From: Klebsiella phage NU-KP11
Sequence record: OR644643.1
Length of the DNA stretch: 64,000 bases
Direction: 5' to 3' (one strand)
The notes below the pieces were generated by a model. That model saw only the letters and a program-made list of their open reading frames with translations. It had not been told where the DNA came from and ran no database searches. Shown piece by piece: positions 1 to 64,000 of the stretch (positions are counted from its first letter, which is position 1; every line of letters begins with the position of its first letter). Made by a program: the position numbers and the translations under genes.

Positions 1-99
1 GAAAGTGCTATTCAAATGCGTTATGGTGCTGGTGAAAACTACACCGAGTGGAACCGCGCACTGAATGACATTTATGATTTTGAATTTCAACCATATTGA
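1..99 (+). CDS. 3-prime end of a plus-strand CDS that starts before the window (hypothetical)
   Basis: Open frame 1 from position 1 to TGA at 97-99 (ESAIQMRYGAGENYTEWNRALNDIYDFEFQPY*). Confidence 0.3.
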   Translation, partial: ESAIQMRYGAGENYTEWNRALNDIYDFEFQPY

Positions 100-135
100 T
101 GTATACTGATTAAAACTAACCAATTGAGATAAATT

Positions 136-384
136 ATGAAACTGTTTAATAAAATTCGTTCTGTAGATGAAATCGTAGCAACTTTCGACAAAACCCTGTC
201 TGAACTGGAAGCGCGTATTGCTCACGATAATGAGCAGGTTGCACAGGTTGCAGCAGATCGTCAAGCAGCAGAAGAAGAACATCAGCGTAAGCTGGCGGAA
301 CTGGCTTCAAAAGAAAGCGATCATACTGCAAGTGCAACCCGCGCCGGACGTATCGCAGACAAGATCCGCAAACTGCTGGATTGA
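136..384 (+). CDS. hypothetical small coiled-coil protein (82 aa)
   Basis: ORF track. Charged, helical composition. Followed by a hairpin terminator. Confidence 0.5.
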   Translation: MKLFNKIRSVDEIVATFDKTLSELEARIAHDNEQVAQVAADRQAAEEEHQRKLAELASKESDHTASATRAGRIADKIRKLLD

Positions 385-387
385 TAC

Positions 388-416
388 AGGGGCGAAAGCC
401 CCTAAATATTTTTCTT
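388..416 (+). terminator. rho-independent terminator
   Basis: Hairpin AGGGGC-GAAA-GCCCCT followed by AAATATTTTTC, directly after the 136-384 stop. Confidence 0.6.
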
Positions 417-450
417 TAAGGGGCTTATATGAATAATTTGGTAGCGAAAC

Positions 451-873
451 ATGCCTGGATTAACCGCGCTTCTACTCACCGCGATCGCAAGCGAGCATTT
501 AAAGAAGCAAAACGTAAACAGAAACACAAAGGTAAGTGTGATGAAAACCGCTTTGATCATTCTTGAAGAAATTCCTGAAAATACAACGCTTTACAAAGTC
601 GAAACTGACGATAGCGAAGTAATTGAGATCCTCAAAACCGCCCACGGGCATTATGTAAACGGTTCCGGCAACACCAAAGAACAGGATTATGCTGTTGATG
701 TTGTTAACCTCATGCTGGGGCCGAATACCGATGATAACCTGAAATGGGCGCGTGAATCCAACATTCCTGAAAAGTATGTTGGTATGTTCTATCAGTGTAA
801 CATCGATAGCAAATCACCGTTTGAACCAGAAAAGAAAATCGATCTGATTGTTCGCACTGGGTTCTTCTTATGA
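451..873 (+). CDS. hypothetical protein. More likely start is ATG 541 (MKTALIIL), preceded by AAGGTAAG.
   Basis: ORF track. Internal ATG with T4-style RBS. No recognisable family. Confidence 0.45.
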   Translation: MPGLTALLLTAIASEHLKKQNVNRNTKVSVMKTALIILEEIPENTTLYKVETDDSEVIEILKTAHGHYVNGSGNTKEQDYAVDVVNLMLGPNTDDNLKWARESNIPEKYVGMFYQCNIDSKSPFEPEKKIDLIVRTGFFL

Positions 874-1097
874 GTATACAAATTCTGTTCAGTAAAGAAG
901 ATCCATTAGGTACGGAATCATCGGTTCAGCGCTTATTCTGGCATACAGATTATATAAAAAATCGATGTCGTGGCCCAAACAACACATGGGGAAGCAACAA
1001 CGATATTGACAAAGCAAAAATTTATCCTCGCGGAAAGGCGTACTGGAAAATTTTTGATATTCATCTTCATAAAACAATGAAAGATTCGAATGAATGA
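870..1097 (+). CDS. hypothetical protein (75 aa)
   Basis: ORF track. ATGA start/stop overlap with the previous ORF, typical T4-like gene packing. Confidence 0.4.
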   Translation: MSIQILFSKEDPLGTESSVQRLFWHTDYIKNRCRGPNNTWGSNNDIDKAKIYPRGKAYWKIFDIHLHKTMKDSNE

Positions 1098-1100
1098 TTA

Positions 1101-1160
1101 AAAAGCCCTTGACTTCGGTCAGGGGCTTTTGCTATATTAGCCATATCGAAACGAGATACC
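1101..1160 (+). promoter_or_regulatory. terminator hairpin with an embedded sigma70-like promoter (TTGACT -35 inside the stem, 18-bp spacer, TATATT -10); copy A of a repeated cassette
   Basis: AAAAGCCCTTGACTTCGGTCAGGGGCTTTTGCTATATTAGCCATATCGAAA. Hairpin GCCCTTGAC/GTCAGGGGC plus T-run. A near-identical copy lies on the minus strand at 19001-19047. Confidence 0.55.
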
Positions 1161-1177
1161 CTTTAAGGAGAAATACC

Positions 1178-1975
1178 ATGACTAACGCAACCGTAGTTAC
1201 TACCACTTACTTCATTTCTTCTGGTCGTAAAAATGCAATGTATACCTTGCGTGTTGAGCGTAGAGGTGGCGGTTATACTTCTGATAACTATATCTGCAAC
1301 TTATCTACCGATCCGGAGAAAGCGGAAGCGAAAGCGCGTGAGTATTTCGACCGTGTTTCAGCCCGTTTAACTGAAACTGATACTTTCAAAATGGTATTCC
1401 AGGGCTTTGCAGATTTCGATCTGTTCGAACGTCGCGGTAAACTGTCAGTGTTCGATACTGAAAAACTGGAACTGCTGGAAAAAGGGATCATGCCGATTGG
1501 CAAGCGTAAAGGCGAAGTAATTGCAGAAATGCCAATGTTTACTGTTCTTTGGTGGGCTGACCAGTCTAAAGAAGACAACAAAAACAGCCCTGTATTTGAC
1601 GCCGTGTGCGCTTACTGCATGGGTGTTGCACTGGAGAAGGATTATATCGCCAAACGCGAAGAAATCCGCGAACAGTGGGAACAAGAGCGCCAGGAACGCA
1701 TTTCTAAAGCTAACCACATCGGTGAAATCAAACAACGTCTGGAAATGACCGGAACCGTTGAGAAAGTGATTTCACTGGGATATACTCAAGTTTCTTACTA
1801 CACTTCTGTAGAAAGATTCATGACCAAAATTAATGTTGATGGTAATGTTGTTGTTTACTTCGGTAATAACATTGCAAACGAAGGTGATGAAATCACTTTC
1901 AAAGCAACCGTTAAAGAGCACGGAGAATACAAAGACGTTAAACAAACCATCGTTCAACGTGTAAAGGTTTTATAA
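1178..1975 (+). CDS. hypothetical protein (266 aa from ATG 1178)
   Basis: Strong RBS AAGGAG 8 nt upstream of ATG 1178. The track ORF begins at 1094 but reads through the terminator/promoter element. Confidence 0.6.
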   Translation: MTNATVVTTTYFISSGRKNAMYTLRVERRGGGYTSDNYICNLSTDPEKAEAKAREYFDRVSARLTETDTFKMVFQGFADFDLFERRGKLSVFDTEKLELLEKGIMPIGKRKGEVIAEMPMFTVLWWADQSKEDNKNSPVFDAVCAYCMGVALEKDYIAKREEIREQWEQERQERISKANHIGEIKQRLEMTGTVEKVISLGYTQVSYYTSVERFMTKINVDGNVVVYFGNNIANEGDEITFKATVKEHGEYKDVKQTIVQRVKVL

Positions 1976-2265
1976 TGACATACGAAGATATGCTTAATGA
2001 AGTGTGCGCGGGTAAAACCGCGTACCGCACTACCAACCCTGATATGATTGTGTTTCGTGAAGGGGATACAATCATCAGACGTACACACCGCAAGTGTGAA
2101 GTAAACCAGGTATTCATTGCCACGGTAGAAGAACAAAAGGCTACTGATTGGGATATCGTCATTGACGAAGAAAACCACGATGAGCTAGATCATCCGATAT
2201 TCATTTTGAGTGAAACTATCGGAATTCGACCATTCATGCATAGAAATTTTTGGGGGTATCAATGA
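1975..2265 (+). CDS. small protein (96 aa), tandem paralog 1; possibly DUF2829/Tad2-like
   Basis: N-terminus MTYEDMLNEVCAGKTAYR resembles the M-x-F-x-E-A-L-x-A-x-K-x-G-K-K-V-x-R signature recalled for DUF2829. No search was run. Confidence 0.45.
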   Translation: MTYEDMLNEVCAGKTAYRTTNPDMIVFREGDTIIRRTHRKCEVNQVFIATVEEQKATDWDIVIDEENHDELDHPIFILSETIGIRPFMHRNFWGYQ

Positions 2266-2531
2266 CGTTCGATGAGGCTATGAGAGCCGCTAAGAGAGGT
2301 TGTAAGGTTGCGCCAATAGGTAGGCCATTCTTCGTGTATTATCACGACAGCGCTGGATACAGGAGGGTTACGTTGGGGGTTTCGGCAAGGAATGAAGATT
2401 ATGTTCCGGATCCGTGGGACAAATTGAAAGTTTGGGATATTTACGAGAAAAATAGCCCGGTGATGAACTTCTTTAAAGCAATCAAACGGGCTATTGGAAG
2501 ATCACACAATTTAACACCAGCATTACGTTAA
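2262..2531 (+). CDS. small protein (~89 aa from MTFDEAMRAAKRGCKVAP), tandem paralog 2; possibly DUF2829/Tad2-like
   Basis: N-terminal motif MTFDEAMRAAKRGCKV is shared with the upstream ORF. Stop codon abuts the holin t stop. Confidence 0.45.
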   Translation: MTFDEAMRAAKRGCKVAPIGRPFFVYYHDSAGYRRVTLGVSARNEDYVPDPWDKLKVWDIYEKNSPVMNFFKAIKRAIGRSHNLTPALR

Positions 2532-3179
2532 TCACCTCGCTCGACCTAAAATGCGCGCGGCCTGTCCACATATGATGTTTAGCTTCATATCTGGTATATC
2601 AGGCCGCTTTGCATACCATTCCATCAAAACCGATCCAGAATAGTAGTTATCAAGATTAAAATAAGGGCAACTAAAAGTATAAGCTACTGGCACAAAATCA
2701 CGTGTCGGTAGGTAGGAACTTGCTTTAGTGGATGAATAATACAAGCCATTTATATGATTCGTGTATTCTTCGGATGTTTTATCGATCGGATAACCGCCGA
2801 GGTTTTTAGGATCGATCTGGGATGGTAATTTTCCCTGATATTCTACAATGTCAACAAAATAGTTTATATTCTTTGGTCTGAATGCCAATACCGCTGAAAA
2901 ATCCGCGTTGGAAGTAAGATGAACTATGCTCAACTGTTCCAACGCGGATTGATTAAACTTTTCTGTTCTTTCCATTTCGATAGCCCTTGTATCGACTACA
3001 AGGGCACCTTTTATCATCGGGAATATATCAGTCCATTTGTACCAAGTTACTACCATAAGAAACATAACCATTATTAGAATTATTTTTATCAGCAATTGTT
3101 TCCATGTTTTCACACCCATCACAAACGAGATTACCCGATCAAATAAGGCTAGTTTATCTACGGGATTTCTCTCAGCCAT
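2532..3179 (-). CDS. t: holin t
   Basis: Colinear similarity to T4 gp t (ERTxxFxxxALEQLxIVHxxSxADFSAV, FRPKNxNYFVDIxxYxGKLPS, SCPYFNLDN, ICxQAARILGRA). Located after gene 38 as in T4. Confidence 0.9.
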   Translation of the reverse strand: MAERNPVDKLALFDRVISFVMGVKTWKQLLIKIILIMVMFLMVVTWYKWTDIFPMIKGALVVDTRAIEMERTEKFNQSALEQLSIVHLTSNADFSAVLAFRPKNINYFVDIVEYQGKLPSQIDPKNLGGYPIDKTSEEYTNHINGLYYSSTKASSYLPTRDFVPVAYTFSCPYFNLDNYYSGSVLMEWYAKRPDIPDMKLNIICGQAARILGRAR

Positions 3180-3221
3180 TTTATAAGACTCTTCTTAGGT
3201 TACTATACGTATATTTAGGAT

Positions 3222-3252
3222 ACAACAAAAAAGGCTACCTGTATGGTAGCCT
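3222..3252 (-). terminator. rho-independent terminator after gene 38
   Basis: Minus-strand hairpin AGGCTACC-ATAC-AGGTAGCCT followed by TTTTTTGTTG. Confidence 0.6.
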
Positions 3253-3258
3253 TTAAAA

Positions 3259-3786
3259 TTATATCTCAGTAATGATCCCAGAAATGGTTACACCTACGTT
3301 ACCATTAAGAAAACCATACCAATCTTTACTCATCGCGTCATAGTTTCTGAATCCATCACGCATATAACTTGATATCCTGAAATCAAAAGTCCATTGTTGA
3401 TTGTTATCTACACGGGTAAACAAAATGCGTACATTTCGATTTGGCCCGTCATAGATTGTTAAGTTAGAATAGTTTTCTGCTGAATCGCCGATAGCGCCAA
3501 TAGTACCAATCTGCTTACCATTATAATCACCAACGATAGTATAAGCAGAGTCAGAAATGTTGTACCATACACCAGTATCAGCACCCTTACGCCAAACACC
3601 ACGCCAACGAGTGTTGTTATACCAACGTTCCTGGGGAACAAAAGTAAAATGCCATTTGCTACGCCCAATTAATTGAGACATATAAAATGGTGTTCCAAGT
3701 CGAACTACGGCAGCAGCTTGAATCATGGATCGTTGTCCAGTTTCATTAACCGCCGAACTTCCAACTAGTGGGCCGGAAATAGCCAT
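3259..3786 (-). CDS. 38: gp38 tail-fibre adhesin of the T2/S16 type, short variant without glycine-rich motifs
   Basis: N-terminus MAISGPLVGSSAVNETGQRSMIQAA...RLGTPFYMSQLIGRS matches the conserved gp37-attachment domain of T2/T6-type gp38. C-terminal ~115 aa is W/Y-rich and has no poly-Gly. Located between 37 and t. Confidence 0.75.
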   Translation of the reverse strand: MAISGPLVGSSAVNETGQRSMIQAAAVVRLGTPFYMSQLIGRSKWHFTFVPQERWYNNTRWRGVWRKGADTGVWYNISDSAYTIVGDYNGKQIGTIGAIGDSAENYSNLTIYDGPNRNVRILFTRVDNNQQWTFDFRISSYMRDGFRNYDAMSKDWYGFLNGNVGVTISGIITEI

Positions 3787-3795
3787 TAGTTAACC

Positions 3796-3818
3796 TCCGA
3801 AAAGGGGCCGAAGCCCCT
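3796..3818 (-). terminator. hairpin AAGGGGCTTCGGCCCCTTTT between genes 37 and 38 (terminator or RNA stability element)
   Basis: Perfect 7-bp GC stem, CGAA/UUCG loop and a 4-T run. Same 18-mer at 52941-52958; variant at 34576. Confidence 0.4.
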
Positions 3819-6800
3819 TAATTAAGTTTTCTTTCAAGTTCATTAACTTTAGCAGTTAACTTGTTGACCTGATCTACCAGAACCGCAACAATCGCATTAT
3901 AGTTCAAGCGAATATGTTCAGGATCTGAATCATCAACAGCAGTAGGAAGGCTTTCCTGAACTTCCTGAGCAATAAGCCCCGTTGATTTAGTCCATGCGTC
4001 ATCTGCTGTAGGATCTCGAACTTCGTAATGATAAGCTGACATTTTGCTCAAAATTTCTTCGGAGCTTTCAACTTTAGTGATATTACGTTTATGTCGTTTA
4101 TCGGAAGTTATATAAACATCCTGTGCGTACAACGTACCGTTACACGACATATCACCATTATTACGGAATTCGAACCAACCGTTACTGTTAGCCCCAAACA
4201 CATGAAGCATATGGAAATGACGTTCGCCTACACGTTCAACAAATATATTCTCAGAACCGAGGTCGGTTCCTTGCATAAGATGTCTTACGCCACGAACTTC
4301 ACGAACCCAGCGGTTTCCTGCGTTGGCATCCTGATACGCGCGTGTACCTGCGCAATCAATAGAACCTTTGTTGTAGAAGTTAGCTTTGTTCCTGTCTTCG
4401 TTGTTTTCGCCAGTACCACCGTTGTTAACACCAACGTTCAGTTCGCCTTGCTGAATGATAAAGTAGTTACCAGTGTTCCATATAACGTTTTTACCGTTTA
4501 TATTACTAAACCCGATATTACCAGCAGCATCAGCAAACAAAATACCACGATTTGTATTACCGTCCGTATGCCTAAAGTTAATAGACGCCCAGGCGTTATT
4601 ATCACTCGTTGGCTGAATAATCGGAGAACCTTTAACACGAAGACCTGTTGTCAGTTCCGCATGGTTTGCTCGAAACATTCCATTTGTATGAAATTCAAAC
4701 CATCCAGTATTATCTCCTGCTGTTGATTGTAATCCAATGAATGCGCTATTTCCTACACGTTCTGTAAATCGCAGAGTTCCTAAATTAGAACCAGCACCAA
4801 ACATCGTAATGCCGTCGGTTTCGTTGACAGTAACAGAACCTTCTGTATACGTCCTGATCCCCCGTTTCTCGATTGGCCCTACATTATTAACCGTTAATGT
4901 GTTGTTTAATGTAGTAGCACCAGAAACAGTTAACGTACCAGTAGCAGACATATTTCCGTTTGCACTGATATTACCATTAACTATCATGTTACCACTAGAA
5001 TCAATCCTTGTTTCGTTTGTGCTGGATGTATCTCCTTGAGGACGTAGATAAATCGTTTGTCCAGCTTTAGCAGAAATAATCAACGCACCGCCGTTATTAG
5101 CCCTGATTTTAGCCCCTTGTGCATACTCGATCGCGGTATCACCACCACTTCCAGCGGTAGCAGTTACTTTGATCAAGTTGTTGGTTTGAGTTGGGCCACC
5201 AGGACGCAATTCAACAGCACGACCACCACCAGAACTACCAATAATCACGCGACCATCAGTACTTTCTAACAGAGCACTACCACTACCGATCACAACACCT
5301 TTATCAGTGTACTTCGTGGAAGAAGCACCACCTAACCCTAAGTTGCCACCTACGCGAGCGTTGTTAGCAACAATCAGATCATTTCCGCTGTTCAGGTTTC
5401 CTGTAGTCGTGGTAACAGATTTAAATGATACATCGTCATCGTTTCCGCTAATGACGTTCATTCTCCACGGTGTCCATGCTTTAGCAGTACCGCTAACAGT
5501 GAACCAACGTTCCCAACTGCGTTTATTGTCCGATGCGCGTAATACTTGACGGTTAGTGTAATCTGTATCGCTTACTTTACGGAGACATTCAACAATAACA
5601 ATAAAGTTACCACCGACGCCAGAAGGTTTATTGGTGATGTTATCACCGCCACCCATACTACGGCACGAATAAACTTTAACAGTACCCGGTTCGGTATAGT
5701 TCAATGTTAAAGCATCAAGATCCTGAGTTACCCCAGTCAAATCATACGCAGCAACAGGGCCAGTAAATCCACCAGTTGAATTAACCACACCAGCAACGTT
5801 AATATCACGCCCGAAGTTAACTACCCATCTGTTTATTGTATCCGAAGACAACAGCCATGCGTTTTGTGTCTGGTTTTCTGCTTCACCGTAACGAATATCA
5901 CCGTTTACATCAATACCCAAACGTTTCATGTTCATACCGGAAAGTTTGAACCCGATAGACAAGTTCGAGTTAGTCGGTCTATTCAGTAACAGCGGAGTGT
6001 GCTGCGAACCACTAATAGAAACGGTTTGTTCGGTTGTAGTTGAACTTGTGTTATTAAAGTTCGCATAGGATGTATTAACAGTTCGACCGTTAAATGCACC
6101 ATATGTGATGTTAATATTACCCGGTGATGTAAATGTACCGTCAGATTTAAAAGAGAATTCTCCACCTGTCGTTCCACCACTCGTTCTGGCACGAATGCGA
6201 ACTTCACCAGAAGAGGCAGTGTTAGGCAACGCCCACACAGCACCACTTTCAACCCCTTTATACTTAAACCAAATTACGGAGTTTCCGCTCTCAGCATTCA
6301 AATGAAAACCAGGTGATGTTTTCGAGATCGTTAGATCACCAGACATCGTATCACCAACACGTGCAACAGCCCCTACGTCATCAGGAGTCGGTTTAAATGC
6401 AGTACCGTACAGTTCCTGGAAGTTGATTCTTCCTGTATCTGAGTTTAAGTTAGCATCATTAGTTGCACCAACTTTAACGCGACCAGTATTCCAATCAACT
6501 GAGATCACCGCATGAACATCTGATACAGAACTATAAAAACTTGCGCCCATACCATAGTTAATTTCAGTACCAAGCGTATTTCGCATGAACTGAGAACCAT
6601 CAGTACGCAGTTGTTTCAGATAGTCGCGAGCGTTAGAAACGGTGTATGATGTACCCTTACCGCCTAAACCGTAAGCACCAACAAGCATTACTTGTCCGGA
6701 ACCTGTACCAACATCACGGGTTGCAGCAGTACCCAAACCTAAGTTTGTGCGAGCAGCAGCCGCTGTACTTGCGCCTGTACCACCTTTAGCAACAGACAGA

Positions 6801-8020
6801 ATACCATCAGTACCATCGTCAAGGTTAGGTTTGTTCATTTCGTCATAGATACGAATAACCGTACTCTCAACTAACCCTTCCGGAGCAGTTGCAGAGATTG
6901 TGTAACCAGTAGGCAGATAATATTCAGTAGCAGCACCGCCAGCGATAGACAGCAGAGCAACTTTAACACCACCAATGAATGCGCGTTGAGTAAACCACAG
7001 TTCTAAACCTTCGGAGGTACGAACCAGGCTATAACGCATCTGGTTAGTATAATCAATTGCAGTATCTCCTAAACGTCGAACTTGCAGGTAAGAACGAACG
7101 TTACCGCTTGTTAATGTCGATGGAATGCTTCGAGCGCTACAATCGATAAAGTCAATAGAACTGCGCGTATTGCCATAGTTACCGCCGTTAGTCACCATCA
7201 GTTGCAAGCGACTCTGACCTGAGCCAGGATCTTTTAACAGAGCAACTTTAATCCAACGAGTTTCGTTACCTGTAGTTACAGGGAAATTATCTTGCTCAAG
7301 TTGACGCGCGTTTTCAACCCGCCCGATCCCCAGTTCGGTTAAAGTCGGTTTACGACCGTCCCAGTATACAGGTTTTGCTTGAAACAGCAATTCACCGCCA
7401 TCAGTGATCGTTAACTGATTTGTTGCACCGCCAGCCGTGTTACGCATATAGATATCAGCACCACCAGCGCCGAAATATGCTTTGTTTTTTGAAATAAAAG
7501 CAGAACCACCACCGCCCATAGCTTCATCAATATAGATGTTACCTGGTACGCGAGTGTTACCACCGGAATCAATAAGTTTCAGAGTACGGCGAACAGTATC
7601 ACCAGAACCACGGGAAACGAAACGGATCTCTTCATCACCGTCATCAATTGTACCGATTTCTAAAAACCCTTTATTACTCTCACCACCAGAACCAATGTAC
7701 CAACCATCGTTAAGAGCGTTTCTACCAGTGATATGACGAACCACACCCCCGCTCAAATCCGCGTTGCTGAAAGTAATAGTTTTACCTTCCGCTACGGTAA
7801 CGGTATCATTAAGAGCACTAGGCCCATCAACTGTTAATTTTTTGGTATTTGTTTCTGGGATACCTTTACCCGCTAACTGAACGATCGAAGAACCATTTTT
7901 CGTGTAAATGGCATAATCAGCCATGTTGATCGCCAGTTCACCATCTGCAAGCTGACTTGTAGTAGGTGTTTTCCCCGCAACTGTGCTACGTAGGAATTGA
8001 ATTTTTGCTAAATCAGCCAT
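3818..8020 (-). CDS. 37: long tail fibre distal subunit gp37 (1400 aa) with a C-terminal intramolecular chaperone / peptidase S74-like domain
   Basis: Position and size. Long beta-rich Gly/Asn/Thr repeats. C-terminus DVYITSDKRHKRNITKVE... followed by a coiled-coil tail matches the S-D-x-R-x-K autocleavage motif of endosialidase/T5 pb1-type chaperone domains. Confidence 0.85.
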   Translation of the reverse strand: MADLAKIQFLRSTVAGKTPTTSQLADGELAINMADYAIYTKNGSSIVQLAGKGIPETNTKKLTVDGPSALNDTVTVAEGKTITFSNADLSGGVVRHITGRNALNDGWYIGSGGESNKGFLEIGTIDDGDEEIRFVSRGSGDTVRRTLKLIDSGGNTRVPGNIYIDEAMGGGGSAFISKNKAYFGAGGADIYMRNTAGGATNQLTITDGGELLFQAKPVYWDGRKPTLTELGIGRVENARQLEQDNFPVTTGNETRWIKVALLKDPGSGQSRLQLMVTNGGNYGNTRSSIDFIDCSARSIPSTLTSGNVRSYLQVRRLGDTAIDYTNQMRYSLVRTSEGLELWFTQRAFIGGVKVALLSIAGGAATEYYLPTGYTISATAPEGLVESTVIRIYDEMNKPNLDDGTDGILSVAKGGTGASTAAAARTNLGLGTAATRDVGTGSGQVMLVGAYGLGGKGTSYTVSNARDYLKQLRTDGSQFMRNTLGTEINYGMGASFYSSVSDVHAVISVDWNTGRVKVGATNDANLNSDTGRINFQELYGTAFKPTPDDVGAVARVGDTMSGDLTISKTSPGFHLNAESGNSVIWFKYKGVESGAVWALPNTASSGEVRIRARTSGGTTGGEFSFKSDGTFTSPGNINITYGAFNGRTVNTSYANFNNTSSTTTEQTVSISGSQHTPLLLNRPTNSNLSIGFKLSGMNMKRLGIDVNGDIRYGEAENQTQNAWLLSSDTINRWVVNFGRDINVAGVVNSTGGFTGPVAAYDLTGVTQDLDALTLNYTEPGTVKVYSCRSMGGGDNITNKPSGVGGNFIVIVECLRKVSDTDYTNRQVLRASDNKRSWERWFTVSGTAKAWTPWRMNVISGNDDDVSFKSVTTTTGNLNSGNDLIVANNARVGGNLGLGGASSTKYTDKGVVIGSGSALLESTDGRVIIGSSGGGRAVELRPGGPTQTNNLIKVTATAGSGGDTAIEYAQGAKIRANNGGALIISAKAGQTIYLRPQGDTSSTNETRIDSSGNMIVNGNISANGNMSATGTLTVSGATTLNNTLTVNNVGPIEKRGIRTYTEGSVTVNETDGITMFGAGSNLGTLRFTERVGNSAFIGLQSTAGDNTGWFEFHTNGMFRANHAELTTGLRVKGSPIIQPTSDNNAWASINFRHTDGNTNRGILFADAAGNIGFSNINGKNVIWNTGNYFIIQQGELNVGVNNGGTGENNEDRNKANFYNKGSIDCAGTRAYQDANAGNRWVREVRGVRHLMQGTDLGSENIFVERVGERHFHMLHVFGANSNGWFEFRNNGDMSCNGTLYAQDVYITSDKRHKRNITKVESSEEILSKMSAYHYEVRDPTADDAWTKSTGLIAQEVQESLPTAVDDSDPEHIRLNYNAIVAVLVDQVNKLTAKVNELERKLN

Positions 8021-8028
8021 GTTTCACC

Positions 8029-8697
8029 TTAATAAGATCCAAAATCTATGATAGTCCCTTTAGTAATTACCTGGTCGAGCCGTGGTACGTGTTCGGGACG
8101 GGAAGCCGCGCCTGTGCTCGCGAATTGCGGGGCAGTTAATAGCCCTGTCATTGTATCGCCAGCGCGTAATACCCTGCTATTAGCATTTGTTGTGACAGTA
8201 TTTATCTGTCCATCAACATAACTTTTTCGTGTTGCATGACTTGCGTCAGTAGGGTTAGCGGTTGTAATACTGATTTGTTTTTCAACCGTAATATTACCCT
8301 GAGTGTTTAAATCACCATTTCGAGCGTTGATGACTAATACGCGACCATTAGTACCGGAAGATGAACGAATACCAATACCATACCATGATACAAGATCCAT
8401 GTTAGCTTTTGATAATGTCGCGCCATCACCATCACCAGAATATAAACCGTTCTGGTCACTTCCGCCTGTGAAAGTAGCGTTAATTTGTAGCCCCTGTTTA
8501 AAGGCAACTACACCCAAATATTGACCACCGCTTGCTTTAGAAACGAAGTCGTTATTTGATGCTTGTGGTTTATCGTTTTCAGTATAAACCTTATATCCGC
8601 GATAGGTTAGAGTATTACCAACCGGAACCAGCGGAAATGTGCCGGAGTGCCAAATAGGTAAACCCCCGACTGTAGAACCAGCTTTTAAATCTGCCAT
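8029..8697 (-). CDS. 36: long tail fibre distal connector gp36
   Basis: MADLKAGSTVGGLPIWHSGTFPL...NNDFVSKASGGQY is colinear with T4 gp36 (221 aa). Confidence 0.9.
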   Translation of the reverse strand: MADLKAGSTVGGLPIWHSGTFPLVPVGNTLTYRGYKVYTENDKPQASNNDFVSKASGGQYLGVVAFKQGLQINATFTGGSDQNGLYSGDGDGATLSKANMDLVSWYGIGIRSSSGTNGRVLVINARNGDLNTQGNITVEKQISITTANPTDASHATRKSYVDGQINTVTTNANSRVLRAGDTMTGLLTAPQFASTGAASRPEHVPRLDQVITKGTIIDFGSY

Positions 8698-8714
8698 AAT
8701 AACCCCTTTTTACA

Positions 8715-8722
8715 TATTTATA
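8715..8722 (-). promoter_or_regulatory. late promoter (TATAAATA) for gene 36
   Basis: Minus strand reads ...GGCCCGGATCATCGGGCCTTATAAATATGTAAAAAGGGGTTATTATG. Exact T4 late -10 about 18 nt upstream of the ATG, immediately after a hairpin. Confidence 0.6.
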
Positions 8723-8746
8723 AGGCCCGATGATCCGGGCCTTTGT

Positions 8747-9883
8747 TTATGCATCAACTTCACGGAATTCGGAAGCAGAATAATCGCCACCAGGATAAAC
8801 CTTAGTATTCGGCAATTCAAATATATACGGTGTTCCACCATCGATCATGTTGTTCATTCTGATACCGTTAACCCCAAACTGTGCAGCAAAGTTTTGATCA
8901 GCTTCGACAGCAGATACCTGAACCATCACGAAGTTACGGATCGCAGATAAACTATCCGTAGCGGGTTTAGGATAACGAGATACAGCAACGTTAAATCCAT
9001 CACAACCACTGGGGATCGTATAGAACTGTTCAAATCGTAACCACTCATCAGGTTTATTTGCAGGAACTTCAATCACCGATGATGAAGTTTGAGCAGTACC
9101 CGTAAACCATCGAACAGTAACCCTTGTTGTTGATCCAGCATCCAATAATTCTTTACTGGCGTAAAAATCACCAGTAATCATCATAGCCAATCCAGGAGCC
9201 ATACCATAATCAGCTAGTTTAGAGATCACTGGGTTTGCAACAGGATACACTTTATATTCAGATCCATTGGTTGAATTGTATTCTTCCGTATCTTCAACAG
9301 ATCGGAAAGGTACACCAGTTCGACCAACATCACCAACGTTATCATAGACAAGATCGATTGATGCGCGTGAATCTTCTTTTAAAATTCCATCGTTCGCGTA
9401 AAACGATTCAATCAGTATACGAGATTTTGCGGCCCCATACAATGCAACATATGCAGAATTTGGGAATCTCTGAGCGAAATCAGCGCCTTGCCACATAACG
9501 GATCTGTTTTTAGCAAACCAATCATCAACGATTTGGCTTGTTTTGTATTCACCGTTAGTCATTATCAAATACAGCCCAGAAGTTTGAGCATCCATATATT
9601 CAACAAACGCTTTGTTTGCAGTTGCTGAATTATCATTCGATAATGTGAAGGTTTTAATTGGATCAACTATAGCATTGTTAATTCTCCATACGTTGATCCC
9701 AACACTAGGCGGTGTCCCTACCGCCTTTTGATTTAGTGTAAACTCATACTGATTAGGAACCGCATTGGGATGTGTTGCCTTTGCGGTTATTCTGTAAGTT
9801 ACGCTGTTTGTTTCCGATAGAATTTGCGTTTCTACAAAATCGGGGCCGAACCCCGCCATTAAGTTTGACATTATGCCACCCAC
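8747..9883 (-). CDS. 35: long tail fibre hinge protein gp35
   Basis: C-terminus GVNGIRMN...EFREV matches T4 gp35. Size 378 vs 372 aa. Position between 36 and 34. Confidence 0.8.
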   Translation of the reverse strand: MGGIMSNLMAGFGPDFVETQILSETNSVTYRITAKATHPNAVPNQYEFTLNQKAVGTPPSVGINVWRINNAIVDPIKTFTLSNDNSATANKAFVEYMDAQTSGLYLIMTNGEYKTSQIVDDWFAKNRSVMWQGADFAQRFPNSAYVALYGAAKSRILIESFYANDGILKEDSRASIDLVYDNVGDVGRTGVPFRSVEDTEEYNSTNGSEYKVYPVANPVISKLADYGMAPGLAMMITGDFYASKELLDAGSTTRVTVRWFTGTAQTSSSVIEVPANKPDEWLRFEQFYTIPSGCDGFNVAVSRYPKPATDSLSAIRNFVMVQVSAVEADQNFAAQFGVNGIRMNNMIDGGTPYIFELPNTKVYPGGDYSASEFREVDA

Positions 9884-12800
9884 TCAAATTTAACTGTCTG
9901 AGTAACCGGATCTGGGTAAATCTTAACATTACCAACTTTGATCCAATCGGTAACAGTCATGTTTTTAACCGTAGTACCAACAGCAGACGTTGCACCAATC
10001 TCGCCAGCAGTAGGCGGGTTGTTGCTGGTATACATGCGGCCCCACTCATCAAATTTACCCGTGATTGGGTTCATTTGACGGATCCAGAAGGATTGCGCCA
10101 GCGCATTAACACCAGTACCAGAGGTCGGACGAGGTGCCCAAATCTGATAAGTGAATGCAGTTCCGTTACCAAACTGCGTTAAAGTACCAGGTGCTTTAAC
10201 ATAGGTATAACGGGTTACAATCATGATATCCGGATTAATCGGGTCTGGTTCAAGAACCGGAACCGCATAACCAGGAAGCAAGTTGTACTGTGCCGATGCA
10301 GTGATCTCCGCCGTCCAGTTACCCCTAGATGCTTCTGTTACTGCATCCAGCGTTGACCAAGCCGCTTGACCTGCGATGATAATTGAACTGTTGTTTACCG
10401 TCAACCGTCCAGACATCGTATCACCTGCTTTACGTACATACGTAGGATTCAGCAAGGTTTGCGCGTTCTTCTCAGTAAAGACTTTATAAGAGTTCGCAGA
10501 TTCTTCCGCTACGATGTTGCCAGCATCAGAAGTCAGGATCTTAGTTGTCTTATTTTTAGTACCCATAGAGAGAACAGAACCAGCAGCCGTGATCACTGTA
10601 TCATTACCCAGCGTCACTTTGCTAATCGCCTGAATTTCAGGAGCCTGGAATTTAACGTTAGCTACAACGCCGCGAGTATCATTATACACAGAAAGATGAA
10701 CTGTGCTAGTGTTACCCGTTGAGATCATTGCAATACGCCCAGAGGCTGAACTTGCTTGAATTGACCAGTCGTTAGATGAACCACCATTCAAACGAAGTTT
10801 ACCCATCGATGAACCATCACCAACGTTCAGATCTCCACTAACATTCATTACCCGGAAACTTGCGTCGGCTGTTGAATTAATGTCAGCCTGTACAGTGGTT
10901 GCTTTCGTTAGAGTCAATGCCCCGTTAACCGTCTGATTAACATCACGACGAATGAACTGGGAAGAATCCAGGTTATCCAGCTTATCAGCATCAACCGCTT
11001 TAGCCCCGATCGGCAGATAGTGTTTCAGTGTTAAGTTCAGTTCATACGGAGAAACAGCAACACCTACAGCGGCATAACCATCATCCGGAAGAGTAGAACC
11101 AGCCACATCATTACCCGACCAAGTACCAAGCCCCTTAGACAGCTTCACAGTACCACGTACCAGATCGGTAGCTTGCCATGAAGTATCAACCTGAATTGTA
11201 TTTTTCAAGTTCTTAGGAGAAACAGCCTTGTTTGCAACGGTGCCAGCAGTAGTTTCAGTAGCCGTAGCCACCTGAATGATACCTTCTGCGCTCTCAGTCG
11301 CTTTCTTAGCGTGTAACTTCTTAGGGGTGACAAATACTGTATCTAATGTCCCTGCGTTCGTCTCAGACTGTGTAGCGACGCGTAAAGTACCACGTTGAGT
11401 TTCAGTTGCTGATTGAATACCGATGTTAACCGTAGTCCAGATAGTCCCAGATTGAGTTAACCCGTCAGCAGTAGCAACAGTAATATGGCTTGTATCGTCC
11501 AGATAACCTTTCAGTTTAGACGGTACGATCGCTTTATTCGTTACAGTACCTGCTGATACTTCGGCAGTGGTTGCAATTGCAATGATACCTGTCAGCGTTT
11601 CTGTTGCAGCACGATCGTTAAGCGTTTTAGGCGTTACCGCTCGCGTATAATCAGTCCCTGCGTTGGTTTCTGTCTGAGTAGCAATCTCGATCAAACCAAT
11701 ACGACCATCAGTAGAGGTTTTCTTGTGCAGCATTTCCGGAGTAACTACGGTCGGGATGTTTGCACTTGCAACAGTACCGTTAATAACTTCGGTTTCAGAA
11801 GCCAGCCATACAGCACCGGATTGTAACTGAGTCGCTTTATACTCACGAAGAGTTTTAGGCGTTACCGCTTTCTGATAATCTGAATGGTCATAAACCCCAG
11901 TACCAGCCTGAGCACGATCCGTGTTAGTGTTAGGAGCACCACCAGTAGCAACAAGGGCAAGGATACCAGTTAAGGTCGGCGATGCAATACGGTTATGCAA
12001 CTTTTTCGGGGTTACAATCGTAATATCATCGGTGCTTCCGTTTGTTTCTGCCTGAGTTGCGATTTCTGCCAATCCACGACGGGTTTCAGTCGCTGTTCTT
12101 TCGTTCAGCTTCTTAGGGGTAACAATCACATCATCCAGATAGCTATCGGTTGAAAGTTTGTTAACCTCGGCAGTTGTTGCTAACCGTGCAATACCACGAC
12201 GGGTTTCTGTAGCAGTTTTATTTGCTAACGTCATCGGAGTAATAGCAGTTTCGTCGTTCGGGTTATCTTCTAGGTTTTTGTTTACTTCTGCCTGTGCAGC
12301 CAGAGCAATAACACCAGTACGCGATCTGTTAGTTGCGTCAACACGTTCAACGATCGGACGATAATTAGCAACAACCCATTCTTTCGTAGCTTTCAGGTAA
12401 GAAAACTCGATATACGGGAGGTAATCACTAGCAGCATTAAATGCTAATGAAGTTACGCTAAACCAATCATCGGGCGGATAGTCTTTGCGCTGCGGGAACT
12501 GCATCATATTTTTGTTGGTGCGGATCTTGTCCGTTGTACCATCTTTAACTTTGATTGTACAGTTCTGGTTCTTACCCATCATATAAAGGGATACGTAAAC
12601 GCGATCACCATCAGCAACATCAGTTGGAAGGGTAACTGTAACGTTTGGTATAGTCCCAGAAGGGTTTGCAGTAACAAAAACGTAATCGTTAGGAACCGCG
12701 TTTAAATCACTGTAGATACGACGCAGACGAACACGGTTGTCAGCATCATATACTTTCCATTGGCTATTCTGTGCATCAAAGATGAACATACCAAAGCCGG

Positions 12801-13644
12801 ATTTCTGGCTAGTTACAGAAGTAACACCAGTACTTGCGCCGTCAGAAATAGTGTGTCCACTACCTGGATAAATCTGCAAAACGGCTACGTTGATAGAGTT
12901 CATTTTATCAGCGTCATAGGTTGTGATCACATCACCATCATTTGCATATTTCGGCAACTGGAGAGTGATTTTACCTGTAGCACTGTTACGGAAAACTGTC
13001 ATGCCAGATTGTAACTGGAATGAACCTGTTCCGGTTGCGTTCACGATCTCAGAATCGCGGTTATCCAGAGTTTCAGCAACACGCCATACGTTACCGTTAT
13101 AGATAAACGTTGCGATCATGTACGGGTGGGTCAGTCGATACTGTGCCGATTGTACAGTACGTAAACGGATCTGACGGGTGTTAGACTTAACAAGGATACT
13201 GTTCACACCTACTAAACCACCACAATCTTTAAACGTGATTACGTCGCCCTCTGTCGGGTTGTCCGGCAGCAGGTACAGAAGTTCAGTAAAGCGTCCATCA
13301 GCCATAATGTAACTACCAGATTCAATAATGCTACCATCTGGAGTGGTTACGTTACTATAAACCCATTTCGGGTCATTACGAGTTGCGATCCATTTGGATT
13401 CGTCGAAAGCCCCAGCAGGGGAAGCAATATTCTGTTTTGCGTACCAGATACGACGCGCATAAATGATCGCCATGTCTTGAGAATAACCACGGGTCGGGTC
13501 ATACTGCTGGATTCCGTTAAATTCATTGAAAAAGTCAACGTTAACGCCGTCACTCAGCGTATTACGATCAGCCTTCCCAACGTTGATAACTTTTTCACCA
13601 GCAGCATCAAGGCCACTTCGTGCGCGGAATGATTTAGCTACCAT
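9871..13644 (-). CDS. 34: long tail fibre proximal subunit gp34 (start at MVAKSFRA)
   Basis: Extensive colinear identity with T4 gp34 (QQYDPTRGY, TATETRRGIARLATTA, ITPKKLNERTATETRRG, HKKTSTDGRIGLIEIATQ, LDSSQFIRRD, C-terminal GNVKIYPDPVTQTVKFEWV). Track ORF starts 45 nt upstream but homology begins at ATG 13644. Confidence 0.95.
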   Translation of the reverse strand: MVAKSFRARSGLDAAGEKVINVGKADRNTLSDGVNVDFFNEFNGIQQYDPTRGYSQDMAIIYARRIWYAKQNIASPAGAFDESKWIATRNDPKWVYSNVTTPDGSIIESGSYIMADGRFTELLYLLPDNPTEGDVITFKDCGGLVGVNSILVKSNTRQIRLRTVQSAQYRLTHPYMIATFIYNGNVWRVAETLDNRDSEIVNATGTGSFQLQSGMTVFRNSATGKITLQLPKYANDGDVITTYDADKMNSINVAVLQIYPGSGHTISDGASTGVTSVTSQKSGFGMFIFDAQNSQWKVYDADNRVRLRRIYSDLNAVPNDYVFVTANPSGTIPNVTVTLPTDVADGDRVYVSLYMMGKNQNCTIKVKDGTTDKIRTNKNMMQFPQRKDYPPDDWFSVTSLAFNAASDYLPYIEFSYLKATKEWVVANYRPIVERVDATNRSRTGVIALAAQAEVNKNLEDNPNDETAITPMTLANKTATETRRGIARLATTAEVNKLSTDSYLDDVIVTPKKLNERTATETRRGLAEIATQAETNGSTDDITIVTPKKLHNRIASPTLTGILALVATGGAPNTNTDRAQAGTGVYDHSDYQKAVTPKTLREYKATQLQSGAVWLASETEVINGTVASANIPTVVTPEMLHKKTSTDGRIGLIEIATQTETNAGTDYTRAVTPKTLNDRAATETLTGIIAIATTAEVSAGTVTNKAIVPSKLKGYLDDTSHITVATADGLTQSGTIWTTVNIGIQSATETQRGTLRVATQSETNAGTLDTVFVTPKKLHAKKATESAEGIIQVATATETTAGTVANKAVSPKNLKNTIQVDTSWQATDLVRGTVKLSKGLGTWSGNDVAGSTLPDDGYAAVGVAVSPYELNLTLKHYLPIGAKAVDADKLDNLDSSQFIRRDVNQTVNGALTLTKATTVQADINSTADASFRVMNVSGDLNVGDGSSMGKLRLNGGSSNDWSIQASSASGRIAMISTGNTSTVHLSVYNDTRGVVANVKFQAPEIQAISKVTLGNDTVITAAGSVLSMGTKNKTTKILTSDAGNIVAEESANSYKVFTEKNAQTLLNPTYVRKAGDTMSGRLTVNNSSIIIAGQAAWSTLDAVTEASRGNWTAEITASAQYNLLPGYAVPVLEPDPINPDIMIVTRYTYVKAPGTLTQFGNGTAFTYQIWAPRPTSGTGVNALAQSFWIRQMNPITGKFDEWGRMYTSNNPPTAGEIGATSAVGTTVKNMTVTDWIKVGNVKIYPDPVTQTVKFEWVA

Positions 13645-13676
13645 TATCTTTTTTCCTATATTGTATTCAATACCAA

Positions 13677-13684
13677 TATTTATA
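13677..13684 (-). promoter_or_regulatory. late promoter (TATAAATA) for gene 34
   Basis: Minus strand TTTTTTGTATATAAATATTGG, about 33 nt upstream of ATG 13644. Confidence 0.6.
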
Positions 13685-13712
13685 TACAAAAAATGGCCCG
13701 AAGGCCATTTAA
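13685..13712 (-). terminator. rho-independent terminator upstream of the gene 34 late promoter
   Basis: Minus-strand hairpin AATGGCC-TTCG-GGCCATT followed by TTTTTTG. Confidence 0.55.
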
Positions 13713-13723
13713 CTGATTATTTA

Positions 13724-14023
13724 TTACTTCCGAACCATCTTTTTATATTTCTTGATTGTTTCGTCTGTAATCTGGTTTCGCTTATATAGAGGGGTTACAC
13801 CGAACGCCTCAACACCACGTTCATTAAGGATCGTTGCTACGATTTCCTGTCTGATAAACCAGCGCTTAACCTTTTCCGGAAACTGTTCATTGATGCTTTT
13901 AAACAGTTTGGCTTCCCAACTATCCAACGTTTCAGGGTGGATAATATGATCAAACCCTTCCAGAAAATCAATAGTTGTTGCGTGAATAGCGTTTGCTACT
14001 TTGCGAATGTATTCTTTATTCAT
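13724..14023 (-). CDS. hypothetical protein (99 aa)
   Basis: ORF track. Compact gene packing. No recognisable family. Confidence 0.55.
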   Translation of the reverse strand: MNKEYIRKVANAIHATTIDFLEGFDHIIHPETLDSWEAKLFKSINEQFPEKVKRWFIRQEIVATILNERGVEAFGVTPLYKRNQITDETIKKYKKMVRK

Positions 14024-14301
14024 GCTTCACCCAAATACTCTTTCAATTGCATATAACCGCCAATAAAATTACCATCTACAAAGATCCGAGGGTAAGTAAA
14101 TGCCATGCTTCGACTACGAACACGTTTCGCTAACTCTTCAATGCGGGGCCGATCGTAATCAAACCCCACACTGTTATTTGCTGGCTTTAGAACAGAATAA
14201 AATTCGTATTCTAATCCATGCTCATCAAGTAATTTCCGAGCTTCAATACAACCATAACATTTATGAAGCGATTCGGGAATACCGTAAATCTCGATTTTCA
14301 T
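14020..14301 (-). CDS. nrdH: glutaredoxin-like protein (NrdH-like), start at MKIEIYG
   Basis: MKIEIYGIPE...CYGC...FVDGNFIGGY thioredoxin-fold motifs. AAGGAAAG RBS upstream of ATG 14301. Adjacent to the nrdG/nrdD cluster. Confidence 0.7.
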   Translation of the reverse strand: MKIEIYGIPESLHKCYGCIEARKLLDEHGLEYEFYSVLKPANNSVGFDYDRPRIEELAKRVRSRSMAFTYPRIFVDGNFIGGYMQLKEYLGEA

Positions 14302-14929
14302 CAATTGCTTTCCTTCGTGCCGGAGTGATTTTGCTAATGATATCTTTCTTTGTATCAGAAAGCATACGCTCAATCAATTCCACCGCTTCAAGTTGTTGAT
14401 GCAGAGAAAGAAGGTTAATGATTTCCTTTTTCTGTTCATCAATAGCAGCTTCCTTGTCAATCGCGTACAGCTTATTATCACCGAAAACATGCTGTAATGC
14501 AAATTCAAGTGCCTGTGAATCAGTCGGCGCTGGTAGTACAGAAATCGAAGTGATCCGCTTGACAAAAGGATAATCAAATCGCAGATCATTGATATCTTGT
14601 TGAACAGGTTTTACAGTCATCCACATTTTAGGATCGGAAGATACAAAATTTAAAACAGGCGCGGCGACTTCTTCTTTAGTAGCGATCTTCGGTTCTTCTT
14701 CCGGCAAATCATATGCTTTGAAGTATTTCCAGATATGGCTAGGGATCTCATATTCGAAATCATCTTGCAGAACATAAGCAATGTCCTCAGTATCCCCAAT
14801 CGCAATACGATCGATTGTGATATAGCCGTTGTTTTTGATCAATTCAGCTAAAGCATTTCGCCAGGTTTTTTCTGCAAATTCTTTAGCGTCGATGTTCAGG
14901 GTATAAGATTTACCTTCTAATAATTCCAT
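14261..14929 (-). CDS. hypothetical protein (222 aa)
   Basis: ORF track. GAGGTG RBS. Confidence 0.55.
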   Translation of the reverse strand: MELLEGKSYTLNIDAKEFAEKTWRNALAELIKNNGYITIDRIAIGDTEDIAYVLQDDFEYEIPSHIWKYFKAYDLPEEEPKIATKEEVAAPVLNFVSSDPKMWMTVKPVQQDINDLRFDYPFVKRITSISVLPAPTDSQALEFALQHVFGDNKLYAIDKEAAIDEQKKEIINLLSLHQQLEAVELIERMLSDTKKDIISKITPARRKAIDENRDLRYSRIAS

Positions 14930-14937
14930 GTGTCACC

Positions 14938-14966
14938 TCATAAAAAAGGGTGCCGGAGCACCCAGT
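14938..14966 (-). terminator. rho-independent terminator
   Basis: Minus-strand hairpin GGGTGC-TCCG-GCACCC followed by TTTTTTAT. Confidence 0.5.
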
Positions 14967-14971
14967 TTAAT

Positions 14972-15946
14972 TTACTTGCTTACTTCTGCTACTTTTCGAG
15001 CAGCTTTGCGAACCAGGTCGGAAGCAGTACGCAGATTTTGAAGCGCGTCATCATGGGCTTTAACCGCTTCTTCAAGCTGTGCCATTGCTTTTGCGATTTC
15101 TTCTTTCTTAGCCGCTTCGTCTACGTTGATAGCGATAGTGCTATTACCGGAAACGCTAACAGGTTCATCAACAGTTCCGGTCGCCAGTTCACGGAAGAAC
15201 GAACGTTCAGAATCAACCAGATAGTAACCAACTTTTCCGGTCGGGGAATCAATGGTCTCTACCGTTTTGCTCAATTGATGATGTCCGTGTGCATTTGTAT
15301 GGTAAACGGTGTATACACCATTACTGTGTTCATCGGTATATGATTTGATCCCGTTGTTAGCACCACAACGATTTTTAAATTGCTGCGGTTTAACCAGAAC
15401 ATACGAACGGCCTTCAACAAATTTAGTCGGATCCAGTTCAACCGATATTGCCGAACCACCATCAAGCATTTGATCAAGATCTGCGGTTACTGGTGCAACA
15501 GGCGCAACCGGAGCCGTAACGTTGGCTTTTTTCGGTTTAGCTTTCGTTTTCTTAACCGGAGCCGCGCCAACTTCGACGAAATAACGAGCTTCCCACGAAC
15601 GCAGAGAGCTAAAAGTCATTTCCGGAGTATGCTCAATTTTGAAAGTATCTGAATTGGTTTTCGAGATAATTTTTACCTCGTTATTCAGGAATTTTTCGAT
15701 CTGTCTCGCCTGGATAGTGTTTGCGGTGTTAGATCCGCCGTGTGAATTGGTAGTAAACCCTTCACGGTCAACCAGTTTGTAAGTTTTACCAACCACGAAC
15801 GTTTTCAGTTCATTTGCTTGAACTGTCCACGGGCAAGAACCGCGCCCTGTATTACGGATGGTTTTCAGGGGAATGTTCCACTTCCAGCAGTAGTTACGCG
15901 CTTCTTTACGGGTTTTGAAATTCAGGATCATGATATTATCTCTCAA
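14972..15946 (-). CDS. hypothetical protein (324 aa) with a central Ala/Pro/Val/Lys-rich linker
   Basis: ORF track. Linker APVKKTKAKPKKANVTAPVAPVAPV separates two globular halves. Confidence 0.55.
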   Translation of the reverse strand: MRDNIMILNFKTRKEARNYCWKWNIPLKTIRNTGRGSCPWTVQANELKTFVVGKTYKLVDREGFTTNSHGGSNTANTIQARQIEKFLNNEVKIISKTNSDTFKIEHTPEMTFSSLRSWEARYFVEVGAAPVKKTKAKPKKANVTAPVAPVAPVTADLDQMLDGGSAISVELDPTKFVEGRSYVLVKPQQFKNRCGANNGIKSYTDEHSNGVYTVYHTNAHGHHQLSKTVETIDSPTGKVGYYLVDSERSFFRELATGTVDEPVSVSGNSTIAINVDEAAKKEEIAKAMAQLEEAVKAHDDALQNLRTASDLVRKAARKVAEVSK

Positions 15947-16000
15947 TTAAAGTTAATCGTCATTTACGATGTGGTAAGATTACCATAGTTACACATTAGG

Positions 16001-16492
16001 TCAAGCAATATTTTTAATTTCTATCGAATTTTTAGCGAATTCGATCATACGTTGATTATCTGAACCGCGAAACGGCTTTTTAGTTGGTAAATCTTTTTCA
16101 TACTTACCATCAATCAGAACATCAATGTAAGGAAGTAGCTTAGAACGTTCTGGGTCGGCCTGTAAAGCCTCCAGGGTATATCCTGTCCATAACCATACGT
16201 TTTTCTTTGGAAGTTCCTTAGAAACGCGCTCAAGCAGTTTTAGGATAGTAGGATAGTTGTCACGGTAAAGCGGATCGCCGCCAGTTAATGTAAGTCCATC
16301 AACATGCGGATTACTCAACAGAGAAATCAGATGATTTTCTGTCTCTTCCGTGTACGGTGTTCCGTTGCAAGGGTTCCACGTCGATTTGTTATAGCAACCT
16401 TCGCATTTATGATTGCATCCAGTCACAAACAAAACAACACGGATCCCTTTTCCGTTGACCACATCCATATTATAGATGCGGTCGTAATTCAT
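16001..16492 (-). CDS. nrdG: anaerobic ribonucleotide reductase activating protein NrdG (radical SAM)
   Basis: MNYDRIY...VNGKGIRVVLFVTGCNHKCEGCYNKSTW is nearly identical in pattern to T4 NrdG. Confidence 0.9.
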   Translation of the reverse strand: MNYDRIYNMDVVNGKGIRVVLFVTGCNHKCEGCYNKSTWNPCNGTPYTEETENHLISLLSNPHVDGLTLTGGDPLYRDNYPTILKLLERVSKELPKKNVWLWTGYTLEALQADPERSKLLPYIDVLIDGKYEKDLPTKKPFRGSDNQRMIEFAKNSIEIKNIA

Positions 16493-17016
16493 GCTTTTTC
16501 ACCAAACAGACGTTCTCTGATCGCTTCGTCAATAATGTCTGGGAACTGAGTGTTAACCCGTTGCATTACTGCTTTGCGTACAGTAACTTCCAGGTTATTC
16601 GAGACGCGAGCGATAAACGCGGCTTCGTCTGCAATAATGTTTTCTGTTGCATGAGCAATCGCCTCTTTCTCGATATCTTTAAGAATGGTTTGGCATTGCT
16701 GTTTTACCGATTCTTTGATTTTACCAGACAGTTCGCGAATATTGCCATAGTTGACATCGAAAACATTCGAATAACCATAACGTTTTTCGACGTAATCCGA
16801 GAATTCAGATTTGATGATCTGTGTAATTTCGGATGAGTTCGGCATTAGAACAGCTAACTGTTCCTGGATCCGTTTGTTGATTTCTTCGCTAACACGCTTA
16901 CCAACTACGCTATTCACCACGTTTTTGATGATAGCAGATTGGAGATCTACGCGGGCGGTTGAACCTTCCGGAAACAGGCTTAACACCGCATTTGTGTCTA
17001 ATTTCAGTTGAATCAT
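16489..17016 (-). CDS. hypothetical protein (175 aa)
   Basis: ORF track. 4-nt overlap with neighbours. Confidence 0.55.
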   Translation of the reverse strand: MIQLKLDTNAVLSLFPEGSTARVDLQSAIIKNVVNSVVGKRVSEEINKRIQEQLAVLMPNSSEITQIIKSEFSDYVEKRYGYSNVFDVNYGNIRELSGKIKESVKQQCQTILKDIEKEAIAHATENIIADEAAFIARVSNNLEVTVRKAVMQRVNTQFPDIIDEAIRERLFGEKA

Positions 17017-17228
17017 TTCATGTTACCTTTCTTCACGAGGATCAGTTCTTTGATCCGTTCAACAATAACGATGTATTCCCATTTAGCTAACTTTTGGGTA
17101 TCACACCACTTTTGAAACTCTTTCATAGCCTCTAAGTGACCTTTACTCCAGTACATTTCTGCAATTTCGTTGCAAAGAGTTTCAGTAGCAGTGTTTTTGA
17201 TTTTCATAACATCCTCCTTAGTTGACAA
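17013..17228 (-). CDS. hypothetical protein (71 aa)
   Basis: ORF track. Confidence 0.45.
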   Translation of the reverse strand: MSTKEDVMKIKNTATETLCNEIAEMYWSKGHLEAMKEFQKWCDTQKLAKWEYIVIVERIKELILVKKGNMK

Positions 17229-17267
17229 GAAGGATGTTACTACATTCAGATATACAGGTCAATACTT

Positions 17268-17519
17268 TTATGGATAATATTGAATGAAAAATGAAGGATG
17301 TCCTTCATAGTTCACATCAACAGCACCAATTTTAACGATTGCATCGCGGCGGGTAGCCTCTTCGACAATCTGATCGGTTAGGCTTACAATCTCACCGGAT
17401 ACCCAATGCAATTTGTGTTCCGGATCTGTAGCCCCACAGAAAAACAGTTCGATTTCGTTAGCTTCCAGTTCACAGCGTAGATAGTTCAAATTACGTGAAT
17501 TTGTTTTGTTGAAAATCAT
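17268..17519 (-). CDS. hypothetical protein (83 aa)
   Basis: ORF track. Confidence 0.45.
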   Translation of the reverse strand: MIFNKTNSRNLNYLRCELEANEIELFFCGATDPEHKLHWVSGEIVSLTDQIVEEATRRDAIVKIGAVDVNYEGHPSFFIQYYP

Positions 17520-17528
17520 AATTTATAC

Positions 17529-18041
17529 CTATTTCAATAGTTTACCGCGTAGATAATCAGGAGCTTTTAAAATTTTCCCGTCGTCTACATACCCAACTTC
17601 AATTAAATCATCAATTAGATTGATAGATTCCCCAGATGCTGCATAGAATTGCAACCTTCTTTTCTTTACGATAGCCATATAAACATGATTATACGTAGGA
17701 GTCATTCTCTTAACAACACCAATCATACAGAGTCTGTTAAGGCATCCAGTATAAGATCGGCCCGTTGCTTTTGAGTAATCTTCCAGGCTTCCGCGTGGTA
17801 TAGCAGAAACAAGATCCTTGTAGTCTTTTCGTTTCCACGTCCGACCAACCGCACATTTTGTTACACCGTCAGCCATTTTAGAATTTGGGTGCTTCTCATC
17901 TTCACGCATCTTTTTATCTTCAAGAAATTTCTGAAATCGAATTTCTTCGAGATAGTCAATAGCGTTCTGAAAACGATTTTGTCTCTTCTCGCGTTCAACA
18001 ATACGGGAAGGAAATAACTTATCAAGGATCTTGCTAATCAT
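17529..18041 (-). CDS. hypothetical protein (170 aa)
   Basis: ORF track. Confidence 0.5.
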   Translation of the reverse strand: MISKILDKLFPSRIVEREKRQNRFQNAIDYLEEIRFQKFLEDKKMREDEKHPNSKMADGVTKCAVGRTWKRKDYKDLVSAIPRGSLEDYSKATGRSYTGCLNRLCMIGVVKRMTPTYNHVYMAIVKKRRLQFYAASGESINLIDDLIEVGYVDDGKILKAPDYLRGKLLK

Positions 18042-18247
18042 TTTATATCATCCCGAATCGAATCAAGAACAATGTAATCTATCCCATTCACTCGTTTACC
18101 ACTGGGTTTACGATAGCGAATGTTACGGCCTTTCATATCAGTTGCTTTTGAAATGTAGAATGACTTTGTTTCACGTAGCCATTCACTCCATTCCTGATAT
18201 GAATTCCCGACATTTCGACGCACTTTAGCGTATAACGGAAACATCAC
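18038..18247 (-). CDS. hypothetical protein (69 aa)
   Basis: ORF track. 4-nt overlaps on both sides. Confidence 0.4.
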   Translation of the reverse strand: MMFPLYAKVRRNVGNSYQEWSEWLRETKSFYISKATDMKGRNIRYRKPSGKRVNGIDYIVLDSIRDDIK

Positions 18248-18741
18248 AAAGCCTTTAATTTAGCAAGGGTTGATTTATGAAAATCAACTTGTTTTTCTGA
18301 ATTTTTCAGATTGCGTTCAGCTTCCCGGATCAGGTAATTCCGGCGAGAGCGCAACAAGTTGAGAACATCTTTCGCTTTACGGGCGCGTTTACCGAACAGA
18401 TGACAAGTACCGAGATTGTCAAGCATGTTCAGGAGATCATAGATTTCCTTTGCTTCGTCCTCTTTTGGTAATAACGGTTTCTCTTTAACAACAACGTGTT
18501 TTTTGAATAATTCACGATCGCTATTAGTAAAAATGTAAGATTCTGATTCAAACTTTGTACCAAAGTAATCAGTAAACCCTTTAACACCGAATACGTCATA
18601 CTCAGTAACTTTAATAGGAAATACTACCTTAGACAAATCATTAGCCGAGAACGAACCGCCACGAATAGCTAAGTTTCGGTATGCAGTCCCAAAGCACGTA
18701 TCATCACGAAAAACAAATTTATCTTTTGTCCAATACATCAT
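18244..18741 (-). CDS. hypothetical protein (165 aa)
   Basis: ORF track. Confidence 0.5.
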   Translation of the reverse strand: MMYWTKDKFVFRDDTCFGTAYRNLAIRGGSFSANDLSKVVFPIKVTEYDVFGVKGFTDYFGTKFESESYIFTNSDRELFKKHVVVKEKPLLPKEDEAKEIYDLLNMLDNLGTCHLFGKRARKAKDVLNLLRSRRNYLIREAERNLKNSEKQVDFHKSTLAKLKAL

Positions 18742-19016
18742 AAAGCCCTCAATTTTGCGCCGCTAATGAGAACATCTTTCATTTGTTTTGCGGTGCGGAT
18801 AGTAGTTGCCAGTTCTAAAGAGACATCATTACGATATGCTGTGCCGTCTTCACACAGAACCAAACCAGGACGGCCCTTGATAGGGTTGATGACTTCAACG
18901 CGAGTTGGATGATTTTCAACTTTGTAGCCTAATGCAAACGCACATGCTACTACATCGGTCATTTTCTTAGTCAGTTTCATAATCTGTCTCCTTTTTCGAT
19001 AGGCCCAATATAACAA
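18738..19016 (-). CDS. hypothetical protein. Probable true start is ATG 18980 (MKLTKKMTDVV), preceded by AAGGAG.
   Basis: Perfect RBS AAGGAGACAGATT-ATG. The promoter cassette at 19001-19047 places the transcription start upstream of 18980 but downstream of the track start. Confidence 0.5.
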   Translation of the reverse strand: MLYWAYRKRRQIMKLTKKMTDVVACAFALGYKVENHPTRVEVINPIKGRPGLVLCEDGTAYRNDVSLELATTIRTAKQMKDVLISGAKLRAL

Positions 19017-19047
19017 AAGCCCTCAACCGAAGTCAAGGGCTTTTTGA
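19001..19047 (-). promoter_or_regulatory. copy B of the terminator plus sigma70-like promoter cassette (terminates nrdD; drives the downstream small gene)
   Basis: Minus strand AAAAAGCCCTTGACTTCGGTTGAGGGCTTTTGTTATATTGGGCCTATCGAAAAAGGAGACAGATTATG is near-identical to 1101-1160. Stem changes are compensatory (G-U wobbles). Confidence 0.55.
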
Positions 19048-21171
19048 TTAATTTTGATGCTTAATGCGATGCATCATTTCTTTGTTCTTACCTTCGTTGA
19101 ACCCACGGACAGCAGGAGCACCCAAATAGCCGCATGTACGGCGCGTGACGCTCATTTTTTCCGGATCATGGTTCCCACAATGGGTACAATGAAAACCGTC
19201 TTCTGTTGGCTTAAATTCATCATCAGAGCCACACTCAAAGCATTTATCAACCGGAAGGTTAGTTCCGAAGTAGTCCAGTTTATCCATTGCATAATCCCAG
19301 ACTTTTTCAAGGGCTTCCAGGTTGTTTTTCATATCAGGGAATTCTACATAGCTGATATGACCAGCAGTAGCGATGTAATGATAATCGGCTTCATAGTCGA
19401 TTTTCTCGAACGGTGTTACCTTGCGGTCAACGTCCAGATGAAAACTGTTAGTGTACCAGCCTTTATCTGTGATCCCTTTGATACTTCCGAATTTCTCATA
19501 GTCCAGTTTGCAGAAACGATGACATAGAGATTCAGCAGGGGTTGAATACAGACTAAACCCAAATCCGGTTTTCTTTTTCCATGCTTCGGTCGCAGCGCGT
19601 AGATATTCCAGAATCAGTCTACCCATGTTCTGAGAACCGATCCTGTCGAATGGGTGTTGTCCAGATCCGAAAAGCATCAGAGTTTCATGCAATCCGATGT
19701 ATCCCAGACTGATAGAACTACGTCCATTTTTGAACAGTTCCAGAATTTCATCATCAGGTTTCAACCGTACACCAAACGCACCTTCTGTATAAAGGATCGG
19801 GGCTACACTGGCTTTAACACCTCTGAGACTATCAATACGAGTCATCAGGGCTTCAAAACACAGTTCCAGACGTTCATCAAGGATACGCCAAAATGCATCA
19901 TGCGCGTCTTCATCTTCCTGTGCTTCGGCTTCAATCGCAATACGAGGAAGGTTGATCGTCACAACGCCCAGGTTATTACGTCCATCAAGAATTTCATTAC
20001 CGTGCTCATCATGCCACACACTAAGGAAACTACGACAACCCATAGGAGATACAGGAATGCTAGAGCCAGTAATACGACGGTTATTAGCCGCGCTAATAAT
20101 ATCCGGATACATACGTTTTGAAGCACATTCCAGGGCCAATTTCTTAATATCATAGTTTCTGTCTTCCGGATTAAGGTTAACCCCTTTTTCCATAAACATA
20201 ACCAGTTTTGGGAATACAGGGGTAATGCCCTTTTTACCCAGTCCACGAATACGGTTTTTCAGAATCGCTTTCTGGATCATGCGTTCGCGCCAACCAGTAC
20301 CCATACCGAAAGTGATCGTGACAAAAGGCGTCTGTCCATTTGCAGTATGTAAGGTGTTTACTTCATATTCGTATGACTGGAACGCATCGAATACATCCTT
20401 TTCCGTTTTTTCCATCGCATACTGTTTTGATTTAGGAACCCCGTACCAAACAGCATCTTTAAAGTGTTTGTTGTACGTCATTTCAACGTAAGGGGCCAGC
20501 ACCTGATCGACATTTGCAAAGGTTGTCCCGCCGTACTGGTGAGAAGCAATCTGTGCGGTGATCTGAGCCATAAGAGCAGTAGCAACACCGATTGATTTAG
20601 GCGGTTCGATATCAGCGTTACCCATCCGGAACCCGTTTTCTAACATGCCTTTCAGGTCAACAAGACAGCAGTTAGTGTATGGGGTGAACGGGCTGTAATC
20701 CAGATCGTGATAATGAATATCACCGGAATCATGCGCCGCAACAATATGTTTCGGTAGAATATGGTTACGCGCCATATGTTTAGAAACGATACCAGCCAGA
20801 AGATCGCGTTTAGTCGGGAATACGCGAGAATCTTTGTTTGCGTTTTCGTTGGTTAATTCTTTGTTACTAAGAGTCATCAAACCCTTGATATCACGGAATA
20901 ATTTTCCGTTTTGTTCACGGGCGATATCACGATCATGACGATATTCGATATATGCACGGGCAACAGTCGGATTTGTCTTCATTAAAGATTCTTCAACAAG
21001 TTCTTGAATTTGTGAAATCTTCATTGCTTTACCGTTGCGGATCTGACTACGCAACACAAGCATAATCGCACTGTCTTCATCCGTCATCGTACCGCCAGCT
21101 TTATACACAGCATTACGAATTTTTTCTTTATCGAAATCGACGATTGTTCCGTCGCGTTTTTCTACTTTCAT
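19048..21171 (-). CDS. nrdD: anaerobic ribonucleoside-triphosphate reductase NrdD (intronless, 707 aa)
   Basis: ATP-cone N-terminus MKVEKRDGTIVDFDKEKI. C-terminal glycyl-radical motif RRTCGYLG. Zn-ribbon CxxC...CxxC. Followed by nrdG region genes as in T4. Confidence 0.95.
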   Translation of the reverse strand: MKVEKRDGTIVDFDKEKIRNAVYKAGGTMTDEDSAIMLVLRSQIRNGKAMKISQIQELVEESLMKTNPTVARAYIEYRHDRDIAREQNGKLFRDIKGLMTLSNKELTNENANKDSRVFPTKRDLLAGIVSKHMARNHILPKHIVAAHDSGDIHYHDLDYSPFTPYTNCCLVDLKGMLENGFRMGNADIEPPKSIGVATALMAQITAQIASHQYGGTTFANVDQVLAPYVEMTYNKHFKDAVWYGVPKSKQYAMEKTEKDVFDAFQSYEYEVNTLHTANGQTPFVTITFGMGTGWRERMIQKAILKNRIRGLGKKGITPVFPKLVMFMEKGVNLNPEDRNYDIKKLALECASKRMYPDIISAANNRRITGSSIPVSPMGCRSFLSVWHDEHGNEILDGRNNLGVVTINLPRIAIEAEAQEDEDAHDAFWRILDERLELCFEALMTRIDSLRGVKASVAPILYTEGAFGVRLKPDDEILELFKNGRSSISLGYIGLHETLMLFGSGQHPFDRIGSQNMGRLILEYLRAATEAWKKKTGFGFSLYSTPAESLCHRFCKLDYEKFGSIKGITDKGWYTNSFHLDVDRKVTPFEKIDYEADYHYIATAGHISYVEFPDMKNNLEALEKVWDYAMDKLDYFGTNLPVDKCFECGSDDEFKPTEDGFHCTHCGNHDPEKMSVTRRTCGYLGAPAVRGFNEGKNKEMMHRIKHQN

Positions 21172-21665
21172 TTGGTTGCCTTCATTAATTGTCTTCTATA
21201 GCTCTTTGCTAAAGCCTTGCGATCCTCAGTTTCTGAGTACTCAAAGCCCATAGAAATCATTTCGGCTATCATATCCGATTTAGTAAGGCGTGTAAACCAT
21301 TTAACCTTATCGGGTATAAATTTGTCGTGCATACGGTTTTGTGAATAGTCGCGTTTGAGGTATGCTACCAGGCTTTCTAGCCATTCGATGTAATCAACAT
21401 CACGGGAAACCAGTCCAGAACGATTAAATTTGTGCTTTACAATACCTTCTGTACCGTTGCATAGGTTACATAGGAGGCCGCGCACACGTCCGGCATTAGA
21501 GCCAGATAGAGCATGATCATGGTCAAGGTGATGTTTTTCAAGGTCACCCTCTAAAGGGCGACCACATAACGCGCACAAGCCGTTTTGCTGTTCAAAAAGA
21601 GCTTGTTTAATGGATGGATAATCTTTCTTAGTAATACGTTTAGTGAGCATAATAACACCAATCAA
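21168..21665 (-). CDS. 49: recombination endonuclease VII (gp49)
   Basis: QNGLCALCGRPL...HHLDHDHALSG..AGRVRGLLCNLCNGTEGIVKHKFNRSGL...VDYIEWLESLVAYLK is colinear with T4 endo VII. Confidence 0.9.
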   Translation of the reverse strand: MIGVIMLTKRITKKDYPSIKQALFEQQNGLCALCGRPLEGDLEKHHLDHDHALSGSNAGRVRGLLCNLCNGTEGIVKHKFNRSGLVSRDVDYIEWLESLVAYLKRDYSQNRMHDKFIPDKVKWFTRLTKSDMIAEMISMGFEYSETEDRKALAKSYRRQLMKATK

Positions 21666-21681
21666 ATAAAGGTGTTAATAT

Positions 21682-21957
21682 TTATCCCAACGTGCGAACG
21701 TACTCACGCAGTTGGTCAAAGCCGCCGATGTGCTTACCATCGTGGAAAATTTGAGGCATGGTCAGTCTACGAGTACCCAACAGGCTTTCGAGTTCAGAAA
21801 TGACCGTTTCATTCAGGATCGGTTTGCCGTCTGCGTCTTTTTCATCGGCTACAGAAACAAACTCATATTCTTTTCGTTTTGCGTCCAGGAGACGTTTAGA
21901 ATTCAGGCATGGAGCGCAATTGTAAACAGAAGGGATATAACCAAAAATCTTAAACAT
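21682..21957 (-). CDS. nrdC: thioredoxin/glutaredoxin NrdC
   Basis: MFKIFGY...C..C...LTMPQIF.DGKHIGGFDQLREY matches T4 NrdC. Confidence 0.85.
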   Translation of the reverse strand: MFKIFGYIPSVYNCAPCLNSKRLLDAKRKEYEFVSVADEKDADGKPILNETVISELESLLGTRRLTMPQIFHDGKHIGGFDQLREYVRTLG

Positions 21958-21965
21958 ATGTTACC

Positions 21966-22817
21966 TTACATTAAGTCATCCAGTGTTTCAGGGTATGTAT
22001 TTACGTCGCGTTTCTGATAGTTGCACACGTAGACTTCTTGCGTTTTATTTTGTTCGTAAGAATCAGTATGCTGGCCTAACAGATACTTTTTATCGAGGTT
22101 ATGCACATTATATTTTTGCATCCACTCGATCAGGATATCATTTTGCTTTCCTGCATGATGTGTAACGTTTGATAAACCAAACTTGATACCATCAGAGTTT
22201 AAATTATCGAGAAAATCATATAATTCATGCTCTCGTTCTTCGTTCCAGAATTTGTTATAAACTGCATCAGTGATCAGGTACGGCGGATCGCAGTACACAA
22301 AATCATTCAAACAGATATCAAGATCCTTAAACGATGCGCTAGAGAATTCAATTCCCCGAACATTATTTTTGAAGTGTTCAAACCGTTTAACGGTAGAATC
22401 ATTCAATGTTCTACAACCAAAATTGGCGTTAAAATCGCCTTTATCGTTGGTTCGATTAACATTACTAAACGAATGCAGGATTAGAACATAGAGCCATAGC
22501 GGATCCTTGTTCTTATTATATGCATCACGAAATGTGAGATACGCTTCTTTCTCGTTCTTACCCAGACCATACTGTTTAATCAATTCTCGCACCGGAGAGA
22601 GGTCAGGAAGCATTTGAAGGCGCTTATACATATCAATCAACGTCCGATCGTAATCGTTGCTTAGAACGGGTTTAGGGACGTTTAGTGACACACTCAACCC
22701 ACCACAAAAACAGTCGATGAATCGCATATAGCTGTTTCTGTCTGGAAATAATTTGAACAGTTCAGGAAGTAGCTTTTGCTTGTTTCCTGTGTATGGGATC
22801 ACACCATAATAACTCAT
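21966..22817 (-). CDS. dam: DNA adenine methyltransferase Dam (GATC)
   Basis: IPYTGNKQKLLPEL...FIDCFCGGLSVSLNV...DFVYCDPPYLIT..YNKFW is colinear with T4 Dam. Confidence 0.9.
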   Translation of the reverse strand: MSYYGVIPYTGNKQKLLPELFKLFPDRNSYMRFIDCFCGGLSVSLNVPKPVLSNDYDRTLIDMYKRLQMLPDLSPVRELIKQYGLGKNEKEAYLTFRDAYNKNKDPLWLYVLILHSFSNVNRTNDKGDFNANFGCRTLNDSTVKRFEHFKNNVRGIEFSSASFKDLDICLNDFVYCDPPYLITDAVYNKFWNEEREHELYDFLDNLNSDGIKFGLSNVTHHAGKQNDILIEWMQKYNVHNLDKKYLLGQHTDSYEQNKTQEVYVCNYQKRDVNTYPETLDDLM

Positions 22818-23116
22818 AATTCACAAAGCCCTTTTTCAAATTTTGCAATGGTATCGTACTTGTAACCACGATTCACTATGAAGCATTGAGTTTCACCCAA
22901 TTTATTGATCATGTCAATAGCTCTTTGTTCGTCTTTCTTACCTCTTAATTGTAAGGCAATTCTTACGATCTCTTTTAGTGTTTCGTCGTTGACTTCTTCC
23001 AGTTTAAAGGAATACCCAGCGATTTTAGCAAAAAGCCCCTTGCGAGCTACAAGGGGCATGTTGTCATAGAAAATCACGGTTCCTTTGTCGTTTTTGCGGA
23101 TACTAAATCCCGGCAC
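22814..23116 (-). CDS. hypothetical protein (100 aa)
   Basis: ORF track. Overlaps neighbours by 4 and 14 nt. Confidence 0.45.
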   Translation of the reverse strand: MPGFSIRKNDKGTVIFYDNMPLVARKGLFAKIAGYSFKLEEVNDETLKEIVRIALQLRGKKDEQRAIDMINKLGETQCFIVNRGYKYDTIAKFEKGLCEL

Positions 23117-24536
23117 GGTTCCTAATTTCCTCTAAAGTGTCACGGGCAGTAATCTTTCCGTTGACATAGTATGTGATCATAGCATCTTTCCAGCCTTCCG
23201 GCACTTTCTGTTCCAGAGTATCAATGGTTTTAAAGTTAACACCATCAGTGATAGTCATCAACAACCCTTTTTTACTCTTTTTCCATTCAGCGCCTTTTGG
23301 ACATTTATACACACCAGTCCACACACCGTTAATTTTGATTGCGCACATTTTCATCGCATATTTTTGAGTGTCGCGGGTAACTTCTTGAAGCAATCCGCCG
23401 CCCATACCAAACGCGATGTTTTCAGACGCCCAACGGTTAGACTCCATCCAGTTCAACACCCGATTGATTGTTTCAGGGCCATGAATTTCATCGCCTTGAA
23501 TGATCCTTACTGCTGGGTGTAGTACTTTATACCCTTTTGAGTTCACTGTATAGCCAAAGATACGGCCCAGTTCTTCAAGAGCGTACATGATATTGTCTAC
23601 CATATCACCAGAATCCGGACGAACTACCAGAGTACCGCCCTTAGAAAGAATCGAATCTTTATATTCTGCGATACGGCGAACCGCCGCTTTAAAATCCCAG
23701 GAATCATACACACATGCATACATCCCTTCACCGAAGATCTCAATACTGTTTTTGTACGCAAGGTCTTCGTTTTCTTTGCCGTAAGAAACGGTAGTGGAAT
23801 GTTCGCGAGCAGGAATTGAAATACCAGCCGCCATTTCACCATCATCAAACGCTTTCTGACAATCTTCAAACAGAGAGATAGCCATAATCAGCGCTTCTAC
23901 GGTATCAGTACCGAGGAAGTTATACAGGTGCGCGAGGCCACCAATACCAGCGGATTCAGCAGAAGAGGTTCCACGTGCGCCGAAGTCATGCAAACGGGTA
24001 CGTAACACCATATCAAATGCTTCACCTTCGAGATCGGAGGTTTTCTTGAGATATTTCTTCAACACTTTTTTACATTCACGGGATAGAGTTGCTACGGTTG
24101 AAGGGAACCATACTCCCCTGATCGCCAGGGTTTCTACGTGTCCTGCTAACCACAGCGCATTTTTCCCAGCGTGGAAAGTTGCAACCGGATTTTTAACCGC
24201 TACTGGGGTTCCTTCCGGAATCGCTCTGAATTCAAGAGGGATGTAACCCAGTTCTGCAATTTCTTTCCAACCTTTGTAGTTGAAGATTTCGCGCCCAAAG
24301 TGCATTTTGTACAACCGATTAGCAAAATCCACGTTTTCCATAGTCACCGGACGTGATAGGATTTGCGCAAGGCGGTTACAGCCAGCCGTAACTACTTGAT
24401 CAAATTTACCACCACGAGATTCAATATAAAACAGCGCCTCTTCGGAGCCAGTTGGATATTGCGACCAGTGAGAAACCTTATAGGAATCTACGGAAGTGAT
24501 GATGCTGTTCAGTTCTTCGAAAGTTTTGTTGTTCAT
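23103..24536 (-). CDS. nadV: nicotinamide phosphoribosyltransferase (NAMPT/NadV)
   Basis: 477 aa. Overall NAMPT/PBEF-like pattern (DSYKVSHW, GTDT, RPDSGD, IIQGDEI regions). Confidence 0.8.
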   Translation of the reverse strand: MNNKTFEELNSIITSVDSYKVSHWSQYPTGSEEALFYIESRGGKFDQVVTAGCNRLAQILSRPVTMENVDFANRLYKMHFGREIFNYKGWKEIAELGYIPLEFRAIPEGTPVAVKNPVATFHAGKNALWLAGHVETLAIRGVWFPSTVATLSRECKKVLKKYLKKTSDLEGEAFDMVLRTRLHDFGARGTSSAESAGIGGLAHLYNFLGTDTVEALIMAISLFEDCQKAFDDGEMAAGISIPAREHSTTVSYGKENEDLAYKNSIEIFGEGMYACVYDSWDFKAAVRRIAEYKDSILSKGGTLVVRPDSGDMVDNIMYALEELGRIFGYTVNSKGYKVLHPAVRIIQGDEIHGPETINRVLNWMESNRWASENIAFGMGGGLLQEVTRDTQKYAMKMCAIKINGVWTGVYKCPKGAEWKKSKKGLLMTITDGVNFKTIDTLEQKVPEGWKDAMITYYVNGKITARDTLEEIRNRAGI

Positions 24537-24563
24537 AAACGTACTCCACGTTTTAGGTTTATT

Positions 24564-25013
24564 TTAAAATACCCGATCCAGTCGTTCGGGATGGATTGTA
24601 TTGTGATATTTAGACTTACAATCCTTACTGGTTTTTCTGCCATTCGAACAGAAAACTTTGTGATACGTTGTCTTTGTGTGTTTTTCTTTGCACACAGGGC
24701 AAACAATCACAGAACCTATTTTAGCAGCCTTAGCCACTTCATACAAGTTCTTTACATCAATTTGTCTTTCTTTTGTGATAACCCGACCACGGAATTCAGC
24801 AACAACAGTTTCATCACGTACAGAACCATCACTATACTGAACTTTTTGTTTACTACTTTTTCGTTTGGATCCTGATATTTGAGAGGAACCCGATAAAAGT
24901 TTACGGAGTTCTAAACGGTCTTTATAAGCACCACGATTAACGCAGAAATATTCACCGTCTTCTTCGTCATCAAAATCAGCCCAATCTTCTAAAGCCTCAG
25001 CTTCATCGCTCAT
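24564..25013 (-). CDS. hypothetical protein with acidic N-terminus, basic linker and C-terminal Cys4 zinc ribbon
   Basis: MSDEAEALEDWADFDDEEDGEYFC...SGSKRKSSKQK...CPVCKEKH...C...C. Confidence 0.5.
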   Translation of the reverse strand: MSDEAEALEDWADFDDEEDGEYFCVNRGAYKDRLELRKLLSGSSQISGSKRKSSKQKVQYSDGSVRDETVVAEFRGRVITKERQIDVKNLYEVAKAAKIGSVIVCPVCKEKHTKTTYHKVFCSNGRKTSKDCKSKYHNTIHPERLDRVF

Positions 25014-25022
25014 AGTGGTTCC

Positions 25023-25283
25023 TTAGAAATAATCTTTGTTGCTCAACAGGTAAACCCGGTTATCGTTGTAGTCAATGTAAGCATCCCACCAACCAGCACA
25101 ATCAACACCATCAACTTCCAACGCCTGGATAAGAACGCTACCCGCTACGTTGTCGTATTCGTATATTGCATGTAATTCATCCAGCATTGCTTCAACATTG
25201 GCCCGTAAGCCTTTGCCGTTGTTAGCAACACCTTTTGCTTCCAGGCAGTATCCAGCATAAGTTGCTTTCATTACGATTTCCAT
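25023..25283 (-). CDS. hypothetical protein (86 aa)
   Basis: ORF track. Confidence 0.45.
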   Translation of the reverse strand: MEIVMKATYAGYCLEAKGVANNGKGLRANVEAMLDELHAIYEYDNVAGSVLIQALEVDGVDCAGWWDAYIDYNDNRVYLLSNKDYF

Positions 25284-25360
25284 GATGTTTATCCTTCTGA
25301 GTTAGTGTCTTGTCTACGGGAGTTAGAATACTACTATAACCAACCCCCGTCAACACCTTT

Positions 25361-25867
25361 TTACCAACTAATGTAAAAAGTGAATTCACTTACACGGCGA
25401 TCCGTTTTCCTTTCAGAAAACACTTCACGTTCTTCATGGTTTCGATACGTTTGATTGTACTTACTAGCCAGAGAATTTGTAATCTTAGCGGCGTTGCGTT
25501 TTTCTTCTGTATCGAATTTTAGCCCTTCTTCTTCCAACCATTCAGAAACTCGTTGGAATGCATAGCGAGTACATTCAATACCCAGACAAGAGCCGATATC
25601 ATGCTTCATATCATAGATAAGGTTTTGTTTTGTCGCGTGTTTCAAAACACCTTTTGTGATTGTATCCCGCGCATGTTCGATCATCTTAGCATTCTGATCG
25701 TTGATAATTTCTCTTGCTCGTTCTGCGAGAGTGGGAGATCGGCCTTCTACCGGAGTTTCTCCGTCAGTACCGATACTACGTACATGAATCATATTTTCAC
25801 CTATTGCGTTATTAACAGCCCATCTTTCGTATGTTTCACGAAGTAAGGGCGCATGTTCAATTACCAT
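25361..25867 (-). CDS. hypothetical protein (168 aa)
   Basis: ORF track. Candidate sigma70-like promoter upstream in the 25284-25360 gap. Confidence 0.5.
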   Translation of the reverse strand: MVIEHAPLLRETYERWAVNNAIGENMIHVRSIGTDGETPVEGRSPTLAERAREIINDQNAKMIEHARDTITKGVLKHATKQNLIYDMKHDIGSCLGIECTRYAFQRVSEWLEEEGLKFDTEEKRNAAKITNSLASKYNQTYRNHEEREVFSERKTDRRVSEFTFYISW

Positions 25868-26514
25868 AAAAAATCCAACGTTGGGGGTTTGATATTGATC
25901 CCTAACGTATCACACACATCGTTCAATACACTTTCTTTGAAGAGATTGAAACATGGAACCCTGTACAACCTAGCCAATCTTACAGCGATCGCGGTTCCAC
26001 CTTTAACACATCCTTCACGTTCTTCCGCCCAAAATAAAACAAAATCAGTTGGATTATCAAGATTTTCACGAAGAACTTGAATCGTGTTTCGCGCATACCT
26101 TCTTTGAACGTATTCATTCTGTGTATCGAAGTTACCTGCTACCTTTCTGGCTTCGTCAGCGGCTTTCTGTGTGTTTAAATCTTGAAAGTCGATGATATCC
26201 TTTCCGTTTGAGAAAAGGCCGTTAAAACCGTTCTCAGGAAGGATTATACACCTGTTATCCGGACTATAGTCAAACAGAAAGTGACTATCCATACCAGGAG
26301 CGCCGCCAGAATAAGCCCTGATCCCGCGTTCGTTCAAAGCACGTCCGATTTTAACAGCAATGTTTGCGATACGTTCAGGAGGTTTACGACTGCCAATTAA
26401 TGTTACTGTCTTGGCAGTTTTAATTACTGTACTAAAATCATTCGACATAAAAATTACCGAACAATTCTTTTGCTTTTTCGTTGTAAACTTCATAAGCCTT
26501 TTCAGGGTTATCAT
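25861..26514 (-). CDS. DprA/Smf-like (SLOG superfamily) Rossmann-fold protein. Likely start ATG near 26448 (MSNDFSTV).
   Basis: TLIGSRKPPERIANIAVKIGRALNERGIRAYSGGAPGMDSHF matches the DprA core signature GSR...G...SGxAxGxD. The track start overlaps the upstream HNH gene by 77 nt. Confidence 0.55.
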   Translation of the reverse strand: MITLKRLMKFTTKKQKNCSVIFMSNDFSTVIKTAKTVTLIGSRKPPERIANIAVKIGRALNERGIRAYSGGAPGMDSHFLFDYSPDNRCIILPENGFNGLFSNGKDIIDFQDLNTQKAADEARKVAGNFDTQNEYVQRRYARNTIQVLRENLDNPTDFVLFWAEEREGCVKGGTAIAVRLARLYRVPCFNLFKESVLNDVCDTLGINIKPPTLDFLW

Positions 26515-26956
26515 ATGAACCTAGAAAAATCTGCTTACCATCAACAACTATTCGCGCTTGATAGTTATTTCTTCTTTTATCAAAAATAACCCCTCTTTTT
26601 CCAGAAGCATTGCTTCGTTTCTTTATCTGCTTTCTTATGTTCTCTTGTTGCGTTGCCTCTTGCAAATTATCTATACCATCACCAAATTCAACACCATTCT
26701 TATGGTCAACAAGAGCGGGAAGATACCCATTAGCAACATAAAAGATGATCCGATGTCTGCGATAATGTTTCTTTTGAAACTTTATAACACAATATCCATC
26801 TTTCATAGTACCAGCGGAATCACCAACCCTCCTACCTTGACGCGGAGAAGACCATACTATATTTCCGGAAGTAACATCAACTGAAACGTGTTGAAGAAGT
26901 TCTCTTATTCCGGCTATTTCATCAGAAATAGTTCTATAGTTTCCGTGACTGTTCAT
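26438..26956 (-). CDS. free-standing HNH homing endonuclease with AP2 DNA-binding domain
   Basis: HNH core HRIIFYVANGYLPALVDHKNGVEFGDGIDNL..ATQQEN. AP2-like KRGVIFDKRRNNYQARIVVDGKQIFLGSYDNPEKAYEVYNEKAKELFG. Confidence 0.8.
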   Translation of the reverse strand: MNSHGNYRTISDEIAGIRELLQHVSVDVTSGNIVWSSPRQGRRVGDSAGTMKDGYCVIKFQKKHYRRHRIIFYVANGYLPALVDHKNGVEFGDGIDNLQEATQQENIRKQIKKRSNASGKRGVIFDKRRNNYQARIVVDGKQIFLGSYDNPEKAYEVYNEKAKELFGNFYVE

Positions 26957-26959
26957 AGT

Positions 26960-27979
26960 TTAAAATTCATGGTTCAGGATTTTGCCCCATACAGGGCGAA
27001 TCATGTTTTGGGCTTCGGTTACAAACAGCTTTTTAGCCATTGCTGGGTCTTCGAACTGTTCGAGGAAAGGCCCGTGATTACGGCTGATTTCTTCGATAGC
27101 ATCCTGAACAGTTAAGCCCATAATGCGACCGAAATCTTTAGCAGTGATCGAAGCCAGATCCAGTTTCGAAAGAACGTTTTTCACACGGTTCTCTGTAAGG
27201 TAACAAACAAACTCATCGAGTTGGTTTTTGTCTTTTTCTGACAGTGAAACCGGAGCATTAAAGCGGGTTGCTTTCTTCGCTTTCTTCTCAGTGAATTTGG
27301 TTGTTTTGCATTTGATTGCAACGCGTTCACCGTTTGGCATAAAAGCAGGTGAAACAGGTTTCATTACAAAACCTTCTGCAATGTTGCCCTCTTCAACGTC
27401 CATGATAGGATATACGAATTCACCATATACTGTGTTATCGCTACCAATGCCGCTATTTGCTTTATTCACAACAGATTCAAACGTGATCGGCAGTTCTTTG
27501 ATCTCTTCAAAAGTACCGTATCCCAACAGCGGGGCCATTTTCAGGCCATGAGATCGAGAGATAAGCGAGCACAGGTTATCCGGAAGGAATTCACCATTTA
27601 CACGGATATCGAATACGTAGAAATCTTTTTCGCCGTAATCAACATCTTTCTGTACACCGCGCCCCGCAAATTCACCGTAGACTTGAATAACCAAATCATC
27701 ATAAGTTCCGGTCTTTTTGAGGGTTTCCCACATCTTACGGATCCCTGGTGAATACTTTGCAACTACTGCTGAACAGCCATAAAAATCTTCGGCTGGCTTC
27801 ACAACATCAGTACGCTTTGCGGGGGTAACGGTAACGCCGTCATCGGTGATAAAACTAAAGTTAGCACCGTGGATCTTTTCACGCGCAACCCACACACCGC
27901 CAGTAAGCCCGTTCATAATTACACCATTGATGAACTTACCTTCATAATGGTTAGTCAGAGAAGAATATTTCTTAAACAT
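26960..27979 (-). CDS. rnlB: RNA ligase 2 (RnlB, T4 gene 24.1)
   Basis: MFKKYSSLTNHYEGKFI...GGVWVAREKIHGANFSFI...VFGEFAG.G.QK.VDYGEKDFYVFDI...RVAIKCK..KF.EKK is nearly colinear with T4 Rnl2 (adenylation lysine in KIHG). Confidence 0.9.
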   Translation of the reverse strand: MFKKYSSLTNHYEGKFINGVIMNGLTGGVWVAREKIHGANFSFITDDGVTVTPAKRTDVVKPAEDFYGCSAVVAKYSPGIRKMWETLKKTGTYDDLVIQVYGEFAGRGVQKDVDYGEKDFYVFDIRVNGEFLPDNLCSLISRSHGLKMAPLLGYGTFEEIKELPITFESVVNKANSGIGSDNTVYGEFVYPIMDVEEGNIAEGFVMKPVSPAFMPNGERVAIKCKTTKFTEKKAKKATRFNAPVSLSEKDKNQLDEFVCYLTENRVKNVLSKLDLASITAKDFGRIMGLTVQDAIEEISRNHGPFLEQFEDPAMAKKLFVTEAQNMIRPVWGKILNHEF

Positions 27980-27982
27980 AAT

Positions 27983-28507
27983 TTAACCTTTCATTTTCAC
28001 ACGTTTTTCGACTTGATAAAGTGCTTTACGCAGCAACTTCACTTTTACTTCATCCAGAATGACATCACCCTTAACGAATGCATCAAGCTGTGATTTTTCT
28101 GCATTAGCGGCATTGATAACCGCTATTGTATTTTCTTGTGTATATCCCAGACGTGGATTAATACGTTCCATTGTACGGGCATACGGGCTACCTGGTTTAT
28201 TGCTAAACATCTTACCGGAATACTGACAACGTTCAGTTGTCATCAATACTTTCCAATCTTCCAGAGTAAGGTCAAAAGAATGGTTGTTCTTTGCGGCGTG
28301 TTCATGCTTGAGATTATATGAACGCGCAATACGCAGATCCAATTCAATAGCAGACGCACGGCGGCGATGCTCAATGAGTTCGGGGCTAAGGGCCACAATC
28401 TCAGGTTCTTTTGCTTTACGAACCGCTTCTACATCAGGTGCGGCTTGGTTTGGTTTTACGTTTGAAGTAGCAATACTAGCCCAACGATCCATCGCAGATT
28501 TACGCAT
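27983..28507 (-). CDS. putative HNH-type endonuclease-like protein (174 aa)
   Basis: C...C.YSG...ERINPRLGYTQENTIAVINAANAEK resembles the HNH_3/Mob-like nuclease core. Weak; needs a profile search. Confidence 0.4.
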   Translation of the reverse strand: MRKSAMDRWASIATSNVKPNQAAPDVEAVRKAKEPEIVALSPELIEHRRRASAIELDLRIARSYNLKHEHAAKNNHSFDLTLEDWKVLMTTERCQYSGKMFSNKPGSPYARTMERINPRLGYTQENTIAVINAANAEKSQLDAFVKGDVILDEVKVKLLRKALYQVEKRVKMKG

Positions 28508-28896
28508 TAGATAATCCCCGCATCTTGAAACGCCAGCGCCATAGAGGTGTTAAGATGTTCGCGTTTAAACGGGCGAGGTTTCTTTTCTTTCTTCATCGGA
28601 CGTTTAGCACGTTCTAAATTGTACACACGCTTACGATGGATTTCGATCGCTTCGCGGCGCATTGCATTTTTAACAGGGAGATTTGCAGAACGGAACGCGC
28701 GGATACGTTCAATTTCCTGTACTACCTGGTAAATATCGCCGTTATCTAACCCATGTTCACGGGCAATTTCGGCATAACCTTTACGCAAATCATTGAATTT
28801 GAAATGAATTTGCACTTTTTCGGCTTGAGACAGTTCGGAAATGCTACGGTGTACAATTTTCATATTATTTTCCTTTGGTAGAATCGATTTTTGCAA
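28507..28896 (-). CDS. hypothetical protein, possible helix-turn-helix DNA-binding protein
   Basis: LSQAEKVQIHFKFNDLRKGYAEIAREHGL looks like an HTH. Lys/Arg-rich C-terminus. Confidence 0.4.
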   Translation of the reverse strand: MQKSILPKENNMKIVHRSISELSQAEKVQIHFKFNDLRKGYAEIAREHGLDNGDIYQVVQEIERIRAFRSANLPVKNAMRREAIEIHRKRVYNLERAKRPMKKEKKPRPFKREHLNTSMALAFQDAGII

Positions 28897-29191
28897 CTAC
28901 ATTCAACACGCTATCGTTTCGGCTGTCAACATTTTTTAGAACAAAAGTTACTACCGTATACACTCCAGCGCTCATGTTGAAATTATCAACAAACGGGATC
29001 TGCTGATCATCAAGAGTGTTGACCATTTCTTCCATGTCATTTGGGTGGTCAACGTTGATGAAAATACTTTCCGATACATGATTTTTGTATCGGGTTCCAA
29101 TTCGTTCATCGAGTTTTTTACACATTACATCAACTAACATTTGTTTGTCAATGCCTAAAACACCAGAGTAGACCACATGATATAGTTTCAT
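28865..29191 (-). CDS. hypothetical protein (108 aa)
   Basis: ORF track. Confidence 0.45.
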   Translation of the reverse strand: MKLYHVVYSGVLGIDKQMLVDVMCKKLDERIGTRYKNHVSESIFINVDHPNDMEEMVNTLDDQQIPFVDNFNMSAGVYTVVTFVLKNVDSRNDSVLNVVAKIDSTKGK

Positions 29192-29364
29192 ACAATATCC
29201 TCTTCCGATTCATTAACAATTGCAAAGGAAAGGAATGTAAAAGCAACCCCTAACCCAACCATCCAGATAGCCGTTAAATCACCATACATTGATGAATACG
29301 CGCCCATCACTTCTAAGCGATATCCCAGCAAGAAAACGAGATACGCCAACACTTTATCATTCAT
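29189..29364 (-). CDS. unannotated small membrane protein (~58 aa, MNDKVLAYLVFLLGYRLEVMGAYSSMYGDLTAIWMVGLGVAFTFLSFAIVNESEEDIV)
   Basis: Read from the sequence. Fills a 170-bp gap. ATGA start/stop overlaps with both neighbours. Two predicted hydrophobic helices. Below the 60-aa track cutoff. Confidence 0.35.
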
Positions 29365-29678
29365 AATTCCTCACAAAACGCCCATGCTGCATGGTAAACG
29401 CTCGCGCCTTTGTCTTCGTTCATGCATACAACATCAACCGGACACACAACCCTGTACAGAACAGGATCCCCACCTATAGAACGCGCGGCCCTTCCAGCAT
29501 ATATACGAGCTAACCCGATATCAGCGGTAAAGAAAACACGGTCTAAATTTTTCTTTCTGCCCTTTTCAGACAGAGTATCAGAATCACAGGGAGGCAATAA
29601 CATGCTTTCAATACCAGCAGCAGTACACGAACCGTGATAATAAACAACGTTTTCATTTCTGCAATGTATCGTTTTCAT
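29361..29678 (-). CDS. hypothetical Cys-rich protein (105 aa)
   Basis: ORF track. Several Cys/His. Confidence 0.45.
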   Translation of the reverse strand: MKTIHCRNENVVYYHGSCTAAGIESMLLPPCDSDTLSEKGRKKNLDRVFFTADIGLARIYAGRAARSIGGDPVLYRVVCPVDVVCMNEDKGASVYHAAWAFCEEL

Positions 29679-29710
29679 GTATCCTCCCTTAAAAAGATGC
29701 TTACATTATA

Positions 29711-30586
29711 TCAAATGGATAAATCCATGCAAGAAATTTCTCGATCTACATCTTCTTTTGTCTTGTTGACATACGCCAGGTATTCATCGGTATACATTTT
29801 CCGCTTTCTGGCTATTCTTTCAGCAGTCGCACACATTTGAGCTTCTGACGGTTTATAAGGCAACCTTTCTCCAAATCCTTCAACAGTTAGACGAACGAAA
29901 GGAACCGCAGAAGTTATAATGTCATTACCATACGCATAACCATTTTTAGTAAATACGGCTTTGTTGAATCGTTCATGGTGTACGCCTTCAACCTCAACCT
30001 GATCACCATAGTAAGCAATAGTATCAATGCGATGGTTAAGAATGATAGCACCAGATTCAATGATTTTCAGTGCAGCGGCCTTTCCTTGTTCGCGAGCATA
30101 AGCCACGATTTCATAAGAACCGATATCTATAGCGGAACCATGATTACCAACGATGTAAAACATGGAGTTAATTAGGTGCTTAGAGATATATGCATACGTT
30201 TTATACATCTGATACTGTTCATTACGCAGACACATACCCGCTTTGTATTCACGTCGTAACTGCATAAGGTTTTGAATCACTTCATCAATACGCCATCCGT
30301 TAGGGAATTCTGCCTTTTTCTCACGTGCGATATGGATCAACGCGTTTCCATACATCGCGTTAAACGTCATGATCCGGATCCCTTCAACGTAACCATCGAT
30401 AGGGGCTTGCCATGTAATAGGGCTATACTTCGGATCGTGGTCAGGACGCATTTTAGGGGTATGGTGGCGACGGAATCCAACATGAGCCGCAAAACGATCT
30501 TCAATTTCACGGGAGTAATAGTTGTAAGAGTCCATGTCGCGGTCGCGGGAAAATTCTACAATGAAGCGATGTAAATTGATTTTCAT
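29711..30586 (-). CDS. hypothetical protein (291 aa)
   Basis: ORF track. IVGNHGS segment is weakly reminiscent of metallophosphoesterase GNH motif, but the other motifs are absent. Confidence 0.5.
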   Translation of the reverse strand: MKINLHRFIVEFSRDRDMDSYNYYSREIEDRFAAHVGFRRHHTPKMRPDHDPKYSPITWQAPIDGYVEGIRIMTFNAMYGNALIHIAREKKAEFPNGWRIDEVIQNLMQLRREYKAGMCLRNEQYQMYKTYAYISKHLINSMFYIVGNHGSAIDIGSYEIVAYAREQGKAAALKIIESGAIILNHRIDTIAYYGDQVEVEGVHHERFNKAVFTKNGYAYGNDIITSAVPFVRLTVEGFGERLPYKPSEAQMCATAERIARKRKMYTDEYLAYVNKTKEDVDREISCMDLSI

Positions 30587-30700
30587 ATCGTATACCTTAT
30601 GGTTTAAAGTTCTTCCGGCCTATCCGTCGAACACCATAACCATACACCACTGTCAGAAAGCATGTCAATAAATAATAGAAAATAAACTGGAGAATTTTAC

Positions 30701-31540
30701 ATGAAGTCATTTAAACAATTCACAGAAAGCACCTTAACCGAAGCGCTGATCACCTTCGGAGGCCGTGCTTATCCTAAGTTCGGTCAGGTTGTTATTCTGG
30801 CTGGCGGTGCTGGTTCCGGTAAAGGGTTCACACTGGAAAAACTGCTAGGCATCGAAGGTATTACCCTGGACGTTGACGCCCTGAAAAAACTTGTAATGGG
30901 TAGCGATAAACTCGCAGCAGAGATCAAGAAACAAACTGGTCATGATGTCAAAACAATGAACCTCAAAAACCCAGAAAACGTATCTACCCTCCATCATGTG
31001 ATCGCCGACGTTTTCAACATTTCCAACAAAAACCAAAACCGTGTTTATTCCGGTATTATGGCAGCACCAGAAGATCGTAAACCTAACCTCATCTTTGACG
31101 TAACGTTAAAAGGCATGAGCAAGCTGGCAAGCATCGCGCGTGATGTCGAAAAGCTGGGATACAAGAAAGAAAACGTACATATCGTATGGGTTATGAACGA
31201 TGTGCATATTGCTATGCAGCAGAACCAGAAACGTGATCGTGTAGTTCCTAAAGAAATTCTCATGGATACCCACGAAGGCGCGGCCCTTACTATGGCGAAG
31301 ATCCTGAACATGGGTGATTCTCTTAAACAGTATATGGACGGCGACATTTGGATCAGCTTTAACAAAGTTGGTGTTGATAGCGAGATCAAGAAATCAAGTA
31401 ACAAAGGGATGTTTGTTGTTAAGTCAAACTACATCAAAGTTAAAGCCCGTGGTAAACCTCAGAAATCGGTAGCTGAACTGGATAAGGAAATTGTGGCTAA
31501 AGTTGCAGCATACGCACCGAAAACTGATACTTGGGGTTGA
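30701..31540 (+). CDS. P-loop NTPase / putative kinase (zeta-toxin or AAA_33-like)
   Basis: Walker A VVILAGGAGSGKGFTLEKLL near the N-terminus. Plus strand, divergent from its neighbours. Confidence 0.55.
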   Translation: MKSFKQFTESTLTEALITFGGRAYPKFGQVVILAGGAGSGKGFTLEKLLGIEGITLDVDALKKLVMGSDKLAAEIKKQTGHDVKTMNLKNPENVSTLHHVIADVFNISNKNQNRVYSGIMAAPEDRKPNLIFDVTLKGMSKLASIARDVEKLGYKKENVHIVWVMNDVHIAMQQNQKRDRVVPKEILMDTHEGAALTMAKILNMGDSLKQYMDGDIWISFNKVGVDSEIKKSSNKGMFVVKSNYIKVKARGKPQKSVAELDKEIVAKVAAYAPKTDTWG

Positions 31541-31589
31541 CATTAATGATTAAACATTATAGTATGCATACACAAACTGAGGAATTGAT

Positions 31590-32054
31590 ATGAATAAGTT
31601 TTTCTTTGATATGGATGGTGTATTGTTCGACTGGGAAGGTTCATTTGTGCCAATGTATGGCGAACCCTCGATGATGACAGAAGATGAGTTGAAAAAGTGC
31701 AAAGCAAAAATTGCCAAAACTGATTTCTACGAAAATCTGGAACCAATCAAAGAAGGATTTGAATTATTCCATCATTTAAGAACACTTGGTGATGTAGCAA
31801 TACTAACCAGTGTCGGTAAATTCAATTCTGACGGTGTTGCCGAACAGAAACGTAAAGCATTACAAAAAGTATTGGGTTACGTTCCAGAATTCCACTACGT
31901 TAAAAGTAGCCATGAAAAAGCAGCATTCGCTGGTAAAGGAATCCTGTTTGACGATCGGGCAAAAGCGGTGTTGCCTTTCAGAAAAGCAGGAGGTAAAGCA
32001 ATCCTCTTTGTTGGTGATAAGAAAACAGCGCTTGATGAATTAAAAAGATTGTAA
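31590..32054 (+). CDS. HAD-superfamily phosphatase, 5-prime(3-prime)-deoxyribonucleotidase-like
   Basis: Motif I FFFDMDGVLFDWEG. Shares TDFY(E/K)NL motif with the convergent HAD gene. Confidence 0.6.
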   Translation: MNKFFFDMDGVLFDWEGSFVPMYGEPSMMTEDELKKCKAKIAKTDFYENLEPIKEGFELFHHLRTLGDVAILTSVGKFNSDGVAEQKRKALQKVLGYVPEFHYVKSSHEKAAFAGKGILFDDRAKAVLPFRKAGGKAILFVGDKKTALDELKRL

Positions 32055-32059
32055 AAGAA

Positions 32060-32086
32060 AGGGAACCATTGCGGTTCCCTTTTTTG
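32060..32086. terminator. bidirectional rho-independent terminator between convergent HAD genes
   Basis: AGGGAACC-ATTGC-GGTTCCCT flanked by an A-run upstream and TTTTTTG downstream. Confidence 0.65.
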
Positions 32087-32605
32087 TTATTGATTAGCCT
32101 TTGCAAGCGCTTCTGTGACTAGCTGAATATTTTCTTCCAGGGTTTCCGCAAGGAAAATACCAGGAACTTTATTAGCTAGATGAGAATTGTTCCAGATTTC
32201 AAGATGTTTCTGGTTGCGGGAAATCAGAACACCACGATAGGCATGTTCTGCGAACTGTTCCGGATAGTCAATGCGACTAAAATCGAGACGAGAGACCCCC
32301 AGTTCAGCGCAAATCTTATCTGTATAGTTCAGTTTTTCTTTCATAACCCAAAGAGGGCTGACCGCTTCCGCGCGAAGCAGCAAAGTAGCAGGATCACCGA
32401 TTCGGCGTTGGAAACTCCATTGAAGGAGGTCAATCCCAGCCTGAATACGGGGAAGGTTTTTATAAAAATCAGTACGCACCAAAGAAGCCGCCATTTCGTC
32501 ATATCGTTCTTTTGGCGTTCCTTCCGGACGTACACCGAACTTATCATAAAAAGCCTGAGAAAATTCTGCTAAAGTGTCGTCGAAATCAAAAAGAAGTGTA
32601 TTCAT
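32087..32605 (-). CDS. HAD-superfamily phosphatase (paralog of 31590-32054)
   Basis: Motif I LLFDFDDTLAEF. Shared RTDFYKNLPRI motif. Confidence 0.55.
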   Translation of the reverse strand: MNTLLFDFDDTLAEFSQAFYDKFGVRPEGTPKERYDEMAASLVRTDFYKNLPRIQAGIDLLQWSFQRRIGDPATLLLRAEAVSPLWVMKEKLNYTDKICAELGVSRLDFSRIDYPEQFAEHAYRGVLISRNQKHLEIWNNSHLANKVPGIFLAETLEENIQLVTEALAKANQ

Positions 32606-32618
32606 TGTTTGCCTTATT

Positions 32619-32894
32619 TTATTGGTCAGGATCTGGTTCAGGAGCAGGAGTCAATGACAACAGACTAACCAGTTTACCATTACGAGATTCGATTACATGA
32701 ATATCACCATAATCTTCAAACGCCTCTTTCAGAGTATCAAACTCTAATTTATATTTTTCTTCCGCATAATCGCGCCAGTCGTCGCCTTTCTCAAAAGCAT
32801 CAACGATAATATCGTATAGCCAGTATGGAAGATATGTAAAACTGGTATTTCTCCACGGAATAGGATGAACCGTAGTCCATTTTTCAGTTGCCAT
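32619..32894 (-). CDS. free-standing paralog of the Hoc capsid-binding domain (mini-Hoc, 91 aa)
   Basis: WTTVHPIPWRNTSFTYLPYWLYDII...GDDWRDY...ESRNGKLV parallels the Hoc C-terminal domain WTVHPIPWRDTSFTPIGYWVLDEI...GKDWKTDY...DSRNGYIH. No Ig domains. Confidence 0.6.
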   Translation of the reverse strand: MATEKWTTVHPIPWRNTSFTYLPYWLYDIIVDAFEKGDDWRDYAEEKYKLEFDTLKEAFEDYGDIHVIESRNGKLVSLLSLTPAPEPDPDQ

Positions 32895-32904
32895 TTAAAG
32901 CCTC

Positions 32905-33966
32905 TTAGATTTCACTCATTTTATGAATATAGCCGTTTCGTGAATCCTGGATCTCACATTCACCGTTTTCCATGAACGCTTTCAGGATCGTTTGTACTTC
33001 CTCACTATACTTATAATCAGCATAATCAGTTTTCCAATCTTTACCCTGTGCTTTCTGATACAGAATTTCATCAAGTACCCAATAACCGATCGGGGTAAAG
33101 CTGGTATCACGCCACGGAATCGGGTGAACCGTCCATTTGGAAACGAGATCATCAGAATTTTGATTAACAGTTACGACACATACAGTTGATGTGATGGTAT
33201 CGGAATTCGCATCAGTGACTACAACTTTATACGAACCCGCATCATCCAGAGCCGCACTTGCCACTGTAAGAGTATCCGCATCGTCTCCAACCGGAGAATC
33301 ATCCTTAGTCCATGCATAAGAATAAGGAGAAGTACCACCCAATACAGTTACACTAAGGATCAATGCAGAATCCTGTGTTACGGAAGCGGTCGGGCTTAGA
33401 TTTTTATCAAACGCAAGAGCAGGCGTAACGCTAACAGCACAAGCACTAGAAGTTTTTCTGTTACCCAGTGAATCCGTCACTTCTACCGTATATGAACCTG
33501 CATCACCACTTGCAGCCGCGCTAATTGTTAAGGTTGCAGAATCACCACTAACAACAGTAGAACCACGTTTCCATACATAGGTATACGGGGATTTACCGCC
33601 AGTTACCGCAACAGTCAGGGTAAGTTCTTTACCAGTAACAACAGATTTTGTTGCAGGTAAATCAGTACCAAATGCGATTACCGGATAAGTGATCACGGTG
33701 ATTGTATCAGACGTGGTTTCTGTTGCTGATTCTTCATCAGCACCGTGTTTTAAGATCAGGGTATAATCACCAGCAGTTGTACCGTCAACCGTAGTTGTGT
33801 AAGTATCGGCGGTTGCGTCTGGAATATCTACACCATCTTTTTGCCAACGATAGGCCAGAAACACATCACCAGGATCTAGTTCAGTAGTTTCAACCTCTAA
33901 GGTCAAAGTTTCGCCAATCAAAAGTTCGTTTTTGTTGGCGCTAATTGTTACAGAAGGAATTGCCAT
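32905..33966 (-). CDS. hoc: highly immunogenic outer capsid protein Hoc (three Ig-like domains plus C-terminal capsid-binding domain)
   Basis: C-terminal domain matches T4 Hoc (HPLPHR/HPIPWR, GKDWKTD, SRNGYI). Three tandem Ig-like repeats with SPY(T/S)Y.W(K/T) and GSY.V.VTD motifs. Confidence 0.85.
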   Translation of the reverse strand: MAIPSVTISANKNELLIGETLTLEVETTELDPGDVFLAYRWQKDGVDIPDATADTYTTTVDGTTAGDYTLILKHGADEESATETTSDTITVITYPVIAFGTDLPATKSVVTGKELTLTVAVTGGKSPYTYVWKRGSTVVSGDSATLTISAAASGDAGSYTVEVTDSLGNRKTSSACAVSVTPALAFDKNLSPTASVTQDSALILSVTVLGGTSPYSYAWTKDDSPVGDDADTLTVASAALDDAGSYKVVVTDANSDTITSTVCVVTVNQNSDDLVSKWTVHPIPWRDTSFTPIGYWVLDEILYQKAQGKDWKTDYADYKYSEEVQTILKAFMENGECEIQDSRNGYIHKMSEI

Positions 33967-33994
33967 AAATTTAACCTCTTATGTTTATTGGTAT

Positions 33995-34564
33995 TTATAG
34001 CCGGAGTATTTTACCGTTACACGTTCCGCATTTGTCGTAGTCGTTAACACGTCCATACCCATTACATTCAGGACAAAACGGAGTAGTAACCCCGAAAACG
34101 TTACGGATCGCATAAGTGGATTGTTCTTCGGTCAACCCAACAAACCCATCAGTTTTAATAAAATGTTCTTTTTGTGAAGAAAGCATATCGGTGTCATCAT
34201 CAAGAATGAGATAGTTTTTACATCCGAAAGTATCGATCCATGCCTTGATTTCATCACCACGCATTCCAGTACTATGAGGGAAGTTAGTGCAAGTTTTACC
34301 AATGATCCGATACAATCCCCACGGATAAAATATTTCACGTAGATTATGGGTACTGTTGCCGATTCTCCACGTAGAGGAAATGACGATATCACAATTAGCG
34401 TGATTCACTATCCGGCGTAAGTGTCGTGCGCATTCGATGTCCATATGTTCACCAAATTTCATGCACCGCATATTATTTAGAACGCCATCGATATCAAGAA
34501 AAATAACGTTACCAATCTCGTTACCATCGCTCAAATCTTTTAAACATTCGTGATTTAAGTTCAT
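33995..34564 (-). CDS. HAD-like phosphatase with C-terminal Cys4 zinc ribbon
   Basis: Motif I VIFLDIDGVLNN. C-terminal CPECNGYG...CGTCNG. Confidence 0.5.
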   Translation of the reverse strand: MNLNHECLKDLSDGNEIGNVIFLDIDGVLNNMRCMKFGEHMDIECARHLRRIVNHANCDIVISSTWRIGNSTHNLREIFYPWGLYRIIGKTCTNFPHSTGMRGDEIKAWIDTFGCKNYLILDDDTDMLSSQKEHFIKTDGFVGLTEEQSTYAIRNVFGVTTPFCPECNGYGRVNDYDKCGTCNGKILRL

Positions 34565-34571
34565 ATTTCAC

Positions 34572-34600
34572 CTAAAAGAAAAGGGGCCGTAGCCCCTTGT
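34572..34600 (-). terminator. hairpin terminator (variant of the recurring GGGGCC-loop-GCCCC element)
   Basis: Minus strand AAGGGGCTACGGCCCCTTTTCTTTT after the 34604-34915 gene. Confidence 0.4.
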
Positions 34601-34603
34601 TAA

Positions 34604-34915
34604 TCAATAGAATCCGCGAGCTTCATTATCCAGTCTACGATCTGCAATCATATGAGCTTCCATTTGACGAGATACGTAATCAGGATCACACTCCATTCTT
34701 TCTTCTTCGTAGTTGTCCCAGGTATCAGCAACCCATTTAGAACCGTTCCAACGAGCATAACCAGGTTCAGCATGAACAGGATAATTTGCTTCCGCAGCGT
34801 GGCGAAGTGCTTCACCTACAGTGTAATAAGGAGCTTTAGAATTGACGATTTTCTTAACTTCACCATTAGTCCAAACAAACAGAACTGGGTAGTAAGCATT
34901 TTTCATCATGTTCAT
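34604..34915 (-). CDS. hypothetical protein (103 aa)
   Basis: ORF track. Confidence 0.45.
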   Translation of the reverse strand: MNMMKNAYYPVLFVWTNGEVKKIVNSKAPYYTVGEALRHAAEANYPVHAEPGYARWNGSKWVADTWDNYEEERMECDPDYVSRQMEAHMIADRRLDNEARGFY

Positions 34916-35007
34916 TTTGTATTTCCTTCTTCACTGCGAGAGCCATTCCCCCGCCTTCGAATACAAATATACTCGAACATCAGGGTAAGGTCAACTACTT
35001 TTTAAAA

Positions 35008-35685
35008 TTATTTTTTGAACGTGTCGAACTGGCTATTTCTGGTTTCGCGTACAGTAACCATCCCATCACGGTGCATGTACCATGCCAGCGACTTGAGGGT
35101 TTGACGCGCTGAATAATGAGGGCAACCATCAGGATGCTTGTACCAATCCGGATTTTGTTTCATCCAATCATAGATCCAATACGGACACGTATAAAAGCCA
35201 GTATTCGAAACAGAGCGGCCCATCATGATGATAGACGGGGTAAACCCTTCCATCCATGCCAGTTCATCAGAAACCGTCTCAGAATCGCTTACAGGAGCTT
35301 GTAGAGCGTCGGGAACAATTTCAATCTGGTCGGCAATTTCCGGAGCAACATCAGGAACGGATGGTTCACCTTCGTATGTAACAATTTCCGGATCAGGGGA
35401 GTCGATCAACAGTTCTGGTTTTTCTGCTGGTACGGCAGCTTCCAGATCAGCAAGCATATTTTCGAATGACTTCTGACGGTTCAGTTTGACATCAAACGTT
35501 TCTTGCGCGTAGGTAGCAAGCTGTAATTTGGCTTCTTTTTGTTCTAAGGCTTTGAAACCTTCAACCTTTTCGTAATCAATACTCATTGTAGTTCTCCAAT
35601 GTTTATCATTATTTAGCCTATAAATATTCATATAAACCGTATATAGGATACACATAGTGGATATCGAAGTCAAATTCCTTAACAC
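35008..35685 (-). CDS. hypothetical protein (225 aa). Size matches T4 Inh (226 aa) but separated from hoc by three genes; not verified.
   Basis: ORF track. The Inh assignment is a guess from size only. Confidence 0.45.
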   Translation of the reverse strand: MLRNLTSISTMCILYTVYMNIYRLNNDKHWRTTMSIDYEKVEGFKALEQKEAKLQLATYAQETFDVKLNRQKSFENMLADLEAAVPAEKPELLIDSPDPEIVTYEGEPSVPDVAPEIADQIEIVPDALQAPVSDSETVSDELAWMEGFTPSIIMMGRSVSNTGFYTCPYWIYDWMKQNPDWYKHPDGCPHYSARQTLKSLAWYMHRDGMVTVRETRNSQFDTFKK

Positions 35686-37156
35686 TAGTCATGTGCAGAT
35701 TCAGGCAGAGGCTAACATAGTCTATGAATTGCGCGACTATTTCAGCTTCCAGCCGCCAGGTTATCAGTACCAGGCAAAATACAAATATGGTGGATGGAAC
35801 GGCTACATATACTTGATGGACTATAACGGGAAACTGCCCTACGGTTTAGCCTATCTTGTAACAAAATTCGCGGAGTCTCGCGGGTATTCTATCTGGATGG
35901 ATCCTAAGATCCACGAAACAGAAGAAATTACCCAGCCAGATTTTGACAAGTGGTTAGAAGAACACCCAGTATACGACGGAAACAAGCAGATTGATCCGTA
36001 TTGGTATCAAAAACAATCGGTGTTCCATGCGATTAAAAACCGCCGTGCTGTGCTTAACCTCCCAACGTCAGCGGGTAAATCTCTTATTCAGGGGTTGATA
36101 TCTCGTTGGTGTCTGGAAAATTACACAGGCAAAGTACTAATCATTGTCCCAACAACCGCCCTTGTTGATCAGATGATCGGTGATATTGTCAACTATCGCC
36201 TTTTACCTCGCGAGGCAATGCTTGGAATACGTTCAGGAACTGCTAAAAACAGTAATGCATTGATCTACGTGTCTACGTGGCAATCGGCTGTTAAAATGCC
36301 TCCTGAGTGGTTTCAGCAGTTCATGTGTTTGATGGTGGATGAATGCCACAAATCAACCGGACAAAGCATACAGAAGATCATCAACACAATGGATCAGTGT
36401 ATTTTCAAGTTTGGCCTTTCTGGTTCTCTGAAAGAAGGCAAAGCAAACATGATGCAATACATTGGCGCTTTTGGTCAAATCTTCAAGCCAGTTGATACAA
36501 ATCGGTTGATGCAGGAAGGTCAAGTTACCAACCTTCGAATTAATACCATCTTCATGAGATATAAAGAGGATGAGATTAAGAAAATGAAGGGGGCAGATTA
36601 CCAAAGCGAAATCAAGTATATAACATCGCATACCAGGCGTAACGCATGGATCTGTAAGCTGGCGTTGAAACTGGCAAGGGAAAAAGATGAAAACGTGTTT
36701 GTGATGTTCAATCAGATCAAACATGGTAAATGGCTGTATGAGCAACTCAAAAAGGTATATGACAACGTTGTATACATTTCTGGGGAAACGGGGATTGATG
36801 AGCGAAACGAAATGAAACGGATCGCAGAATCAACGAAGGGGCTGATCGTAATCGGTTCTATTGGTGTACTGAGTACAGGTATTTCTGTTAAGAACCTGCA
36901 TCACATCATCTTCGGACATCCTTGCAAATCTGCTGTTATAGTCAAACAGTCAATTGGGCGCGTACTGCGTAAACATGATTCTAAATCTCTTGCTACTGTT
37001 TGGGATTTGGTTGATAACTTAGCAACGCTGGCAAAGTCCAAAAATGCTAAAAATAAATATTCATACAAAAACTATGGTATGAAACACGCAATCGAACGAG
37101 TACGCATTTACAATGAAGAAAAGTTTGACTACGTGATCAAACAAATCGAAATTTAG
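35657..37156 (+). CDS. uvsW: UvsW DNA helicase (SF2, DEAH box)
   Basis: 499 aa vs T4 502. Walker A LPTSAGKS, DECH box MVDECHKS, helicase motifs. Followed by uvsW.1. Confidence 0.9.
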   Translation: MDIEVKFLNTSHVQIQAEANIVYELRDYFSFQPPGYQYQAKYKYGGWNGYIYLMDYNGKLPYGLAYLVTKFAESRGYSIWMDPKIHETEEITQPDFDKWLEEHPVYDGNKQIDPYWYQKQSVFHAIKNRRAVLNLPTSAGKSLIQGLISRWCLENYTGKVLIIVPTTALVDQMIGDIVNYRLLPREAMLGIRSGTAKNSNALIYVSTWQSAVKMPPEWFQQFMCLMVDECHKSTGQSIQKIINTMDQCIFKFGLSGSLKEGKANMMQYIGAFGQIFKPVDTNRLMQEGQVTNLRINTIFMRYKEDEIKKMKGADYQSEIKYITSHTRRNAWICKLALKLAREKDENVFVMFNQIKHGKWLYEQLKKVYDNVVYISGETGIDERNEMKRIAESTKGLIVIGSIGVLSTGISVKNLHHIIFGHPCKSAVIVKQSIGRVLRKHDSKSLATVWDLVDNLATLAKSKNAKNKYSYKNYGMKHAIERVRIYNEEKFDYVIKQIEI

Positions 37157-37165
37157 AGGTTAAAA

Positions 37166-37399
37166 ATGAAGAGTTTCAACGATTTTCGACTTTATGAGGC
37201 GGCTATTGATGATTTCATGAGCAAGGTCGCCTCTTGCCGTACTATGGACGGCCTTAAAGAGCTTGAAAAATATTACAAAAATCGTGTAAAAGAAGTTGAT
37301 GTTGCACCGTCAGACGATATTTCTATGCGCGATGCGCTGAAAGGTCGAGCCGAAGAATTAAAGGCCGAACTCGAAAGCGGAGAAGAAGAAAAGTTCTAA
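37166..37399 (+). CDS. uvsW.1: UvsW.1-like small protein (77 aa)
   Basis: Size and position immediately after uvsW as in T4. Acidic C-terminus. Confidence 0.65.
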   Translation: MKSFNDFRLYEAAIDDFMSKVASCRTMDGLKELEKYYKNRVKEVDVAPSDDISMRDALKGRAEELKAELESGEEEKF

Positions 37400-37402
37400 A
37401 AA

Positions 37403-37432
37403 GAAGCCCCAACCGAAAGGAAGGGGCTTTTG
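37403..37432 (+). terminator. rho-independent terminator after uvsW.1
   Basis: GAAGCCCC-AACCGAAAGGAA-GGGGCTT followed by TTTGT. Confidence 0.6.
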
Positions 37433-37833
37433 TACATTTGCTTAACGCCAGTGCTGTACTATTCTGGCTATTCTATTCACATGCCCTTGATCGAAGGTAT
37501 ATTATCAATCACCCCGCCGAAGGTAAACTCCATCGGACGGCGCAAAAGAGTACGCCTATCATCCAGCATTCTTTTATCAAGCCCCTTTCGGGTACACATG
37601 TATTTAGGACGCGATTTTGTTGCCTCCATCGCCCGTTTTGCCTCCGTAATGGGGAACTATGGGATCCAGGCAAAGAACCCCGTACAAGCCTCATTCATTA
37701 CGCATAATCGGTTTGTCATGCCTATGGCATAGTTTTACCTATCCTAAAAATCAGGATGTTCGTCAGATTCTAACAGATCCGGACGTTCATCACGGTCTGT
37801 AATTCCTTCACCATATCCAATCATAAGATTCTC

Positions 37834-38010
37834 CTACAGCAACATTTGAACTTCATTCAGATCATCGGATTCGTTGATCTCGCCGCTTTTTGTTTTTTCT
37901 GCGATGTAGTCAGCACAGATAGTGCTACACACGCGCCCGGATTCAGTCACATAACCAGTAGAAGGAACCGGACACTTGCACACTACACATTTTTCATTTT
38001 CAGTAGACAT
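37834..38010 (-). CDS. unannotated small Cys-rich ORF (~58 aa, MSTENEKCVVCKCPVPSTGYVTESGRVCSTICADYIAEK...)
   Basis: Read from the sequence. TAATG stop/start overlap with uvsY. Below the track cutoff. Confidence 0.3.
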   Translation of the reverse strand: MSTENEKCVVCKCPVPSTGYVTESGRVCSTICADYIAEKTKSGEINESDDLNEVQMLL

Positions 38011-38429
38011 TATGCACCACTTTCTAATTTACGGATCTCCAACATGTTTTTGATAGAGTATCCTTTGTTTTTGACGATATCCAGTGCTTTACTGGTGAAA
38101 TCTACCACCATGTCATAATACTGGATCAGTTTGTTGGTTTCTACAATCTTCGGATCCCCAGCGATCGCGATTTTGATTTCAGTAGTCCCAGTATACACCA
38201 CTTCGCACATTTCTTTGTCATGTCTTCCGGTGTAGTACAACATACGATCCTTCACATCAGCTTCTTTTTTAGCATGAAGTTGGATCAGTTTTTTCTTCGC
38301 GTTTGAATGGTAACGAAGCCATTTAGCCCAAATCTTAGGGATATCCGCTGATTCTGATTGCAACTTGAGGGGATCTATCAGCATATCCTTTTCAAGTTCA
38401 TTTTGCAGATCTTCTAATTTCAAACTCAT
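38010..38429 (-). CDS. uvsY: recombination mediator UvsY
   Basis: LEDLQNELEKD..ID..KLQ.E.A....W.KWL..HS..KK matches T4 UvsY (137 aa) in length and sequence. Confidence 0.85.
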   Translation of the reverse strand: MSLKLEDLQNELEKDMLIDPLKLQSESADIPKIWAKWLRYHSNAKKKLIQLHAKKEADVKDRMLYYTGRHDKEMCEVVYTGTTEIKIAIAGDPKIVETNKLIQYYDMVVDFTSKALDIVKNKGYSIKNMLEIRKLESGA

Positions 38430-38439
38430 AACATACTCA

Positions 38440-38690
38440 CCAATTTACCCAGTTGATCTATAATATACTATATTAATTTGTAGTCAAATTTAAATTGATC
38501 TAATATAATATATTATTAAAAGAATAATTATACATGATCTAATTTATAAAATCAAATTTATTTTTACTTGATTTCAAAAATTATTTGATCTATAATAATT
38601 ATAATTAATAAATTTTATCATAAATCATTTATAAATTCAAGATCTAATTTAATATTAATTATAATTATTAAAAGATGGAGTAAGTTTCCC
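38440..38690. repeat. AT-rich intergenic region with five spaced GATCTA-A/T-rich iterons (candidate oriF-like origin or Dam-sensitive regulatory region)
   Basis: TTGATCTATAATATA (38455), TTGATCTAATATAAT (38497), ATGATCTAATTTATAAAAT (38536), TTGATCTATAATAATT (38587), AAGATCTAATTTAATATT (38641). Spacing 39-54 bp. Directly upstream of uvsY, where T4 oriF maps. Confidence 0.5.
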
Positions 38691-38730
38691 TACTCCACCT
38701 ATTGAATATTATCCCCGTTGGGTTATACTA

Positions 38731-40044
38731 TCAACCCAGTTTAGGAAGTTTGATACCCACAATCTGACTCATCTTAGATTTACCTGAGAGGTTTACCCAG
38801 TCATCACCTTTCACAAGTCTTTCGTTTGCAGCAGTGGTATATGGGTTAACCGATAAACCGTAGCGCATCAGAATAGCAACTTTAGGCTGTAAGGATTGAG
38901 GATCAACAGAAATCTTGATCGAACCTGCCTGATCAGCTTCTGTGTATGGCGTATAGAACAGAGAGCCAACATGATCCATTTCACCCAGATCATACTTGCA
39001 ACCAGTCAGCAGGTAATCAAACGGTGTATTGGTGTCAGTATAGACATAATAACCGTTTTTAAGTCGCCCTGTCGCTAACGGGTGGGTTTCATCGGTTTCA
39101 TGCATCCAACCAGACGCAGCCAGAACGCCTACAACGCGAGAAGATGCCAGGACATAGGTAGCTTCAAATGAAGTCGTTCTATTCATTTCCTGCCCCATTT
39201 CACACACTAATTGATACAGGAAACGACCTAAAGCCGGAGCATCCTTTGCAGTGTATGCGGTTGTAGCATCGAAAATGCCGTTTGTGATTACACCATCAAC
39301 GTTGTAACGATTTGATACGTTGATCAGAGTCTGAATGATATCTTTGTTTACTTCTTCACTGGCAACAGTACCCAAAACATCTTCAATCACATTTTCTGCG
39401 TTGAATTGGTTTGCTTCCAGATCCTGCATAAGTTCCACGGTCATTTCAGTTTTGAATTTGCGGGAACGAACGTTGATATTCCAACGATCCATTTCGAAAG
39501 AAGTTGTACTAATATCTTCGCTGGTTTCATACTGACTTGTTGGCGCGGCTTCGCTTGCCATGCGTAATTTATTGCTGAATAATGCGACCATAATCGCTTC
39601 ATCAATATCAGCACCTGCGAGAGTTACGCTATCAGTTACTTCGTATACAACATCACTTGTCGGGTGTTTGAAAACTTGGCCTTTGGTGTAGGCAGTACCA
39701 ACCGTACCATTTGAAATATTATCGCGGCTTGCATACTTACCGGAATAGGTAGCAGCGCTGGAAAACGTCATATCGCCTTTAGGGTTACGATAACGCACAC
39801 CGAACAGAGTTGCGGTAGGTAAATTAGTTTCCTGAATCGCTACAAGTTCACCGTAGATCAGGTTGTTTACCGCACGGGTAAGAGATACCAGATCCGGACG
39901 GGTATTAGCTACGTTAATTGTTTCTGTTCCGGTTGCCTCATCAAGAACCTTTTTAGACAGGCCAGGCGGTAGCTGTGACTGACGCACCAGCTTGTTAATT
40001 GTGTAAAATTTTTCACTCATTTTATGTTCCTGCGTTATTGACAA
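38731..40044 (-). CDS. 24: head vertex protein gp24
   Basis: Paralog of gp23 fold. Position after 23. 437 aa vs T4 427. Confidence 0.85.
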   Translation of the reverse strand: MSITQEHKMSEKFYTINKLVRQSQLPPGLSKKVLDEATGTETINVANTRPDLVSLTRAVNNLIYGELVAIQETNLPTATLFGVRYRNPKGDMTFSSAATYSGKYASRDNISNGTVGTAYTKGQVFKHPTSDVVYEVTDSVTLAGADIDEAIMVALFSNKLRMASEAAPTSQYETSEDISTTSFEMDRWNINVRSRKFKTEMTVELMQDLEANQFNAENVIEDVLGTVASEEVNKDIIQTLINVSNRYNVDGVITNGIFDATTAYTAKDAPALGRFLYQLVCEMGQEMNRTTSFEATYVLASSRVVGVLAASGWMHETDETHPLATGRLKNGYYVYTDTNTPFDYLLTGCKYDLGEMDHVGSLFYTPYTEADQAGSIKISVDPQSLQPKVAILMRYGLSVNPYTTAANERLVKGDDWVNLSGKSKMSQIVGIKLPKLG

Positions 40045-40062
40045 ACTTTTCTTTATTTATGT

Positions 40063-40092
40063 AATAAAAAAGGGAACCTTGCGGTTCCCTCT
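40063..40092 (-). terminator. strong rho-independent terminator after gene 23
   Basis: Minus strand GAGGGAACC-GCAA-GGTTCCCTTTTTTATT. Followed by CATAAATA (7/8 late promoter) before gene 24. Confidence 0.65.
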
Positions 40093-40107
40093 TGGAAAAG
40101 TTGGCTA

Positions 40108-41676
40108 TTACAGCCCTTTAACGTATACTTTACGGAAGTATGCGTTTTTACCGAACATTTCTTTGGTAATCATACCAGAAGTGATACGGTCGGACGGAGC
40201 CTGAGAGCGAGAGTTCGCAAACGGGTTGATACCTACACCGTAACGAGTTTTGAAGCCCATTACTGGCTGGAAGTTCTTCGGATCAGAACCACGCAGCGGG
40301 GTCAGCGCAACATACGGAGCGTAGTAGATACCAGCATCCATTTCGTTATCGCCTTTGTAACCCACGGTGAAGTAATCACCACGTGCATACTGGTCGATGT
40401 ATACTTTATACACGCCACCCAGAACACCAGCGAATACTGCTTTAGTGGTGTCAACGTTCAGAGTCTTCTGGAGACCTTGACCTGCCGGAGTGATACCGCT
40501 ATCGATACGAGCCAGAGCGGAAACCACGTTACGGGAAGCGATGATGAAGTTACCAGCACCACGACCAGTTTGACGTGCGATTTCGTTTGCTTCTTTGTCG
40601 ATCTGAATCAGCAGAGCTTTGTAGCTTTCACCAGCCCAACGAGCGCCACGAACATCAATCGGATCCTGGAAGTCAAACGCACCAGCTTTAGAGCCAACGG
40701 TCTGAGTGAAACCAGTTTTACCAACCTGTGCGGTATAGTTGATCATGTCAACGATTTCGCGGTTGATTTCCAGCATGATTTCGGTTGCCAGAATAGCAGA
40801 CAGTTCGGCGTCAGCGTCCATACCGTGAACAGCGCGGAGATCCTGAGCCAGTTCTACAGAGTACTGTGCTTTCAGTTGGCGGCTACGTGCTTCGATAACC
40901 TGCTTATCGATACGGAAGCCCATTTCGTTCCACGGGTTGCCAGTAGAACCGTTGAACTGTTCTTGCAGTTCTGCTACACTGGTAGCCATACCGTAAGAAA
41001 TTTCAGCCAGAGTACCTTTTTCCTGTTCGGCGATAACAGCAGCATCCAGAGCATCGTCGGTAGAACCAGTTACAGTAACCGGAGCGCCAGAAACGTTCTG
41101 GAGGAACACACGACCAGTTTCAACGAAATCGTGGAACACAATAGCGCCGTCAGCAATAGCCTGAGCAGAAGTCAGTTTGGTAAAGCCGTTGCTCGGAGCC
41201 GCGCCCTGACCGGAGTACATGCTATCCGGGGAGAACATCGGATGGAATGCTTCTTTAGCACCGGAAGCCAGCGGATCTTTACCGTACACTGCGCGGAGAG
41301 CGAACACCTGACCAGTAGGGCCAGTCATCGGCTGAACACCGCAGATATCGAATGCGATCAGGTTAGGAATCGCACGGCGAACCATACCGATTACAGCAGG
41401 GCCGATGTTGGTGATAGCACCGCTTGAGTTACCAGAAGCGATTTTGGTTGCGTCGTAACCGTGGTCACCAGCAATTTCAGCTTCCGCCAGGAAACCACCG
41501 AAGGATTCAACGATTTTCTCGTCGCGGTAAACCGGATCAACTTCTGCGTCTTTTTCCTGTGCTTCCATAATGGCAGCAATCAGTTGTTTTTTGGATTTGG
41601 TAGCGATATCCGGTAAGCCTTCCTGAGACTCCAGAAGATCGTTCCATTTTTCCATCAATTCGTTTTTCTTAGACAT
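40108..41676 (-). CDS. 23: major capsid protein gp23
   Basis: Near-colinear identity with T4 gp23 (AIPNLIAFDICGVQPM, QVFALRAVYGKDP, NPWNEMGFRIDKQVIEA, GIYYAPYVALTPLRGSDPKNFQPVMGFKTRYG). Confidence 0.97.
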   Translation of the reverse strand: MSKKNELMEKWNDLLESQEGLPDIATKSKKQLIAAIMEAQEKDAEVDPVYRDEKIVESFGGFLAEAEIAGDHGYDATKIASGNSSGAITNIGPAVIGMVRRAIPNLIAFDICGVQPMTGPTGQVFALRAVYGKDPLASGAKEAFHPMFSPDSMYSGQGAAPSNGFTKLTSAQAIADGAIVFHDFVETGRVFLQNVSGAPVTVTGSTDDALDAAVIAEQEKGTLAEISYGMATSVAELQEQFNGSTGNPWNEMGFRIDKQVIEARSRQLKAQYSVELAQDLRAVHGMDADAELSAILATEIMLEINREIVDMINYTAQVGKTGFTQTVGSKAGAFDFQDPIDVRGARWAGESYKALLIQIDKEANEIARQTGRGAGNFIIASRNVVSALARIDSGITPAGQGLQKTLNVDTTKAVFAGVLGGVYKVYIDQYARGDYFTVGYKGDNEMDAGIYYAPYVALTPLRGSDPKNFQPVMGFKTRYGVGINPFANSRSQAPSDRITSGMITKEMFGKNAYFRKVYVKGL

Positions 41677-41695
41677 TGTTTCTTACCTTTTGAAA

Positions 41696-42484
41696 TTAAG
41701 AAAGGGCTTTTGCCGCTTGTACATATTTATTGATCTTGGATTTCTCTGCCGGAACACTTTCAACTACCGGAACAAAGTCATCTTTCGTTTGCGGAGTATT
41801 TACAGACTCGTCAACGGGTTTTTCAGCTTTGGTTGCTACCATTTCAACAATTGCGCTGAGTTTATTTTCGAAGGTTGCGGAATATTCCAGCCCTTCAATC
41901 AGAGATTCTACTTTTTCGACCTGAGATTCGGTCAAACCTTTAGTTTTCTCTGAAACTAATGCATTGCGTTTCATTTCTGAAATTTCTTTGGTCAGTTCCT
42001 GATTCGCTTCAAACAGGGTTTTAACTTCCTGCTGATTCTCAGTCAGTTCGTCTTCCAGTTCGGCGACTACATCAACCTGTTCTTCCGGAATGACAACGTT
42101 ATGTTCAACCAGAACTTCTTTGAGGCCCATGATCAGGGATTCAAACAGGTCGGCTTTGATGTCACGGGAAACGGCTTCTTTGTTTTCTTTCAGCCATTCT
42201 TCGGAAATGTGCGCAAAATATTTATCAGCATCTTCGTACAGCTTAGTTTCGATTTCAGCGGCACGTTCAGTTACCTGAGCTTCGACCAGTTCGTCGGAAC
42301 GTTCCGCGATCTGGGTAATGTGGGATTCAGCGAGTTTTGCAGCGCCAGCTTTTACAGCTTGTTCGAATACAGTGGTGAATGTCGCTTTCACGTCATCAGA
42401 AAGTTCAACTGATTCGAAAATGCTGTCTAACTCGACCGGAGTATCCAGGTTCTGGGCTTCCGCCAGCAGTTGTTCTTTAAGCAT
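41696..42484 (-). CDS. 22: prohead scaffold protein gp22
   Basis: Acidic, coiled-coil composition. 262 aa. Position between 21 and 23. Confidence 0.85.
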   Translation of the reverse strand: MLKEQLLAEAQNLDTPVELDSIFESVELSDDVKATFTTVFEQAVKAGAAKLAESHITQIAERSDELVEAQVTERAAEIETKLYEDADKYFAHISEEWLKENKEAVSRDIKADLFESLIMGLKEVLVEHNVVIPEEQVDVVAELEDELTENQQEVKTLFEANQELTKEISEMKRNALVSEKTKGLTESQVEKVESLIEGLEYSATFENKLSAIVEMVATKAEKPVDESVNTPQTKDDFVPVVESVPAEKSKINKYVQAAKALS

Positions 42485-42513
42485 TTTTGATTTTCCTGTT
42501 GTTTTGTTTAATG

Positions 42514-42521
42514 TATTTATA
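42514..42521 (-). promoter_or_regulatory. late promoter (TATAAATA) for gene 22
   Basis: Minus strand GGTCTATAAATACATTAAACAAAACAACAGGAAAATCAAAAATG. Lies at the 3-prime end of gene 21. Confidence 0.6.
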
Positions 42522-43164
42522 GACCTTTCAAACGCTCGGACAATGCCAGAAAAGCGTCATCAGCACTATTATTCTCAACAAGCGGTTTGCTTTGCTGATT
42601 TTCCACTATAGGCTTAACATATGCATCAGGTGCGCTTGGCCCCCAGACGACATCAACGCCTACAGCTAATTTAAAGCCCTTTTGTACAACGCCGTAGCCT
42701 TTGCCGGAATCGGAGAGCTTACCTAATCCACGGGAAGAAACACCAGGAACCCAACCAGCACGAATCAACGCCGCCAGTTTGTCACCATCACCACCGTCGC
42801 CTTCAACAACAACAGCGCGGCCCCAAACATCGTTACCCTTCCACCACAATTTTTCAATCAGGATGCAAGCATTTCGCGGATCCACATTCGGGCGCGGAGG
42901 GTGATTCATTTCACCTAATGCTTGACGGGTGTTAACTTGAGTTCTAATATAATCGTTAACTGCTTCTTCAAGTACGTTTTTAGGATACAAACGACGGTTA
43001 CGGTTAACCTTTTCGGCTTGAAGGAAAATACCTTCGATCCGCAATTTACCGTCTTTTGATTCCCCAACAGATTCTAAAATAGATTCTGAAACGTCACCGC
43101 AAGGTAAACCCCATTCTTCGATTAAAAGCATATCGCCGTTTTCGTTGATTTGGGATTCATTCAT
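42517..43164 (-). CDS. 21: prohead core protease gp21
   Basis: MNESQ...EEWG...EGIFLQAE.VNRN.RLYPK..LE.AV.DYI...ALGE.NHPPR.NVDP...GWVPGVSSRGLG matches T4 gp21. Confidence 0.9.
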   Translation of the reverse strand: MNESQINENGDMLLIEEWGLPCGDVSESILESVGESKDGKLRIEGIFLQAEKVNRNRRLYPKNVLEEAVNDYIRTQVNTRQALGEMNHPPRPNVDPRNACILIEKLWWKGNDVWGRAVVVEGDGGDGDKLAALIRAGWVPGVSSRGLGKLSDSGKGYGVVQKGFKLAVGVDVVWGPSAPDAYVKPIVENQQSKPLVENNSADDAFLALSERLKGL

Positions 43165-43166
43165 AT

Positions 43167-43583
43167 TTATAGCCCCAGTGCAGCACGTTTACGCAATGCT
43201 TTCTTGCGCTTACGTTGTGCGCGAGTAGCAATTGACGGGTTAGCACGTTTTGTTTTGAGAGCACGACGCGCGATCTGGCGACGTTGGGATTTGGTTAATC
43301 CGGTAGTCTGATACGCATTACGCTCACGGGTTTTCCTGTCTTTGAGGCGTTCTACGTTGCCACGGGAATCAACATGCTTGACAATTACCTCATCAAGTGT
43401 TAAACCTTCAACAACCGCCATCATAGCAAGGGCTAAATTTGGTTCGGTGACCGCCAAATTTTCGATGATTTTAACCGTGCCTTCATCGATACCCAGAATA
43501 TCTATACGGGCTTTCGCTTCGTCTAAATGTTCCTGGAGATCTTCGGCGGTGATTTCGATGTCAAGTTGCATTACACACCTCAC
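43167..43583 (-). CDS. 68: prohead core protein gp68
   Basis: Position between 67 and 21. 138 aa vs T4 141. Basic C-terminus. Confidence 0.6.
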   Translation of the reverse strand: MRCVMQLDIEITAEDLQEHLDEAKARIDILGIDEGTVKIIENLAVTEPNLALAMMAVVEGLTLDEVIVKHVDSRGNVERLKDRKTRERNAYQTTGLTKSQRRQIARRALKTKRANPSIATRAQRKRKKALRKRAALGL

Positions 43584-43825
43584 TCATCATCTTTATCGGA
43601 TTTATCATCCTCGGCTGGCTTTTTATCGCCATTTTCGTCATCTTTATCAGCGCCTTCGTCGTCTTTTTCTTTGTCTTCTTCGCCTTCGATGCGTACAGCT
43701 TCGGCAAGTTCAACGCGCAATTCGTGACGAAGCGCTTCTTTGCGGTCTTCCATGATGGAGTAAAAAGTTTTTTTAGCTTCCACCAGATTACCGCTTTTGA
43801 TTGCTTCGATAAATTCTTTCATCAA
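43580..43825 (-). CDS. 67: prohead core protein gp67
   Basis: 81 aa. Highly acidic Asp/Glu/Lys C-terminal tail. Position after gene 20, as in T4. Confidence 0.7.
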   Translation of the reverse strand: MMKEFIEAIKSGNLVEAKKTFYSIMEDRKEALRHELRVELAEAVRIEGEEDKEKDDEGADKDDENGDKKPAEDDKSDKDDE

Positions 43826-45396
43826 AAGTTTTCCTCTTCCGCTTCTGGATTTTTAAAACGTTCTTCTTTTGATTCTTCTTCTATCTGTTTGGCTTCGCTT
43901 TGAATTTCCTCATCAGACATCCGGAGAACTTCTTTCATTACGTATTTATGGGAGATATATTTGCCGACCACTCCTTCAAGTTGGCCCATCAGGTTTAAAC
44001 GGCGTTCCAAAATCTCAATATCTTTGATTTCGGAATAGTAAGAATCTTGCTGATATACAAAAGCAATCTTACTTACGTTTTCATCCCATTCATCTTCTGT
44101 AATGATTTTCTTCGCGATCAAGTTAGTTTTTAACGGATCCGCAAGAACAGGGTTGAATTGAATTTGCAATTCGCGAATAAATTTGCTAAAGTTCAATTCG
44201 TCGCGGGTAATACCGCCATCGTTACCCAACTGGATACCGCCATCATCGCGAGGCATACGGCTTAACGGAATACGCAATGCTTCGTACAGCTTACGGTTAA
44301 ACCATTTAACATCGTCGATATCAGAGAAGGCAGTGCCACCAGGAAGCGTTGAAACTTCGGTAACTGCTTTACCATCACGACGCATCAGCCAATAGTCCTC
44401 TGTCATTGACAGGTTATTTTGCTGATTCTTAACTTTACCAGTGCTCGCGTCATATACAACACGGTTTTTTAAGCCCTGTGCAATGTTATTTACGTACTGT
44501 GTAGCTTTAGGGCCACCCATCTGACCTACGTCGATATAGAACACACGACGTTCAGGCGCACGGGTAATACGGTAAATCACCATAGCATCTTCCAGCAAAC
44601 GCAACTGGTTAGCTGGCTTGACCGCGCGGTGCAGGTAGCCTATAATGTTGTTGTCGCAATCTTCAAGGCCGCTATGAGCGTAAACAATCGCAGAGCGAGG
44701 AATTTTTACCTTGTCATTGTGACTATAAATCTGTCCGTTGTAGCTATAACCGTTTTTCGGTGCGGTGTATACGAAGTATTCACGATAGCCACGGAAAATT
44801 TTAACCCCACCGGGTAGGGTTTCTGTAACCGATTCTCGGATCAGTTCCATGCAGCGGGGATCTAACTGGCGCAATTCTTTGATGCCGTCAGCTTCATTTT
44901 TGTGCATGATTTTATGGAAATAGATACGCGAATCAACATACCAATCACGGAATAAACGAGATCCTCGGTTATCGAAATCGTGAATATTCATTACGGTATC
45001 GAGTTCTTCCATGATCTTATCTTGGATATTTTTACTAAAATTCGTTTTAGTGAGATCCATCGTAACAATATCTTTTCCTTGTTCATTAACAATCGCTTCG
45101 TTAATGATTTCAGAAACAGCGTTTTCCACTTCCGGATATGTCATGATACCACGGTATGTATTTATTAGCTGTGTTTTGTTCTGAATTCGCGGATCCTGTC
45201 CGGAATAGAACTGTTGGAACACAGAAGAATAACGCTGGTTTGATAAGTCCGTTTCGATTTCGTGCGCCCCATCGTTATTTTTCGGAGGCGCAATCGAACC
45301 TGTATCATCTTTTAATTGGGCTTCAAATTCCATTTCATCCTGTTTGGCGAAATTTTTGAAAAACCCTAACACATTGTCTAATCCAAAAAAGTTCAT
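43822..45396 (-). CDS. 20: portal vertex protein gp20
   Basis: 524 aa (T4 524). Position and size. Confidence 0.9.
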   Translation of the reverse strand: MNFFGLDNVLGFFKNFAKQDEMEFEAQLKDDTGSIAPPKNNDGAHEIETDLSNQRYSSVFQQFYSGQDPRIQNKTQLINTYRGIMTYPEVENAVSEIINEAIVNEQGKDIVTMDLTKTNFSKNIQDKIMEELDTVMNIHDFDNRGSRLFRDWYVDSRIYFHKIMHKNEADGIKELRQLDPRCMELIRESVTETLPGGVKIFRGYREYFVYTAPKNGYSYNGQIYSHNDKVKIPRSAIVYAHSGLEDCDNNIIGYLHRAVKPANQLRLLEDAMVIYRITRAPERRVFYIDVGQMGGPKATQYVNNIAQGLKNRVVYDASTGKVKNQQNNLSMTEDYWLMRRDGKAVTEVSTLPGGTAFSDIDDVKWFNRKLYEALRIPLSRMPRDDGGIQLGNDGGITRDELNFSKFIRELQIQFNPVLADPLKTNLIAKKIITEDEWDENVSKIAFVYQQDSYYSEIKDIEILERRLNLMGQLEGVVGKYISHKYVMKEVLRMSDEEIQSEAKQIEEESKEERFKNPEAEEENF

Positions 45397-45439
45397 TTAC
45401 AACTCCGAAAAATAATGATAAGGGGTATTGCTACCCCTG

Positions 45440-45447
45440 TATTTATA
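45440..45447 (-). promoter_or_regulatory. late promoter (TATAAATA) for gene 20
   Basis: Minus strand CGCTATAAATACAGGGGTAGCAATACCCCTTATCATTATTTTTCGGAGTTGTAAATG. A hairpin lies in the 5-prime UTR. Confidence 0.6.
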
Positions 45448-45451
45448 GCGT

Positions 45452-45937
45452 TTAAACCCACCAGTCTAGCGCGAAAGTACACTCAAAAGTGCTCACTTCG
45501 TTGTTGCTATCCCAGTCTAAAGTAACCTCACCAACGTTGGTCGGGAACAGGCCATAAATGGTATGTTCGGCGGTTACTTCGTCGTTACGGTTTTTCTGTT
45601 TAACCGTAGCGGTTTTTTTGTAGTTTGCAGGGATATCCCCTGTAATGTCTTCACCCATACCATGCAGCATGTTTGACCATGCTACGATTGCATCACGGGT
45701 TGTGTGTGCATCGTCGTTATATACCGTGATTGTCCAGTCATCATAGGTACGGTCACCAGCAACGTTAATTTTGCGGTTCATGTAACCTACCGGAACTTTT
45801 TCAACGGTAGACGCTGGCATAGTAGCGGCTTTACATTTTAATTTAAAGTTTTTGCCCAGGTACGGGATCTCTACTTCGAACAGGTTCGGACGTGCGAAAT
45901 CACCGGATTCAAAGGCGCGTACAATATCAGTAAGCAT
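45452..45937 (-). CDS. 19: tail tube protein gp19
   Basis: 161 aa (T4 163). Position after 18. Confidence 0.9.
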   Translation of the reverse strand: MLTDIVRAFESGDFARPNLFEVEIPYLGKNFKLKCKAATMPASTVEKVPVGYMNRKINVAGDRTYDDWTITVYNDDAHTTRDAIVAWSNMLHGMGEDITGDIPANYKKTATVKQKNRNDEVTAEHTIYGLFPTNVGEVTLDWDSNNEVSTFECTFALDWWV

Positions 45938-45954
45938 TTTCTAACCTCTATGTG

Positions 45955-45962
45955 TATTTATA
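45955..45962 (-). promoter_or_regulatory. late promoter (TATAAATA) for gene 19, fused to the post-gene-18 hairpin
   Basis: Minus strand TAAGGGGCTGAAAAGCCCCTATAAATACACATAGAGGTTAGAAAATG. Confidence 0.6.
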
Positions 45963-45985
45963 GGGGCTTTTCAGCCCCTTACATG

Positions 45986-47977
45986 TTATACTGACGTTGA
46001 TCCAATCAACTCATCGAAATCCGCACCAGTTGAGGTTGCTACGAAGTTCAGTGTGATGTAGTTGATAGAACGTGCTGGTTTGACGTAGATTGATGCAATA
46101 AACTCATTGCGGTCAATAACATCCGGCGTGTTGTTCGTAGTGTCACAAACCACACGGTAATCGTATACACCGCCCAGAGCGCGAACGTTAGACATATACT
46201 GTCCTGCATCCATACGGAAGGAAGAACGAGTGAAATCATCGTTATTCTCAAACAGTTTATATTTTGCGTTATCGCCAATGTCTTTCTTGATCATGTTGAA
46301 CAAGCGACGAACGTTGATACGGTCAAACGGGCTTGGAACAGTCGTTGCGGTTTTATCACCGTACAGAATGTATCCAGCACCACCAGAGAAACCAGTAACC
46401 GCGTTAATCTGTACCTGGTACATAGAATCGCGATGCGCGTTAGTCGGTTCGATAGCCAGTTTGATGCAGTTACGCAGTTGACCACGGTTGTAGCCAGCCG
46501 GAGACATCCACGGTTGCGATACCTGATCGGTATAAACACAGAGGCCAGCCATATCACCCGCGAGCGGGATCCAACGGTTAACATCGTTGTATTTATCATA
46601 CTGGAACTTATAGTTACCGTCGATGAACGCATAACTTGAACTTACGTTCATGTTGTTATCAACTGGGGTAGTATTACCGATTTTGTAGCCTGTACGCCAT
46701 TCTACGAGGTTATCAACGGCCTGAGCCAGTGGGATATTAACCAGAGCAGAACGCGGCGGAGAAACGAATACAACGCAATCTGAACGGGTTTCACCGATAG
46801 ACACAGCGTGTTTCTGTACAGTAGACGAAATTTCGGCAGTTTCGCCAGCACAAGCACCCGCAATCAGCAGAGGAACATGCAGAGATTCACGATCTGCGAA
46901 CATATCCCAACCAGCCATGAGTTCATCAGCGCCTACAGTGGAGTTTGCAGAAGTACCGCCGCCCAGTTCCAGAACGCCGGAGAATCCGACAGGCCAGTTT
47001 AGGGACGTACCATACAGATACTGCGAACCACCGTTTGCAAAGAAATCATCCATGTAGATCGTTGAACCGTAGATATCTTTATCACCCTTAGCGGTTGACA
47101 CGATAAACGTTTCTTGGATAATACCACCACGGCGAACGATAAACGCGTATTGGTTATCATTCTGAGGGCCAAAGTTCATCGAACTGCGACCGCTGTTTTT
47201 ACCAGACTTACCAGAAGGATAAGACTTAATGACAGCCGAAGAATCGTATGCAGCTTTAGACAGAATTTCAACCGTTACGGTGCTACCCATTTCGCCAGGA
47301 TAAATTGCAATAACAGACGGTAGCTGGTATTTGGTGCAAAGTTCCTGGAAAGCAGTTGCCTGAATAGTTTCTTTTGCGGTGTCAAGGTTGAGCAGAGTAA
47401 TACCCGGATCAACTTCTACGCCGTCGATTGTAATCGTAGCAGAAACACCAGAAGAACTGGAAACGATTTCTGTAGTCCAGCCACTAGATAGATCCGGATA
47501 TACACCAACCTGTTTAGCATGTGCGATGATCTTAGTGCTCGGAATGAACACAGACAGGATTTTACCCTGATCATCAACGCTGGTAACAACACCATCTTCT
47601 TCAATAACAACGTTATTGTGTTTAACTTTGATCTGATCGTCTACTGCATAGTTAGAACCAGCAGCGGTGATCGTGGTTTTGATCTGATTATAGATCGCGG
47701 TTGCGTTTTTTGCGGCTTCTTTATCGACGACACGAACAACACGCAGATCCTGACCGAACTGTAAAAAGTTTACAGCGTTCATGAAATAATCAGCGGTGTC
47801 ATTGTCTGGGGAGCCAAAATAGTTTACCAGTTCGACTTCGTTAGAAATCTGACGGATCTGGTAAGCTGGCCCCCATGAAAATTTACCAACAATAGCAGCA
47901 CGACCAGTTGAATTTCGAACAACGGTAGATTGTACCGATGTTTCTTTAGTTTCAATGCCTGGAGAGATTAAAGCCAT
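45986..47977 (-). CDS. 18: tail sheath protein gp18 (start at MALISPGIE)
   Basis: Colinear with T4 gp18 from its N-terminus MTLLSPGIELKETTVQST to C-terminus RSINYITLNFVATSTGADFDEL. Track ORF begins 69 nt upstream of the homologous ATG. AGGAAA RBS. A TATAAATT late-promoter-like box lies at about 47993-48000. Confidence 0.93.
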   Translation of the reverse strand: MALISPGIETKETSVQSTVVRNSTGRAAIVGKFSWGPAYQIRQISNEVELVNYFGSPDNDTADYFMNAVNFLQFGQDLRVVRVVDKEAAKNATAIYNQIKTTITAAGSNYAVDDQIKVKHNNVVIEEDGVVTSVDDQGKILSVFIPSTKIIAHAKQVGVYPDLSSGWTTEIVSSSSGVSATITIDGVEVDPGITLLNLDTAKETIQATAFQELCTKYQLPSVIAIYPGEMGSTVTVEILSKAAYDSSAVIKSYPSGKSGKNSGRSSMNFGPQNDNQYAFIVRRGGIIQETFIVSTAKGDKDIYGSTIYMDDFFANGGSQYLYGTSLNWPVGFSGVLELGGGTSANSTVGADELMAGWDMFADRESLHVPLLIAGACAGETAEISSTVQKHAVSIGETRSDCVVFVSPPRSALVNIPLAQAVDNLVEWRTGYKIGNTTPVDNNMNVSSSYAFIDGNYKFQYDKYNDVNRWIPLAGDMAGLCVYTDQVSQPWMSPAGYNRGQLRNCIKLAIEPTNAHRDSMYQVQINAVTGFSGGAGYILYGDKTATTVPSPFDRINVRRLFNMIKKDIGDNAKYKLFENNDDFTRSSFRMDAGQYMSNVRALGGVYDYRVVCDTTNNTPDVIDRNEFIASIYVKPARSINYITLNFVATSTGADFDELIGSTSV

Positions 47978-47996
47978 TATTAAGTTTCCTCTAAAT

Positions 47997-50333
<2,337 letters not shown>

Positions 50334-50334
<1 letters not shown>

Positions 50335-51158
50335 TATTGGCCCCTCGGTTTAGGAGGTTGATCGCCGCTAGGAATTGGGATATCATTAGCATACGTTTTA
50401 ATGTATTCTTCTCCCGTGTAATCCTGTATAGGCATATCAACCGGATCCACCTGAGCATCAACGGATTCAAAATTGTCTTTGTCCAACGGGTTCATATTGG
50501 AAAAGAAATCCGTGTATACTGTTCTGATCTCGCCTTTAATCTCGTTAACAGGCGGATACAGGTAGCCCTGTAATTCAAACATTAAAGACCATTCAATGTG
50601 TCGCCGTGTCGTTGCATCGCCTTCAAACGATGTATCAGGGGAAACAGATTGCAGAGATATTTTAATATCTCGGTCTATTTTAATGTCGTTTTTATGTAAT
50701 TCTGTAATACGACAGTTGAAATGCGGCTGGAAGTATGGCAGTATTTGTTCGATAATCTGAAACACATCATCTTCGTAACGGGTATACACTCCCAGTTCGA
50801 ACATGAGACGATACGGAGCAGGGTTAAACTGCGTTACTGTTTTTCCAGGTGCGCGTAACTGCGTCATTTTTTGGTTTACCGCGATCCCCGTTTTACGAAT
50901 TGCGTTATACTGCAAATCAACGAGGGATAGATTCATACGTGGTAAAATTGTTTCCGTTTTAGCAACATTTTCCTGACTGTATGCATAGTTCAGCTTGTTC
51001 ATGGATGCCAGGAATTTTTCTTTTGATGCGTAGGTAATCGGAACCTTGATAAATTTTTCTTGTTCGCCGCGAACGCGTTTAACTTGCACGTGATTGAAAA
51101 GACAACCCATCAAGACAATATAATTTCGCAGCGAACTATTATACCAGTAGCCAAACAT
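50334..51158 (-). CDS. 15: tail sheath stabiliser / completion protein gp15
   Basis: MFGYWYNSSLRNY..LMG.LF...Q.KR......KFI.VPITYASKE.F and IVEQILPYFQPHFN match T4 gp15. Confidence 0.85.
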
Positions 51159-51237
51159 TTTCTTTTTCCTGTATGGGTTAAAGCGGGTATAAGATTTCTC
51201 CTATACCCTACATGTATAGGGTTTCCCCTGGTTATAT

Positions 51238-51984
51238 TTATGGGAACTGTGCGAACGGTGATCCGCGCCCGTTAACAACATCAAACGATTCAATGAATTC
51301 ATCACCTTCATCTTCAAAGGCTTGATCTTCTTCGTATTGTTCAATATTGGTATCCGCCAACCCATCAAGATTTCGAATAGGTTCGAGATCCAAATCAGCA
51401 TCGGGAGCAAGGTTAATCCCTTCATTTCGTTGCAGTTTAGGATCCAATTCTTCGCCAGTATAGATAAATTTAACGAGGTTGATTTTACGTTGAGGACGAT
51501 CGCCGAACTGGAAGAACGGGTCAAACTCAATCCATGTAATTTCAAACAGGCTGTTATCCATAGGGAAATAAATCAAATCTCCCAGAACAGGGATCCCGCC
51601 ATCAGTTTGATGTGCAAATAAACGAGGATTGATCACAAGTGTCATTTCATCGTTTGACATCATACCGAATTTGCTGTAAAAGTCTCTCTGTCCTTCGTAG
51701 TTTGCATACGAATCGATGTATGCTGCAATTTTCCACGATTTTGTAAACTTTGATTCACGGTCTTCACCCAAAATTTTATCAATATTAACAAATTCTCGAC
51801 GGACGTAATACATATCCGGAGATTTCATTTGAATTGCTTCGGCTGTTAGTGAATCATGTAACTGTTGAGTAGGGTTATACTTGTACCAGTTAACATACGG
51901 GTTTGTTACTTCTTGTCTTAGGTTCCGATCGACGCCGGAACCATCTTCTAACTGTGCAAACAGACTTTCATCCCAATTTTGCAT
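51238..51984 (-). CDS. 14: neck protein gp14
   Basis: 248 aa (T4 256). Position between 13 and 15. Confidence 0.8.
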   Translation of the reverse strand: MQNWDESLFAQLEDGSGVDRNLRQEVTNPYVNWYKYNPTQQLHDSLTAEAIQMKSPDMYYVRREFVNIDKILGEDRESKFTKSWKIAAYIDSYANYEGQRDFYSKFGMMSNDEMTLVINPRLFAHQTDGGIPVLGDLIYFPMDNSLFEITWIEFDPFFQFGDRPQRKINLVKFIYTGEELDPKLQRNEGINLAPDADLDLEPIRNLDGLADTNIEQYEEDQAFEDEGDEFIESFDVVNGRGSPFAQFP

Positions 51985-51993
51985 TTTTCCTCC

Positions 51994-52932
51994 TTACATC
52001 ATCAACACTGGAAGTGCATCAGACAGTAATAGAAGTTCTTGACGGAGGTTTTCTTTTTCTTGCATAGCTTCCTGTATCAGTCGGGTTCCATCCGGAGCAA
52101 CACCGCCAGGCAATTGCATACCCTGAAACTTAGCCAGCACCTGACCGTTTACCTCTTTAACAAGAGCAGTTGCGTAATCTTTCACCCAACGGTTGTTATA
52201 CGCAGAGGATGAACCCTGAACGCTTGTACCTTGACCAGCCTTCACACCGCCTGAGACGGCTTTGTAGGGGTTATTGTATATATCTGCTATAGTTGGCTTA
52301 TCTTCACCATCAGAACCCGCTGTAGCGTATCCAGCGACGTTACCGACCATACTGGGTACATCAACAAAGGATCTGATCATTGCTTCGATAACAACAATAT
52401 CACCATCTTTAACAGTTCCGTATACTGCAAACTGTCCTGTGTCGTCGTTATACCAGTAATCCGGAAGCGGAGACAGGAGATCTTGCATTGACCGCTGATA
52501 GCTCATCATCTGGGTAAAATAGCCCATATCCGCGCCGTATGCGTTCATTCCGTAGGTACGTGATGCACAACCACCACCGCCCAGAGAACCACCAGTAAGG
52601 CCCATCAGGAAATCAGTAAACCACGGATAAACCGCAGTACCATCCATCGATACAAGGGAACCCATGTTAGTACGCAACACTTTAGTAATTGCGAAAATGT
52701 GTTCTTTACTCAGATCGAAAATATTTTTCGGGTTATCCGGCCCCAGGGTAAGAATGATATACCCTTTGTTAGATCCATTGTAATGATATTCTGCATATAG
52801 GTCTAATGCTCGTTGAATGCAGTCATAAACCTGATCTGTTGTCACTTCGATTTTGACGATCGGAGCACCTAAGCGGCGCAGAATTTCATCTTTTAATTGT
52901 GCTGGGTTGTTCGTAATCATAAAGATCCTCAA
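51994..52932 (-). CDS. 13: neck protein gp13
   Basis: 312 aa (T4 309). Position. Confidence 0.8.
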   Translation of the reverse strand: MRIFMITNNPAQLKDEILRRLGAPIVKIEVTTDQVYDCIQRALDLYAEYHYNGSNKGYIILTLGPDNPKNIFDLSKEHIFAITKVLRTNMGSLVSMDGTAVYPWFTDFLMGLTGGSLGGGGCASRTYGMNAYGADMGYFTQMMSYQRSMQDLLSPLPDYWYNDDTGQFAVYGTVKDGDIVVIEAMIRSFVDVPSMVGNVAGYATAGSDGEDKPTIADIYNNPYKAVSGGVKAGQGTSVQGSSSAYNNRWVKDYATALVKEVNGQVLAKFQGMQLPGGVAPDGTRLIQEAMQEKENLRQELLLLSDALPVLMM

Positions 52933-52939
52933 AAGGGGC

Positions 52940-52959
52940 CGAAGCCCCTTGTTAATCGT
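52940..52959 (-). terminator. hairpin AAGGGGCTTCGGCCCCTTTT between wac and gene 13 (identical to the element after gene 37)
   Basis: Same 18-mer AAGGGGCCGAAGCCCCTT on the plus strand as at 3799-3816. GAGGA RBS of gene 13 follows. Confidence 0.4.
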
Positions 52960-54710
52960 TAAGCGACAGTGATCGCCAGTTCATCAGAAACGATGACTTT
53001 ATGGCTTGCATCAGTTACCGTTACTTTGTAGGTTCCGGAATCAGAAGGCTGTAGCGAATCAATGGTAAATGTGTTAGCATTAGTACCAACATTTACGCCG
53101 TTCTTCGTCCACTGATAAGACAGCGGAGAAACACCACCAGTCATAGTTACGCTTAGAGACAATGGATCGCCAGTAGTGTATTCAGTATCACCAGTTAGGT
53201 TAGTACCGAATGACAGAGGCGGGTTTTTGCTCTCATAACGGAGATCAGCGTCAGCTTCTTTGATGTACAGAGCCAGTTTAGCATTCAGATCTTCGATAGT
53301 TACTCGATCTGCAAGTGCTTGTGCAATGTTCAACGCTTCTAAATCCTCAACACGTTTATTAAGGTCGGCAATCAGTGCATAAATGCCCGTTTCGTTACCT
53401 TCTGCGTTATCCCCTACCTGAGTGAACAGGTTGCGGGTTGTCGTTTTCAACCCAGCGCGAGTAACAGGATCGGCACTAACACCATCACCATAGATTTCTT
53501 TGTTAATCTGCTGGCTAGTTGCAACGAGGCCACTAGAAGAGTTACCTACAACGCCTTGCAGTTCCCAGAGTGCGCTAGTGTTGGTGCGTAATTCACCCTC
53601 AACAACACTCAAACGGCCTTTGATGCTGGTAGGATCTGAATCTTCGCCAATGTCACCAGTTAAGATCGCAACTTGTCCCTGCAATCCTTCATCACCGGAT
53701 TCGCCTAGAATCATTTCCATATCCATCAATCTGCGTTTGTTTTCCGCAATATCATAACGGATACTACCCTGAACAGAAACCGTACCAATTTGACCGTTAA
53801 TGGTTGCAATTTGTGCAGTGATACCAGTTACCGGATCGTTGATTTGTGTAGCCAGAGAACTAACGGAGTTTTCCAGACTGTTCACACGATCGTTAATGGA
53901 ACTGGTTGAACCTGACGTGCGACCTATATAACTATTAATCGCATCAAGTTCATTTTGCATTACAATAGAACCATCCTCAAGGATCTTGATTCGCGCATAG
54001 ATTGATCGGGTTGTGGCAAGACCAGAATCACCCATTTCAGCACGAAGTTCTTTTACCTCTTCTGTCAGTTGTCCTACTTCGGAAAGCGCCCAATCATCTT
54101 CCAGTTTGGTTATGCGAGTTTCCTGCATAGAAATAGCACGTTGGTTACTCAGTACGCGGTATTTAAGGCCAGTACCAGTAGAAGAGGGGTCAACATCACC
54201 ATCAACGTTAAATCCAGGATATGAACCAACTTCTTTCTTAATGTAAATGATATCATTACGAATTGTGCGGTGTTTAGGATCCTTTTCTGGATCGTATTCA
54301 CCAATTTCATCGTTTTGAGCATTTACAGAAAGGGTTAACTGTGCTACCTTGTTCTGTGTTTGGGTGTTAGATAAAGTTAATGCCTGAACATCCTGATCCA
54401 ACTGGTTAACTTTTTTGATTACGCTTTCATCACCAATAGCATCAATGTTTTCAGTAATCAAGTTAACCTGATCGATTACTTCGTTGATTTTATCATTATG
54501 GGTGATGGTATTTTGTTCTAACTGAACCGCGTTCTGCTGGATGCTTACACCAGTTCGGTTAAGACTGCCAGTGTTTGACATTTTATCTGGCGAACCGTCC
54601 AGAGTTTCACCGTTTTTGATCCAAATAATCTTCGTTTGAGTCGTGGCGTCATCTGGGACGCCATCAACAAACGGGATCTTCGGCAACGGGTTTAATTTGT
54701 CGATGATCAT
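52959..54710 (-). CDS. wac: fibritin (wac) with a C-terminal Ig-like domain in place of the T4 foldon
   Basis: N-terminus LPKIPFVDGVPDD...IIWIKNGE and TIRNDIIYIKKEVGSY match T4 Wac. Long heptad-repeat coiled coil. Last ~85 aa (GGVSPLSYQWTKNG...GTYKVTVTD) resemble the Hoc Ig repeats. No [27 protein letters not shown]-like foldon. Confidence 0.85.
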   Translation of the reverse strand: MIIDKLNPLPKIPFVDGVPDDATTQTKIIWIKNGETLDGSPDKMSNTGSLNRTGVSIQQNAVQLEQNTITHNDKINEVIDQVNLITENIDAIGDESVIKKVNQLDQDVQALTLSNTQTQNKVAQLTLSVNAQNDEIGEYDPEKDPKHRTIRNDIIYIKKEVGSYPGFNVDGDVDPSSTGTGLKYRVLSNQRAISMQETRITKLEDDWALSEVGQLTEEVKELRAEMGDSGLATTRSIYARIKILEDGSIVMQNELDAINSYIGRTSGSTSSINDRVNSLENSVSSLATQINDPVTGITAQIATINGQIGTVSVQGSIRYDIAENKRRLMDMEMILGESGDEGLQGQVAILTGDIGEDSDPTSIKGRLSVVEGELRTNTSALWELQGVVGNSSSGLVATSQQINKEIYGDGVSADPVTRAGLKTTTRNLFTQVGDNAEGNETGIYALIADLNKRVEDLEALNIAQALADRVTIEDLNAKLALYIKEADADLRYESKNPPLSFGTNLTGDTEYTTGDPLSLSVTMTGGVSPLSYQWTKNGVNVGTNANTFTIDSLQPSDSGTYKVTVTDASHKVIVSDELAITVA

Positions 54711-54723
54711 TTAATAACCTCTG

Positions 54724-56109
54724 TTATAATACGCGAATTACGTAGTTTAATGCGATGTTTTTCATGCGGGTTTCTTCTCCGCCCACACCAGTAGCTTTAG
54801 TTATGGAAGAATCAAACACGCGAGCACTCTGATCGTTTTTCTCGGCGCTTTTAAGTTCATAAACTGCTTGCCATTTCGGAATATTACCGCCGTTCTGGTA
54901 GATAAGCTGTAATGGGTGTTCGTGCCAGCCCAACATATCGCCTTCATATGTACCATACCCACGATTAGGGTTTAATCCGCGTCCACGGTCATGACCACGT
55001 ACTGCAACGCCTCGACAATCTGGAAGGTTAAACCAATCACCGCCACCACCAAATGTATAACCTATACGCTCAAAAAGTAACGGATAGTTATTTTTATTCA
55101 GTGAGCGACCATCACAAATATACAAACTACCGTGGTCAGTCTGAAACCCAGTCATGACAATAGCACCTACTGGGAAATGCCAATCAAGATCTGTCCACGT
55201 CTGATATTTGTTGTTATATATTGCGCTATTCTCATAAAGAGAACCGTTAATTACCGCATTTCGATCACTAGGTAATACCGCAGCGTTTGAAGAAAGTGCA
55301 GTGTTTGCCACATAACCAACAGTTGTTGCTAATTTGACAACACCGAACTGAGATCCAGTTGCACGGGTATTGATTAATTTTTTCGCAGTAATCGCTTTGG
55401 TGTCATCAGTACCCGCGTTTGCTTCTGCCTGTGATGCGATACGAATAACGCCCAGGTTGCTTTCAGTTGCAGTTAAACGAATAAACGTATAAGGTGAAAT
55501 TGCATACCCTTCACGGATCGTACCAGCCTGAACCTGTGCAACTGTTGCCAGTTGTACCAAACCTTGCGAGCTTTCGGTCGCACTTGACTGAACAGGAACC
55601 AGAGACGCGATCGCTTGCTTGACTTTAAGCGGAGTCATAGTTACAGTGTTATCTGTACCAGCAACCGCCTGTGCAGTGGTAGCAATTTTAGAAGAACCCC
55701 AAACCGATTCTGTACCTTTACGGTTATTGAACACATAGTTCAGAGATCGCGGAGTAATAGACGATGCATCGTTAGTTACGGTTGTAGATTCCGCATCAGT
55801 CGAATACTTCGTATAACCCCATACGGTTTGTGATGCTTTAGGGTTCTGCATACGATATGCTAACAGTTTCGGAGTAACAATCTTAGTGTTATCCGTGCCA
55901 GCGTCAATATCAGCTTCGGTTGCGATCTGAGCAATACCACGAACAGAAGTTGTTGCGATAGGAAGCCCAGTATCAGTACGCGCCCAACTACCTATTTTTT
56001 CCAACGCATCTTGTACGTTGGTTATGGTATCAGGCCAATCAGTACCTGTTGGGTCAAATGTCACGTAAATGGATTTATCACTTACGTGGTTGATTGTATT
56101 GTTACTCAT
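54724..56109 (-). CDS. 12: short tail fibre gp12
   Basis: MSNNTINHVSDKSIYVTFDPTGTDWPDTITNVQ matches the T4 gp12 N-terminus. C-terminal TRMKNIALNYVIRV vs T4 TRPWNISLNYIIKV. Confidence 0.85.
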   Translation of the reverse strand: MSNNTINHVSDKSIYVTFDPTGTDWPDTITNVQDALEKIGSWARTDTGLPIATTSVRGIAQIATEADIDAGTDNTKIVTPKLLAYRMQNPKASQTVWGYTKYSTDAESTTVTNDASSITPRSLNYVFNNRKGTESVWGSSKIATTAQAVAGTDNTVTMTPLKVKQAIASLVPVQSSATESSQGLVQLATVAQVQAGTIREGYAISPYTFIRLTATESNLGVIRIASQAEANAGTDDTKAITAKKLINTRATGSQFGVVKLATTVGYVANTALSSNAAVLPSDRNAVINGSLYENSAIYNNKYQTWTDLDWHFPVGAIVMTGFQTDHGSLYICDGRSLNKNNYPLLFERIGYTFGGGGDWFNLPDCRGVAVRGHDRGRGLNPNRGYGTYEGDMLGWHEHPLQLIYQNGGNIPKWQAVYELKSAEKNDQSARVFDSSITKATGVGGEETRMKNIALNYVIRVL

Positions 56110-56118
56110 GTGTTATCC

Positions 56119-56787
56119 TTATGCAATTCGTTTGAAGTAATACACGGTTACTTGCGGAGTAACATCAGGTAAGAAACCAGAACCCAACTTAACCCATGAA
56201 CCATAGCCACTTTTTGCGGCTACGTCGATAGTTCCGATTTGACGAATACCATTTTCTGAGATATTTGTTGCCGGGTGCGGAACACTATCAATAAATCGAC
56301 ATTCAAGGATCGTACCATCAACACCTTTGCGGTTAACTTCTGCGAAATATTTTTCCGCTGCAACGAATTCAGTAAATTTGTTGTATGCCGTTTCACAAAC
56401 TGTTGCGGCGTTAGTCCCATTATCAAAGATGAAAGGAAAGCCGTACACGTGAACTACAGCCTGTTCTTGGTCTGAATCGATGTTCTGTACAATACCATCA
56501 AAAGAAACGCTCTCAACCTGCTGTACAGCGATTGGAGGGGCATCCTCAGTCATGGTAACAACGCCGTTAATCGGGATTTGCTCGATAAGCGTATACAGGT
56601 CATCAATTGCGGATTGTACGTTTCCATACAGAACACCGCGTTTTGTTTGGTCAATGTTTGGTTCGCCGATCGAACGTTTACCGCCGATCAGAGGCAACTT
56701 ACCATAAGTATCATACTGTAAGTAATCTGCTTCTTTAGAGAGGACGCGAGCGCCCTCCCTTGTTTTTGAAATATTGTTGTAAGCCAT
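56119..56787 (-). CDS. 11: baseplate wedge protein gp11
   Basis: 222 aa (T4 219). C-terminal SGYGSWVKLG...TVYYFKRIA vs T4 PGYGTWNLLG...TVFYHFERTA. Confidence 0.8.
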   Translation of the reverse strand: MAYNNISKTREGARVLSKEADYLQYDTYGKLPLIGGKRSIGEPNIDQTKRGVLYGNVQSAIDDLYTLIEQIPINGVVTMTEDAPPIAVQQVESVSFDGIVQNIDSDQEQAVVHVYGFPFIFDNGTNAATVCETAYNKFTEFVAAEKYFAEVNRKGVDGTILECRFIDSVPHPATNISENGIRQIGTIDVAAKSGYGSWVKLGSGFLPDVTPQVTVYYFKRIA

Positions 56788-58604
56788 TATGCAACCCTTA
56801 TCCAGCGATGTGCAGTCATATACGGTGGAATAGTTTTGATTTTATCAGGTAATGTGTTACCCTGATTCACTTTCAATGTATCCTCACGGTATTTAGTGTA
56901 TCCAGGGCCAGAAGCATCAGGATCTAACTGACAACCACCAATGATCACAGCACCATTTTCATCAGCAATCAGAACTTTATCTTTTGATACAAGTTCAGGA
57001 ACGTTGATGATTTTAATTTCTGTACCACGATCGCCACCAGTACCACCTGCCGTATGACTCGGTTGACCACCACTATCTAAATCATTATTGTTTAATGCGA
57101 AATCAGGATCCGCTGCATTTGATGTCCAGCCAGCCAGGAAATAACCTTCTGCGTAACGTTTCCAACCACCAAATCCCATATAATCAGCAGGGTTTGCTGG
57201 GTTGTGTGCGTTTTCATAGATGGTTCCGATCGGGTGGATAATATCAAACATAGCCTGAATATCCAGAATACGTCCCTGATATGTTTCCCCCGTATTACGC
57301 ATTGTTTTCTGAGAAGGGTTATTATAATCGGTATATTCGATACGGTTCGTCAATATAACTTCTTCTTCGTTATTGAGATAAACCTTATCAGCTTTTTCTT
57401 TAATACCGCCAGTTCCTTCCCAATCCATCAGAGTACCAATATCATTGTTAAACCAACGGATCGTTACAACGTCGCCGGATTCCAGTTCCTGAGCAAACTT
57501 GATTGAAGTCACTACAGAATCAGTGAATACTAAACTATAATCCTGTCCTGACGGAACCCATACACCAGAGTTACCAACACACGTACTTTCATCAACACCT
57601 TCCGCACCTTCACAGGAAAACGCCGGATAGTCAGCGTCACCGCCTTTAACCAGTTGTTTACCGTTGAGAAGAAGTTCAAACGAGTTAGGGTTAATCAACA
57701 CGCGAGGGTTAACACCAAATTCAGCAGGTGTAAACTCTTTTTTGGTTGTCAGATCACCTACCCACTGTTCACCAGGAACGGTTTCCAGAGAAGTATCGCC
57801 AGTCTGATACATGCGCATCACATACGCTTCATAGCTCGATCGCCATGTTGCTAACCCATCCAGATAGGTAACAAATTGAAGCGTGTCACCAGCGTTACAC
57901 GGGTTTTTAAGACGTACTGAATTACCATCAAGTGCAACCAGTTCACCAGGAGCAGAACCAATCGATCCATAGTCTGAGTTATCAGCATTGAATCCGTCTT
58001 TCTCATCGATGAACAGCAAGTTACCGCGATAGTAAACTTCGAACGATTGCAGGTTGTATTCATTACCAACACCGAATACGTTAGGGAAGTCAGTTTGTCC
58101 CTGAGTAGCAATATACGTTTCTTTTGCTACTGTTGCCAGATCCGAAGTTGTGATTTTGTCAATCTGTTTGTTTTCGACGTATTCCCAACGGCCCGGAGAA
58201 CAATACACCAGTTCCACATCCATAAAATCTTTAAACAGATCTTTAGGAGTGGGGGAACCTTTGATAGTATCACCAGTTGCTGGGATCAGTCTAACGTTGT
58301 TGGTAGCCCAACGCGACCACACATCACGCAGACGAATAACTTTGTTATAATCGCCTACGCCGCCTTTCGGGAGGTTTACAGTGATTTTGTTTGCACTGGT
58401 ATTCAACGCCCATGATTCACCAAATTTTGGTGATAGCGTCGTACCCGCAAAAGTTTTCCAGGCACCTGCTGGATGGGGGATCTCACCATCCCCCAGCATG
58501 TTATACAATTCTGTAAAGTTGCTGTTAGTCTTTTGACCACCTCGACGCAGGTAATCGCCTGTACCATCGTCTACAACCTGACCTATTAAAATTTCTTGTT
58601 TCAT
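56787..58604 (-). CDS. 10: baseplate wedge protein gp10
   Basis: 605 aa (T4 602). Position. Confidence 0.8.
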   Translation of the reverse strand: MKQEILIGQVVDDGTGDYLRRGGQKTNSNFTELYNMLGDGEIPHPAGAWKTFAGTTLSPKFGESWALNTSANKITVNLPKGGVGDYNKVIRLRDVWSRWATNNVRLIPATGDTIKGSPTPKDLFKDFMDVELVYCSPGRWEYVENKQIDKITTSDLATVAKETYIATQGQTDFPNVFGVGNEYNLQSFEVYYRGNLLFIDEKDGFNADNSDYGSIGSAPGELVALDGNSVRLKNPCNAGDTLQFVTYLDGLATWRSSYEAYVMRMYQTGDTSLETVPGEQWVGDLTTKKEFTPAEFGVNPRVLINPNSFELLLNGKQLVKGGDADYPAFSCEGAEGVDESTCVGNSGVWVPSGQDYSLVFTDSVVTSIKFAQELESGDVVTIRWFNNDIGTLMDWEGTGGIKEKADKVYLNNEEEVILTNRIEYTDYNNPSQKTMRNTGETYQGRILDIQAMFDIIHPIGTIYENAHNPANPADYMGFGGWKRYAEGYFLAGWTSNAADPDFALNNNDLDSGGQPSHTAGGTGGDRGTEIKIINVPELVSKDKVLIADENGAVIIGGCQLDPDASGPGYTKYREDTLKVNQGNTLPDKIKTIPPYMTAHRWIRVA

Positions 58605-59464
58605 GACGCGATCCCTGATTTAATCGTATCGATTGCTTTAATCGTGAATTTAATTCGATCTTCTTTGATCGCTTGCACGTTAGCGTATACGACATCACCA
58701 GCACCGACAGTAAAGTTTAATGTAAACATTTCATCTTCACTGTTTTTCAAAATAGCGTATTCCGTTGAATAAATCGCTTTGTTTACACGATCTACGGTCA
58801 TTAAAACTTCCGCCATTTTGGTAACTGTACCAGCTACGTTTTCTGCGTATACGAGCACCTTAGCCCCGCTAAATTCGCTATATCCGAACATAGGAATAGC
58901 AGTCGGGTTTGCTTTCAGTACAAGCGCCGTAGTGTCAACAGGCATCGTTTTAGAACCGAACATAGATTCTACAGAATAATCCCATGTTGTTACCGCACCT
59001 TCTTTTTTGGTACACCAGATTTTCACAAAGGTGTAAGGTGACGTGATATACAACTGGTCTGCAACCCCCGCGATAGTATCGCCAACTTGAGGACGAAACG
59101 CGATAGGACGATCAACAGAGACACTACCCGTACTATTTATGAAGTAGCAACCTTCGCCAACCTTACCAGAAGGAAGAACAACGGTAATCGAACCTGTTGA
59201 AGTATCCATGTCATGCAAGGAACCCAGTTCGATCGGTGTGCTTGAATAGTAAGTGCGTGGTAGTTTCTGATAGTATCCGGTAGCATGGATCACCATGTTA
59301 CCGACACCTTCGTTTGCAGACAGCATACGCACATCACCAAACGCATTATAAACGTTGGTGATCATTTCGTTCAGTTTAACACCACCATCATAAAGCGGGT
59401 CGCCTGTTGATGGGTTGCCGATTTCACCGACATCAATTAGTTTTTTTGCTGTTTGGTAAGCCAT
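58601..59464 (-). CDS. 9: baseplate wedge / tail fibre socket protein gp9
   Basis: 287 aa (T4 288). Position. Confidence 0.8.
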   Translation of the reverse strand: MAYQTAKKLIDVGEIGNPSTGDPLYDGGVKLNEMITNVYNAFGDVRMLSANEGVGNMVIHATGYYQKLPRTYYSSTPIELGSLHDMDTSTGSITVVLPSGKVGEGCYFINSTGSVSVDRPIAFRPQVGDTIAGVADQLYITSPYTFVKIWCTKKEGAVTTWDYSVESMFGSKTMPVDTTALVLKANPTAIPMFGYSEFSGAKVLVYAENVAGTVTKMAEVLMTVDRVNKAIYSTEYAILKNSEDEMFTLNFTVGAGDVVYANVQAIKEDRIKFTIKAIDTIKSGIAS

Positions 59465-59473
59465 TGTTTTTCC

Positions 59474-60466
59474 TTAGAATTCGAATACAATACTCACTTC
59501 CTCAGTCTGATCAAGGGAGCGAATAATAGGTTGTCTGTTTTCCATGTAAATCATACGTCCGGAATCAGGTTCAAGCGCGTTAGCATTATAGTAATCACCA
59601 GTTGCTTTCTTTTCAGGTTCGGTCGGGCTTGCCTTTTTAATCAACGGGTTTACAATAATACTTATCTGACGGAACCCTTTGTTACCAGGAAGCGTAGATT
59701 GCGGGAAGAAAAGAGAATCCATGTATGCACGAAAACGCATTGAATTCACCTTCAACCGATACACTAGATCGTATTGCCCTGGATACCATTGAATCACGTT
59801 ATCATAACCCCAACGTACCGGATCCTCTTCCAGTTCGCCAGGGAAAGGAACTACGATATGTTCGTTTGTACAGCGGTTGATCACGACATCTGGCGGGATT
59901 GTGTAGAGGTATTCCCATTTATAACCGTCGCCCATATCGATCCCGTTAGCTTCTCCGCGTGGAGGTTCACTAGATTCATGAGACGGACTCCAGATACCGC
60001 CGATCCTGATACATTCAAGTTTTCCGGTAATGCTCGAAATGGAGCAAGAACCGATATCAGGAACATCAACTACACGATAAACCATCCAACCTTTACCCGG
60101 ATCAGTACGGTTATATGGTGCGGTGTTTACAACGACAATATCGTTAAAGTAAAAGATTTTCGGGTTTGGATAACGAGTATCACCCCAGTCTTTACGTGGT
60201 AAAATTGCATCTATCATATCACCAGGAACTTTAGTAGCCCCGATCATATGCGTCCACATATCACTAACACCATCGGTGCTATCATTTGGATATGGCGGGG
60301 CGAAGTTAGGGTCGGATTCGTTATCCGCCCATGATTCAGTTCGCCCAATAGACATATAAATCGTGTTTAGATCGGCGGCATCGCCGATCATATCTTTGAA
60401 GTTCATCAAGTTTTCGGTTCGGAATTTTGCAGTAATTACCGACCGATACAAGTTTTGTTGTGCCAT
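59474..60466 (-). CDS. 8: baseplate wedge protein gp8
   Basis: Colinear with T4 gp8 (KFRTE..MNF, FAPPYP.DS..GV.DMWTHM.G, RKDWGDTRYP, GDGY.WEYL..IPPDV.INRCTNE.IVVP, NKGFRQISII.NPL, MIYMENR.PII...DQTEE). Confidence 0.9.
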   Translation of the reverse strand: MAQQNLYRSVITAKFRTENLMNFKDMIGDAADLNTIYMSIGRTESWADNESDPNFAPPYPNDSTDGVSDMWTHMIGATKVPGDMIDAILPRKDWGDTRYPNPKIFYFNDIVVVNTAPYNRTDPGKGWMVYRVVDVPDIGSCSISSITGKLECIRIGGIWSPSHESSEPPRGEANGIDMGDGYKWEYLYTIPPDVVINRCTNEHIVVPFPGELEEDPVRWGYDNVIQWYPGQYDLVYRLKVNSMRFRAYMDSLFFPQSTLPGNKGFRQISIIVNPLIKKASPTEPEKKATGDYYNANALEPDSGRMIYMENRQPIIRSLDQTEEVSIVFEF

Positions 60467-63400
60467 TTAATTTCCTACCTTAATCTGTGATGGAGGATTT
60501 GGATCACGTGGGTTTCCTGCATCATCTTTCAGTCGTTTATCCACCAAATTACGGAACTGTGAATATTTAACGCCTGAGCAATCGAACAACGGACTTTGAT
60601 CGAACCGTCGCGCAGAAGGAAGAACACCGTTAAGTGGTTTTTCTTCAATGTCATATTCCGGAGGTACATCAAAAGGTTCCCCCGCTCGCGGGTGTGCGGT
60701 GTACAGAGGTTCACCAGTAACCAGGTCGAATTGTTGGTTTCCGTTACCGTCCATACTCGCAATGCGATCAGGCCAGAACTTAGGATAACCACTATCGAAA
60801 CGGTAGTTTCTCAGAATATCAATGATTGTCTCGTTATGAGTCATTGACAAACCAGAGTTGATGAATACTGTTAACATCGTGATACCCATAAAGCCGAATC
60901 CTACCGGATGAACAAACCTCAATACGTCATCCTTATAACGGGAAGTCGGTAGATTTGAACGAATTTTCATCACATAGTAAGATCGTCCACGGTTGATATA
61001 GTCGATCGAGTTGTTAGCCATTTGTTTACCGCGAACACCACGAATTACCATTCCGGTGAAATTGGTTTTTTCTGACTTGACAACCTGCCCTTCGATAAAG
61101 TTACCTTGAGCATTATGCAGAGTCATTGACCAACGCAATTGACCATTTTCATAGTCACGTTCGATGTATGTAACGTTAGCGCGTCCAGTTGGTGTATAGA
61201 TCGTCCGGCCTACGATATCCTGACTGATATTTGTTGAACTAACCAAAATATCATATTCGAGACTGTTGGAGCTTTCGATCTCAACGGAAACATCTTCGTT
61301 ATACAGCAATTTAAACAGGAACGTATAACTTGCTTCGATCCCTTTTGTTGAATAGAAATCGCTTGCACGTGATTCAAAAAATCTAACCACTGCCTCACGT
61401 TTGGTTTTATCCAGGTAAATGTTACGGCGGTTAATTTCAGACCACAAATATTCAACGTTGTTTTTCTCTCTCGGATACTTGTTCCGGATGAGGTTCAGCA
61501 ATTTGTTATAGTAACTGTTGCTTCCCAACGAAATATATTGCAGATAGTATTCACCAAATTTTTCAAACTGTTGGTTGTCCAGATAGCTTTGCGGAGCAAA
61601 ACGAGTGATCATGTGACTCAGATCAGGGTCGATTAGTCCAGGTTCAATATCCGGCGTGTATGGGTTTTCACGTTCCTGATTAACCAGACTTGCCACCATT
61701 AAAGTGTTATCTGGTTTCCAGAAAATAGTGAGTTCATCCCTTGCGCGGTATGACAGTTCATAGAATCCAATTATCCTACCACCTGAGCGATACAACAGAA
61801 CACCGTTTGTGTACTTCGTAAAACCAGTAAACTTGATATTATTCAAGTAGATAGTAACTGTTCCTTTGTCCCAAACTTCATGGTTTACACGAATCGTTGA
61901 CGCAGGAGACGCGCTATCAGTAACCAGAGTATATAGGGTTTCCGGATAAACCACCAGAGGACGGTTATCATTGGTGATCCATGTGCTAACCTTATCGCGG
62001 AAATGCCAGCTAAAGTTTGCTTCATTGTAGTACTCTTGCGGCCCAAAGTTCCATACTGTAGGATCGTTCTGATTTGCACGAACTGTAGCAAAGTTAATCG
62101 AAATGCTTGCAGTATAACCAGGAACAAGATCGTATTTCACTGCTGAATGCACATCTTCCGGATACTTTTCAACCAGATCTGGATCTGGCAAAGTGTCTGG
62201 ATATTTGTAGTTACCAACAGAAATGTAAACTTCATCGCCATTGGTTGACATATTGGTATATTCATGAGTGATATAAAAACGTTCATCTTCGGTTTTACCA
62301 TAAACACGGGTAAACGTCTTTGCATTCTCATCCCACAGATAAACGCCAGCATCGTTTGATGGGATCACGTTAGCCTTGACAGTCGGATCCATCATCGCCG
62401 TTTTAACTTCACCAGTTACCAGAACGTATAGACGGTCATTCAGCACGTCCATTTTTTTAACAACAATTTTATCATTTCCTGGTACGATGGTATATGAAAC
62501 TTCATCAAAAATACGTTCACCAAAGGTCGGCGAACCAGGATCAGTATCAATTGGTGTGTTACGTAACGCAATACGGCGCATAACGTTCTTAGCAGCCACG
62601 TAGAGCCAATCACTAGAACAAGCCATAGCTTCGGCATACTTCGACACTCCGCCCGGTAGACGCGCATACGTGTTGTATGAATCAACATCAAAATCTAACC
62701 CTGACTGGTTCCCCAGCTTCGCAAACGTTACATCATCAGCAGAAAAACGAACTTCATCAGAAGACCAACGAATATCTGTTGACGTGCGCCCGTAAAATAT
62801 GCGATCGTATCCTAACACATACGTAGTGTTAGCGCTCTGATAAGCAACGGTACGGGAAACCGGATTGCCTACACGATCGTTTAATGCTTTGTAGTAATAC
62901 CACGTTTGGCCTTTGTCATTTGACACTTTAGCCATATTCTGAAAACGTTCAAACAGGTAAAGCAATCCGTTTGAGTATACCAGGAACGTGCGATCTATAT
63001 CATTACAAACGTGTTCGATATGATCTTGAATTTCGTGGTAGCTTTCTTGTTTCAGGATCTTATCGCTGATCTGGCTTACATCAGAATACAGGGGAGAGTA
63101 TACAAAATCCTCAACCATCAGAGAAGCCATAATAACATCATCGTTAAAATCGACGTAATCACGATTGTTTTTGGCGAATTTTTCATTGATAAACGAATCA
63201 GCAGGGGTGAATTCACGCATGGTTGTATATGCGTAGGCGTTCTCATCAAACGTCCATAATTCATCGCTGATCACCCAATCAGAAGGGTCAAACCCTTCAT
63301 GAGTTGTTTGAATACGGAATTTATAACGTGTATTTGGGGCAACCTGATCGCTAAACCATTCGTTTTCGTAGCTATAGCCCAACTGACTCCAGATTAAGTC

Positions 63401-63553
63401 TTCATCTGGAATAATAGTTCCGTCCATATCACGGCTACGGGCCAATTCAACCACATAATAGAAATCCATGCCAACATCATCCCATTTAAGGTAAACGAAG
63501 TTAGCAGCCAGCTTATCAACGCGCAAACTCGTAATCGAAGGCGCTTTAATCAT
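60467..63553 (-). CDS. 7: baseplate wedge protein gp7
   Basis: 1028 aa (T4 1032). Position between 6 and 8. Confidence 0.85.
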   Translation of the reverse strand: MIKAPSITSLRVDKLAANFVYLKWDDVGMDFYYVVELARSRDMDGTIIPDEDLIWSQLGYSYENEWFSDQVAPNTRYKFRIQTTHEGFDPSDWVISDELWTFDENAYAYTTMREFTPADSFINEKFAKNNRDYVDFNDDVIMASLMVEDFVYSPLYSDVSQISDKILKQESYHEIQDHIEHVCNDIDRTFLVYSNGLLYLFERFQNMAKVSNDKGQTWYYYKALNDRVGNPVSRTVAYQSANTTYVLGYDRIFYGRTSTDIRWSSDEVRFSADDVTFAKLGNQSGLDFDVDSYNTYARLPGGVSKYAEAMACSSDWLYVAAKNVMRRIALRNTPIDTDPGSPTFGERIFDEVSYTIVPGNDKIVVKKMDVLNDRLYVLVTGEVKTAMMDPTVKANVIPSNDAGVYLWDENAKTFTRVYGKTEDERFYITHEYTNMSTNGDEVYISVGNYKYPDTLPDPDLVEKYPEDVHSAVKYDLVPGYTASISINFATVRANQNDPTVWNFGPQEYYNEANFSWHFRDKVSTWITNDNRPLVVYPETLYTLVTDSASPASTIRVNHEVWDKGTVTIYLNNIKFTGFTKYTNGVLLYRSGGRIIGFYELSYRARDELTIFWKPDNTLMVASLVNQERENPYTPDIEPGLIDPDLSHMITRFAPQSYLDNQQFEKFGEYYLQYISLGSNSYYNKLLNLIRNKYPREKNNVEYLWSEINRRNIYLDKTKREAVVRFFESRASDFYSTKGIEASYTFLFKLLYNEDVSVEIESSNSLEYDILVSSTNISQDIVGRTIYTPTGRANVTYIERDYENGQLRWSMTLHNAQGNFIEGQVVKSEKTNFTGMVIRGVRGKQMANNSIDYINRGRSYYVMKIRSNLPTSRYKDDVLRFVHPVGFGFMGITMLTVFINSGLSMTHNETIIDILRNYRFDSGYPKFWPDRIASMDGNGNQQFDLVTGEPLYTAHPRAGEPFDVPPEYDIEEKPLNGVLPSARRFDQSPLFDCSGVKYSQFRNLVDKRLKDDAGNPRDPNPPSQIKVGN

Positions 63554-63588
63554 TATATTTCTCCAAATTTGCGGTTATGTATATCACG

Positions 63589-63596
63589 TATTTATA
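63589..63596 (-). promoter_or_regulatory. late promoter (TATAAATA) for gene 7
   Basis: Minus strand TTTTTCTTTTTATAAATACGTGATATAC about 36 nt upstream of ATG 63553, directly after a hairpin plus T-run. Confidence 0.6.
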
Positions 63597-63602
63597 AAAA
63601 GA

Positions 63603-63630
63603 AAAACCCCTATCCGAAGACAGGGGTTAA
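63603..63630 (-). terminator. terminator-like hairpin plus T-run after gene 6
   Basis: Minus strand CCCCTGTC-TTCG-GATAGGGG (one mismatch) followed by TTTTTCTTTTT. Confidence 0.5.
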
Positions 63631-63633
63631 CGA

Positions 63634-64000
63634 TTATTGACTGATAGGATTCATAGTCAATGTGGTATATTGAGGACGCAGGTCATTTTCAAACACGATC
63701 AACGAACCATCGCGAGTAAAAATGGTTTCTTCGAGAGGTTTTGCGGTTAGCTCGATATAAGCAGCACTGAAACTATCGGCAGATACGTTCAGAACGCCCA
63801 GGTCAAAGCTAATGAAATCGGTGTAATGAGAAACCGATCCAACTTCGTAATATTTATTACGGGTTCCTGCATCTGTTAATTTTTCAAAGTCATCGCCTGT
63901 ATAAGCAGCGATCGAAATGTCCCCATCCTTGAACGGGCCTATTACAATTTTTGCGTTACCATCCTGATCCATTTCCGTAGAAGCATAACGAACATCATAA
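63634..64000 (-). CDS. 6: baseplate wedge protein gp6, C-terminal part (5-prime end beyond the window)
   Basis: Open frame continues to the window edge. Position upstream of gene 7. Confidence 0.75.
   Translation of the reverse strand, partial: YDVRYASTEMDQDGNAKIVIGPFKDGDISIAAYTGDDFEKLTDAGTRNKYYEVGSVSHYTDFISFDLGVLNVSADSFSAAYIELTAKPLEETIFTRDGSLIVFENDLRPQYTTLTMNPISQ

Follow-up and report, generated by a model that had tools for sequence, protein, structure and literature searches.

A repeated cassette with a putative intrinsic terminator and an embedded sigma70-like promoter in a T4-like Klebsiella phage

Can one short piece of phage DNA end a transcript and begin the next one with the same letters? 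This question is raised by a locus close to the first letter of the window, that is, the whole stretch of 64,000 nucleotides of Klebsiella phage NU-KP11 (OR644643.1) that was analysed. The original prediction placed a cassette of approximately 60 bp, consisting of a terminator and a sigma70-like promoter, at 1101–1160 on the plus strand, and a near-identical element on the minus strand at 19001–19047. Both could be recovered, the first with the sequence as described and the second at 19045–18990 (−). They are called copy A and copy B here, and their features are collected in Table 1. Judged by its sequence, each copy is very probably a PeSL-type cassette, in which an intrinsic terminator and a host sigma70 promoter are packed into about 45 bp, and the most likely action of the element, which is approximately 55 bp long, would be to stop one transcript and start the next.

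The first 6 kb of the window revealed 98.2% identity to Klebsiella phage pR7_1 and 94.5% identity to Enterobacter phage phiEap-3, both of which belong to the genus Slopekvirus of the T4-like family Straboviridae. T4 core genes could be found, which identifies the host genome as that of a T4-like myovirus, as expected of a phage with PeSLs. The scan for tRNA genes gave none in the window, and the Rfam scan of the whole window at the gathering threshold gave no covariance-model match. A tblastn search of pR7_1 with an approximate T4 AsiA query also gave no match. Copy A occurs among small genes between rIIB-ndd and the holin gene. Copy B directly follows nrdD, and the gene downstream of it, starting with the ATG at 18980, is the first of about twelve small ORFs in succession. 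Copies A and B are in inverted orientation, approximately 17.9 kb apart, and flank the holin and long-tail-fibre genes. When the four small proteins flanking A and B were searched against Pfam and PHROG, only families without assigned function were matched, and the cargo genes therefore give no functional clue.

Table 1. Positions of the two cassettes, their neighbouring genes and related repeats (window coordinates unless pR7_1 is named; minus-strand features may be listed in reading direction)
Feature	Position	Strand	Remarks
Copy A, composite cassette	1100–1153	+	A-run, hairpin, T-run, promoter and conserved start region ATCGAAAC
Copy A, sequence	from 1100	+	AAAAAGCCCTTGACTTCGGTCAGGGGCTTTTGCTATATT
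Copy A, A-run	1100–1104	+	
Copy A, hairpin	1101–1130	+	MFE −21.1 kcal/mol; one G-U pair
Copy A, GC core	1105–1126	+	5' arm 1105–1113, loop TTCG 1114–1117, 3' arm 1118–1126
Copy A, T-run	1127–1130	+	
Copy A, −35 TTGACT	1109–1114	+	1109–1113 in the 5' arm; 1114 is the first loop base
Copy A, extended −10 TGcTATATT	1130–1138	+	TG 1130–1131; TATATT 1133–1138
Copy A, predicted transcription start	1145	+	A of ATCGAAAC, 7 nt past the −10
Copy A, upstream small ORF	870–1097	+	75 aa; PHROG 10349; stop codon 1095–1097
Copy A, Shine-Dalgarno AAGGAG and downstream gene	1165–1170; gene to 1975	+	ATG 1178; 265 aa; PHROG 3628
Copy B, composite cassette	18990–19045	−	
Copy B, sequence	from 19045	−	AAAAAGCCCTTGACTTCGGTTGAGGGCTTTTGTTATATT
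Copy B, A-run	19045–19041	−	
Copy B, stem	19040–19019	−	5' arm 19040–19032, loop 19031–19028, 3' arm 19027–19019
Copy B, hairpin	19015–19044	−	including A/T extension; MFE −18.3 kcal/mol; two G-U pairs
Copy B, −35 TTGACT	19031–19036	−	
Copy B, extended −10 TGtTATATT	19007–19015	−	TATATT 19012–19007
Copy B, GGG discriminator	19006–19004	−	after the −10
Copy B, predicted transcription start	A19000	−	
Copy B, upstream gene nrdD	19048–21171	−	anaerobic ribonucleotide reductase; directly upstream of copy B
Copy B, Shine-Dalgarno AGGAG and downstream gene	18992–18988; gene to 18738	−	ATG 18980; 80 aa; PHROG 12911
Divergent family copies in pR7_1	27897, 32308, 34004, 103199		
AAAAGCCCCTTCCTTTCGGTTGGGGCTT family, window copy	37400–37432	−	
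AAAAGCCCCTTCCTTTCGGTTGGGGCTT family, pR7_1 copies	24016, 62800, 166318	−	

The layout of the two copies is the same. Each begins with an A-run right after the stop codon of the upstream gene (1095–1097 for A, and the nrdD stop codon at 19050–19048 for B), and on its 3' side each leads to a Shine-Dalgarno site and a start codon. For copy A these are AAGGAG and the gene at 1178, as predicted, and copy B likewise has AGGAG and the ATG at 18980. The claim of a stable hairpin with a T-run held for both copies, which fold into hairpins of 13 bp with a UUCG loop (z = −5.4 for A and −5.0 for B), and the orthologous site in phage KP27 carries a terminator call from ARNold. The core of hairpin A is lengthened by pairs between the A-run and the T-run. 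A simple terminator scan listed B and missed A, because the T-run of A is absorbed into the stem. The 3' arms, GTCAGGGGC and GTTGAGGGC, are different at three positions, while a perfectly complementary arm would read GTCAAGGGC; pairing had been said to survive these differences, and each of the three positions indeed still forms a Watson-Crick or G-U pair. The position of the −35 TTGACT inside the 5' arm with TATATT 18 bp downstream was found in both copies, the spacer being 18 bp against an optimum of 17 bp. In copy A, the TG of the extended −10 consists of the last T of the terminator T-run and a conserved G. The U-run is short (four U, then G), so the efficiency of termination is uncertain.

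Further copies of the element, whose absence would have counted against the original prediction, could be found. A profile search revealed two family members within the window and 11 copies in the pR7_1 genome (176,880 bp, reassembled from four pieces for the family search), seven of which are close and four divergent, the divergent ones being obtained by the profile search. The pR7_1 copies occur mostly inside runs of small hypothetical ORFs, and in the recovered sequences all 11 have a Shine-Dalgarno-like site and an ATG on the same strand within about 60 nt. The copy at 44265 has no TG extension, and its −10 reads TATTAT. In the copy at 61722 (+), one nucleotide is missing from the 3' arm (GTCGGGGC), and the resulting stem is bulged (−16.5 kcal/mol).

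BLAST with the 56-mer gave 1215 matching places in 207 phage records, with 6–9 places per genome in Slopekvirus. The matches extended over Slopekvirus, Karamvirus (CfP1, leB, GAP161) and Pseudotevenvirus (RB16, Lw1), and also included Yersinia phage JC221 and Pantoea phage Phynn. The RB16 orthologue of A has kept 35 of 39 core bases, and the genes flanking it are 72–78% identical. Phages of the RB49 group were absent from the 207 BLAST records, which indicates a sequence family distinct from the RB49 PeSLs. A scan of IMG/VR with a gap of N11-14 yielded a diverse set of elements. Nearly all of the matches listed there for the 14-mer GCCCTTGACTTCGG were chance occurrences inside GC-rich coding sequence, and about 7 among those listed were true elements. 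The same design (TTGACT as part of the 5' arm, a loop of YYCG type, a T-run, and either TATATT or TATTAT) was found with unrelated outer stems in the Escherichia jumbo phage 121Q (L179), in a distant uncultured T4-like contig (L133) and in several further viral contigs. Phage 121Q carries several cassettes with the stem AAAAAAGGGATTGACTCCGGTCAGTCCCTTTGCTATTAT among small hypothetical genes at 147–150 kb of its record, and its relatives gave 4–14 BLAST places per record.

Other stem-loops were also present in these genomes. A second repeat family, AAAAGCCCCTTCCTTTCGGTTGGGGCTT(T/C)TTTT, forms a terminator-like hairpin with a similar outer stem and has no −35, −10 or start motif. Its window copy is situated near the convergent junction of uvsW and uvsW.1, which in T4-like phages is reported to contain a conserved bidirectional terminator (PMC1524935). 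In pR7_1, the sites at 50068 (+) and 101241 (+) have a stem-loop directly before the −35, as in AAAGCCCCCTCTTTGGGGGCTTGACA...TATAAT, and thus the genome uses more than one PeSL layout. An isolated terminator-like hairpin with a UUCG loop, AACCCCTGTCTTCGGATAGGGGTTTTT, was observed between baseplate genes at 63599–63626 (−) of the window.

Under the reading of the element as a PeSL-type cassette, RNA polymerase coming from the upstream gene (the ORF at 870–1097 for A, nrdD for B) would transcribe the GC-rich hairpin, and the hairpin together with the U-run UUUUG(C/U)UAU would release the upstream transcript, at about 1133–1135 in copy A by prediction. The same DNA would be read by the sigma70 holoenzyme as a promoter. 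The 5' arm would provide the −35 TTGACT, the T-run and the conserved G would provide the TG of the extended −10, and TATATT would act as the −10. The TG extension would explain why the U-run is always broken by a G at one place. With the GGG discriminator that is present in most copies, the predicted first transcribed base is the A of ATCGAAAC (A1145 and A19000), and the product would be a short leader with a Shine-Dalgarno site ahead of a gene without assigned function, presumably expressed early. The predicted 3' end of copy A lies 10–12 nt before the predicted 5' end. Promoter-bound polymerase may also enhance termination, by analogy with the promoter-coupled terminators of bacteria. A search of the literature for transcript 5' or 3' ends of any Slopekvirus found none.

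A further and much more tentative proposal is that selection might have acted on the overlap itself to give a directional design, which unrelated enterobacterial phages would have in common through convergence or transfer. These would span Slopekvirus, Karamvirus, Pseudotevenvirus and 121Q as well as uncultured contigs, both T4-like and other. In this design, G-U wobbles would pair the TTG of the −35, a polymerase terminating in the spacer would either be stopped by the polymerase at the overlapping promoter or hand over to it, and small early genes might in this manner be insulated at a fixed level of expression. If this were so, only the sense strand would have a working hairpin, and the opposite strand would be free both of a mirror-image TTGAC −35 and of any efficient antisense terminator.

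Among the alternatives, the one that survives best gives the cassette a different main role in evolution, namely that of a portable recombination site by which small genes are shuffled, as in the mini-circle model for PeSLs, with regulation being secondary. Exchange between PeSLs has been demonstrated in RB49 and phi1 (PMC2839356), and the 6–9 BLAST places per Slopekvirus genome also count in favour. Comparison with RB16 revealed an inserted ORF of 225 bp (868–1092 (+) of the window, encoding the 75-aa protein of PHROG 10349), which is absent from RB16; homology resumes at the element, and the boundary is exactly at the left edge of copy A. Moreover, the orthologues of A carry three 3'-arm variants that also occur at other loci, a pattern that fits copy-to-copy conversion. 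However, this is the single indel boundary that was looked at, and its far end is not at a copy; the other indels seen are not at copies, and the large indel among close relatives in the first 6 kb sits in tail-fibre genes. An indel at copy A was also considered for the relatives with 74% coverage (H7-H15) and rejected, the gap being located in tail-fibre and adhesin genes instead. In KP27, an extra RB16p267-like ORF was observed between window positions 386 and 428. Since A and B are mutually inverted, an exchange between them would invert approximately 18 kb rather than excise a cassette. Recombination as the main role is rather unlikely, and it is compatible with a regulatory role, which it does not exclude. 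A secondary role as short homologous recombination sites, in the manner of PeSL shuffling, is plausible, if weakly supported.

It is improbable that the element is a terminator only, its resemblance to a promoter being a by-product of a stem that bears TTGAC and of the AT-rich region before genes. Promoter-like hexamer pairs are equally frequent in shuffled sequence: window positions 1–20000 showed no enrichment of promoter-like sites, with 39 observed against 45.8 expected, and the significance thus rests on the conserved composite and not on the hexamers alone. The pR7_1 genome also contains, in the AAAAGCCCCTTCCTTTCGGTTGGGGCTT family, a terminator-only repeat with a similar outer stem. That family, however, lacks precisely the −35, −10 and start motif, and these features are strongly conserved among the cassettes. 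In pR7_1, all 11 copies have retained TTG in the −35, the T-run, and T, A and the last T in the −10, at a −35 to −10 spacing of 17–18 bp, despite the changes in their stems. The A-run is invariant or nearly so, the G of the TG extension and positions 4 and 5 of the −10 (A, T) are each kept in 10 of 11, and the −10 reads TATATT in 10 copies and TATTAT in one. The GGG discriminator and an ATCGAAA-like motif at the expected start are common among the 11 although the stem varies, and weak −35 hexamers (TTGCAT, TTGCCT) were seen in four family members. An independent consensus scan of window positions 1–20000 ranked A and B as the top two sigma70-like sites, and as two of only three with a TG extension; their hexamers match the consensus at 10 of 12 positions, with an 18-bp spacer and TGnTATATT. 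The recurrence of the layout with unrelated stems in 121Q and other viral contigs also argues against a by-product of one particular stem.

Still less credible is the reading in which the element is a promoter and its inverted repeat serves a dimeric protein of phage or host as a DNA operator, with no role as an RNA hairpin or terminator. The repeat does overlap the −35, a classic operator position, and a recent preprint notes that terminator palindromes can also serve as transcription-factor sites (Fletcher et al. 2026, 10.64898/2026.08.19.745784). The original prediction had instead argued for selection on the RNA hairpin, and the pattern of change in the stem favours that argument. The 11 copies were defined purely by similarity of sequence, and 96% of their stem cells are paired. 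The inner stem has changed from GAC/GTC to GCA/TGC in three of them, and in the copy at 34004 CCCC/GGGG replaces GCCC/GGGC, with a 3-nt loop. In a set of 21 distinct elements that included other lineages, 98.4% of cells are paired, a percentage that is inflated because the set was chosen partly by folding energy. Both sides have changed in 6 of the 9 pairs of this set (26 cells), the informative double changes of the outer stem being GGGG/CCCC, GAGC/GCTC and GGGA/TCCC. None of 500 shuffles attained the observed values, and pairing fell to 53–58% when the partner was shifted by one column. The stems of different lineages can thus be wholly different with pairing retained, which does not suit a protein-bound site.

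The two strands also differ. One-sided variation is limited to four stem positions at which a transition yields G-U, namely those opposite T15, T16, G17 and G11 of the alignment; by a combinatorial estimate, the chance that four variable sites placed at random among nine would give this G-U-only pattern is 1/126. Across the 11 copies there are 15 G-U pairs and no A-C mismatch, so the sense hairpin is the more stable one, with a mean MFE of −19.3 kcal/mol against −14.6 kcal/mol for the antisense (a difference of about 5 kcal/mol). A DNA palindrome would not favour G-T over A-C, and such asymmetry points to the sense-strand RNA as the object of selection and speaks against a protein operator; the UUCG tetraloop and the U-run that follows it are likewise features of RNA terminators. 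The comparison of sequences therefore supports a hairpin selected as sense-strand RNA.

That the likeness of the two copies is due to chance or to a recent local duplication without function, as their being the only two in the window could suggest, is already refuted: the 38-nt degenerate consensus has exactly 2 matches in the window and matched in 0 of 100 dinucleotide-preserving shuffles, so that no matches are expected by chance, and 11 copies per genome are found, over at least three genera and beside genes of only 72–78% identity. Two other identities were also rejected. A MITE-like mobile element does not fit, since the sequence is without terminal repeats or target duplications and is followed by a start codon at a constant distance in every case. 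Nor does a leader structure of the downstream mRNA, given that the hairpin is upstream of the predicted start site.

The PeSL-type cassette thus remains the preferred reading. It would represent a compact natural part of 55 bp that probably insulates and drives early phage genes in Klebsiella and other Enterobacteriaceae. It can help in the annotation of the approximately 200 sequenced relatives with the cassette, and in phage engineering. It also adds a cleanly covarying example, from another T4-like group, to the ideas on PeSLs and on the coupling of terminators and promoters. The cassette opens no new question, as its class and likely function have already been described.

In lambdoid phages, a moron is a gene flanked by its own promoter and terminator. 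The present loci are similar in that small accessory genes have transcription signals of their own on either side. The signals of morons, however, are separate, non-overlapping and unconserved between insertions, whereas here they form one overlapping, repeated cassette.

Bacterial promoter-coupled terminators are closer in their geometry. In these, the −35 is located in the stem and the T-tract directly adjoins the −10 (Fletcher et al. 2026 preprint, 10.64898/2026.08.19.745784), termination precedes a start on the same strand by no more than 35 bp (mode about 10 bp), and promoter activity raises termination, as reported in the same preprint of the Grainger group (10.64898/2026.08.19.745784). 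The phage element has the same arrangement of −35 and stem and of T-tract and −10, the same position between tandem genes and an upstream A-tract, with transcript ends that are predicted here. The difference is that the bacterial cases are diverse chromosomal sites of Acinetobacter and other bacteria, whereas the phage element is a repeat of high identity.

The closest likeness is to the PeSLs, which were described in the T4-like phages RB49 and phi1 as a repeated early promoter of sigma70 consensus with a stem-loop (Arbiol 2010, PMC2839356). According to that study, PeSLs are clustered among small variable genes and fall into five positional subclasses, one of which has the stem over the −35; their stems have marked G-T pairs, reporter assays back both promoter and terminator function, and recombination between copies gives rise to mini-circles (PMC2839356). 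An association with nrdD and PeSL-like sequences in RB43 were also reported (PMC2839356). PeSLs were later extended to T4/PST and KVP40/nt-1, with stems and promoter consensus specific to each lineage (Comeau 2014, PMC4122927). The element studied here shares the sigma70-like, putatively early promoter with a terminator stem-loop, the intergenic position and the many repeats per genome. In both A and B, its 5' side starts at the upstream stop codon with an AT-rich stretch, and it ends in a Shine-Dalgarno site and a start codon, which belong to a small gene without assigned function. The G-T pairs in the stem, the subclass overlapping the −35, the neighbourhood of nrdD and the regions of small variable genes are also shared, and at the level of sequence the element has every feature of PeSLs that could be checked. 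PeSLs also mark places where close relatives differ by an insertion, deletion or replacement, for which the 225-bp ORF next to copy A is a single, anecdotal example here. It differs in its stem, which is AAAAAGCCCTTGAC/GTYRRGGGCTTTT with a UUCG loop and not polyG/polyC as in RB49, and in its 17–18 bp spacer and TG extension. The layout with the embedded −35, a minority subclass in phi1, is the sole layout of this family.

The site of copy A had also been marked before. In the GenBank record of KP27 (HQ918180), its orthologue is annotated as both 'terminator' (by ARNold) and 'promoter' with overlapping coordinates. Promoters and terminators are given in separate lists in the KP27 paper, which does not comment on their overlap, on the repeat family or on PeSLs (Maciejewska et al. 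2016, PMC5219037). The class, the likely function and the dual annotation of this site in KP27 are thus already known, and the element is real, conserved and very probably functional, a fresh sequence subfamily of the known class of PeSLs and promoter-coupled terminators. What is mildly novel compared with these systems is the exclusive use of the layout with the −35 embedded in the stem, the systematic G-U pairing of the −35 TTG, by which the hairpin becomes specific to one strand, and the recurrence of the design in unrelated phages.

Follow-up and report, generated by a model that had tools for sequence, protein, structure and literature searches.

In phage T4, the C-terminal domain of Hoc anchors the protein to the capsid. 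One such domain binds each expanded gp23* hexamer, off-centre in a groove and touching all six subunits, and two Hoc chains per hexamer do not fit (PMC10385173). The contact residues on Hoc are H295, R300, W310, D313 and the loop Glu355-Ser-Arg-Asn-Gly359, and the Hoc-docking segment of gp23 is G326-R344 (PMC10385173). Binding of T4 Hoc to the capsid is nanomolar. It is thought to be irreversible, C-terminal fusions lower the affinity 500-fold, and Hoc is dispensable under laboratory conditions (PMC3012670). The anchor domain is not always C-terminal. Fokine et al. 2023 described the reversed arrangement for a 511-residue protein of Enterobacter phage PG7 and reported that some phages have two Hoc-like proteins; proteins consisting of the anchor only are unmentioned in that paper (PMC10385173).

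The window analyzed here is the whole 64,000-nucleotide stretch from Klebsiella phage NU-KP11 (OR644643.1), which by sequence comparison is a KP15-like Slopekvirus. It encodes a classical Hoc of 353 aa (32905..33966, minus strand), with three Ig-like domains (Pfam Ig_3, I-set and Ig_2), a C-terminal anchor and a match to PHROG 1149. Ten nucleotides beyond the hoc stop codon, a second gene begins, which we call mini-hoc (32619..32894, minus strand). It was delimited from the ORF listing, the Hoc homology and the identity with KP15_196, starts with ATG and has 91 codons plus a stop. At the level of sequence and predicted structure, our analysis confirmed mini-hoc as a discrete, intact gene that encodes a Hoc-type capsid-binding domain alone. 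The gene represents a known family in its domain-minimal form, and databases already give its products Hoc-like names: 'Hoc large outer capsid protein' for the identical KP15_196 and 'hoc_2' or 'Hoc-like head decoration' elsewhere.

Domain content and fold of mini-Hoc

To relate the 91-aa protein to known families, we used sequence, profile and structure comparisons. BLASTP aligned residues 4-73 of mini-Hoc with residues 276-345 of the window's Hoc, with 35/71 identities (49%, E=2e-20), a similarity that, judged from the alignment, is far above chance. With phmmer, the sole real match among PDB sequences was T4 Hoc (residues 293-365, E=4.9e-10). Among the PHROGs, mini-Hoc falls into the Hoc-like head decoration families phrog_14282 (2.5e-62), phrog_11091 (1.2e-40) and phrog_1149 (8.9e-23), and the same search returned no match to the Inh families. 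The match to phrog_1149 covers the C-terminus of that profile. PHROGs 14282, 11091 and 9703 are families of reverse topology, and mini-Hoc aligns as an N-terminal anchor (profile positions 1-90 of 246, 1-84 of 167 and 1-71 of 502 in the PHROGs search). Because it matches the starts of profiles, its closest relatives have an N-terminal anchor and run on past it.

Pfam, in which no model exists for the Hoc anchor domain, gave no match of any kind for mini-Hoc, Ig domains included, and the chain stops 9 residues past the anchor. The outward fibre of Ig-like domains is thus absent according to both Pfam and the AF2 model. That model, for which 17 diverse anchors served as alignment input, has a mean pLDDT of 83.8 (86-91 over residues 11-80) and consists of a single alpha/beta domain (residues 10-81) that comprises four beta strands and a helical bundle, with a disordered tail after it. 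The secondary structure elements are E10-12, E17-22, H24-35, H49-62, E65-69 and E75-77. Foldseek found one significant match to the model, 8t1x_X (E=3e-6, TM 0.67, rmsd 2.0 A), which is the T4 Hoc C-domain on the gp23* capsomer; all its other matches had E above 1. Based on AF2 and Foldseek, we assigned the anchor (capsid-binding) domain to aa 1-82 (32649..32894, minus strand). The remaining aa 83-91, PAPEPDPDQ, form with the stop codon a tail (32619..32648, minus strand), as indicated by predicted disorder (pLDDT 46) and by the alignment of orthologs. The protein has a net charge of -10 and a pI of 4.4. [quoted passage not shown]

The T4 Hoc C-domain (residues 281-376; PDB 8t1x, 8t9r, 5vf3) and mini-Hoc have the same fold, a four-stranded sheet with a helical bundle, at 36% sequence identity, and both are acidic. 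Unlike T4 Hoc, mini-Hoc is without Ig-like domains and hence without a 180-A fibre, its anchor is N-terminal and makes up the entire protein, and it coexists with a full-length Hoc.

Gene context and expression signals

The mini-hoc start codon is preceded by a Shine-Dalgarno sequence read from the DNA, AAGAGG (32901..32906, minus strand), which lies 6 nt 5' of the ATG and overlaps the hoc stop codon. The same hexamer also precedes hoc. A T4-type late promoter motif, TATAAATA (33992..33999, minus strand), was found by pattern search and sequence context 26 nt upstream of the hoc ATG; the pattern matches 9 times in the window, compared with 4.4 matches expected. From its position, this motif is the probable promoter of hoc, mini-hoc and the gene after them, which encodes a 5'-3' deoxyribonucleotidase (32087-32605). 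On inspection of the sequence, no terminator was seen between hoc and ~32062, and the first hairpin comes after the deoxyribonucleotidase gene. This GC-rich hairpin, with T-runs on both strands (32062..32086), is likely a bidirectional terminator that closes the hoc/mini-hoc/deoxyribonucleotidase transcript. KP15 and KLB15 have terminator annotations for both strands at the corresponding site. T4 hoc resembles mini-hoc in its setting, as both lie in the inh-hoc region downstream of a late-promoter motif.

On these motifs, mini-hoc is a candidate late gene, and we lean slightly towards the joint proposition that it is a real one and that its product decorates the capsid. We also considered a readthrough fusion of mini-hoc with hoc or with the downstream gene and rejected it, because the reading frames differ and stops intervene. 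A 62-aa plus-strand ORF (32512-32700) was likewise rejected as a gene, being antisense to two conserved genes.

Capsid-contact residues and the gp23 docking segment

All of the T4 contact residues have kept equivalents in mini-Hoc in the phmmer alignment, namely His10, Arg15, Trp25, Asp28 and ESRNG69-73. Across the 17 diverse anchors, W25, S70 and G73 are invariant, and R15, D28, E69 and N72 nearly so. Against a shared site, mini-Hoc differs from the anchor of its own genome's Hoc at 4 of ~16 contact positions defined in T4, the equivalents of T4 W306, Q354, E355 and Y360. For instance, mini-Hoc has Lys74 where T4 and the Pseudotevenvirus orthologues carry Tyr.

The partner surface is conserved as well. 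The major capsid protein gene of the window (40108-41676, minus strand) was identified by its phmmer match to T4 gp23 (E=1e-241), and in this alignment the equivalent of the T4 docking segment is G328-R346 (40639..40695, minus strand). The two segments, GSKAGAFDFQDPIDVRGAR in the window and GSKAGVFDFQDPIDIRGAR in T4, are identical at 17 of 19 positions, and the equivalents of T4 Asp336, Pro337 and Arg344 are kept. The sequence-only reading had placed T4 Hoc at one site in the centre of each gp23 hexamer, which agrees with the published structure (PMC10385173). Within the Slopekvirus literature, we looked for mini-Hoc in virion proteomics, cryo-EM and expression data and found none, the papers covered being those on phiEap-3, KP15/KP27, Rpl1, KlebPhaCol and ValerieMcCarty.

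Relationship to reverse-topology Hoc-like proteins

Over the mini-hoc region, the window shares 99.6% identity with Klebsiella phage pR7_1 and ~99% with many KP15-like Slopekvirus phages. The sequence-only reading had proposed a search of related genomes for a conserved short hoc-like gene, and the 91-aa gene does recur, in 110 phage records that span several continents (>=95% amino acid identity), with a DNA identity of at least 98.8% across them.

In the pairwise identity matrix, the mini-Hoc anchor is 54-82% identical to N-terminal anchors, 44% to the anchor of its own Hoc (aa 274-353; 32908..33147, minus strand, from the sequence alignment) and 36% to that of T4. The 44% refers to the entire anchor and the 49% given above to the 71 BLAST-aligned residues. 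Mini-Hoc also has the signatures of the N-anchor clade: WTTVHPIPWR, LPYW, DWRDY without the Thr insertion, and FIESRNG. Its genomic slot, in which the gene lies after inh (and hoc, where there is one) and before the 5'-3' deoxyribonucleotidase gene, is common to KP15, SemperBestia, JC221 and Lemur_ER36. The syntenic orthologue of Klebsiella phage Lemur_ER36 (164 aa) stands behind a 469-aa classical Hoc, while those of Cronobacter phage SemperBestia (172 aa) and Yersinia phage JC221 (166 aa) are at loci without a classical hoc. In Erwinia phage COW86c, an N-anchor protein of 508 aa has different neighbouring genes. All four proteins start with MAT..WTTVHPIPWR.

The three syntenic orthologues (164-172 aa) have a Big_2-like Ig domain after a common 'LTP' (Big_2 score of 21.8 bits in Lemur_ER36, and of 30.6 bits in the metagenomic relative P0012). 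Other relatives carry other modules: two Big_2-like domains in one IMG/VR relative, Ig_3 in another cluster and a GDSL hydrolase in COW86c. More generally, the reverse-topology proteins (the 511-aa protein of PG7, COW86c_7 of the Erwinia phage, the 'Hoc large outer capsid protein' of RB16, RB43 and Cronobacter phages, and PHROGs 14282, 11091 and 9703) share with mini-Hoc the orthologous N-anchor (54-82%), the start MATEKWTTVHPIPWR, the TPA-x-P start of the linker and the slot upstream of the deoxyribonucleotidase gene. They differ in that they continue into one or two Big_2-like domains, Ig_3 or a GDSL esterase, whereas mini-Hoc keeps 9 linker-derived residues.

Since its syntenic orthologues continue into Big_2, the 91-aa form is a C-terminally truncated derivative, and the comparisons identify mini-Hoc as an orthologue belonging to a separate, reverse-topology Hoc-like lineage. 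Aligned with the DNA of Lemur_ER36, SemperBestia and JC221, the window is without ~215 nt encoding Big_2, and the 5'-3' deoxyribonucleotidase gene that comes next keeps its start and its ribosome-binding region. This looks like a deletion of ~215 nt with an endpoint a few nucleotides from the ancestral stop. The start of the mini-Hoc tail aligns with the linker TPA[DE]P of the Big_2-bearing orthologues, and on this alignment most of the Pro/Glu/Asp tail derives from the former interdomain linker; the remnant is 9 residues long. The sequence-only reading had weighed a pseudogenised duplicate with a frameshifted Ig region upstream. No such region is present and mini-hoc stands as a discrete gene, but a related event did occur downstream, where the display domain was lost.

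Decay is seen elsewhere in this family. In the original RB43 record, the orthologue ends at 61 aa, a 10-nt deletion in the linker splits the gene on a soil contig (L028), and one metagenomic copy of the 91-aa gene (P0026) is frameshifted.

Selection on the anchor and the tail

To assess whether the truncated gene is still constrained, we compared substitutions between and within clades. Between the window and Lemur_ER36, dN/dS is 0.17 for the N-anchor (dS 0.77) and 0.038 for the Hoc anchor (dS 1.39), while dS in the flanking genes is 0.03-0.07. Because dS in the cassette (0.8-1.4) is so far above that of its flanks (0.03-0.07), the hoc/N-anchor cassette of Lemur_ER36 is, on this sequence evidence, a mosaic import, which makes this phage unusable for dating the truncation. 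The omega of the N-anchor is 0.17 in Slopekviruses, where it is encoded beside a classical Hoc, versus 0.02-0.04 in Pseudotevenviruses, where it belongs to the sole Hoc-like gene.

Within the truncated clade, all 20 Slopekvirus-type sequences inspected have an intact 91-codon ORF and keep all contact residues. A double change in the Arg15 codon, from AGA to CGT, left the residue as it was. The 82 anchor codons of mini-Hoc have 3 synonymous and 2 replacement changes (D38E, D61Y) in these 20 sequences, the 9 tail codons have 0 synonymous and 4 replacement changes (D88N, D88V, D88E, P89T), and the 80 codons of the Hoc anchor have 10 synonymous and 0 replacement changes. A metagenomic variant has, in addition, an AP insertion in the tail. 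Replacements per site amount to 0.010 in the anchor and 0.20 in the tail, a 20-fold difference (Fisher p=7e-4); synonymous changes per site amount to 0.06-0.22, with the Hoc anchor at 0.22. Compared with the pooled synonymous diversity of three adjacent genes, the anchor has a deficit of replacements (p=7e-6). When only the three synonymous changes within mini-hoc itself are taken as the reference, significance is not reached (binomial p=0.064), in a shallow clade that gives low power. Diverged copies are scarce, with 10 loci in the IMG/VR scan and 6 in the metagenome scan, and so few diverged truncated alleles limit the power of any within-clade test.

Taken together, the substitution patterns indicate that the mini-Hoc anchor is very probably still constrained, though less than the Hoc anchor, and that the tail changes at a rate close to neutral. 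Mini-hoc does not resemble a pseudogene, as its ORF is intact, its Shine-Dalgarno sequence is kept and its anchor has a dN/dS of 0.17.

Other short or anchor-containing proteins

A second protein of this kind is MM5_035 of Morganella phage vB_Mm5 (121 aa, 'Hoc-like head decoration'), which, like mini-Hoc, consists of an anchor and a disordered acidic Pro/Glu/Asp tail. It lies in the syntenic position directly after inh. Unlike mini-Hoc, it has a 40-aa tail and is the only Hoc-like gene of its genome, with no partner for competition. Its anchor has the classical C-anchor signatures (IGYW, DEI, FRTD, QESRNG) and is 41% identical to mini-Hoc, which argues for an independent origin of its anchor-only form. 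By these comparisons, anchor-only proteins have arisen at least twice, in KP15-like Slopekviruses and in Morganella phage vB_Mm5. Because the vB_Mm5 protein is the sole Hoc-like gene product of its phage, the anchor-only form can apparently serve as the resident decoration protein.

The anchor may also extend beyond decoration proteins. The C-terminal ~65 residues of T4 Inh, a minor head protein and inhibitor of the gp21 prohead protease, appear distantly homologous to the anchor in an hhalign comparison (95.7%, E=1e-8), with the common pattern F-x-T-x-P-W-W-I-Y-D ... D-W ... R-E-T-R-N-S. Inh differs from mini-Hoc in that it lacks the first strand (VHPIP) and has an N-terminal region of ~130 aa. 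Our literature search found no published report of homology between Inh and Hoc.

Possible role of mini-Hoc on the capsid

Given a Hoc-type domain, and given that T4 Hoc docks at one site per hexamer centre, mini-Hoc would naturally be expected to compete with Hoc or to cap its sites, as the sequence-only reading had proposed, and this idea is plausible. We therefore consider it somewhat favoured, without great confidence, that mini-Hoc is a minimal decoration protein competing with Hoc for the hexamer centres. After capsid expansion, the beta-sheet face and ESRNG loop of mini-Hoc would dock in the groove at the centre of the gp23* hexamer, the same site that the co-encoded 353-aa Hoc would use. 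As a hexamer has room for one anchor, and as T4 Hoc binds with nanomolar affinity and practically irreversibly, Hoc and mini-Hoc would divide the ~155 sites between them according to their relative synthesis and on-rates. The result would be a mixed capsid with a reduced number of Ig fibres, in which some hexamers bear Ig fibres and others are capped by a small acidic plug. As C-terminal fusions weaken T4 Hoc 500-fold, one may speculate that loss of the module could have made mini-Hoc a better binder than its ancestor. A further-reaching version, which we put forward only tentatively and think doubtful, is that the anchor-only protein is a selected cap, a stoichiometric regulator of the number of Ig fibres and an acidic plug on the remaining sites, with anchor-only Hoc derivatives having arisen at least twice, once per topology, and the fold reused in Inh.

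How the gene arose and whether it confers a benefit can also be read differently. Mini-hoc adjoins hoc on the same strand and its product is 49% identical to the Hoc anchor, as would be expected if the 3' end of hoc had recently been duplicated in tandem. This origin is contradicted by orthology and synteny: the identity to the N-anchors of other genera (54-82%, against 44% to its own Hoc), the clade-specific signatures and the syntenic orthologues in phages without any classical hoc show that mini-hoc is no copy of the neighbouring gene's end, and the 10 nt up to the hoc stop hold no Ig remnant. We regard such a duplication as very improbable indeed. Of the earlier claim that mini-Hoc is a paralog of the Hoc domain next to it, the presence of a Hoc-type anchor beside hoc stands, while derivation from that hoc does not. 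A more serious alternative is that the display domain was deleted from a dispensable second decoration gene and that what is left is a stub, not yet decayed, transcribed together with hoc as before and perhaps still binding capsids, that brings no benefit. The very shallow clade (at least 98.8% nucleotide identity over 110 records), the non-significant polymorphism test within the gene (p=0.064) and the frequent decay in the family (RB43 at 61 aa, the split L028 gene, the frameshifted P0026) are all consistent with it, as is the non-essential nature of Hoc in T4 (PMC3012670). So are a constraint weaker than on the Hoc anchor (dN/dS 0.17 vs 0.038; replacement to synonymous changes 2:3 vs 0:10) and a replacement rate in the tail (0.20 per site) close to the synonymous rate of the Hoc anchor (0.22). 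However, 20 of 20 sequences keep the 91-codon ORF and every contact residue, the anchor is 20-fold below the tail in replacements (p=7e-4) and below regional synonymous diversity (p=7e-6), and the deletion preserved the frame to a new stop along with the Shine-Dalgarno sequence and start of the next gene. In vB_Mm5, moreover, an acidic-tailed anchor-only protein is the sole Hoc homologue of the genome, and a second sequence 96% identical to it is known. On balance, we think a stub without benefit rather unlikely, though a live possibility.

Alternatively, mini-Hoc could have changed in function and left the Hoc site, binding another target (a different capsomer environment, the prohead, or assembly factors related to Inh and gp21) or serving Hoc in soluble form, as a decoy or chaperone. 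The contact positions at which it departs from the co-resident Hoc (the equivalents of W306, Q354, E355 and Y360) point in this direction, as does an omega of 0.17 beside a classical Hoc compared with 0.02-0.04 in a sole Hoc-like gene, and the distant homology of the Inh C-terminal domain (hhalign 95.7%, E=1e-8) would mean that the fold is used outside decoration. Against this, the ESRNG loop and Arg15, Asp28, Trp25 and His10 are intact, the gp23 docking segment is conserved, and mini-Hoc falls into Hoc-like PHROGs and no Inh family. Its counterpart is the sole Hoc-like protein in Pseudotevenviruses, for which the canonical site is the simplest assumption. A new target thus seems improbable to us, and a minimal decoration protein at the Hoc site is the reading that we cautiously prefer.

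Should mini-Hoc indeed sit at the hexamer centres, the capsid surface would be a mixed one in the KP15-like phages of Klebsiella, a group in wide use as therapy candidates. The density of their immunogenic Ig fibres, which adhere to mucus or cells, would then be set by two competing gene products, with consequences for immunogenicity, aggregation and pharmacokinetics. Mini-Hoc would also lend itself to display technology, as a 9-kDa tag of natural origin that attaches to capsids and leaves its C-terminus free. If it is a remnant only, the locus illustrates the ordinary decay of a dispensable decoration gene.

The anchor domain across phages

A word-indexed protein search with the 91-aa query retrieved 3 clusters, and an exhaustive search of representatives was needed to survey the family. 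The exhaustive profile search found the anchor in 147 clusters at 50% identity. In most of these it is C-terminal, in proteins of 166-1500 aa; in a minority it is N-terminal, and several of the proteins are short. The anchor behaves as a stable module, and the display domains attached to it have been acquired, exchanged and lost, ranging from zero to two Big_2 domains, Ig_3 or a GDSL esterase to the one to four Ig domains of Hoc.

The C-terminus of Inh and the Hoc anchor

We compared the capsid anchor domain of Hoc with the C-terminal ~65 residues of Inh, the inhibitor of the prohead protease (ORF at 35008-35685 on the minus strand; anchor-like part at 35011-35205 (-)). The hhalign probability is 95.7% (E=1e-8), and the pattern F-x-T-x-P-W-W-I-Y-D ... 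D-W ... R-E-T-R-N-S is common to both; the first strand of the anchor is missing in Inh. Judging from these profiles, the Hoc anchor and the C-terminus of Inh are distant homologues, which brings the number of copies of the anchor fold in the window to three. We found no mention of this homology in the accessible literature.

The mechanically called Inh ORF opens with a GTG at 35685 (-), and the alignment with Inh of T4, Cronobacter and Yersinia begins at the ATG at 35586 (MSIDYEK...). The annotations of KP15 and Lemur_ER36 give Inh a longer N-terminus, which probably extends too far.

Variation of the decoration genes

Full-length Hoc varies in length across the genus (hoc at 32905-33966 (-) in the window, 2957-3490 in locus L001, 2081-3490 in L005, which is Klebsiella phage Lemur_ER36, and 723-1256 in both L032 and L035). 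The protein has 177 aa and one Ig domain in KP15, RCIP0052 and ALF_ER54, 353 aa and three Ig domains in the window phage and PMBT1, and 469 aa in Lemur_ER36. The anchor itself is invariant in the KP15-like clade, with zero replacements, and 6 of the last 80 residues differ between this clade and Lemur_ER36.

In Lemur_ER36, hoc lies in a cassette (L005 1483-3995) between a HAD-like gene and an N-anchor gene, which encodes a Hoc-like protein of reverse topology. Because this cassette is highly divergent from the window (dS 0.6-1.4) while the genes flanking it on both sides are nearly identical (dS 0.03-0.07), the comparison indicates a swap of the decoration module by recombination.

The nine-codon tail of the 91-aa mini-Hoc (32619-32648 (-)), compared across loci L016-L018 and L029-L034, also varies. 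At codon 88, Asp is replaced by Asn, Val or Glu in three separate alleles, P89T occurs as well, and one metagenomic variant carries an AP insertion. Such variation in so short a stretch points to a hot spot of mutation or to diversifying selection.

Anchor proteins in other phages and metagenomes

The 508-aa COW86c_7 of an Erwinia phage (L004 3501-5027), annotated as hypothetical, has a Hoc anchor at its N-terminus and a GDSL/SGNH hydrolase at its C-terminus (Lipase_GDSL_2, 4e-18). This architecture would make it an esterase displayed on the capsid, similar to the protein of PG7 to which Fokine et al. 2023 (PMC10385173) drew attention. The sole Hoc-like gene of Morganella phage vB_Mm5, MM5_035 (L021 3001-3366), encodes 121 aa: an anchor followed by an acidic tail of 40 aa rich in Pro, Glu and Asp, without an Ig domain.

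On the soil metagenome contig Ga0193723_1000068 (L028 1480-1973), an N-anchor/Big_2 gene has lost 10 nt in the linker relative to L027, which yields two ORFs, an 85-aa anchor and an 85-aa Big_2 domain; either the gene is genuinely split or the assembly is wrong here. In RB43, the original record (L014 2501-2686) has an orthologue of only 61 aa, and resequenced RB43 records match residues 1-91 of P0011, a related anchor protein used as a vB_Mm5-type query. The early stop probably stems from an error in sequencing or from a difference between strains.

Five proteins of 783-1501 aa (P0083, P0127, P0128, P0146 and P0148) each matched the anchor profile 6-7 times over, and solely at its positions 10-29 or 10-41. 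Their repeat resembles the strand-loop-strand HPIPWR..TSF.

Neighboring genes

Between inh and hoc, the product of the gene at 33995-34564 (-) joins a HAD_SAK_2 domain (2.7e-29; the 'Swiss Army Knife RNA repair' type of HAD) to a zinc-finger motif of the DnaJ type, CxxCxGxG. Two 5'-3' deoxyribonucleotidase genes, at 31590-32054 (+) and 32087-32605 (-), both matched phrog_2643; they are convergent paralogues with one hairpin terminator between them (~32062-32086).

Follow-up and report, generated by a model that had tools for sequence, protein, structure and literature searches.

Three paralogous A/T-rich, GATC-dense spacer elements as candidate replication origins of Slopekvirus phages

Between gene 24 and uvsY of Klebsiella phage NU-KP11 lies a spacer of 301 bp in which five GATC-centred boxes are set into A/T-rich DNA, and the question raised by this locus is what such an arrangement does directly upstream of a recombination gene. 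A preliminary description of the window, by which we mean the whole 64,000-nucleotide stretch that was analysed, took the boxes for the iterons of an origin similar to oriF of phage T4 or for a Dam-sensitive element. The 1.5 kb around them are 99.8% identical to Klebsiella phage vB_KpnM_05F (hereafter 05F) and 96-99% identical to about 110 other genomes of the genus Slopekvirus (the KP15/KP27 group of T4-type phages), to which we assign the source phage on the strength of this identity. Genome-wide counts refer to the whole 05F genome (174 kb); of the three elements discussed below, R3 lies inside the 64-kb window and R1 and R2 outside it. For uvsY, the minus-strand start given at 38429 is correct. 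The hairpin of the gene 24 terminator, described at 38686-38710, exists, although we find it at 38673-38700, with its U-run at 38669-38672 and a folding energy of -18.5 kcal/mol (z = -5.8). Rfam scans of 38200-38950 and 37350-37880 gave no match, and no tRNA was found. The features of the locus are collected in Table 1.

Table 1. Features of the gene 24-uvsY spacer, the phage Dam gene and the three paralogous elements (window positions unless marked 05F).
Feature	Position	Strand	Remarks
Phage Dam (GATC N6-adenine methyltransferase)	21966..22817	-	Pfam PF02086; T4 Dam PDB 1YFJ, E = 3e-85, full length
uvsY (recombination mediator)	38010..38429	-	
R3, AT-rich GATC-dense element	38445..38675	no strand	12.1% G+C, 5 GATC, 231 bp
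Box 1, TTGATCTA	38453..38460	+	GATC 38455-38458; just 3' of the proximal uvsY promoter -10, at the predicted start site
Proximal uvsY promoter, sigma-70-like, TTGACT-16-TATTAT	38460..38487	-	10 of 12 consensus positions; annotated promoter in KP27
Promoter-like site, TAGTCA-17-TATAAT	38481..38509	+	directed away from uvsY; annotated in KP27
Box 2, TTGATCTA	38495..38502	+	in spacer of the + strand promoter-like site 38481-38509
Promoter-like site, TTGATT-17-TATAAT	38527..38555	-	directed toward uvsY
Box 3, ATGATCTA	38534..38541	+	in spacer of the - strand promoter-like site 38527-38555
P1 (candidate promoter), TTGATT-17-TATAAT	38568..38596	+	TGATC directly adjoins -10; antisense, toward the gene 24 terminator
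Box 4, TTGATCTA	38585..38592	+	spacer end and first bases of the P1 -10 hexamer
A/T-only 15-bp segment between P1 and P2 -10 hexamers	38597..38611	no strand	read from the sequence
P2 (candidate promoter), TTGAAT-17-TAAAAT	38612..38640	-	faces P1, directed toward uvsY
Box 5, AAGATCTA	38639..38646	+	GATC directly adjoins the P2 -35 hexamer
Intrinsic terminator of gene 24 (hairpin and U-run)	38669..38700	-	annotated in KP27 and Matisse
Gene 24 (capsid vertex protein)	38731..40020	-	
R1, rnh|55 spacer	05F 44816-45209		9 GATC; stretch paralogous to R3: 44860-45135
R2, gene 3|262-codon ORF spacer	05F 114867-115265		9 GATC; stretch paralogous to R3: 114890-115200
R3, gene 24-uvsY spacer	05F 148641-149074		7 GATC

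All five boxes are present where they had been reported, with GATC starting at 38455, 38497, 38536, 38587 and 38641, and the measured spacings of 42, 39, 51 and 54 bp agree with the 39-54 bp given for them. Five of the eight WWGATCTA matches in the 64-kb window fall in R3 (motif starts 38453, 38495, 38534, 38585 and 38639, all on the plus strand), the core of which is the sole part of the window below 22% G+C over 150 bp. Mononucleotide shuffles of this core hold a mean of 0.15 GATC and none of 20,000 reaches the five observed, while first-order Markov simulations hold a mean of 0.43 and 1 of 20,000 reaches five. A 41-nt repeat (38469-38509 and 38559-38599; 71% identical, 90 bp apart) shows that a unit with promoters placed back to back is present twice in R3; Tandem Repeats Finder reported just a trivial 13-nt A/T repeat in the region.

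Importantly, R3 does not stand alone. Exactly three segments of the 05F genome fall below 25% G+C over 200 bp, namely R3, R1 in the spacer between rnh and gene 55, and R2 in the spacer between gene 3 and a conserved 262-codon ORF (its product matches no Pfam family and falls into a PHROG family without assigned function), and the next most AT-rich windows of that genome carry 0-1 GATC each. The same three are its least stable duplex segments by nearest-neighbour energies at 60, 100 and 200 bp, with instability z scores of 7.6, 6.9 and 6.1 versus 3.7 for the fourth; R3, for which an unwinding prediction had been proposed, ranks first (z = 7.6 at 200 bp). The three cores together (733 bp) contain 22 GATC, none of the 23 other permutations of these four letters is seen more than three times, and roughly one in three of their G and C bases belongs to a GATC. 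Similarly, TGATCTATAA occurs five times in the 174-kb genome, each time within one of the three elements, so that the genome-wide motif search proposed earlier finds it confined to three loci and not scattered evenly through other spacers as an ordinary promoter -10 region would be. Pairwise local alignment scores among the elements (70-82) compare with a shuffle maximum of 33-44, and with R2 as query BLAST hits three loci per genome in almost all of the approximately 110 Slopekvirus records. R3 is one of three paralogous, ~250-bp, presumably cis-acting elements in Slopekvirus genomes.

That the spacer is A/T-rich by chance, with nothing specific in it beyond a terminator and one promoter, is scarcely credible to us. 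Spacers after late operons are often A/T-rich, and variation within the genus does touch the boxes, but the shuffle statistics, the excess of GATC over its 23 permutations, the paralogy of three copies and the retention of copy number and position across genera (see below) all argue against it. The paralogous, three-copy nature of the region is absent from the preliminary description.

The same comparison bears on the proposal that the boxes are iterons, to which a phage initiator would bind so as to melt the adjacent A/T tract, in the manner of plasmid origins or of what has been suspected for the repeats of T4 oriE. Five same-strand repeats in an A/T-rich tract do recall such an origin, as do the TA flank found on 15 of the 22 GATC of the three elements and the recurrence of a WTAGATCWW flavour in a sister genus. 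Classical iteron origins, however, combine regular direct repeats of ~17-22 bp with an adjacent initiator gene, while the repeated core of the boxes in R3 is 8 nt only (with tails common to pairs over 13-15 nt), their irregular spacing shows no consistent helical phasing (cumulative offsets of 4.0, 7.7, 12.6 and 17.7 turns), and no initiator candidate was found. Because of this short core, irregular spacing, missing phase and lack of an evident initiator gene, we do not regard the boxes as iterons of the plasmid type. The packing of GATC in R1 and R2, 5-14 bp apart and in both orientations, the position of every box in R3 beside a hexamer of a sigma-70-like site, and the loss of boxes in isolates further make an iteron origin very unlikely.

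The losses within the genus are of interest in their own right. RCIP0020 lacks boxes 3 and 4 and so retains three, Matisse lacks box 3, and of the 12 alignment columns that show substitutions among eight isolates, 3 belong to the 20 positions of the GATC cores. Individual GATC boxes show no visible purifying selection; since each GATC is not conserved within Slopekvirus, we abandoned the idea that every box is essential.

What the three copies do keep is a promoter-like core. Their alignment retains CTTGA, a 17-nt spacer ending in TGATC, and TATAA, which together make up P1, followed by 14-16 A/T-only bp and then ATTTTA, 17 nt and nnTCAA, which correspond to P2; CTTGA and TGATCTATAA are invariant in all three 05F copies, and the P2 -10 hexamer TAAAAT is also kept. 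The gap between the -10 hexamers of P1 and P2 measures 15 bp in R3, 16 bp in R1 and 14 bp in R2, so that both promoters would open the same A/T-only segment, and judging from this spacing their start sites would lie within a couple of bases of each other near 38604. P1 matches 10 of 12 consensus positions, which makes it a candidate promoter by sequence; it runs antisense to gene 24 with no ORF downstream. Three of the promoter-like sites in R3 point toward uvsY and two in the opposite direction, toward the gene 24 terminator and, beyond it, the 3' end of that gene; the -35 hexamer of one of the latter (38481-38509) overlaps that of the proximal uvsY promoter, which has a TTGACT-16-TATAAT counterpart in the RB43 group. 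Promoter-like hexamers number 12 in the region versus 6.2 +/- 2.9 in shuffles, a difference to be read in the knowledge that A/T-rich DNA yields such hexamers easily. Two box-containing sites directed antisense, into the end of gene 24, had escaped the preliminary description.

The spacer has no Mot box (TGCTT is absent from both strands) and no exact copy of the late promoter TATAAATA, 7-of-8 matches being all that is seen, and 38445-38668 contains no G/C hairpin of the PeSL type. PeSL cassettes of RB49-type phages resemble R3 in being repeated intergenic sigma-70 promoter cassettes, and can recombine with each other (PMC2839356). They differ in that PeSLs occur by the dozen, contain a G/C hairpin and are followed by small ORFs, whereas R1-R3 are three copies, A/T-only, GATC-dense and free of a hairpin. 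The ordinary early promoters of the phage are themselves PeSL-like, with a G/C hairpin between the hexamers and without GATC, and are found throughout the genome, for example at 1103 and 19026 of the window.

We suggest that R1-R3 are transcription-activated replication origins, with R3 in addition supplying the uvsY promoter, a reading to which we give about an even chance. We infer promoter activity, start sites, origin function and Dam dependence from the features set out here, and picture their working as follows. Each element is a near-pure A/T tract with overlapping candidate promoters of the sigma-70 type on both strands, and has a conserved core in which P1 (TTGAyy-N17-TATAAT, TGATC adjoining the -10) faces P2 (TTGAnn-N17-TAAAAT). 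Early in infection the host RNA polymerase would open the elements or leave RNA-DNA hybrids in them, and the opened elements would then act as transcription-activated origins, a MotA-less equivalent of the T4 oriF/oriG design. At the same time the proximal promoter would give uvsY its early expression, and methylation of GATC by the phage and host Dam enzymes would probably modulate melting, the strength of the promoters or the binding of SeqA.

Since origins of the T4 type are promoters themselves, this reading overlaps with one in which the elements are promoter hubs only, that is, strong early sigma-70 clusters with UP-like A/T tracts that have no origin function. Such hubs would drive uvsY at R3 and, at R1 and R2, the large divergent operons of early genes, with GATC as a Dam-sensitive modulator and the facing promoters as a switch or a barrier to read-through. 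The consensus matches on both strands, the hexamers kept among the paralogues and the GATC in or beside them agree with this, as do the promoters called in the KP27 annotation at two loci (R3 and the gene 3 copy), a resemblance to pIN/pOUT of IS10, and the location of R1 and R2 at the heads of divergently transcribed gene clusters, where strong promoters are to be expected anyway, which counts against an origin. Yet the ordinary early promoters of this phage are of the hairpin type without GATC, and just three loci have the A/T-GATC architecture. In R1, moreover, rnh and gene 55 have gene-proximal promoters of their own (05F 44889 and 05F 45085, respectively), distinct from the central module. 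Of the promoter-like sites in R3, two run antisense with no ORF downstream, and R3 serves just uvsY and one 58-codon gene and is nonetheless the most extreme of the three. On balance we consider hubs without origin function the main rival to the origin reading, possible but rather unlikely. R1 and R2 also lie at transcriptional divergence points and at two minima of cumulative GC skew; as these minima are confounded with gene orientation, we left them out as independent evidence.

The origin reading gains from comparison with T4. R3 lies directly upstream of uvsY, and in the T4 RefSeq record the rep_origin at 115321 (oriF) adjoins the uvsY start, so that the positional parallel with oriF drawn in the preliminary description holds. 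Kinship with the oriF family does not, given that the spacer has no Mot box and the phage no MotA or AsiA homologue (tblastn with the T4 proteins against the whole 05F genome and the window, E > 2). RB43 is likewise reported to be without MotA and AsiA (PMC1524935). The T4 oriF, or ori(uvsY), is a MotA-dependent middle promoter (ATGCTTCA ... TATAAT) without a GATC cluster in a spacer of 76 bp after gene 25, whereas R3 has five GATC boxes and promoter-like sites on both strands in a spacer of 301 bp after gene 24. Both occupy the uvsY promoter region, and in both a promoter is followed by an A+T-rich unwinding element: P1 and P2 would be directed into A/T-only, least stable DNA, in the manner of oriF and oriG, origins primed by an RNA-DNA hybrid. 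At oriF the uvsY transcript doubles as primer.

The two other elements extend the parallel. R2 and R1 lie in neighbourhoods that correspond to those of T4 oriE (gene 3) and oriG (rnh), although the T4 origins are 2-3 kb off and inside genes (oriE at 79355, in antisense orientation to gene 5, at a distance of 3.4 kb from gene 3; oriG at 152947, within gene 34 and antisense to it, 2.2 kb away from rnh) and the Slopekvirus copies are in spacers. Both oriE and oriG are primed by an RNA that runs antisense to a late gene, an arrangement that the antisense candidate promoter P1 would reproduce in R3. The T4 oriE combines an early promoter of the sigma-70 type, on which it depends (PMC3016281), with evenly spaced direct repeats, and R3 offers no such repeats, its 8-nt cores recurring at uneven intervals. 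All three T4 origins lie near switches of the transcription strand and no motif is common to them (PMC3016281), in contrast to the three paralogous elements of Slopekvirus. By analogy, R3 may work like the T4 design, with a promoter firing into the least stable DNA and one antisense, non-coding transcript, while standing outside the MotA-dependent family.

A second genus carries an element that looks unrelated to that of Slopekvirus, likewise three times per genome. In Pseudotevenviruses (RB43, RB16, leB, Miller, GAP161 and others) the 24-uvsY spacer contains two sigma-70 promoters placed back to back, of which one is directed at uvsY and the other, antisense, at gene 24, and as a rule both have a GATC between their hexamers; the A/T core between these promoters is bounded by inverted repeats of ~40 nt, and TAGATC boxes flank the element, with a WTAGATCWW flank in the leB elements. 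A near-identical element is found in leB also in the rnh|55 and gene 3|ORF spacers, and BLAST with the Pseudotevenvirus element finds 198 places in 66 records, three per complete genome among the matches listed; none of the records listed annotates it. Although the Slopekvirus and Pseudotevenvirus elements cannot be aligned with each other, either sister genus retains its own lineage-specific element in triplicate, and the three spacers occupied are the same in both (leB standing for the Pseudotevenviruses). The Pseudotevenvirus elements have 2-4 flanking GATC each, and a high density of GATC is therefore not a conserved requirement. In Krischvirus, Jiaodavirus, Karamvirus and Tegunavirus the gene order 25-uvsY is that of T4, the spacers measure 41-76 bp and no similar element is present, which confines the element to Slopekvirus and the RB43 lineage. 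The papers searched, on GATC in Slopekvirus, on KP15/KP27, on RB43 origins and on PeSL, together with T4 genome reviews, yielded no description of these elements.

In favour of an origin, then, stand the rarity of the architecture, its specificity for GATC, the paralogy, the T4-like positions and design, the conservation across genera, the distinct nature of the ordinary early promoters and the methylation of KP15 virion DNA (see below). On the other side stand the ease with which A/T-rich DNA yields promoter-like hexamers, the loss of single GATC boxes, the lack of a GATC cluster at T4 oriF and of a motif common to T4 origins, the few GATC of the Pseudotevenvirus elements, the missing MotA, AsiA and Mot box, and GATC intervals that are wide for SeqA. 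This evidence leaves us evenly poised on origin function as such. We think it unlikely, though worth stating, that the whole of a more elaborate scheme is true, in which Slopekviruses and, with another form of the sequence, the RB43 group possess three concertedly evolving paralogous origins whose facing promoters prime replication in both directions and whose firing is Dam-dependent.

The density of GATC directs attention to methylation. The Dam gene reported at 21966-22817 is confirmed by matches to PF02086 and to T4 Dam (PDB 1YFJ), and its product, a close homologue of T4 Dam, would act in trans on the boxes if it is their methylation that is sensed. A precedent for control at promoters is IS10, in which pIN and pOUT face each other and overlap and GATC is located at promoter hexamers. 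There GATC lies inside the -10 hexamer, whereas in R3 it adjoins the -10 (positions -16 to -13), adjoins the -35 or overlaps the -35. A precedent for control at origins is oriC of Escherichia coli, whose 13-mers begin with GATCT like the boxes here. Cooperative SeqA binding has a limit of ~31 bp, and the 39-54 bp between GATC sites in R3 are wider. No DnaA box (TTATNCACA within one mismatch) and no IHF consensus site is present in R3. The over-representation of GATC in an A/T-rich unwinding region that characterizes origins of the oriC and P1 type is found in R3, and at oriC firing is governed by Dam methylation and SeqA (PMC4285127); unlike oriC, a lytic phage has no obvious need for sequestration once per cycle. 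KP15 virion DNA is almost completely degraded by DpnI and KP27 DNA is DpnI-resistant (PMC3620542). For KP15, whose spacer is 99% identical to that of R3, the degradation indicates that GATC sites in virion DNA are methylated in bulk. The missing DnaA and IHF sites, the wide spacing, the dispensability of single boxes and the 2-4 GATC that suffice in the sister genus weaken the case for Dam. We regard an effect of Dam on the elements as plausible, and as probably graded rather than all-or-none.

A further property of the loci is that public assemblies tend to break at them. At least seven GenBank records and two IMG/VR contigs end within the gene 24-uvsY spacer and others within the gene 3 copy, and contig pairs of ~35 kb and 141 kb fit the two arcs between the gene 3 copy and R3. 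A DNA-end, packaging or recombination site, either a recombination hotspot or a cleavage site under Dam control as at pac of P1, would account for the many assemblies that begin or end in the spacer. P1 pac is a GATC-rich, methylation-controlled site, and T4 origins reportedly coincide with recombination hotspots. Against such a site, the breaks are scattered over ~170 bp (query positions 51, 158, 176, 188, 213 and 220), the pattern of contig pairs is that expected from repeat-induced or low-coverage breaks in assembly, and T4-type phages package by the headful without a pac site, which together render it most improbable. The three repeats would account for the breaking of many Slopekvirus assemblies at these loci.

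To our knowledge, replication origins have been mapped only in T4 among the T4-type phages, and as those origins share no motif, finding origins from sequence in other members of the group has so far not been possible. The elements described here form a small, sharply defined family, with three copies per genome and no annotation in nearly all of the public records listed, and going by their sequence they are the best candidates so far for the replication origins of this phage. Through three loci, the start of replication in therapeutic Klebsiella phages becomes approachable. If the more elaborate scheme were true, the facing promoters would lay leading-strand primers in both directions from a single element. 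We know of no function for T4 Dam; the concentration of GATC in these elements, in a phage with a T4-type Dam gene, provides a concrete place in which to seek a role for phage Dam, and firing that depends on Dam, if it occurs, would give the Dam gene of a T4-type phage a function.

The RB43-group phages (Pseudotevenviruses) carry an element of their own in three copies, exemplified here by Cronobacter phage leB, in which an A/T core (TATAATATTTATATTTTATATATAGAGAAAACAGTAC) is framed by inverted repeats of the GAGCGAAGCGA type and TAGATC boxes lie on the flanks. BLAST placed it at 198 positions in 66 records, with three per complete genome among the genomes listed, and no annotated feature underlies it in any record listed. 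In Slopekvirus and Pseudotevenvirus alike, the element copy at gene 3 has a conserved 262-aa ORF as its direct neighbour, at a position where T4 has no gene. The ORF belongs to phrog_7322, a family without assigned function, and has no Pfam match.

The ends of many public assemblies fall within the gene 24–uvsY spacer (window 38430-38730) or the paralogous gene 3 spacer (05F 114890-115200), examples being the records KLB10, phiKp_1, phiKp_15, phiKp_16, phiKp_18, phiKp_19, phiKp_23 and P-KP2 and the IMG/VR contigs L012 and L015. Contig pairs of ~35 kb and 141 kb correspond to the two arcs that separate these copies. Such ends look like breakage caused by the repeats or by low coverage, while a true inversion, or a physical DNA end, may also lie behind them.

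Downstream of uvsY, a gene-free stretch opens with a bidirectional terminator hairpin, and its insertions and deletions differ between Slopekviruses. This stretch has neither an Rfam nor a tRNA match, and its predicted folding is not unusual (z = -1.4). The small cysteine-rich ORF that follows uvsY overlaps the stop codon of uvsY by a single base, 38010.

Coordinates and strands of the features described
Feature	Location	Strand	Remarks
PeSL-like early promoter	window 1103-1119	+	G/C hairpin within spacer
PeSL-like early promoter	window 19026-19042	-	G/C hairpin within spacer
Gene-free stretch, 434 bp	window 37400-37833		between uvsW.1 and small gene after uvsY
58-codon cysteine-rich ORF	window 37834-38010	-	DUF2685 match, uvsY.-2 type, E = 2e-7
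RB43-group element, phage leB	L021 31841-32162		
RB43-group element, phage leB	L022 4191-4446		
RB43-group element, phage leB	L002 2234-2498		
Conserved 262-aa ORF	L005 15227-16015 = 05F 115227-116015		outside window; directly adjoins gene 3 copy of element

Among the 24 tetramers that use G, A, T and C once each, GATC is the commonest across the whole 05F genome (1154 copies), and CTAG is strongly avoided (78 copies). One GATC, at window 38409-38412, lies within the first uvsY codons (AGAAGATCT), as it does in T4 (~31305 in the T4 stretch L007), and this early-codon GATC is the only one that the uvsY 5' regions of NU-KP11 and T4 have in common. GATC is absent from the PeSL-like early promoters, named for the repeated stem-loop cassette known from RB49-type phages, which number ~8 across the whole genome and have a G/C hairpin within their spacer (aaaagcccTTGACTtcggt...ggggcttttgcTATATT). 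These PeSL-like promoters are the usual early promoter type of NU-KP11.

Follow-up and report, generated by a model that had tools for sequence, protein, structure and literature searches.

The fibritin (Wac) of phage T4 ends in a foldon, a hairpin of 27 amino acids, whereas in the fibritin described here the coiled coil is followed by a short junction and an Ig-like domain of 87 residues. This raises the question which part of such a protein sets the chains of the trimer in register, and what the function of the Ig domain at the whisker tip may be. The protein was analysed in the window, i.e. the whole stretch of 64,000 nucleotides of Klebsiella phage NU-KP11 (sequence record OR644643.1).

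The wac gene, its surroundings and the shaft of the encoded protein

The wac gene is located at 52959..54710 on the minus strand, including the stop codon (52959-52961), and encodes a fibritin or neck whisker protein of 583 amino acids. It was assigned from the list of open reading frames and by the PHROG fibritin family phrog_1056, which matches residues 2-579 (E=2e-163). An identical protein of 583 residues has been deposited as 'fibritin [Klebsiella phage KP5]', and the UniRef name for a near-identical entry is 'Ig-like domain-containing protein'. The PDB holds an entry described as 'putative neck whiskers protein gp24' (9occ). A nucleotide search revealed the full-length gene in 109 GenBank phage records, 108 of them with at least 95% nucleotide identity, and almost all of these are Klebsiella phages, for example KP15, KP27 and Miro. 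The fibritins of KP15 (YP_003580044.1) and other Slopekvirus phages are the same protein of 583 amino acids, 98-100% identical, with few substitutions among variants. The window is from a Slopekvirus, i.e. a KP15-like Klebsiella phage. Published virion mass spectrometry data (PMC13119998) were set aside as evidence because they concern a Jiaodavirus and not a Slopekvirus.

The open reading frame upstream of wac (54724..56109) carries Collar and gp12 domains, and the one downstream is gp13 according to the KP15 annotation; the position of wac between gp12 and gp13 is the same in KP15 and T2. A terminator-like hairpin (GGGGC-UUCG-GCCCC followed by UUUU) can be read from the sequence 11 nucleotides past the wac stop codon (52931..52948, minus strand). 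A 'putative terminator' is annotated at the matching position in the RefSeq record of KP15, a Slopekvirus in which the order is likewise gp10-gp11-gp12-wac-terminator-gp13. The hairpin at 52931..52948 was not picked up by a scan for consensus terminators because its T-run comprises only four T. An extra chaperone gene after wac, similar to that of Aeh1, was considered and rejected, as the gap between wac and the ATG of gp13 measures 38 nucleotides and contains the hairpin.

The N-terminal domain (residues 1-50; 54561..54710, minus strand) was recognised from invariant alignment columns and corresponds to the domain by which T4 fibritin is attached to the virion neck (PMC3797505). In an alignment with RB43-like, T2 and RB49 Wac the invariant N-terminal columns are P13, V15, D16, G17, P19, W30, I31, N33, G34, E35, G48, N51 and R52, and among 119 KP15-type sequences this domain is the least variable region of the protein, with 4% variable sites. 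It is followed by a segmented coiled-coil shaft (residues ~51-468; 53307..54560, minus strand), assigned by Pfam, identity to T-even fibritins and AF2 modelling. The Pfam family Fibritin_C (PF07921) matches residues 378-483 (53262-53579; E=1.5e-12, covering positions 5-81 of the 93 in the profile), most of the match lying inside the shaft, and the AF2 model of the monomer has helices across residues 440-491, of which the first spans 440-468. The N-terminal domain, the segmented coiled coil and the position between gp12 and gp13 are shared with T4/T2 Wac. The original prediction, which was made from the sequence, had stated that the N-terminal ~490 residues match T4 Wac; this agrees with the phrog_1056 match and with a tblastn alignment of residues 9-489 to T2/T6-type wac genes (~28% identity, E~1e-38 to 1e-45).

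The C-terminal Ig-like domain and its relation to Hoc

The last 87 residues (497-583; 52962..53222, minus strand) form an Ig-like domain of the I-set or Hoc-like kind, as indicated by Pfam, PDB matches, AF2 and Foldseek; the range 52959..53220 given earlier comprises the stop codon and the last ~86 codons of wac. When the C-terminal 103 amino acids were compared to Pfam, three Ig families exceeded their curated gathering cut-offs: Ig_3 (E=6e-10, 39.9 bits, cut-off 30), Ig_2 (E=1e-7, 32.2 bits, cut-off 27) and I-set (E=1e-6, 29.1 bits, cut-off 23.7). Hoc-like PHROG families match the domain with E=5e-20 and 2e-19, and PDB sequence matches include 8zvi (4e-12), the decoration protein 5lxk (3e-10) and Hoc (3shs, 3e-4). 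The AF2 model of the monomer shows a beta-sandwich of eight strands with pLDDT 93-97 over residues 500-582. A Foldseek search of the PDB with the model returned Ig domains at probability 1.00, including the decoration Ig domains of N4 and Moo19, as well as the Ig domain of MALT1 (3bfo; TM 0.91 normalised to the target, rmsd 1.4 A). Residues 497-583 are an I-set-like Ig domain, and the assignment is far beyond chance. There is one such domain per chain, fused C-terminally to a predicted trimeric neck fibre, and a trimeric whisker tip therefore carries three.

The window also harbors hoc (32905..33966, minus strand), located outside wac and used for comparison. According to its translation and Pfam it encodes a protein of 353 amino acids with three Ig-like domains and a C-terminal domain. 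Hoc is monomeric. The strings GGVSPLSYQWTKNGVNVG and SGTYKVTVTD are found in Wac, and the strings SPYTYVWKRG/GSYTVEVTD and SPYSYAWTKD/GSYKVVVTD in Hoc. With BLASTP, the Wac Ig domain matches domain 3 of this Hoc at 45% identity (E=2e-19), domain 2 at 36% identity (E=5e-15) and domain 1 weakly (E=4e-4). A tblastn search of the window gave no Wac-type Ig domains outside wac and hoc. The Wac Ig domain is a member of the phage Ig family that also comprises the Hoc and T5-like decoration domains (the Hoc of this window, 3shs, 5lxk/8zvi), with the motifs GG.xPY.Y.W.K and GxYxVxVTD in common and 37% identity to the 5lxk domain. The Hoc and decoration Ig domains are found on capsid-bound proteins, whereas that of Wac is fused to a neck fibre.

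These results uphold the original prediction that a Hoc-like Ig domain stands where T4 has its foldon: the C-terminus matches Ig_3, Ig_2 and I-set above cut-off, as had been expected of a Pfam comparison, and the predicted fold is an Ig sandwich preceded by a helical segment, not the foldon-like hairpin that would have spoken against it. The claim that the Ig signature occurs three times in Hoc is likewise borne out by the three BLASTP matches, domain 1 being far more divergent than domains 2 and 3.

The Ig domain could have been copied recently from the resident Hoc, and this was rejected. Its identity to Hoc Ig3 is 45%, as compared to 49% for Ig1 of RB43-like fibritins and 47% for the domain of the single-domain fibritin P0137, and it is with these two fibritin domains that it groups. 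A hypervariable or diversified tip was rejected as well. Among the 119 KP15-type variants the variability of the Ig domain (10% variable sites) equals that of the shaft (13%). With variability not exceeding that of the shaft, the domain shows no sign of the diversifying selection that might be expected of a host-range determinant.

Related fibritins and the number of Ig domains

Fibritins with Ig domains have been described before. Letarov & Krisch 2013 (PMC3797505) mention a single Ig-like domain in the RB43-like fibritin of KP-15 and three in that of RB43 (cited there as AAP04365.1), and credit the latter to Letarov 2005. An Ig-tipped fibritin is thus already known, the RB43 type since 2005 and the single-domain KP15 form since 2013, and is normal for phages of the KP15/RB43 type. 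The fibritin described here is of this type: the Ig domain is C-terminal to the shaft and homology to RB43-like Wac extends over the full length, with 52% identity. The comparison with RB43-like phages that had been suggested with the original prediction accordingly yielded homologous Ig-tipped fibritins.

A first large protein search returned near-identical KP15-type sequences only (more than 100 distinct proteins from metagenomes and genomes), and diversity was obtained with the C-terminus of an RB43-like Wac as query. Proteins of the RB43 type (Pseudotevenvirus), for example gp207 of Citrobacter phage Xman (762 amino acids), share the junction motif and the type of Ig domain with the Wac studied here, and their Ig1 is the closest relative of the KP15 Ig domain (49%). 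They carry three Ig domains as well as an extra Gly-rich loop and a coil segment before the junction, whereas a single Ig domain is found in the KP15 type. Other sequences have three Ig domains (L012, L014, L015 and L058), two (L011 and L013), four (P0122) or one (P0124, P0128, P0137 and P0140). Neighbour-joining placed the KP15 Ig domain together with Ig1 of RB43-like Wac and not with Hoc, and the paralogue that is kept differs among the single-domain lineages (Ig1-like, Ig3-like or Ig4-like). Across this clade, gain and loss of whole domains has resulted in 1 to 4 Ig domains per fibritin.

The distribution also bears on the explanation that the Ig tail is an artefact in which a sequencing or assembly error, or read-through, fused wac to a separate Ig-encoding reading frame. 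Nothing in its favour was seen. Since the same reading frame of 583 codons occurs in the 109 GenBank phage records and in more than 100 distinct proteins, and a homologous fusion is present in RB43-like phages, the probability of this explanation is negligible.

Registration of the trimer and the role of the Ig domain

The T4 foldon beta-hairpin is absent from this Wac, which thereby differs from the T4/JS98-type fibritins. A Smith-Waterman alignment of Wac to the T2 foldon was no better than those of shuffled sequences (p=0.16), while RB49 gave p<1/3000. A foldon HMM built from seven sequences reported nothing in Wac, and neither did a leave-out HMM that detected the divergent foldon of RB49 at 8.9 bits. 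The foldon hairpin has a conserved Trp; no G.W motif occurs where the shaft approaches its C-terminus, and in the AF2 model of the monomer the segment before the Ig domain is helical rather than a beta-hairpin. The original prediction had noted that no foldon-like motif is present, in line with the alignment and with the silence of both HMMs.

A cryptic or degenerate foldon could be hidden between shaft and Ig domain, where YIKEADAD resembles the T4 sequence YIPEAPRD, with the Ig domain supplementing it. MAFFT indeed aligns the T2 foldon stretch YIPEAPRD with YIKEADADLRYESKN, and a match to T4 residues 450-465 gave a shuffle p of 0.03. The T4 'YIP' element has been classed as a beta-layer (PMC4786415), so that this initial foldon element may be common to both. 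The hairpin half DGxxYVRKDGxW, however, has no counterpart in Wac, HMM scores are nil in Wac and negative in RB43-like Wac, and AF2 (monomer) predicts a helix in the YIKEADAD segment. A cryptic foldon is very unlikely and was rejected on the shuffle tests, including that of the full-foldon alignment, and on the two HMMs; any overlap between the two proteins is limited to the first beta-layer element.

The junction itself (residues 469-496, RVTIEDLNAKLALYIKEADADLRYESKN; 53223..53306, minus strand) may form a beta-layer that caps the coiled coil, as suggested by alignment, AF2 and motif matches. Its 28 residues are conserved in all Ig-type fibritins that were aligned, and the AF2 monomer model shows helix breaks at residues 469-471 and 483-484, with the last helix ending at 491; these breaks coincide with the sites at which three-residue beta-layers across the trimer axis would be expected. 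An ungapped match of 14 residues connects the junction to the neck of the P22 tailspike (113-YSIEADKKFKYSVK-126; shuffle p=0.003). Using the beta-layer motif definitions of Hartmann et al. 2016 (PMC4786415), motif matches had p~0.003-0.007 before correction for about four independent tests. When the junction alignment was used for a profile search of the PDB, nothing significant was returned, the best relevant entry being 7o9v (E=0.48). The conserved junction YIKEADADLRYESK resembles in sequence the P22 tailspike neck, a beta-layer specific to trimers, where the common motif Y..EAD...[KR]Y..K closes a trimeric coil just ahead of a beta domain; the likeness is at the level of the motif only.

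That the foldon is replaced by the Ig domain, as originally predicted, is correct with regard to the absence of the foldon, but the data do not warrant the conclusion that the Ig domain takes over trimerisation and registration, for which the conserved junction just upstream is the better candidate. An Ig domain that functionally replaces the foldon, nucleating trimerisation and aligning the coiled coil from its C-terminal side, would fit the absence of the T4 foldon and of a chaperone reading frame between wac and gp13. Moreover, fibritins other than those of the T4/JS98 type are described as relying on expanded C-terminal domain sequences for folding and trimerisation, without a separate chaperone (PMC3797505); for the folding of RB43 fibritin the same article reports a requirement for sequences within this enlarged domain, with which a role of the Ig domains themselves would also be compatible. 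Against this, the Ig paralogue (Ig1-, Ig3- or Ig4-like) and the number of copies (1-4) differ by lineage while the junction is constant, and the homologous Ig domains of Hoc and decoration proteins are found on monomeric chains. We consider a foldon-like function of the Ig domain unlikely, and infer that the trimer is registered by the junction instead, with the Ig domain probably acting as a weak adhesin for glycans.

In the mechanism that we propose, the coiled coil together with its conserved beta-layer-like cap would bring the chains into alignment at their C-terminal ends, with the Ig domains as exposed accessory modules. By analogy with Hoc, for which such contacts have been proposed, the latter would probably make weak, reversible carbohydrate contacts on the host surface or in the surroundings (capsule, LPS, mucus). 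An adhesin-like accessory role of Ig fibritins was suggested before (PMC3797505), and fibritin is listed among the Ig-bearing virion proteins in an article that describes a mucus-adherence model (PMC7563437).

The Ig domains may also supply contact to the long tail fibres. A stronger version of this idea, in which the domain is mainly a docking site for these fibres, with the function in fibre contact and retraction that the C-terminus has in T4, rather than an environmental adhesin, is compatible with the contact that the C-terminal part of T4 fibritin makes with the long tail fibre close to the knee (PMC3797505), with the same distal position of the Ig domain, and with purifying selection on this domain as on the rest of Wac. 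Copy number and paralogue nevertheless vary among closely related genomes, and a single specific protein-protein interface is therefore hard to reconcile with the observed variation; docking as the main function appears rather improbable, although less so than a foldon-like function.

Very probably the protein is an ordinary Slopekvirus fibritin of the published RB43/KP15 type, with the architecture, evolution and mechanism proposed here. A more far-reaching possibility, put forward tentatively and with less than even confidence, is that the junction of Ig-tipped fibritins lacking a foldon is a beta-layer cap (with the P22-like Y..EAD...KY..K and, in some lineages, the LxxKAxxxxVYTKxE tandem) that acts as a compact, transferable, foldon-equivalent registration element, while an adhesin array of 1-4 swapping Ig paralogues tunes the binding of the whisker tip to capsule or mucus.

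As a discovery the Ig-tipped KP15 fibritin carries little weight, and databases already tag the Ig-like domain. What is added here is the variation in Ig number from 1 to 4, the lineage-specific paralogues, the grouping of the KP15 Ig domain with Ig1 of the RB43 type, and the likeness of the junction to the P22 neck. If the junction is indeed a foldon-independent element for trimer registration, it would be of interest to protein engineers who use the T4 foldon. Work on phage therapy against Klebsiella makes wide use of KP15-like phages, and the exposed Ig domains of their whiskers may influence adherence to capsule or mucus as well as immunogenicity.

The wac gene and its neighbourhood

The region 52959..53220 is the 3′ end of the wac open reading frame on the minus strand (52959..54710 in the ORF list), which encodes a fibritin of 583 amino acids (Wac). 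PHROG assigns the protein to the fibritin neck whiskers (phrog_1056, E=2e-163, residues 2-579), and Pfam places Fibritin_C at residues 378-483. By megablast, 109 phage records cover the gene in full (100%), 108 of them with at least 95% identity; nearly all come from Klebsiella phages, KP15, KP27, Miro and PMBT1 among them. A deposited 'fibritin [Klebsiella phage KP5]' is identical to Wac and carries precomputed Pfam Ig domains, while a near-identical UniRef entry is named 'Ig-like domain-containing protein'.

The gene order around wac is the same as in the KP15 (Slopekvirus kp15) record, gp10-gp11-gp12-wac-terminator-gp13-gp14. A hairpin GGGGC-UUCG-GCCCC followed by UUUU lies 11 nt past the wac stop codon (52931-52948, minus strand), at the place where the KP15 RefSeq record annotates a putative terminator; the consensus terminator scan overlooked it because its T-run counts only four T. 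The mechanical ORF of gp13 (51994-52932, minus strand) starts at a TTG within this hairpin. Judging by the KP15 annotation, the true start is likely the ATG at 52920 (MITNNPAQ...), with GAGGA ahead and a 308-aa product.

The C-terminal Ig domain and the foldon

The original prediction, that this fibritin ends in a Hoc-like Ig domain instead of the foldon, is supported, and all protein strings it quoted are present in the wac frame and in the hoc frame (32905..33966, minus strand). The C-terminal ~90 residues of Wac match 'Hoc-like head decoration' families (phrog_2973, E=5e-20; phrog_4069, E=2e-19), and Pfam Ig_3, Ig_2 and I-set all exceed their curated cut-offs at residues ~507-582. A PDB sequence search with the last 213 residues matched the phage Ig proteins 9ncf (8e-17), 8zvi (4e-12), 5lxk (3e-10; the C-terminal domain of T5 pb10) and Hoc 3shs (3e-4), as well as a solved 'putative neck whiskers protein gp24' (9occ_A, 238 aa) which has an Ig domain of the same kind at its end (E=6e-8) and whose alignment to Wac reaches into the region preceding the Ig domain. 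The AF2 monomer model of residues 430-583, made from a ten-sequence alignment (A2), shows a beta-sandwich over residues 500-582 (block pLDDT 93-97). Foldseek matched it with probability 1.00 to the capsid-decoration Ig domains of N4 and Moo19 and to I-set/C2 Ig domains in the PDB, for example MALT1 (3bfo, target-normalised TM 0.91, rmsd 1.4 Å).

Hoc consists of three Ig-like domains and a C-terminal region of ~85 amino acids. The proposed threefold recurrence of the Ig signature was recovered by BLASTP, in which the Wac domain matched Hoc domain 3 (45% identity, E=2e-19), domain 2 (36%, E=5e-15) and, weakly, domain 1 (E=4e-4). Within the window, Ig domains of this kind are confined to wac and hoc. 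The first Hoc domain is much more divergent than the other two, sharing 14-34% of its residues with the other Ig domains in the comparison. The ORF adjoining hoc (33995-34564, minus strand, 189 aa) encodes HAD_SAK_2, the type of HAD domain found in 'Swiss Army Knife' RNA repair proteins (E=3e-29), and also weakly matches a DnaJ-type CXXCXGXG zinc finger.

Foldon motifs are recognisable in all six comparison fibritins fetched, those of T2, RB49, AnYang (Dhakavirus), KEN25_2 (Jiaodavirus), STP4-a and Moon. In RB49 and KEN25_2 a clear foldon (...YLRKRGEW...) is followed by an extra C-terminal domain of ~135 amino acids, and AnYang has two foldon-like motifs with a coil between, an arrangement that PMC3797505 describes as the JS98 type. 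When aligned locally, the T2 foldon scored 58 against RB49 (p<1/3000) and 23 against Wac residues 431-530, within the shuffle range (p=0.16). A foldon HMM from seven motifs reported no match in Wac and gave only negative scores on RB43-like proteins, at 'ITEAEAD'; with RB49 and KEN25_2 left out of the model, a control HMM still found RB49 (8.9 bits) and found nothing in Wac. The AF2 model has no hairpin upstream of the Ig domain and instead forms helices at residues 440-468, 472-482 and 485-491, although a monomer cannot exclude trimer-dependent structure. The foldon is thus absent from Wac. The Acinetobacter phage DLP3 fibritin (L009 886-2757, 624 aa) has a C-terminal region of ~200 amino acids with neither foldon nor Ig motif, which by sequence appears to be a tip domain of another kind.

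The junction between coiled coil and Ig domain

A stretch that links the last heptad coil to the Ig domain is common to all Ig-type fibritins (junction alignment A3); in Wac it comprises residues 469-496 (53223-53306, minus strand). Its sequence is ADRVTIEDLNAKLALYIKEADADLRYESKNPP in the KP15 type and NKASHQDVxxALVPYITExEADxKYExK in the RB43 type. The foldon alone suffices for folding only in T4- and JS98-type fibritins, the other types depending on sequences of their enlarged C-terminal domain (PMC3797505). The catalogue of trimer-specific 'beta-layers' by Hartmann et al. 2016 (PMC4786415) lists the coiled-coil-to-beta transition of the P22 tailspike (113-YSIEADKKFKYSVK-126), the LxxKADKxxVYTKxE tandem of the HylP1 tail fibre and 'YIP' at the foldon start of T4 fibritin. 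The tailspike segment, a trimeric beta-layer neck, aligns at motif level with YIKEADADLRYESK of Wac, ungapped over 14/14 residues (p=0.003, one of ~4 independent comparisons, uncorrected); the junction sequences YITEAEADVKYEPK (p=0.007) and YITEADADAKYVAK (p=0.003) also align ungapped over 14/14 residues, again uncorrected. The related fibritin P0137 has an LxxKAxxxxVYTKxE tandem known from HylP1, and its LQSKANVSDVYTRTQA matched both that tandem (p=0.002) and PDB 7o9v (p=0.0002), both uncorrected. In the AF2 model the helices are interrupted at residues 469-471 and again at 483-484; the last one stops at 491. A junction profile search of the PDB gave no significant match. Sequence and model suggest, as a lead, that the trimer may be registered by a beta-layer cap at the junction and not by the Ig domain; the faint YI.EA..D likeness to the T4 foldon start, also a lead, may represent a shared beta-layer element.

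Domain number, variation and proposed role

The comparison with RB43-like fibritins bore out the prediction: RB43-like (Pseudotevenvirus) Wac proteins, e.g. of Xman and Entb_46, have 762 amino acids, 52% identity to Wac and three Ig domains. A search with the RB43-like C-terminus and an IMG/VR scan yielded relatives with one Ig domain (P0124 and P0128, 571 aa; P0137, 572 aa; P0140, 573 aa), two (L011, and L013 on a 178.8-kb contig), three (L012, L014, L015 and L058, 176-180 kb genomes) and four (P0122, a fragment), so that the number on RB43/KP15-type fibritins spans 1 to 4. In a neighbour-joining tree of single Ig domains, which are short and for which the tree has no support values, the KP15-type domain clusters with RB43-like Wac Ig1 (49% identity) and P0137 (47%). 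The domains of P0124 and P0128 are of the Ig3 type, being 82% and 69% identical to the third domain of Xman, and the P0140 domain resembles the fourth domain of P0122 (54%). By these comparisons the paralogue retained differs between single-domain lineages: KP15 and P0137 have an Ig1-like domain, P0124 and P0128 an Ig3-like one and P0140 an Ig4-like one. Given also the counts of 1 to 4, whole Ig domains have therefore been repeatedly gained and lost. A recent origin of the KP15 domain as a copy of the resident Hoc was rejected on its grouping with RB43-like Wac Ig1 in the tree (no support values). The Ig domain is not hypervariable in a set of 119 distinct KP15-type sequences: 10% of its sites vary, versus 13% in the shaft, 5% in the junction and 4% in the N-terminal domain, a pattern indicative of ordinary purifying selection.

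Ig domains on these fibritins were already reported, one in KP15 and three in RB43 (PMC3797505, which cites work of 2005 for RB43); the finding is therefore already known, and KP15/RB43-type fibritins normally carry an Ig tip, as published. Modestly new are only the variants with two and four domains, the differing paralogues of the single-domain lineages and the interpretation of the junction as a beta-layer. Fibritin is a trimer whose N-terminal domain binds the neck (PMC3797505), and each whisker tip would display three Ig domains, with chain registration supplied by the junction. A later paper counts fibritin as one of the proteins with Ig domains in contractile-tailed phages and links such domains to mucus adherence (PMC7563437). 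In T4 it is the far end of fibritin that touches the long tail fibre (PMC3797505), and the Ig domains may make such a contact as well. By analogy to Hoc, and in line with the accessory adhesin role suggested for Ig-bearing fibritins (PMC3797505), the whisker-tip domains may bind surface carbohydrate weakly and reversibly.
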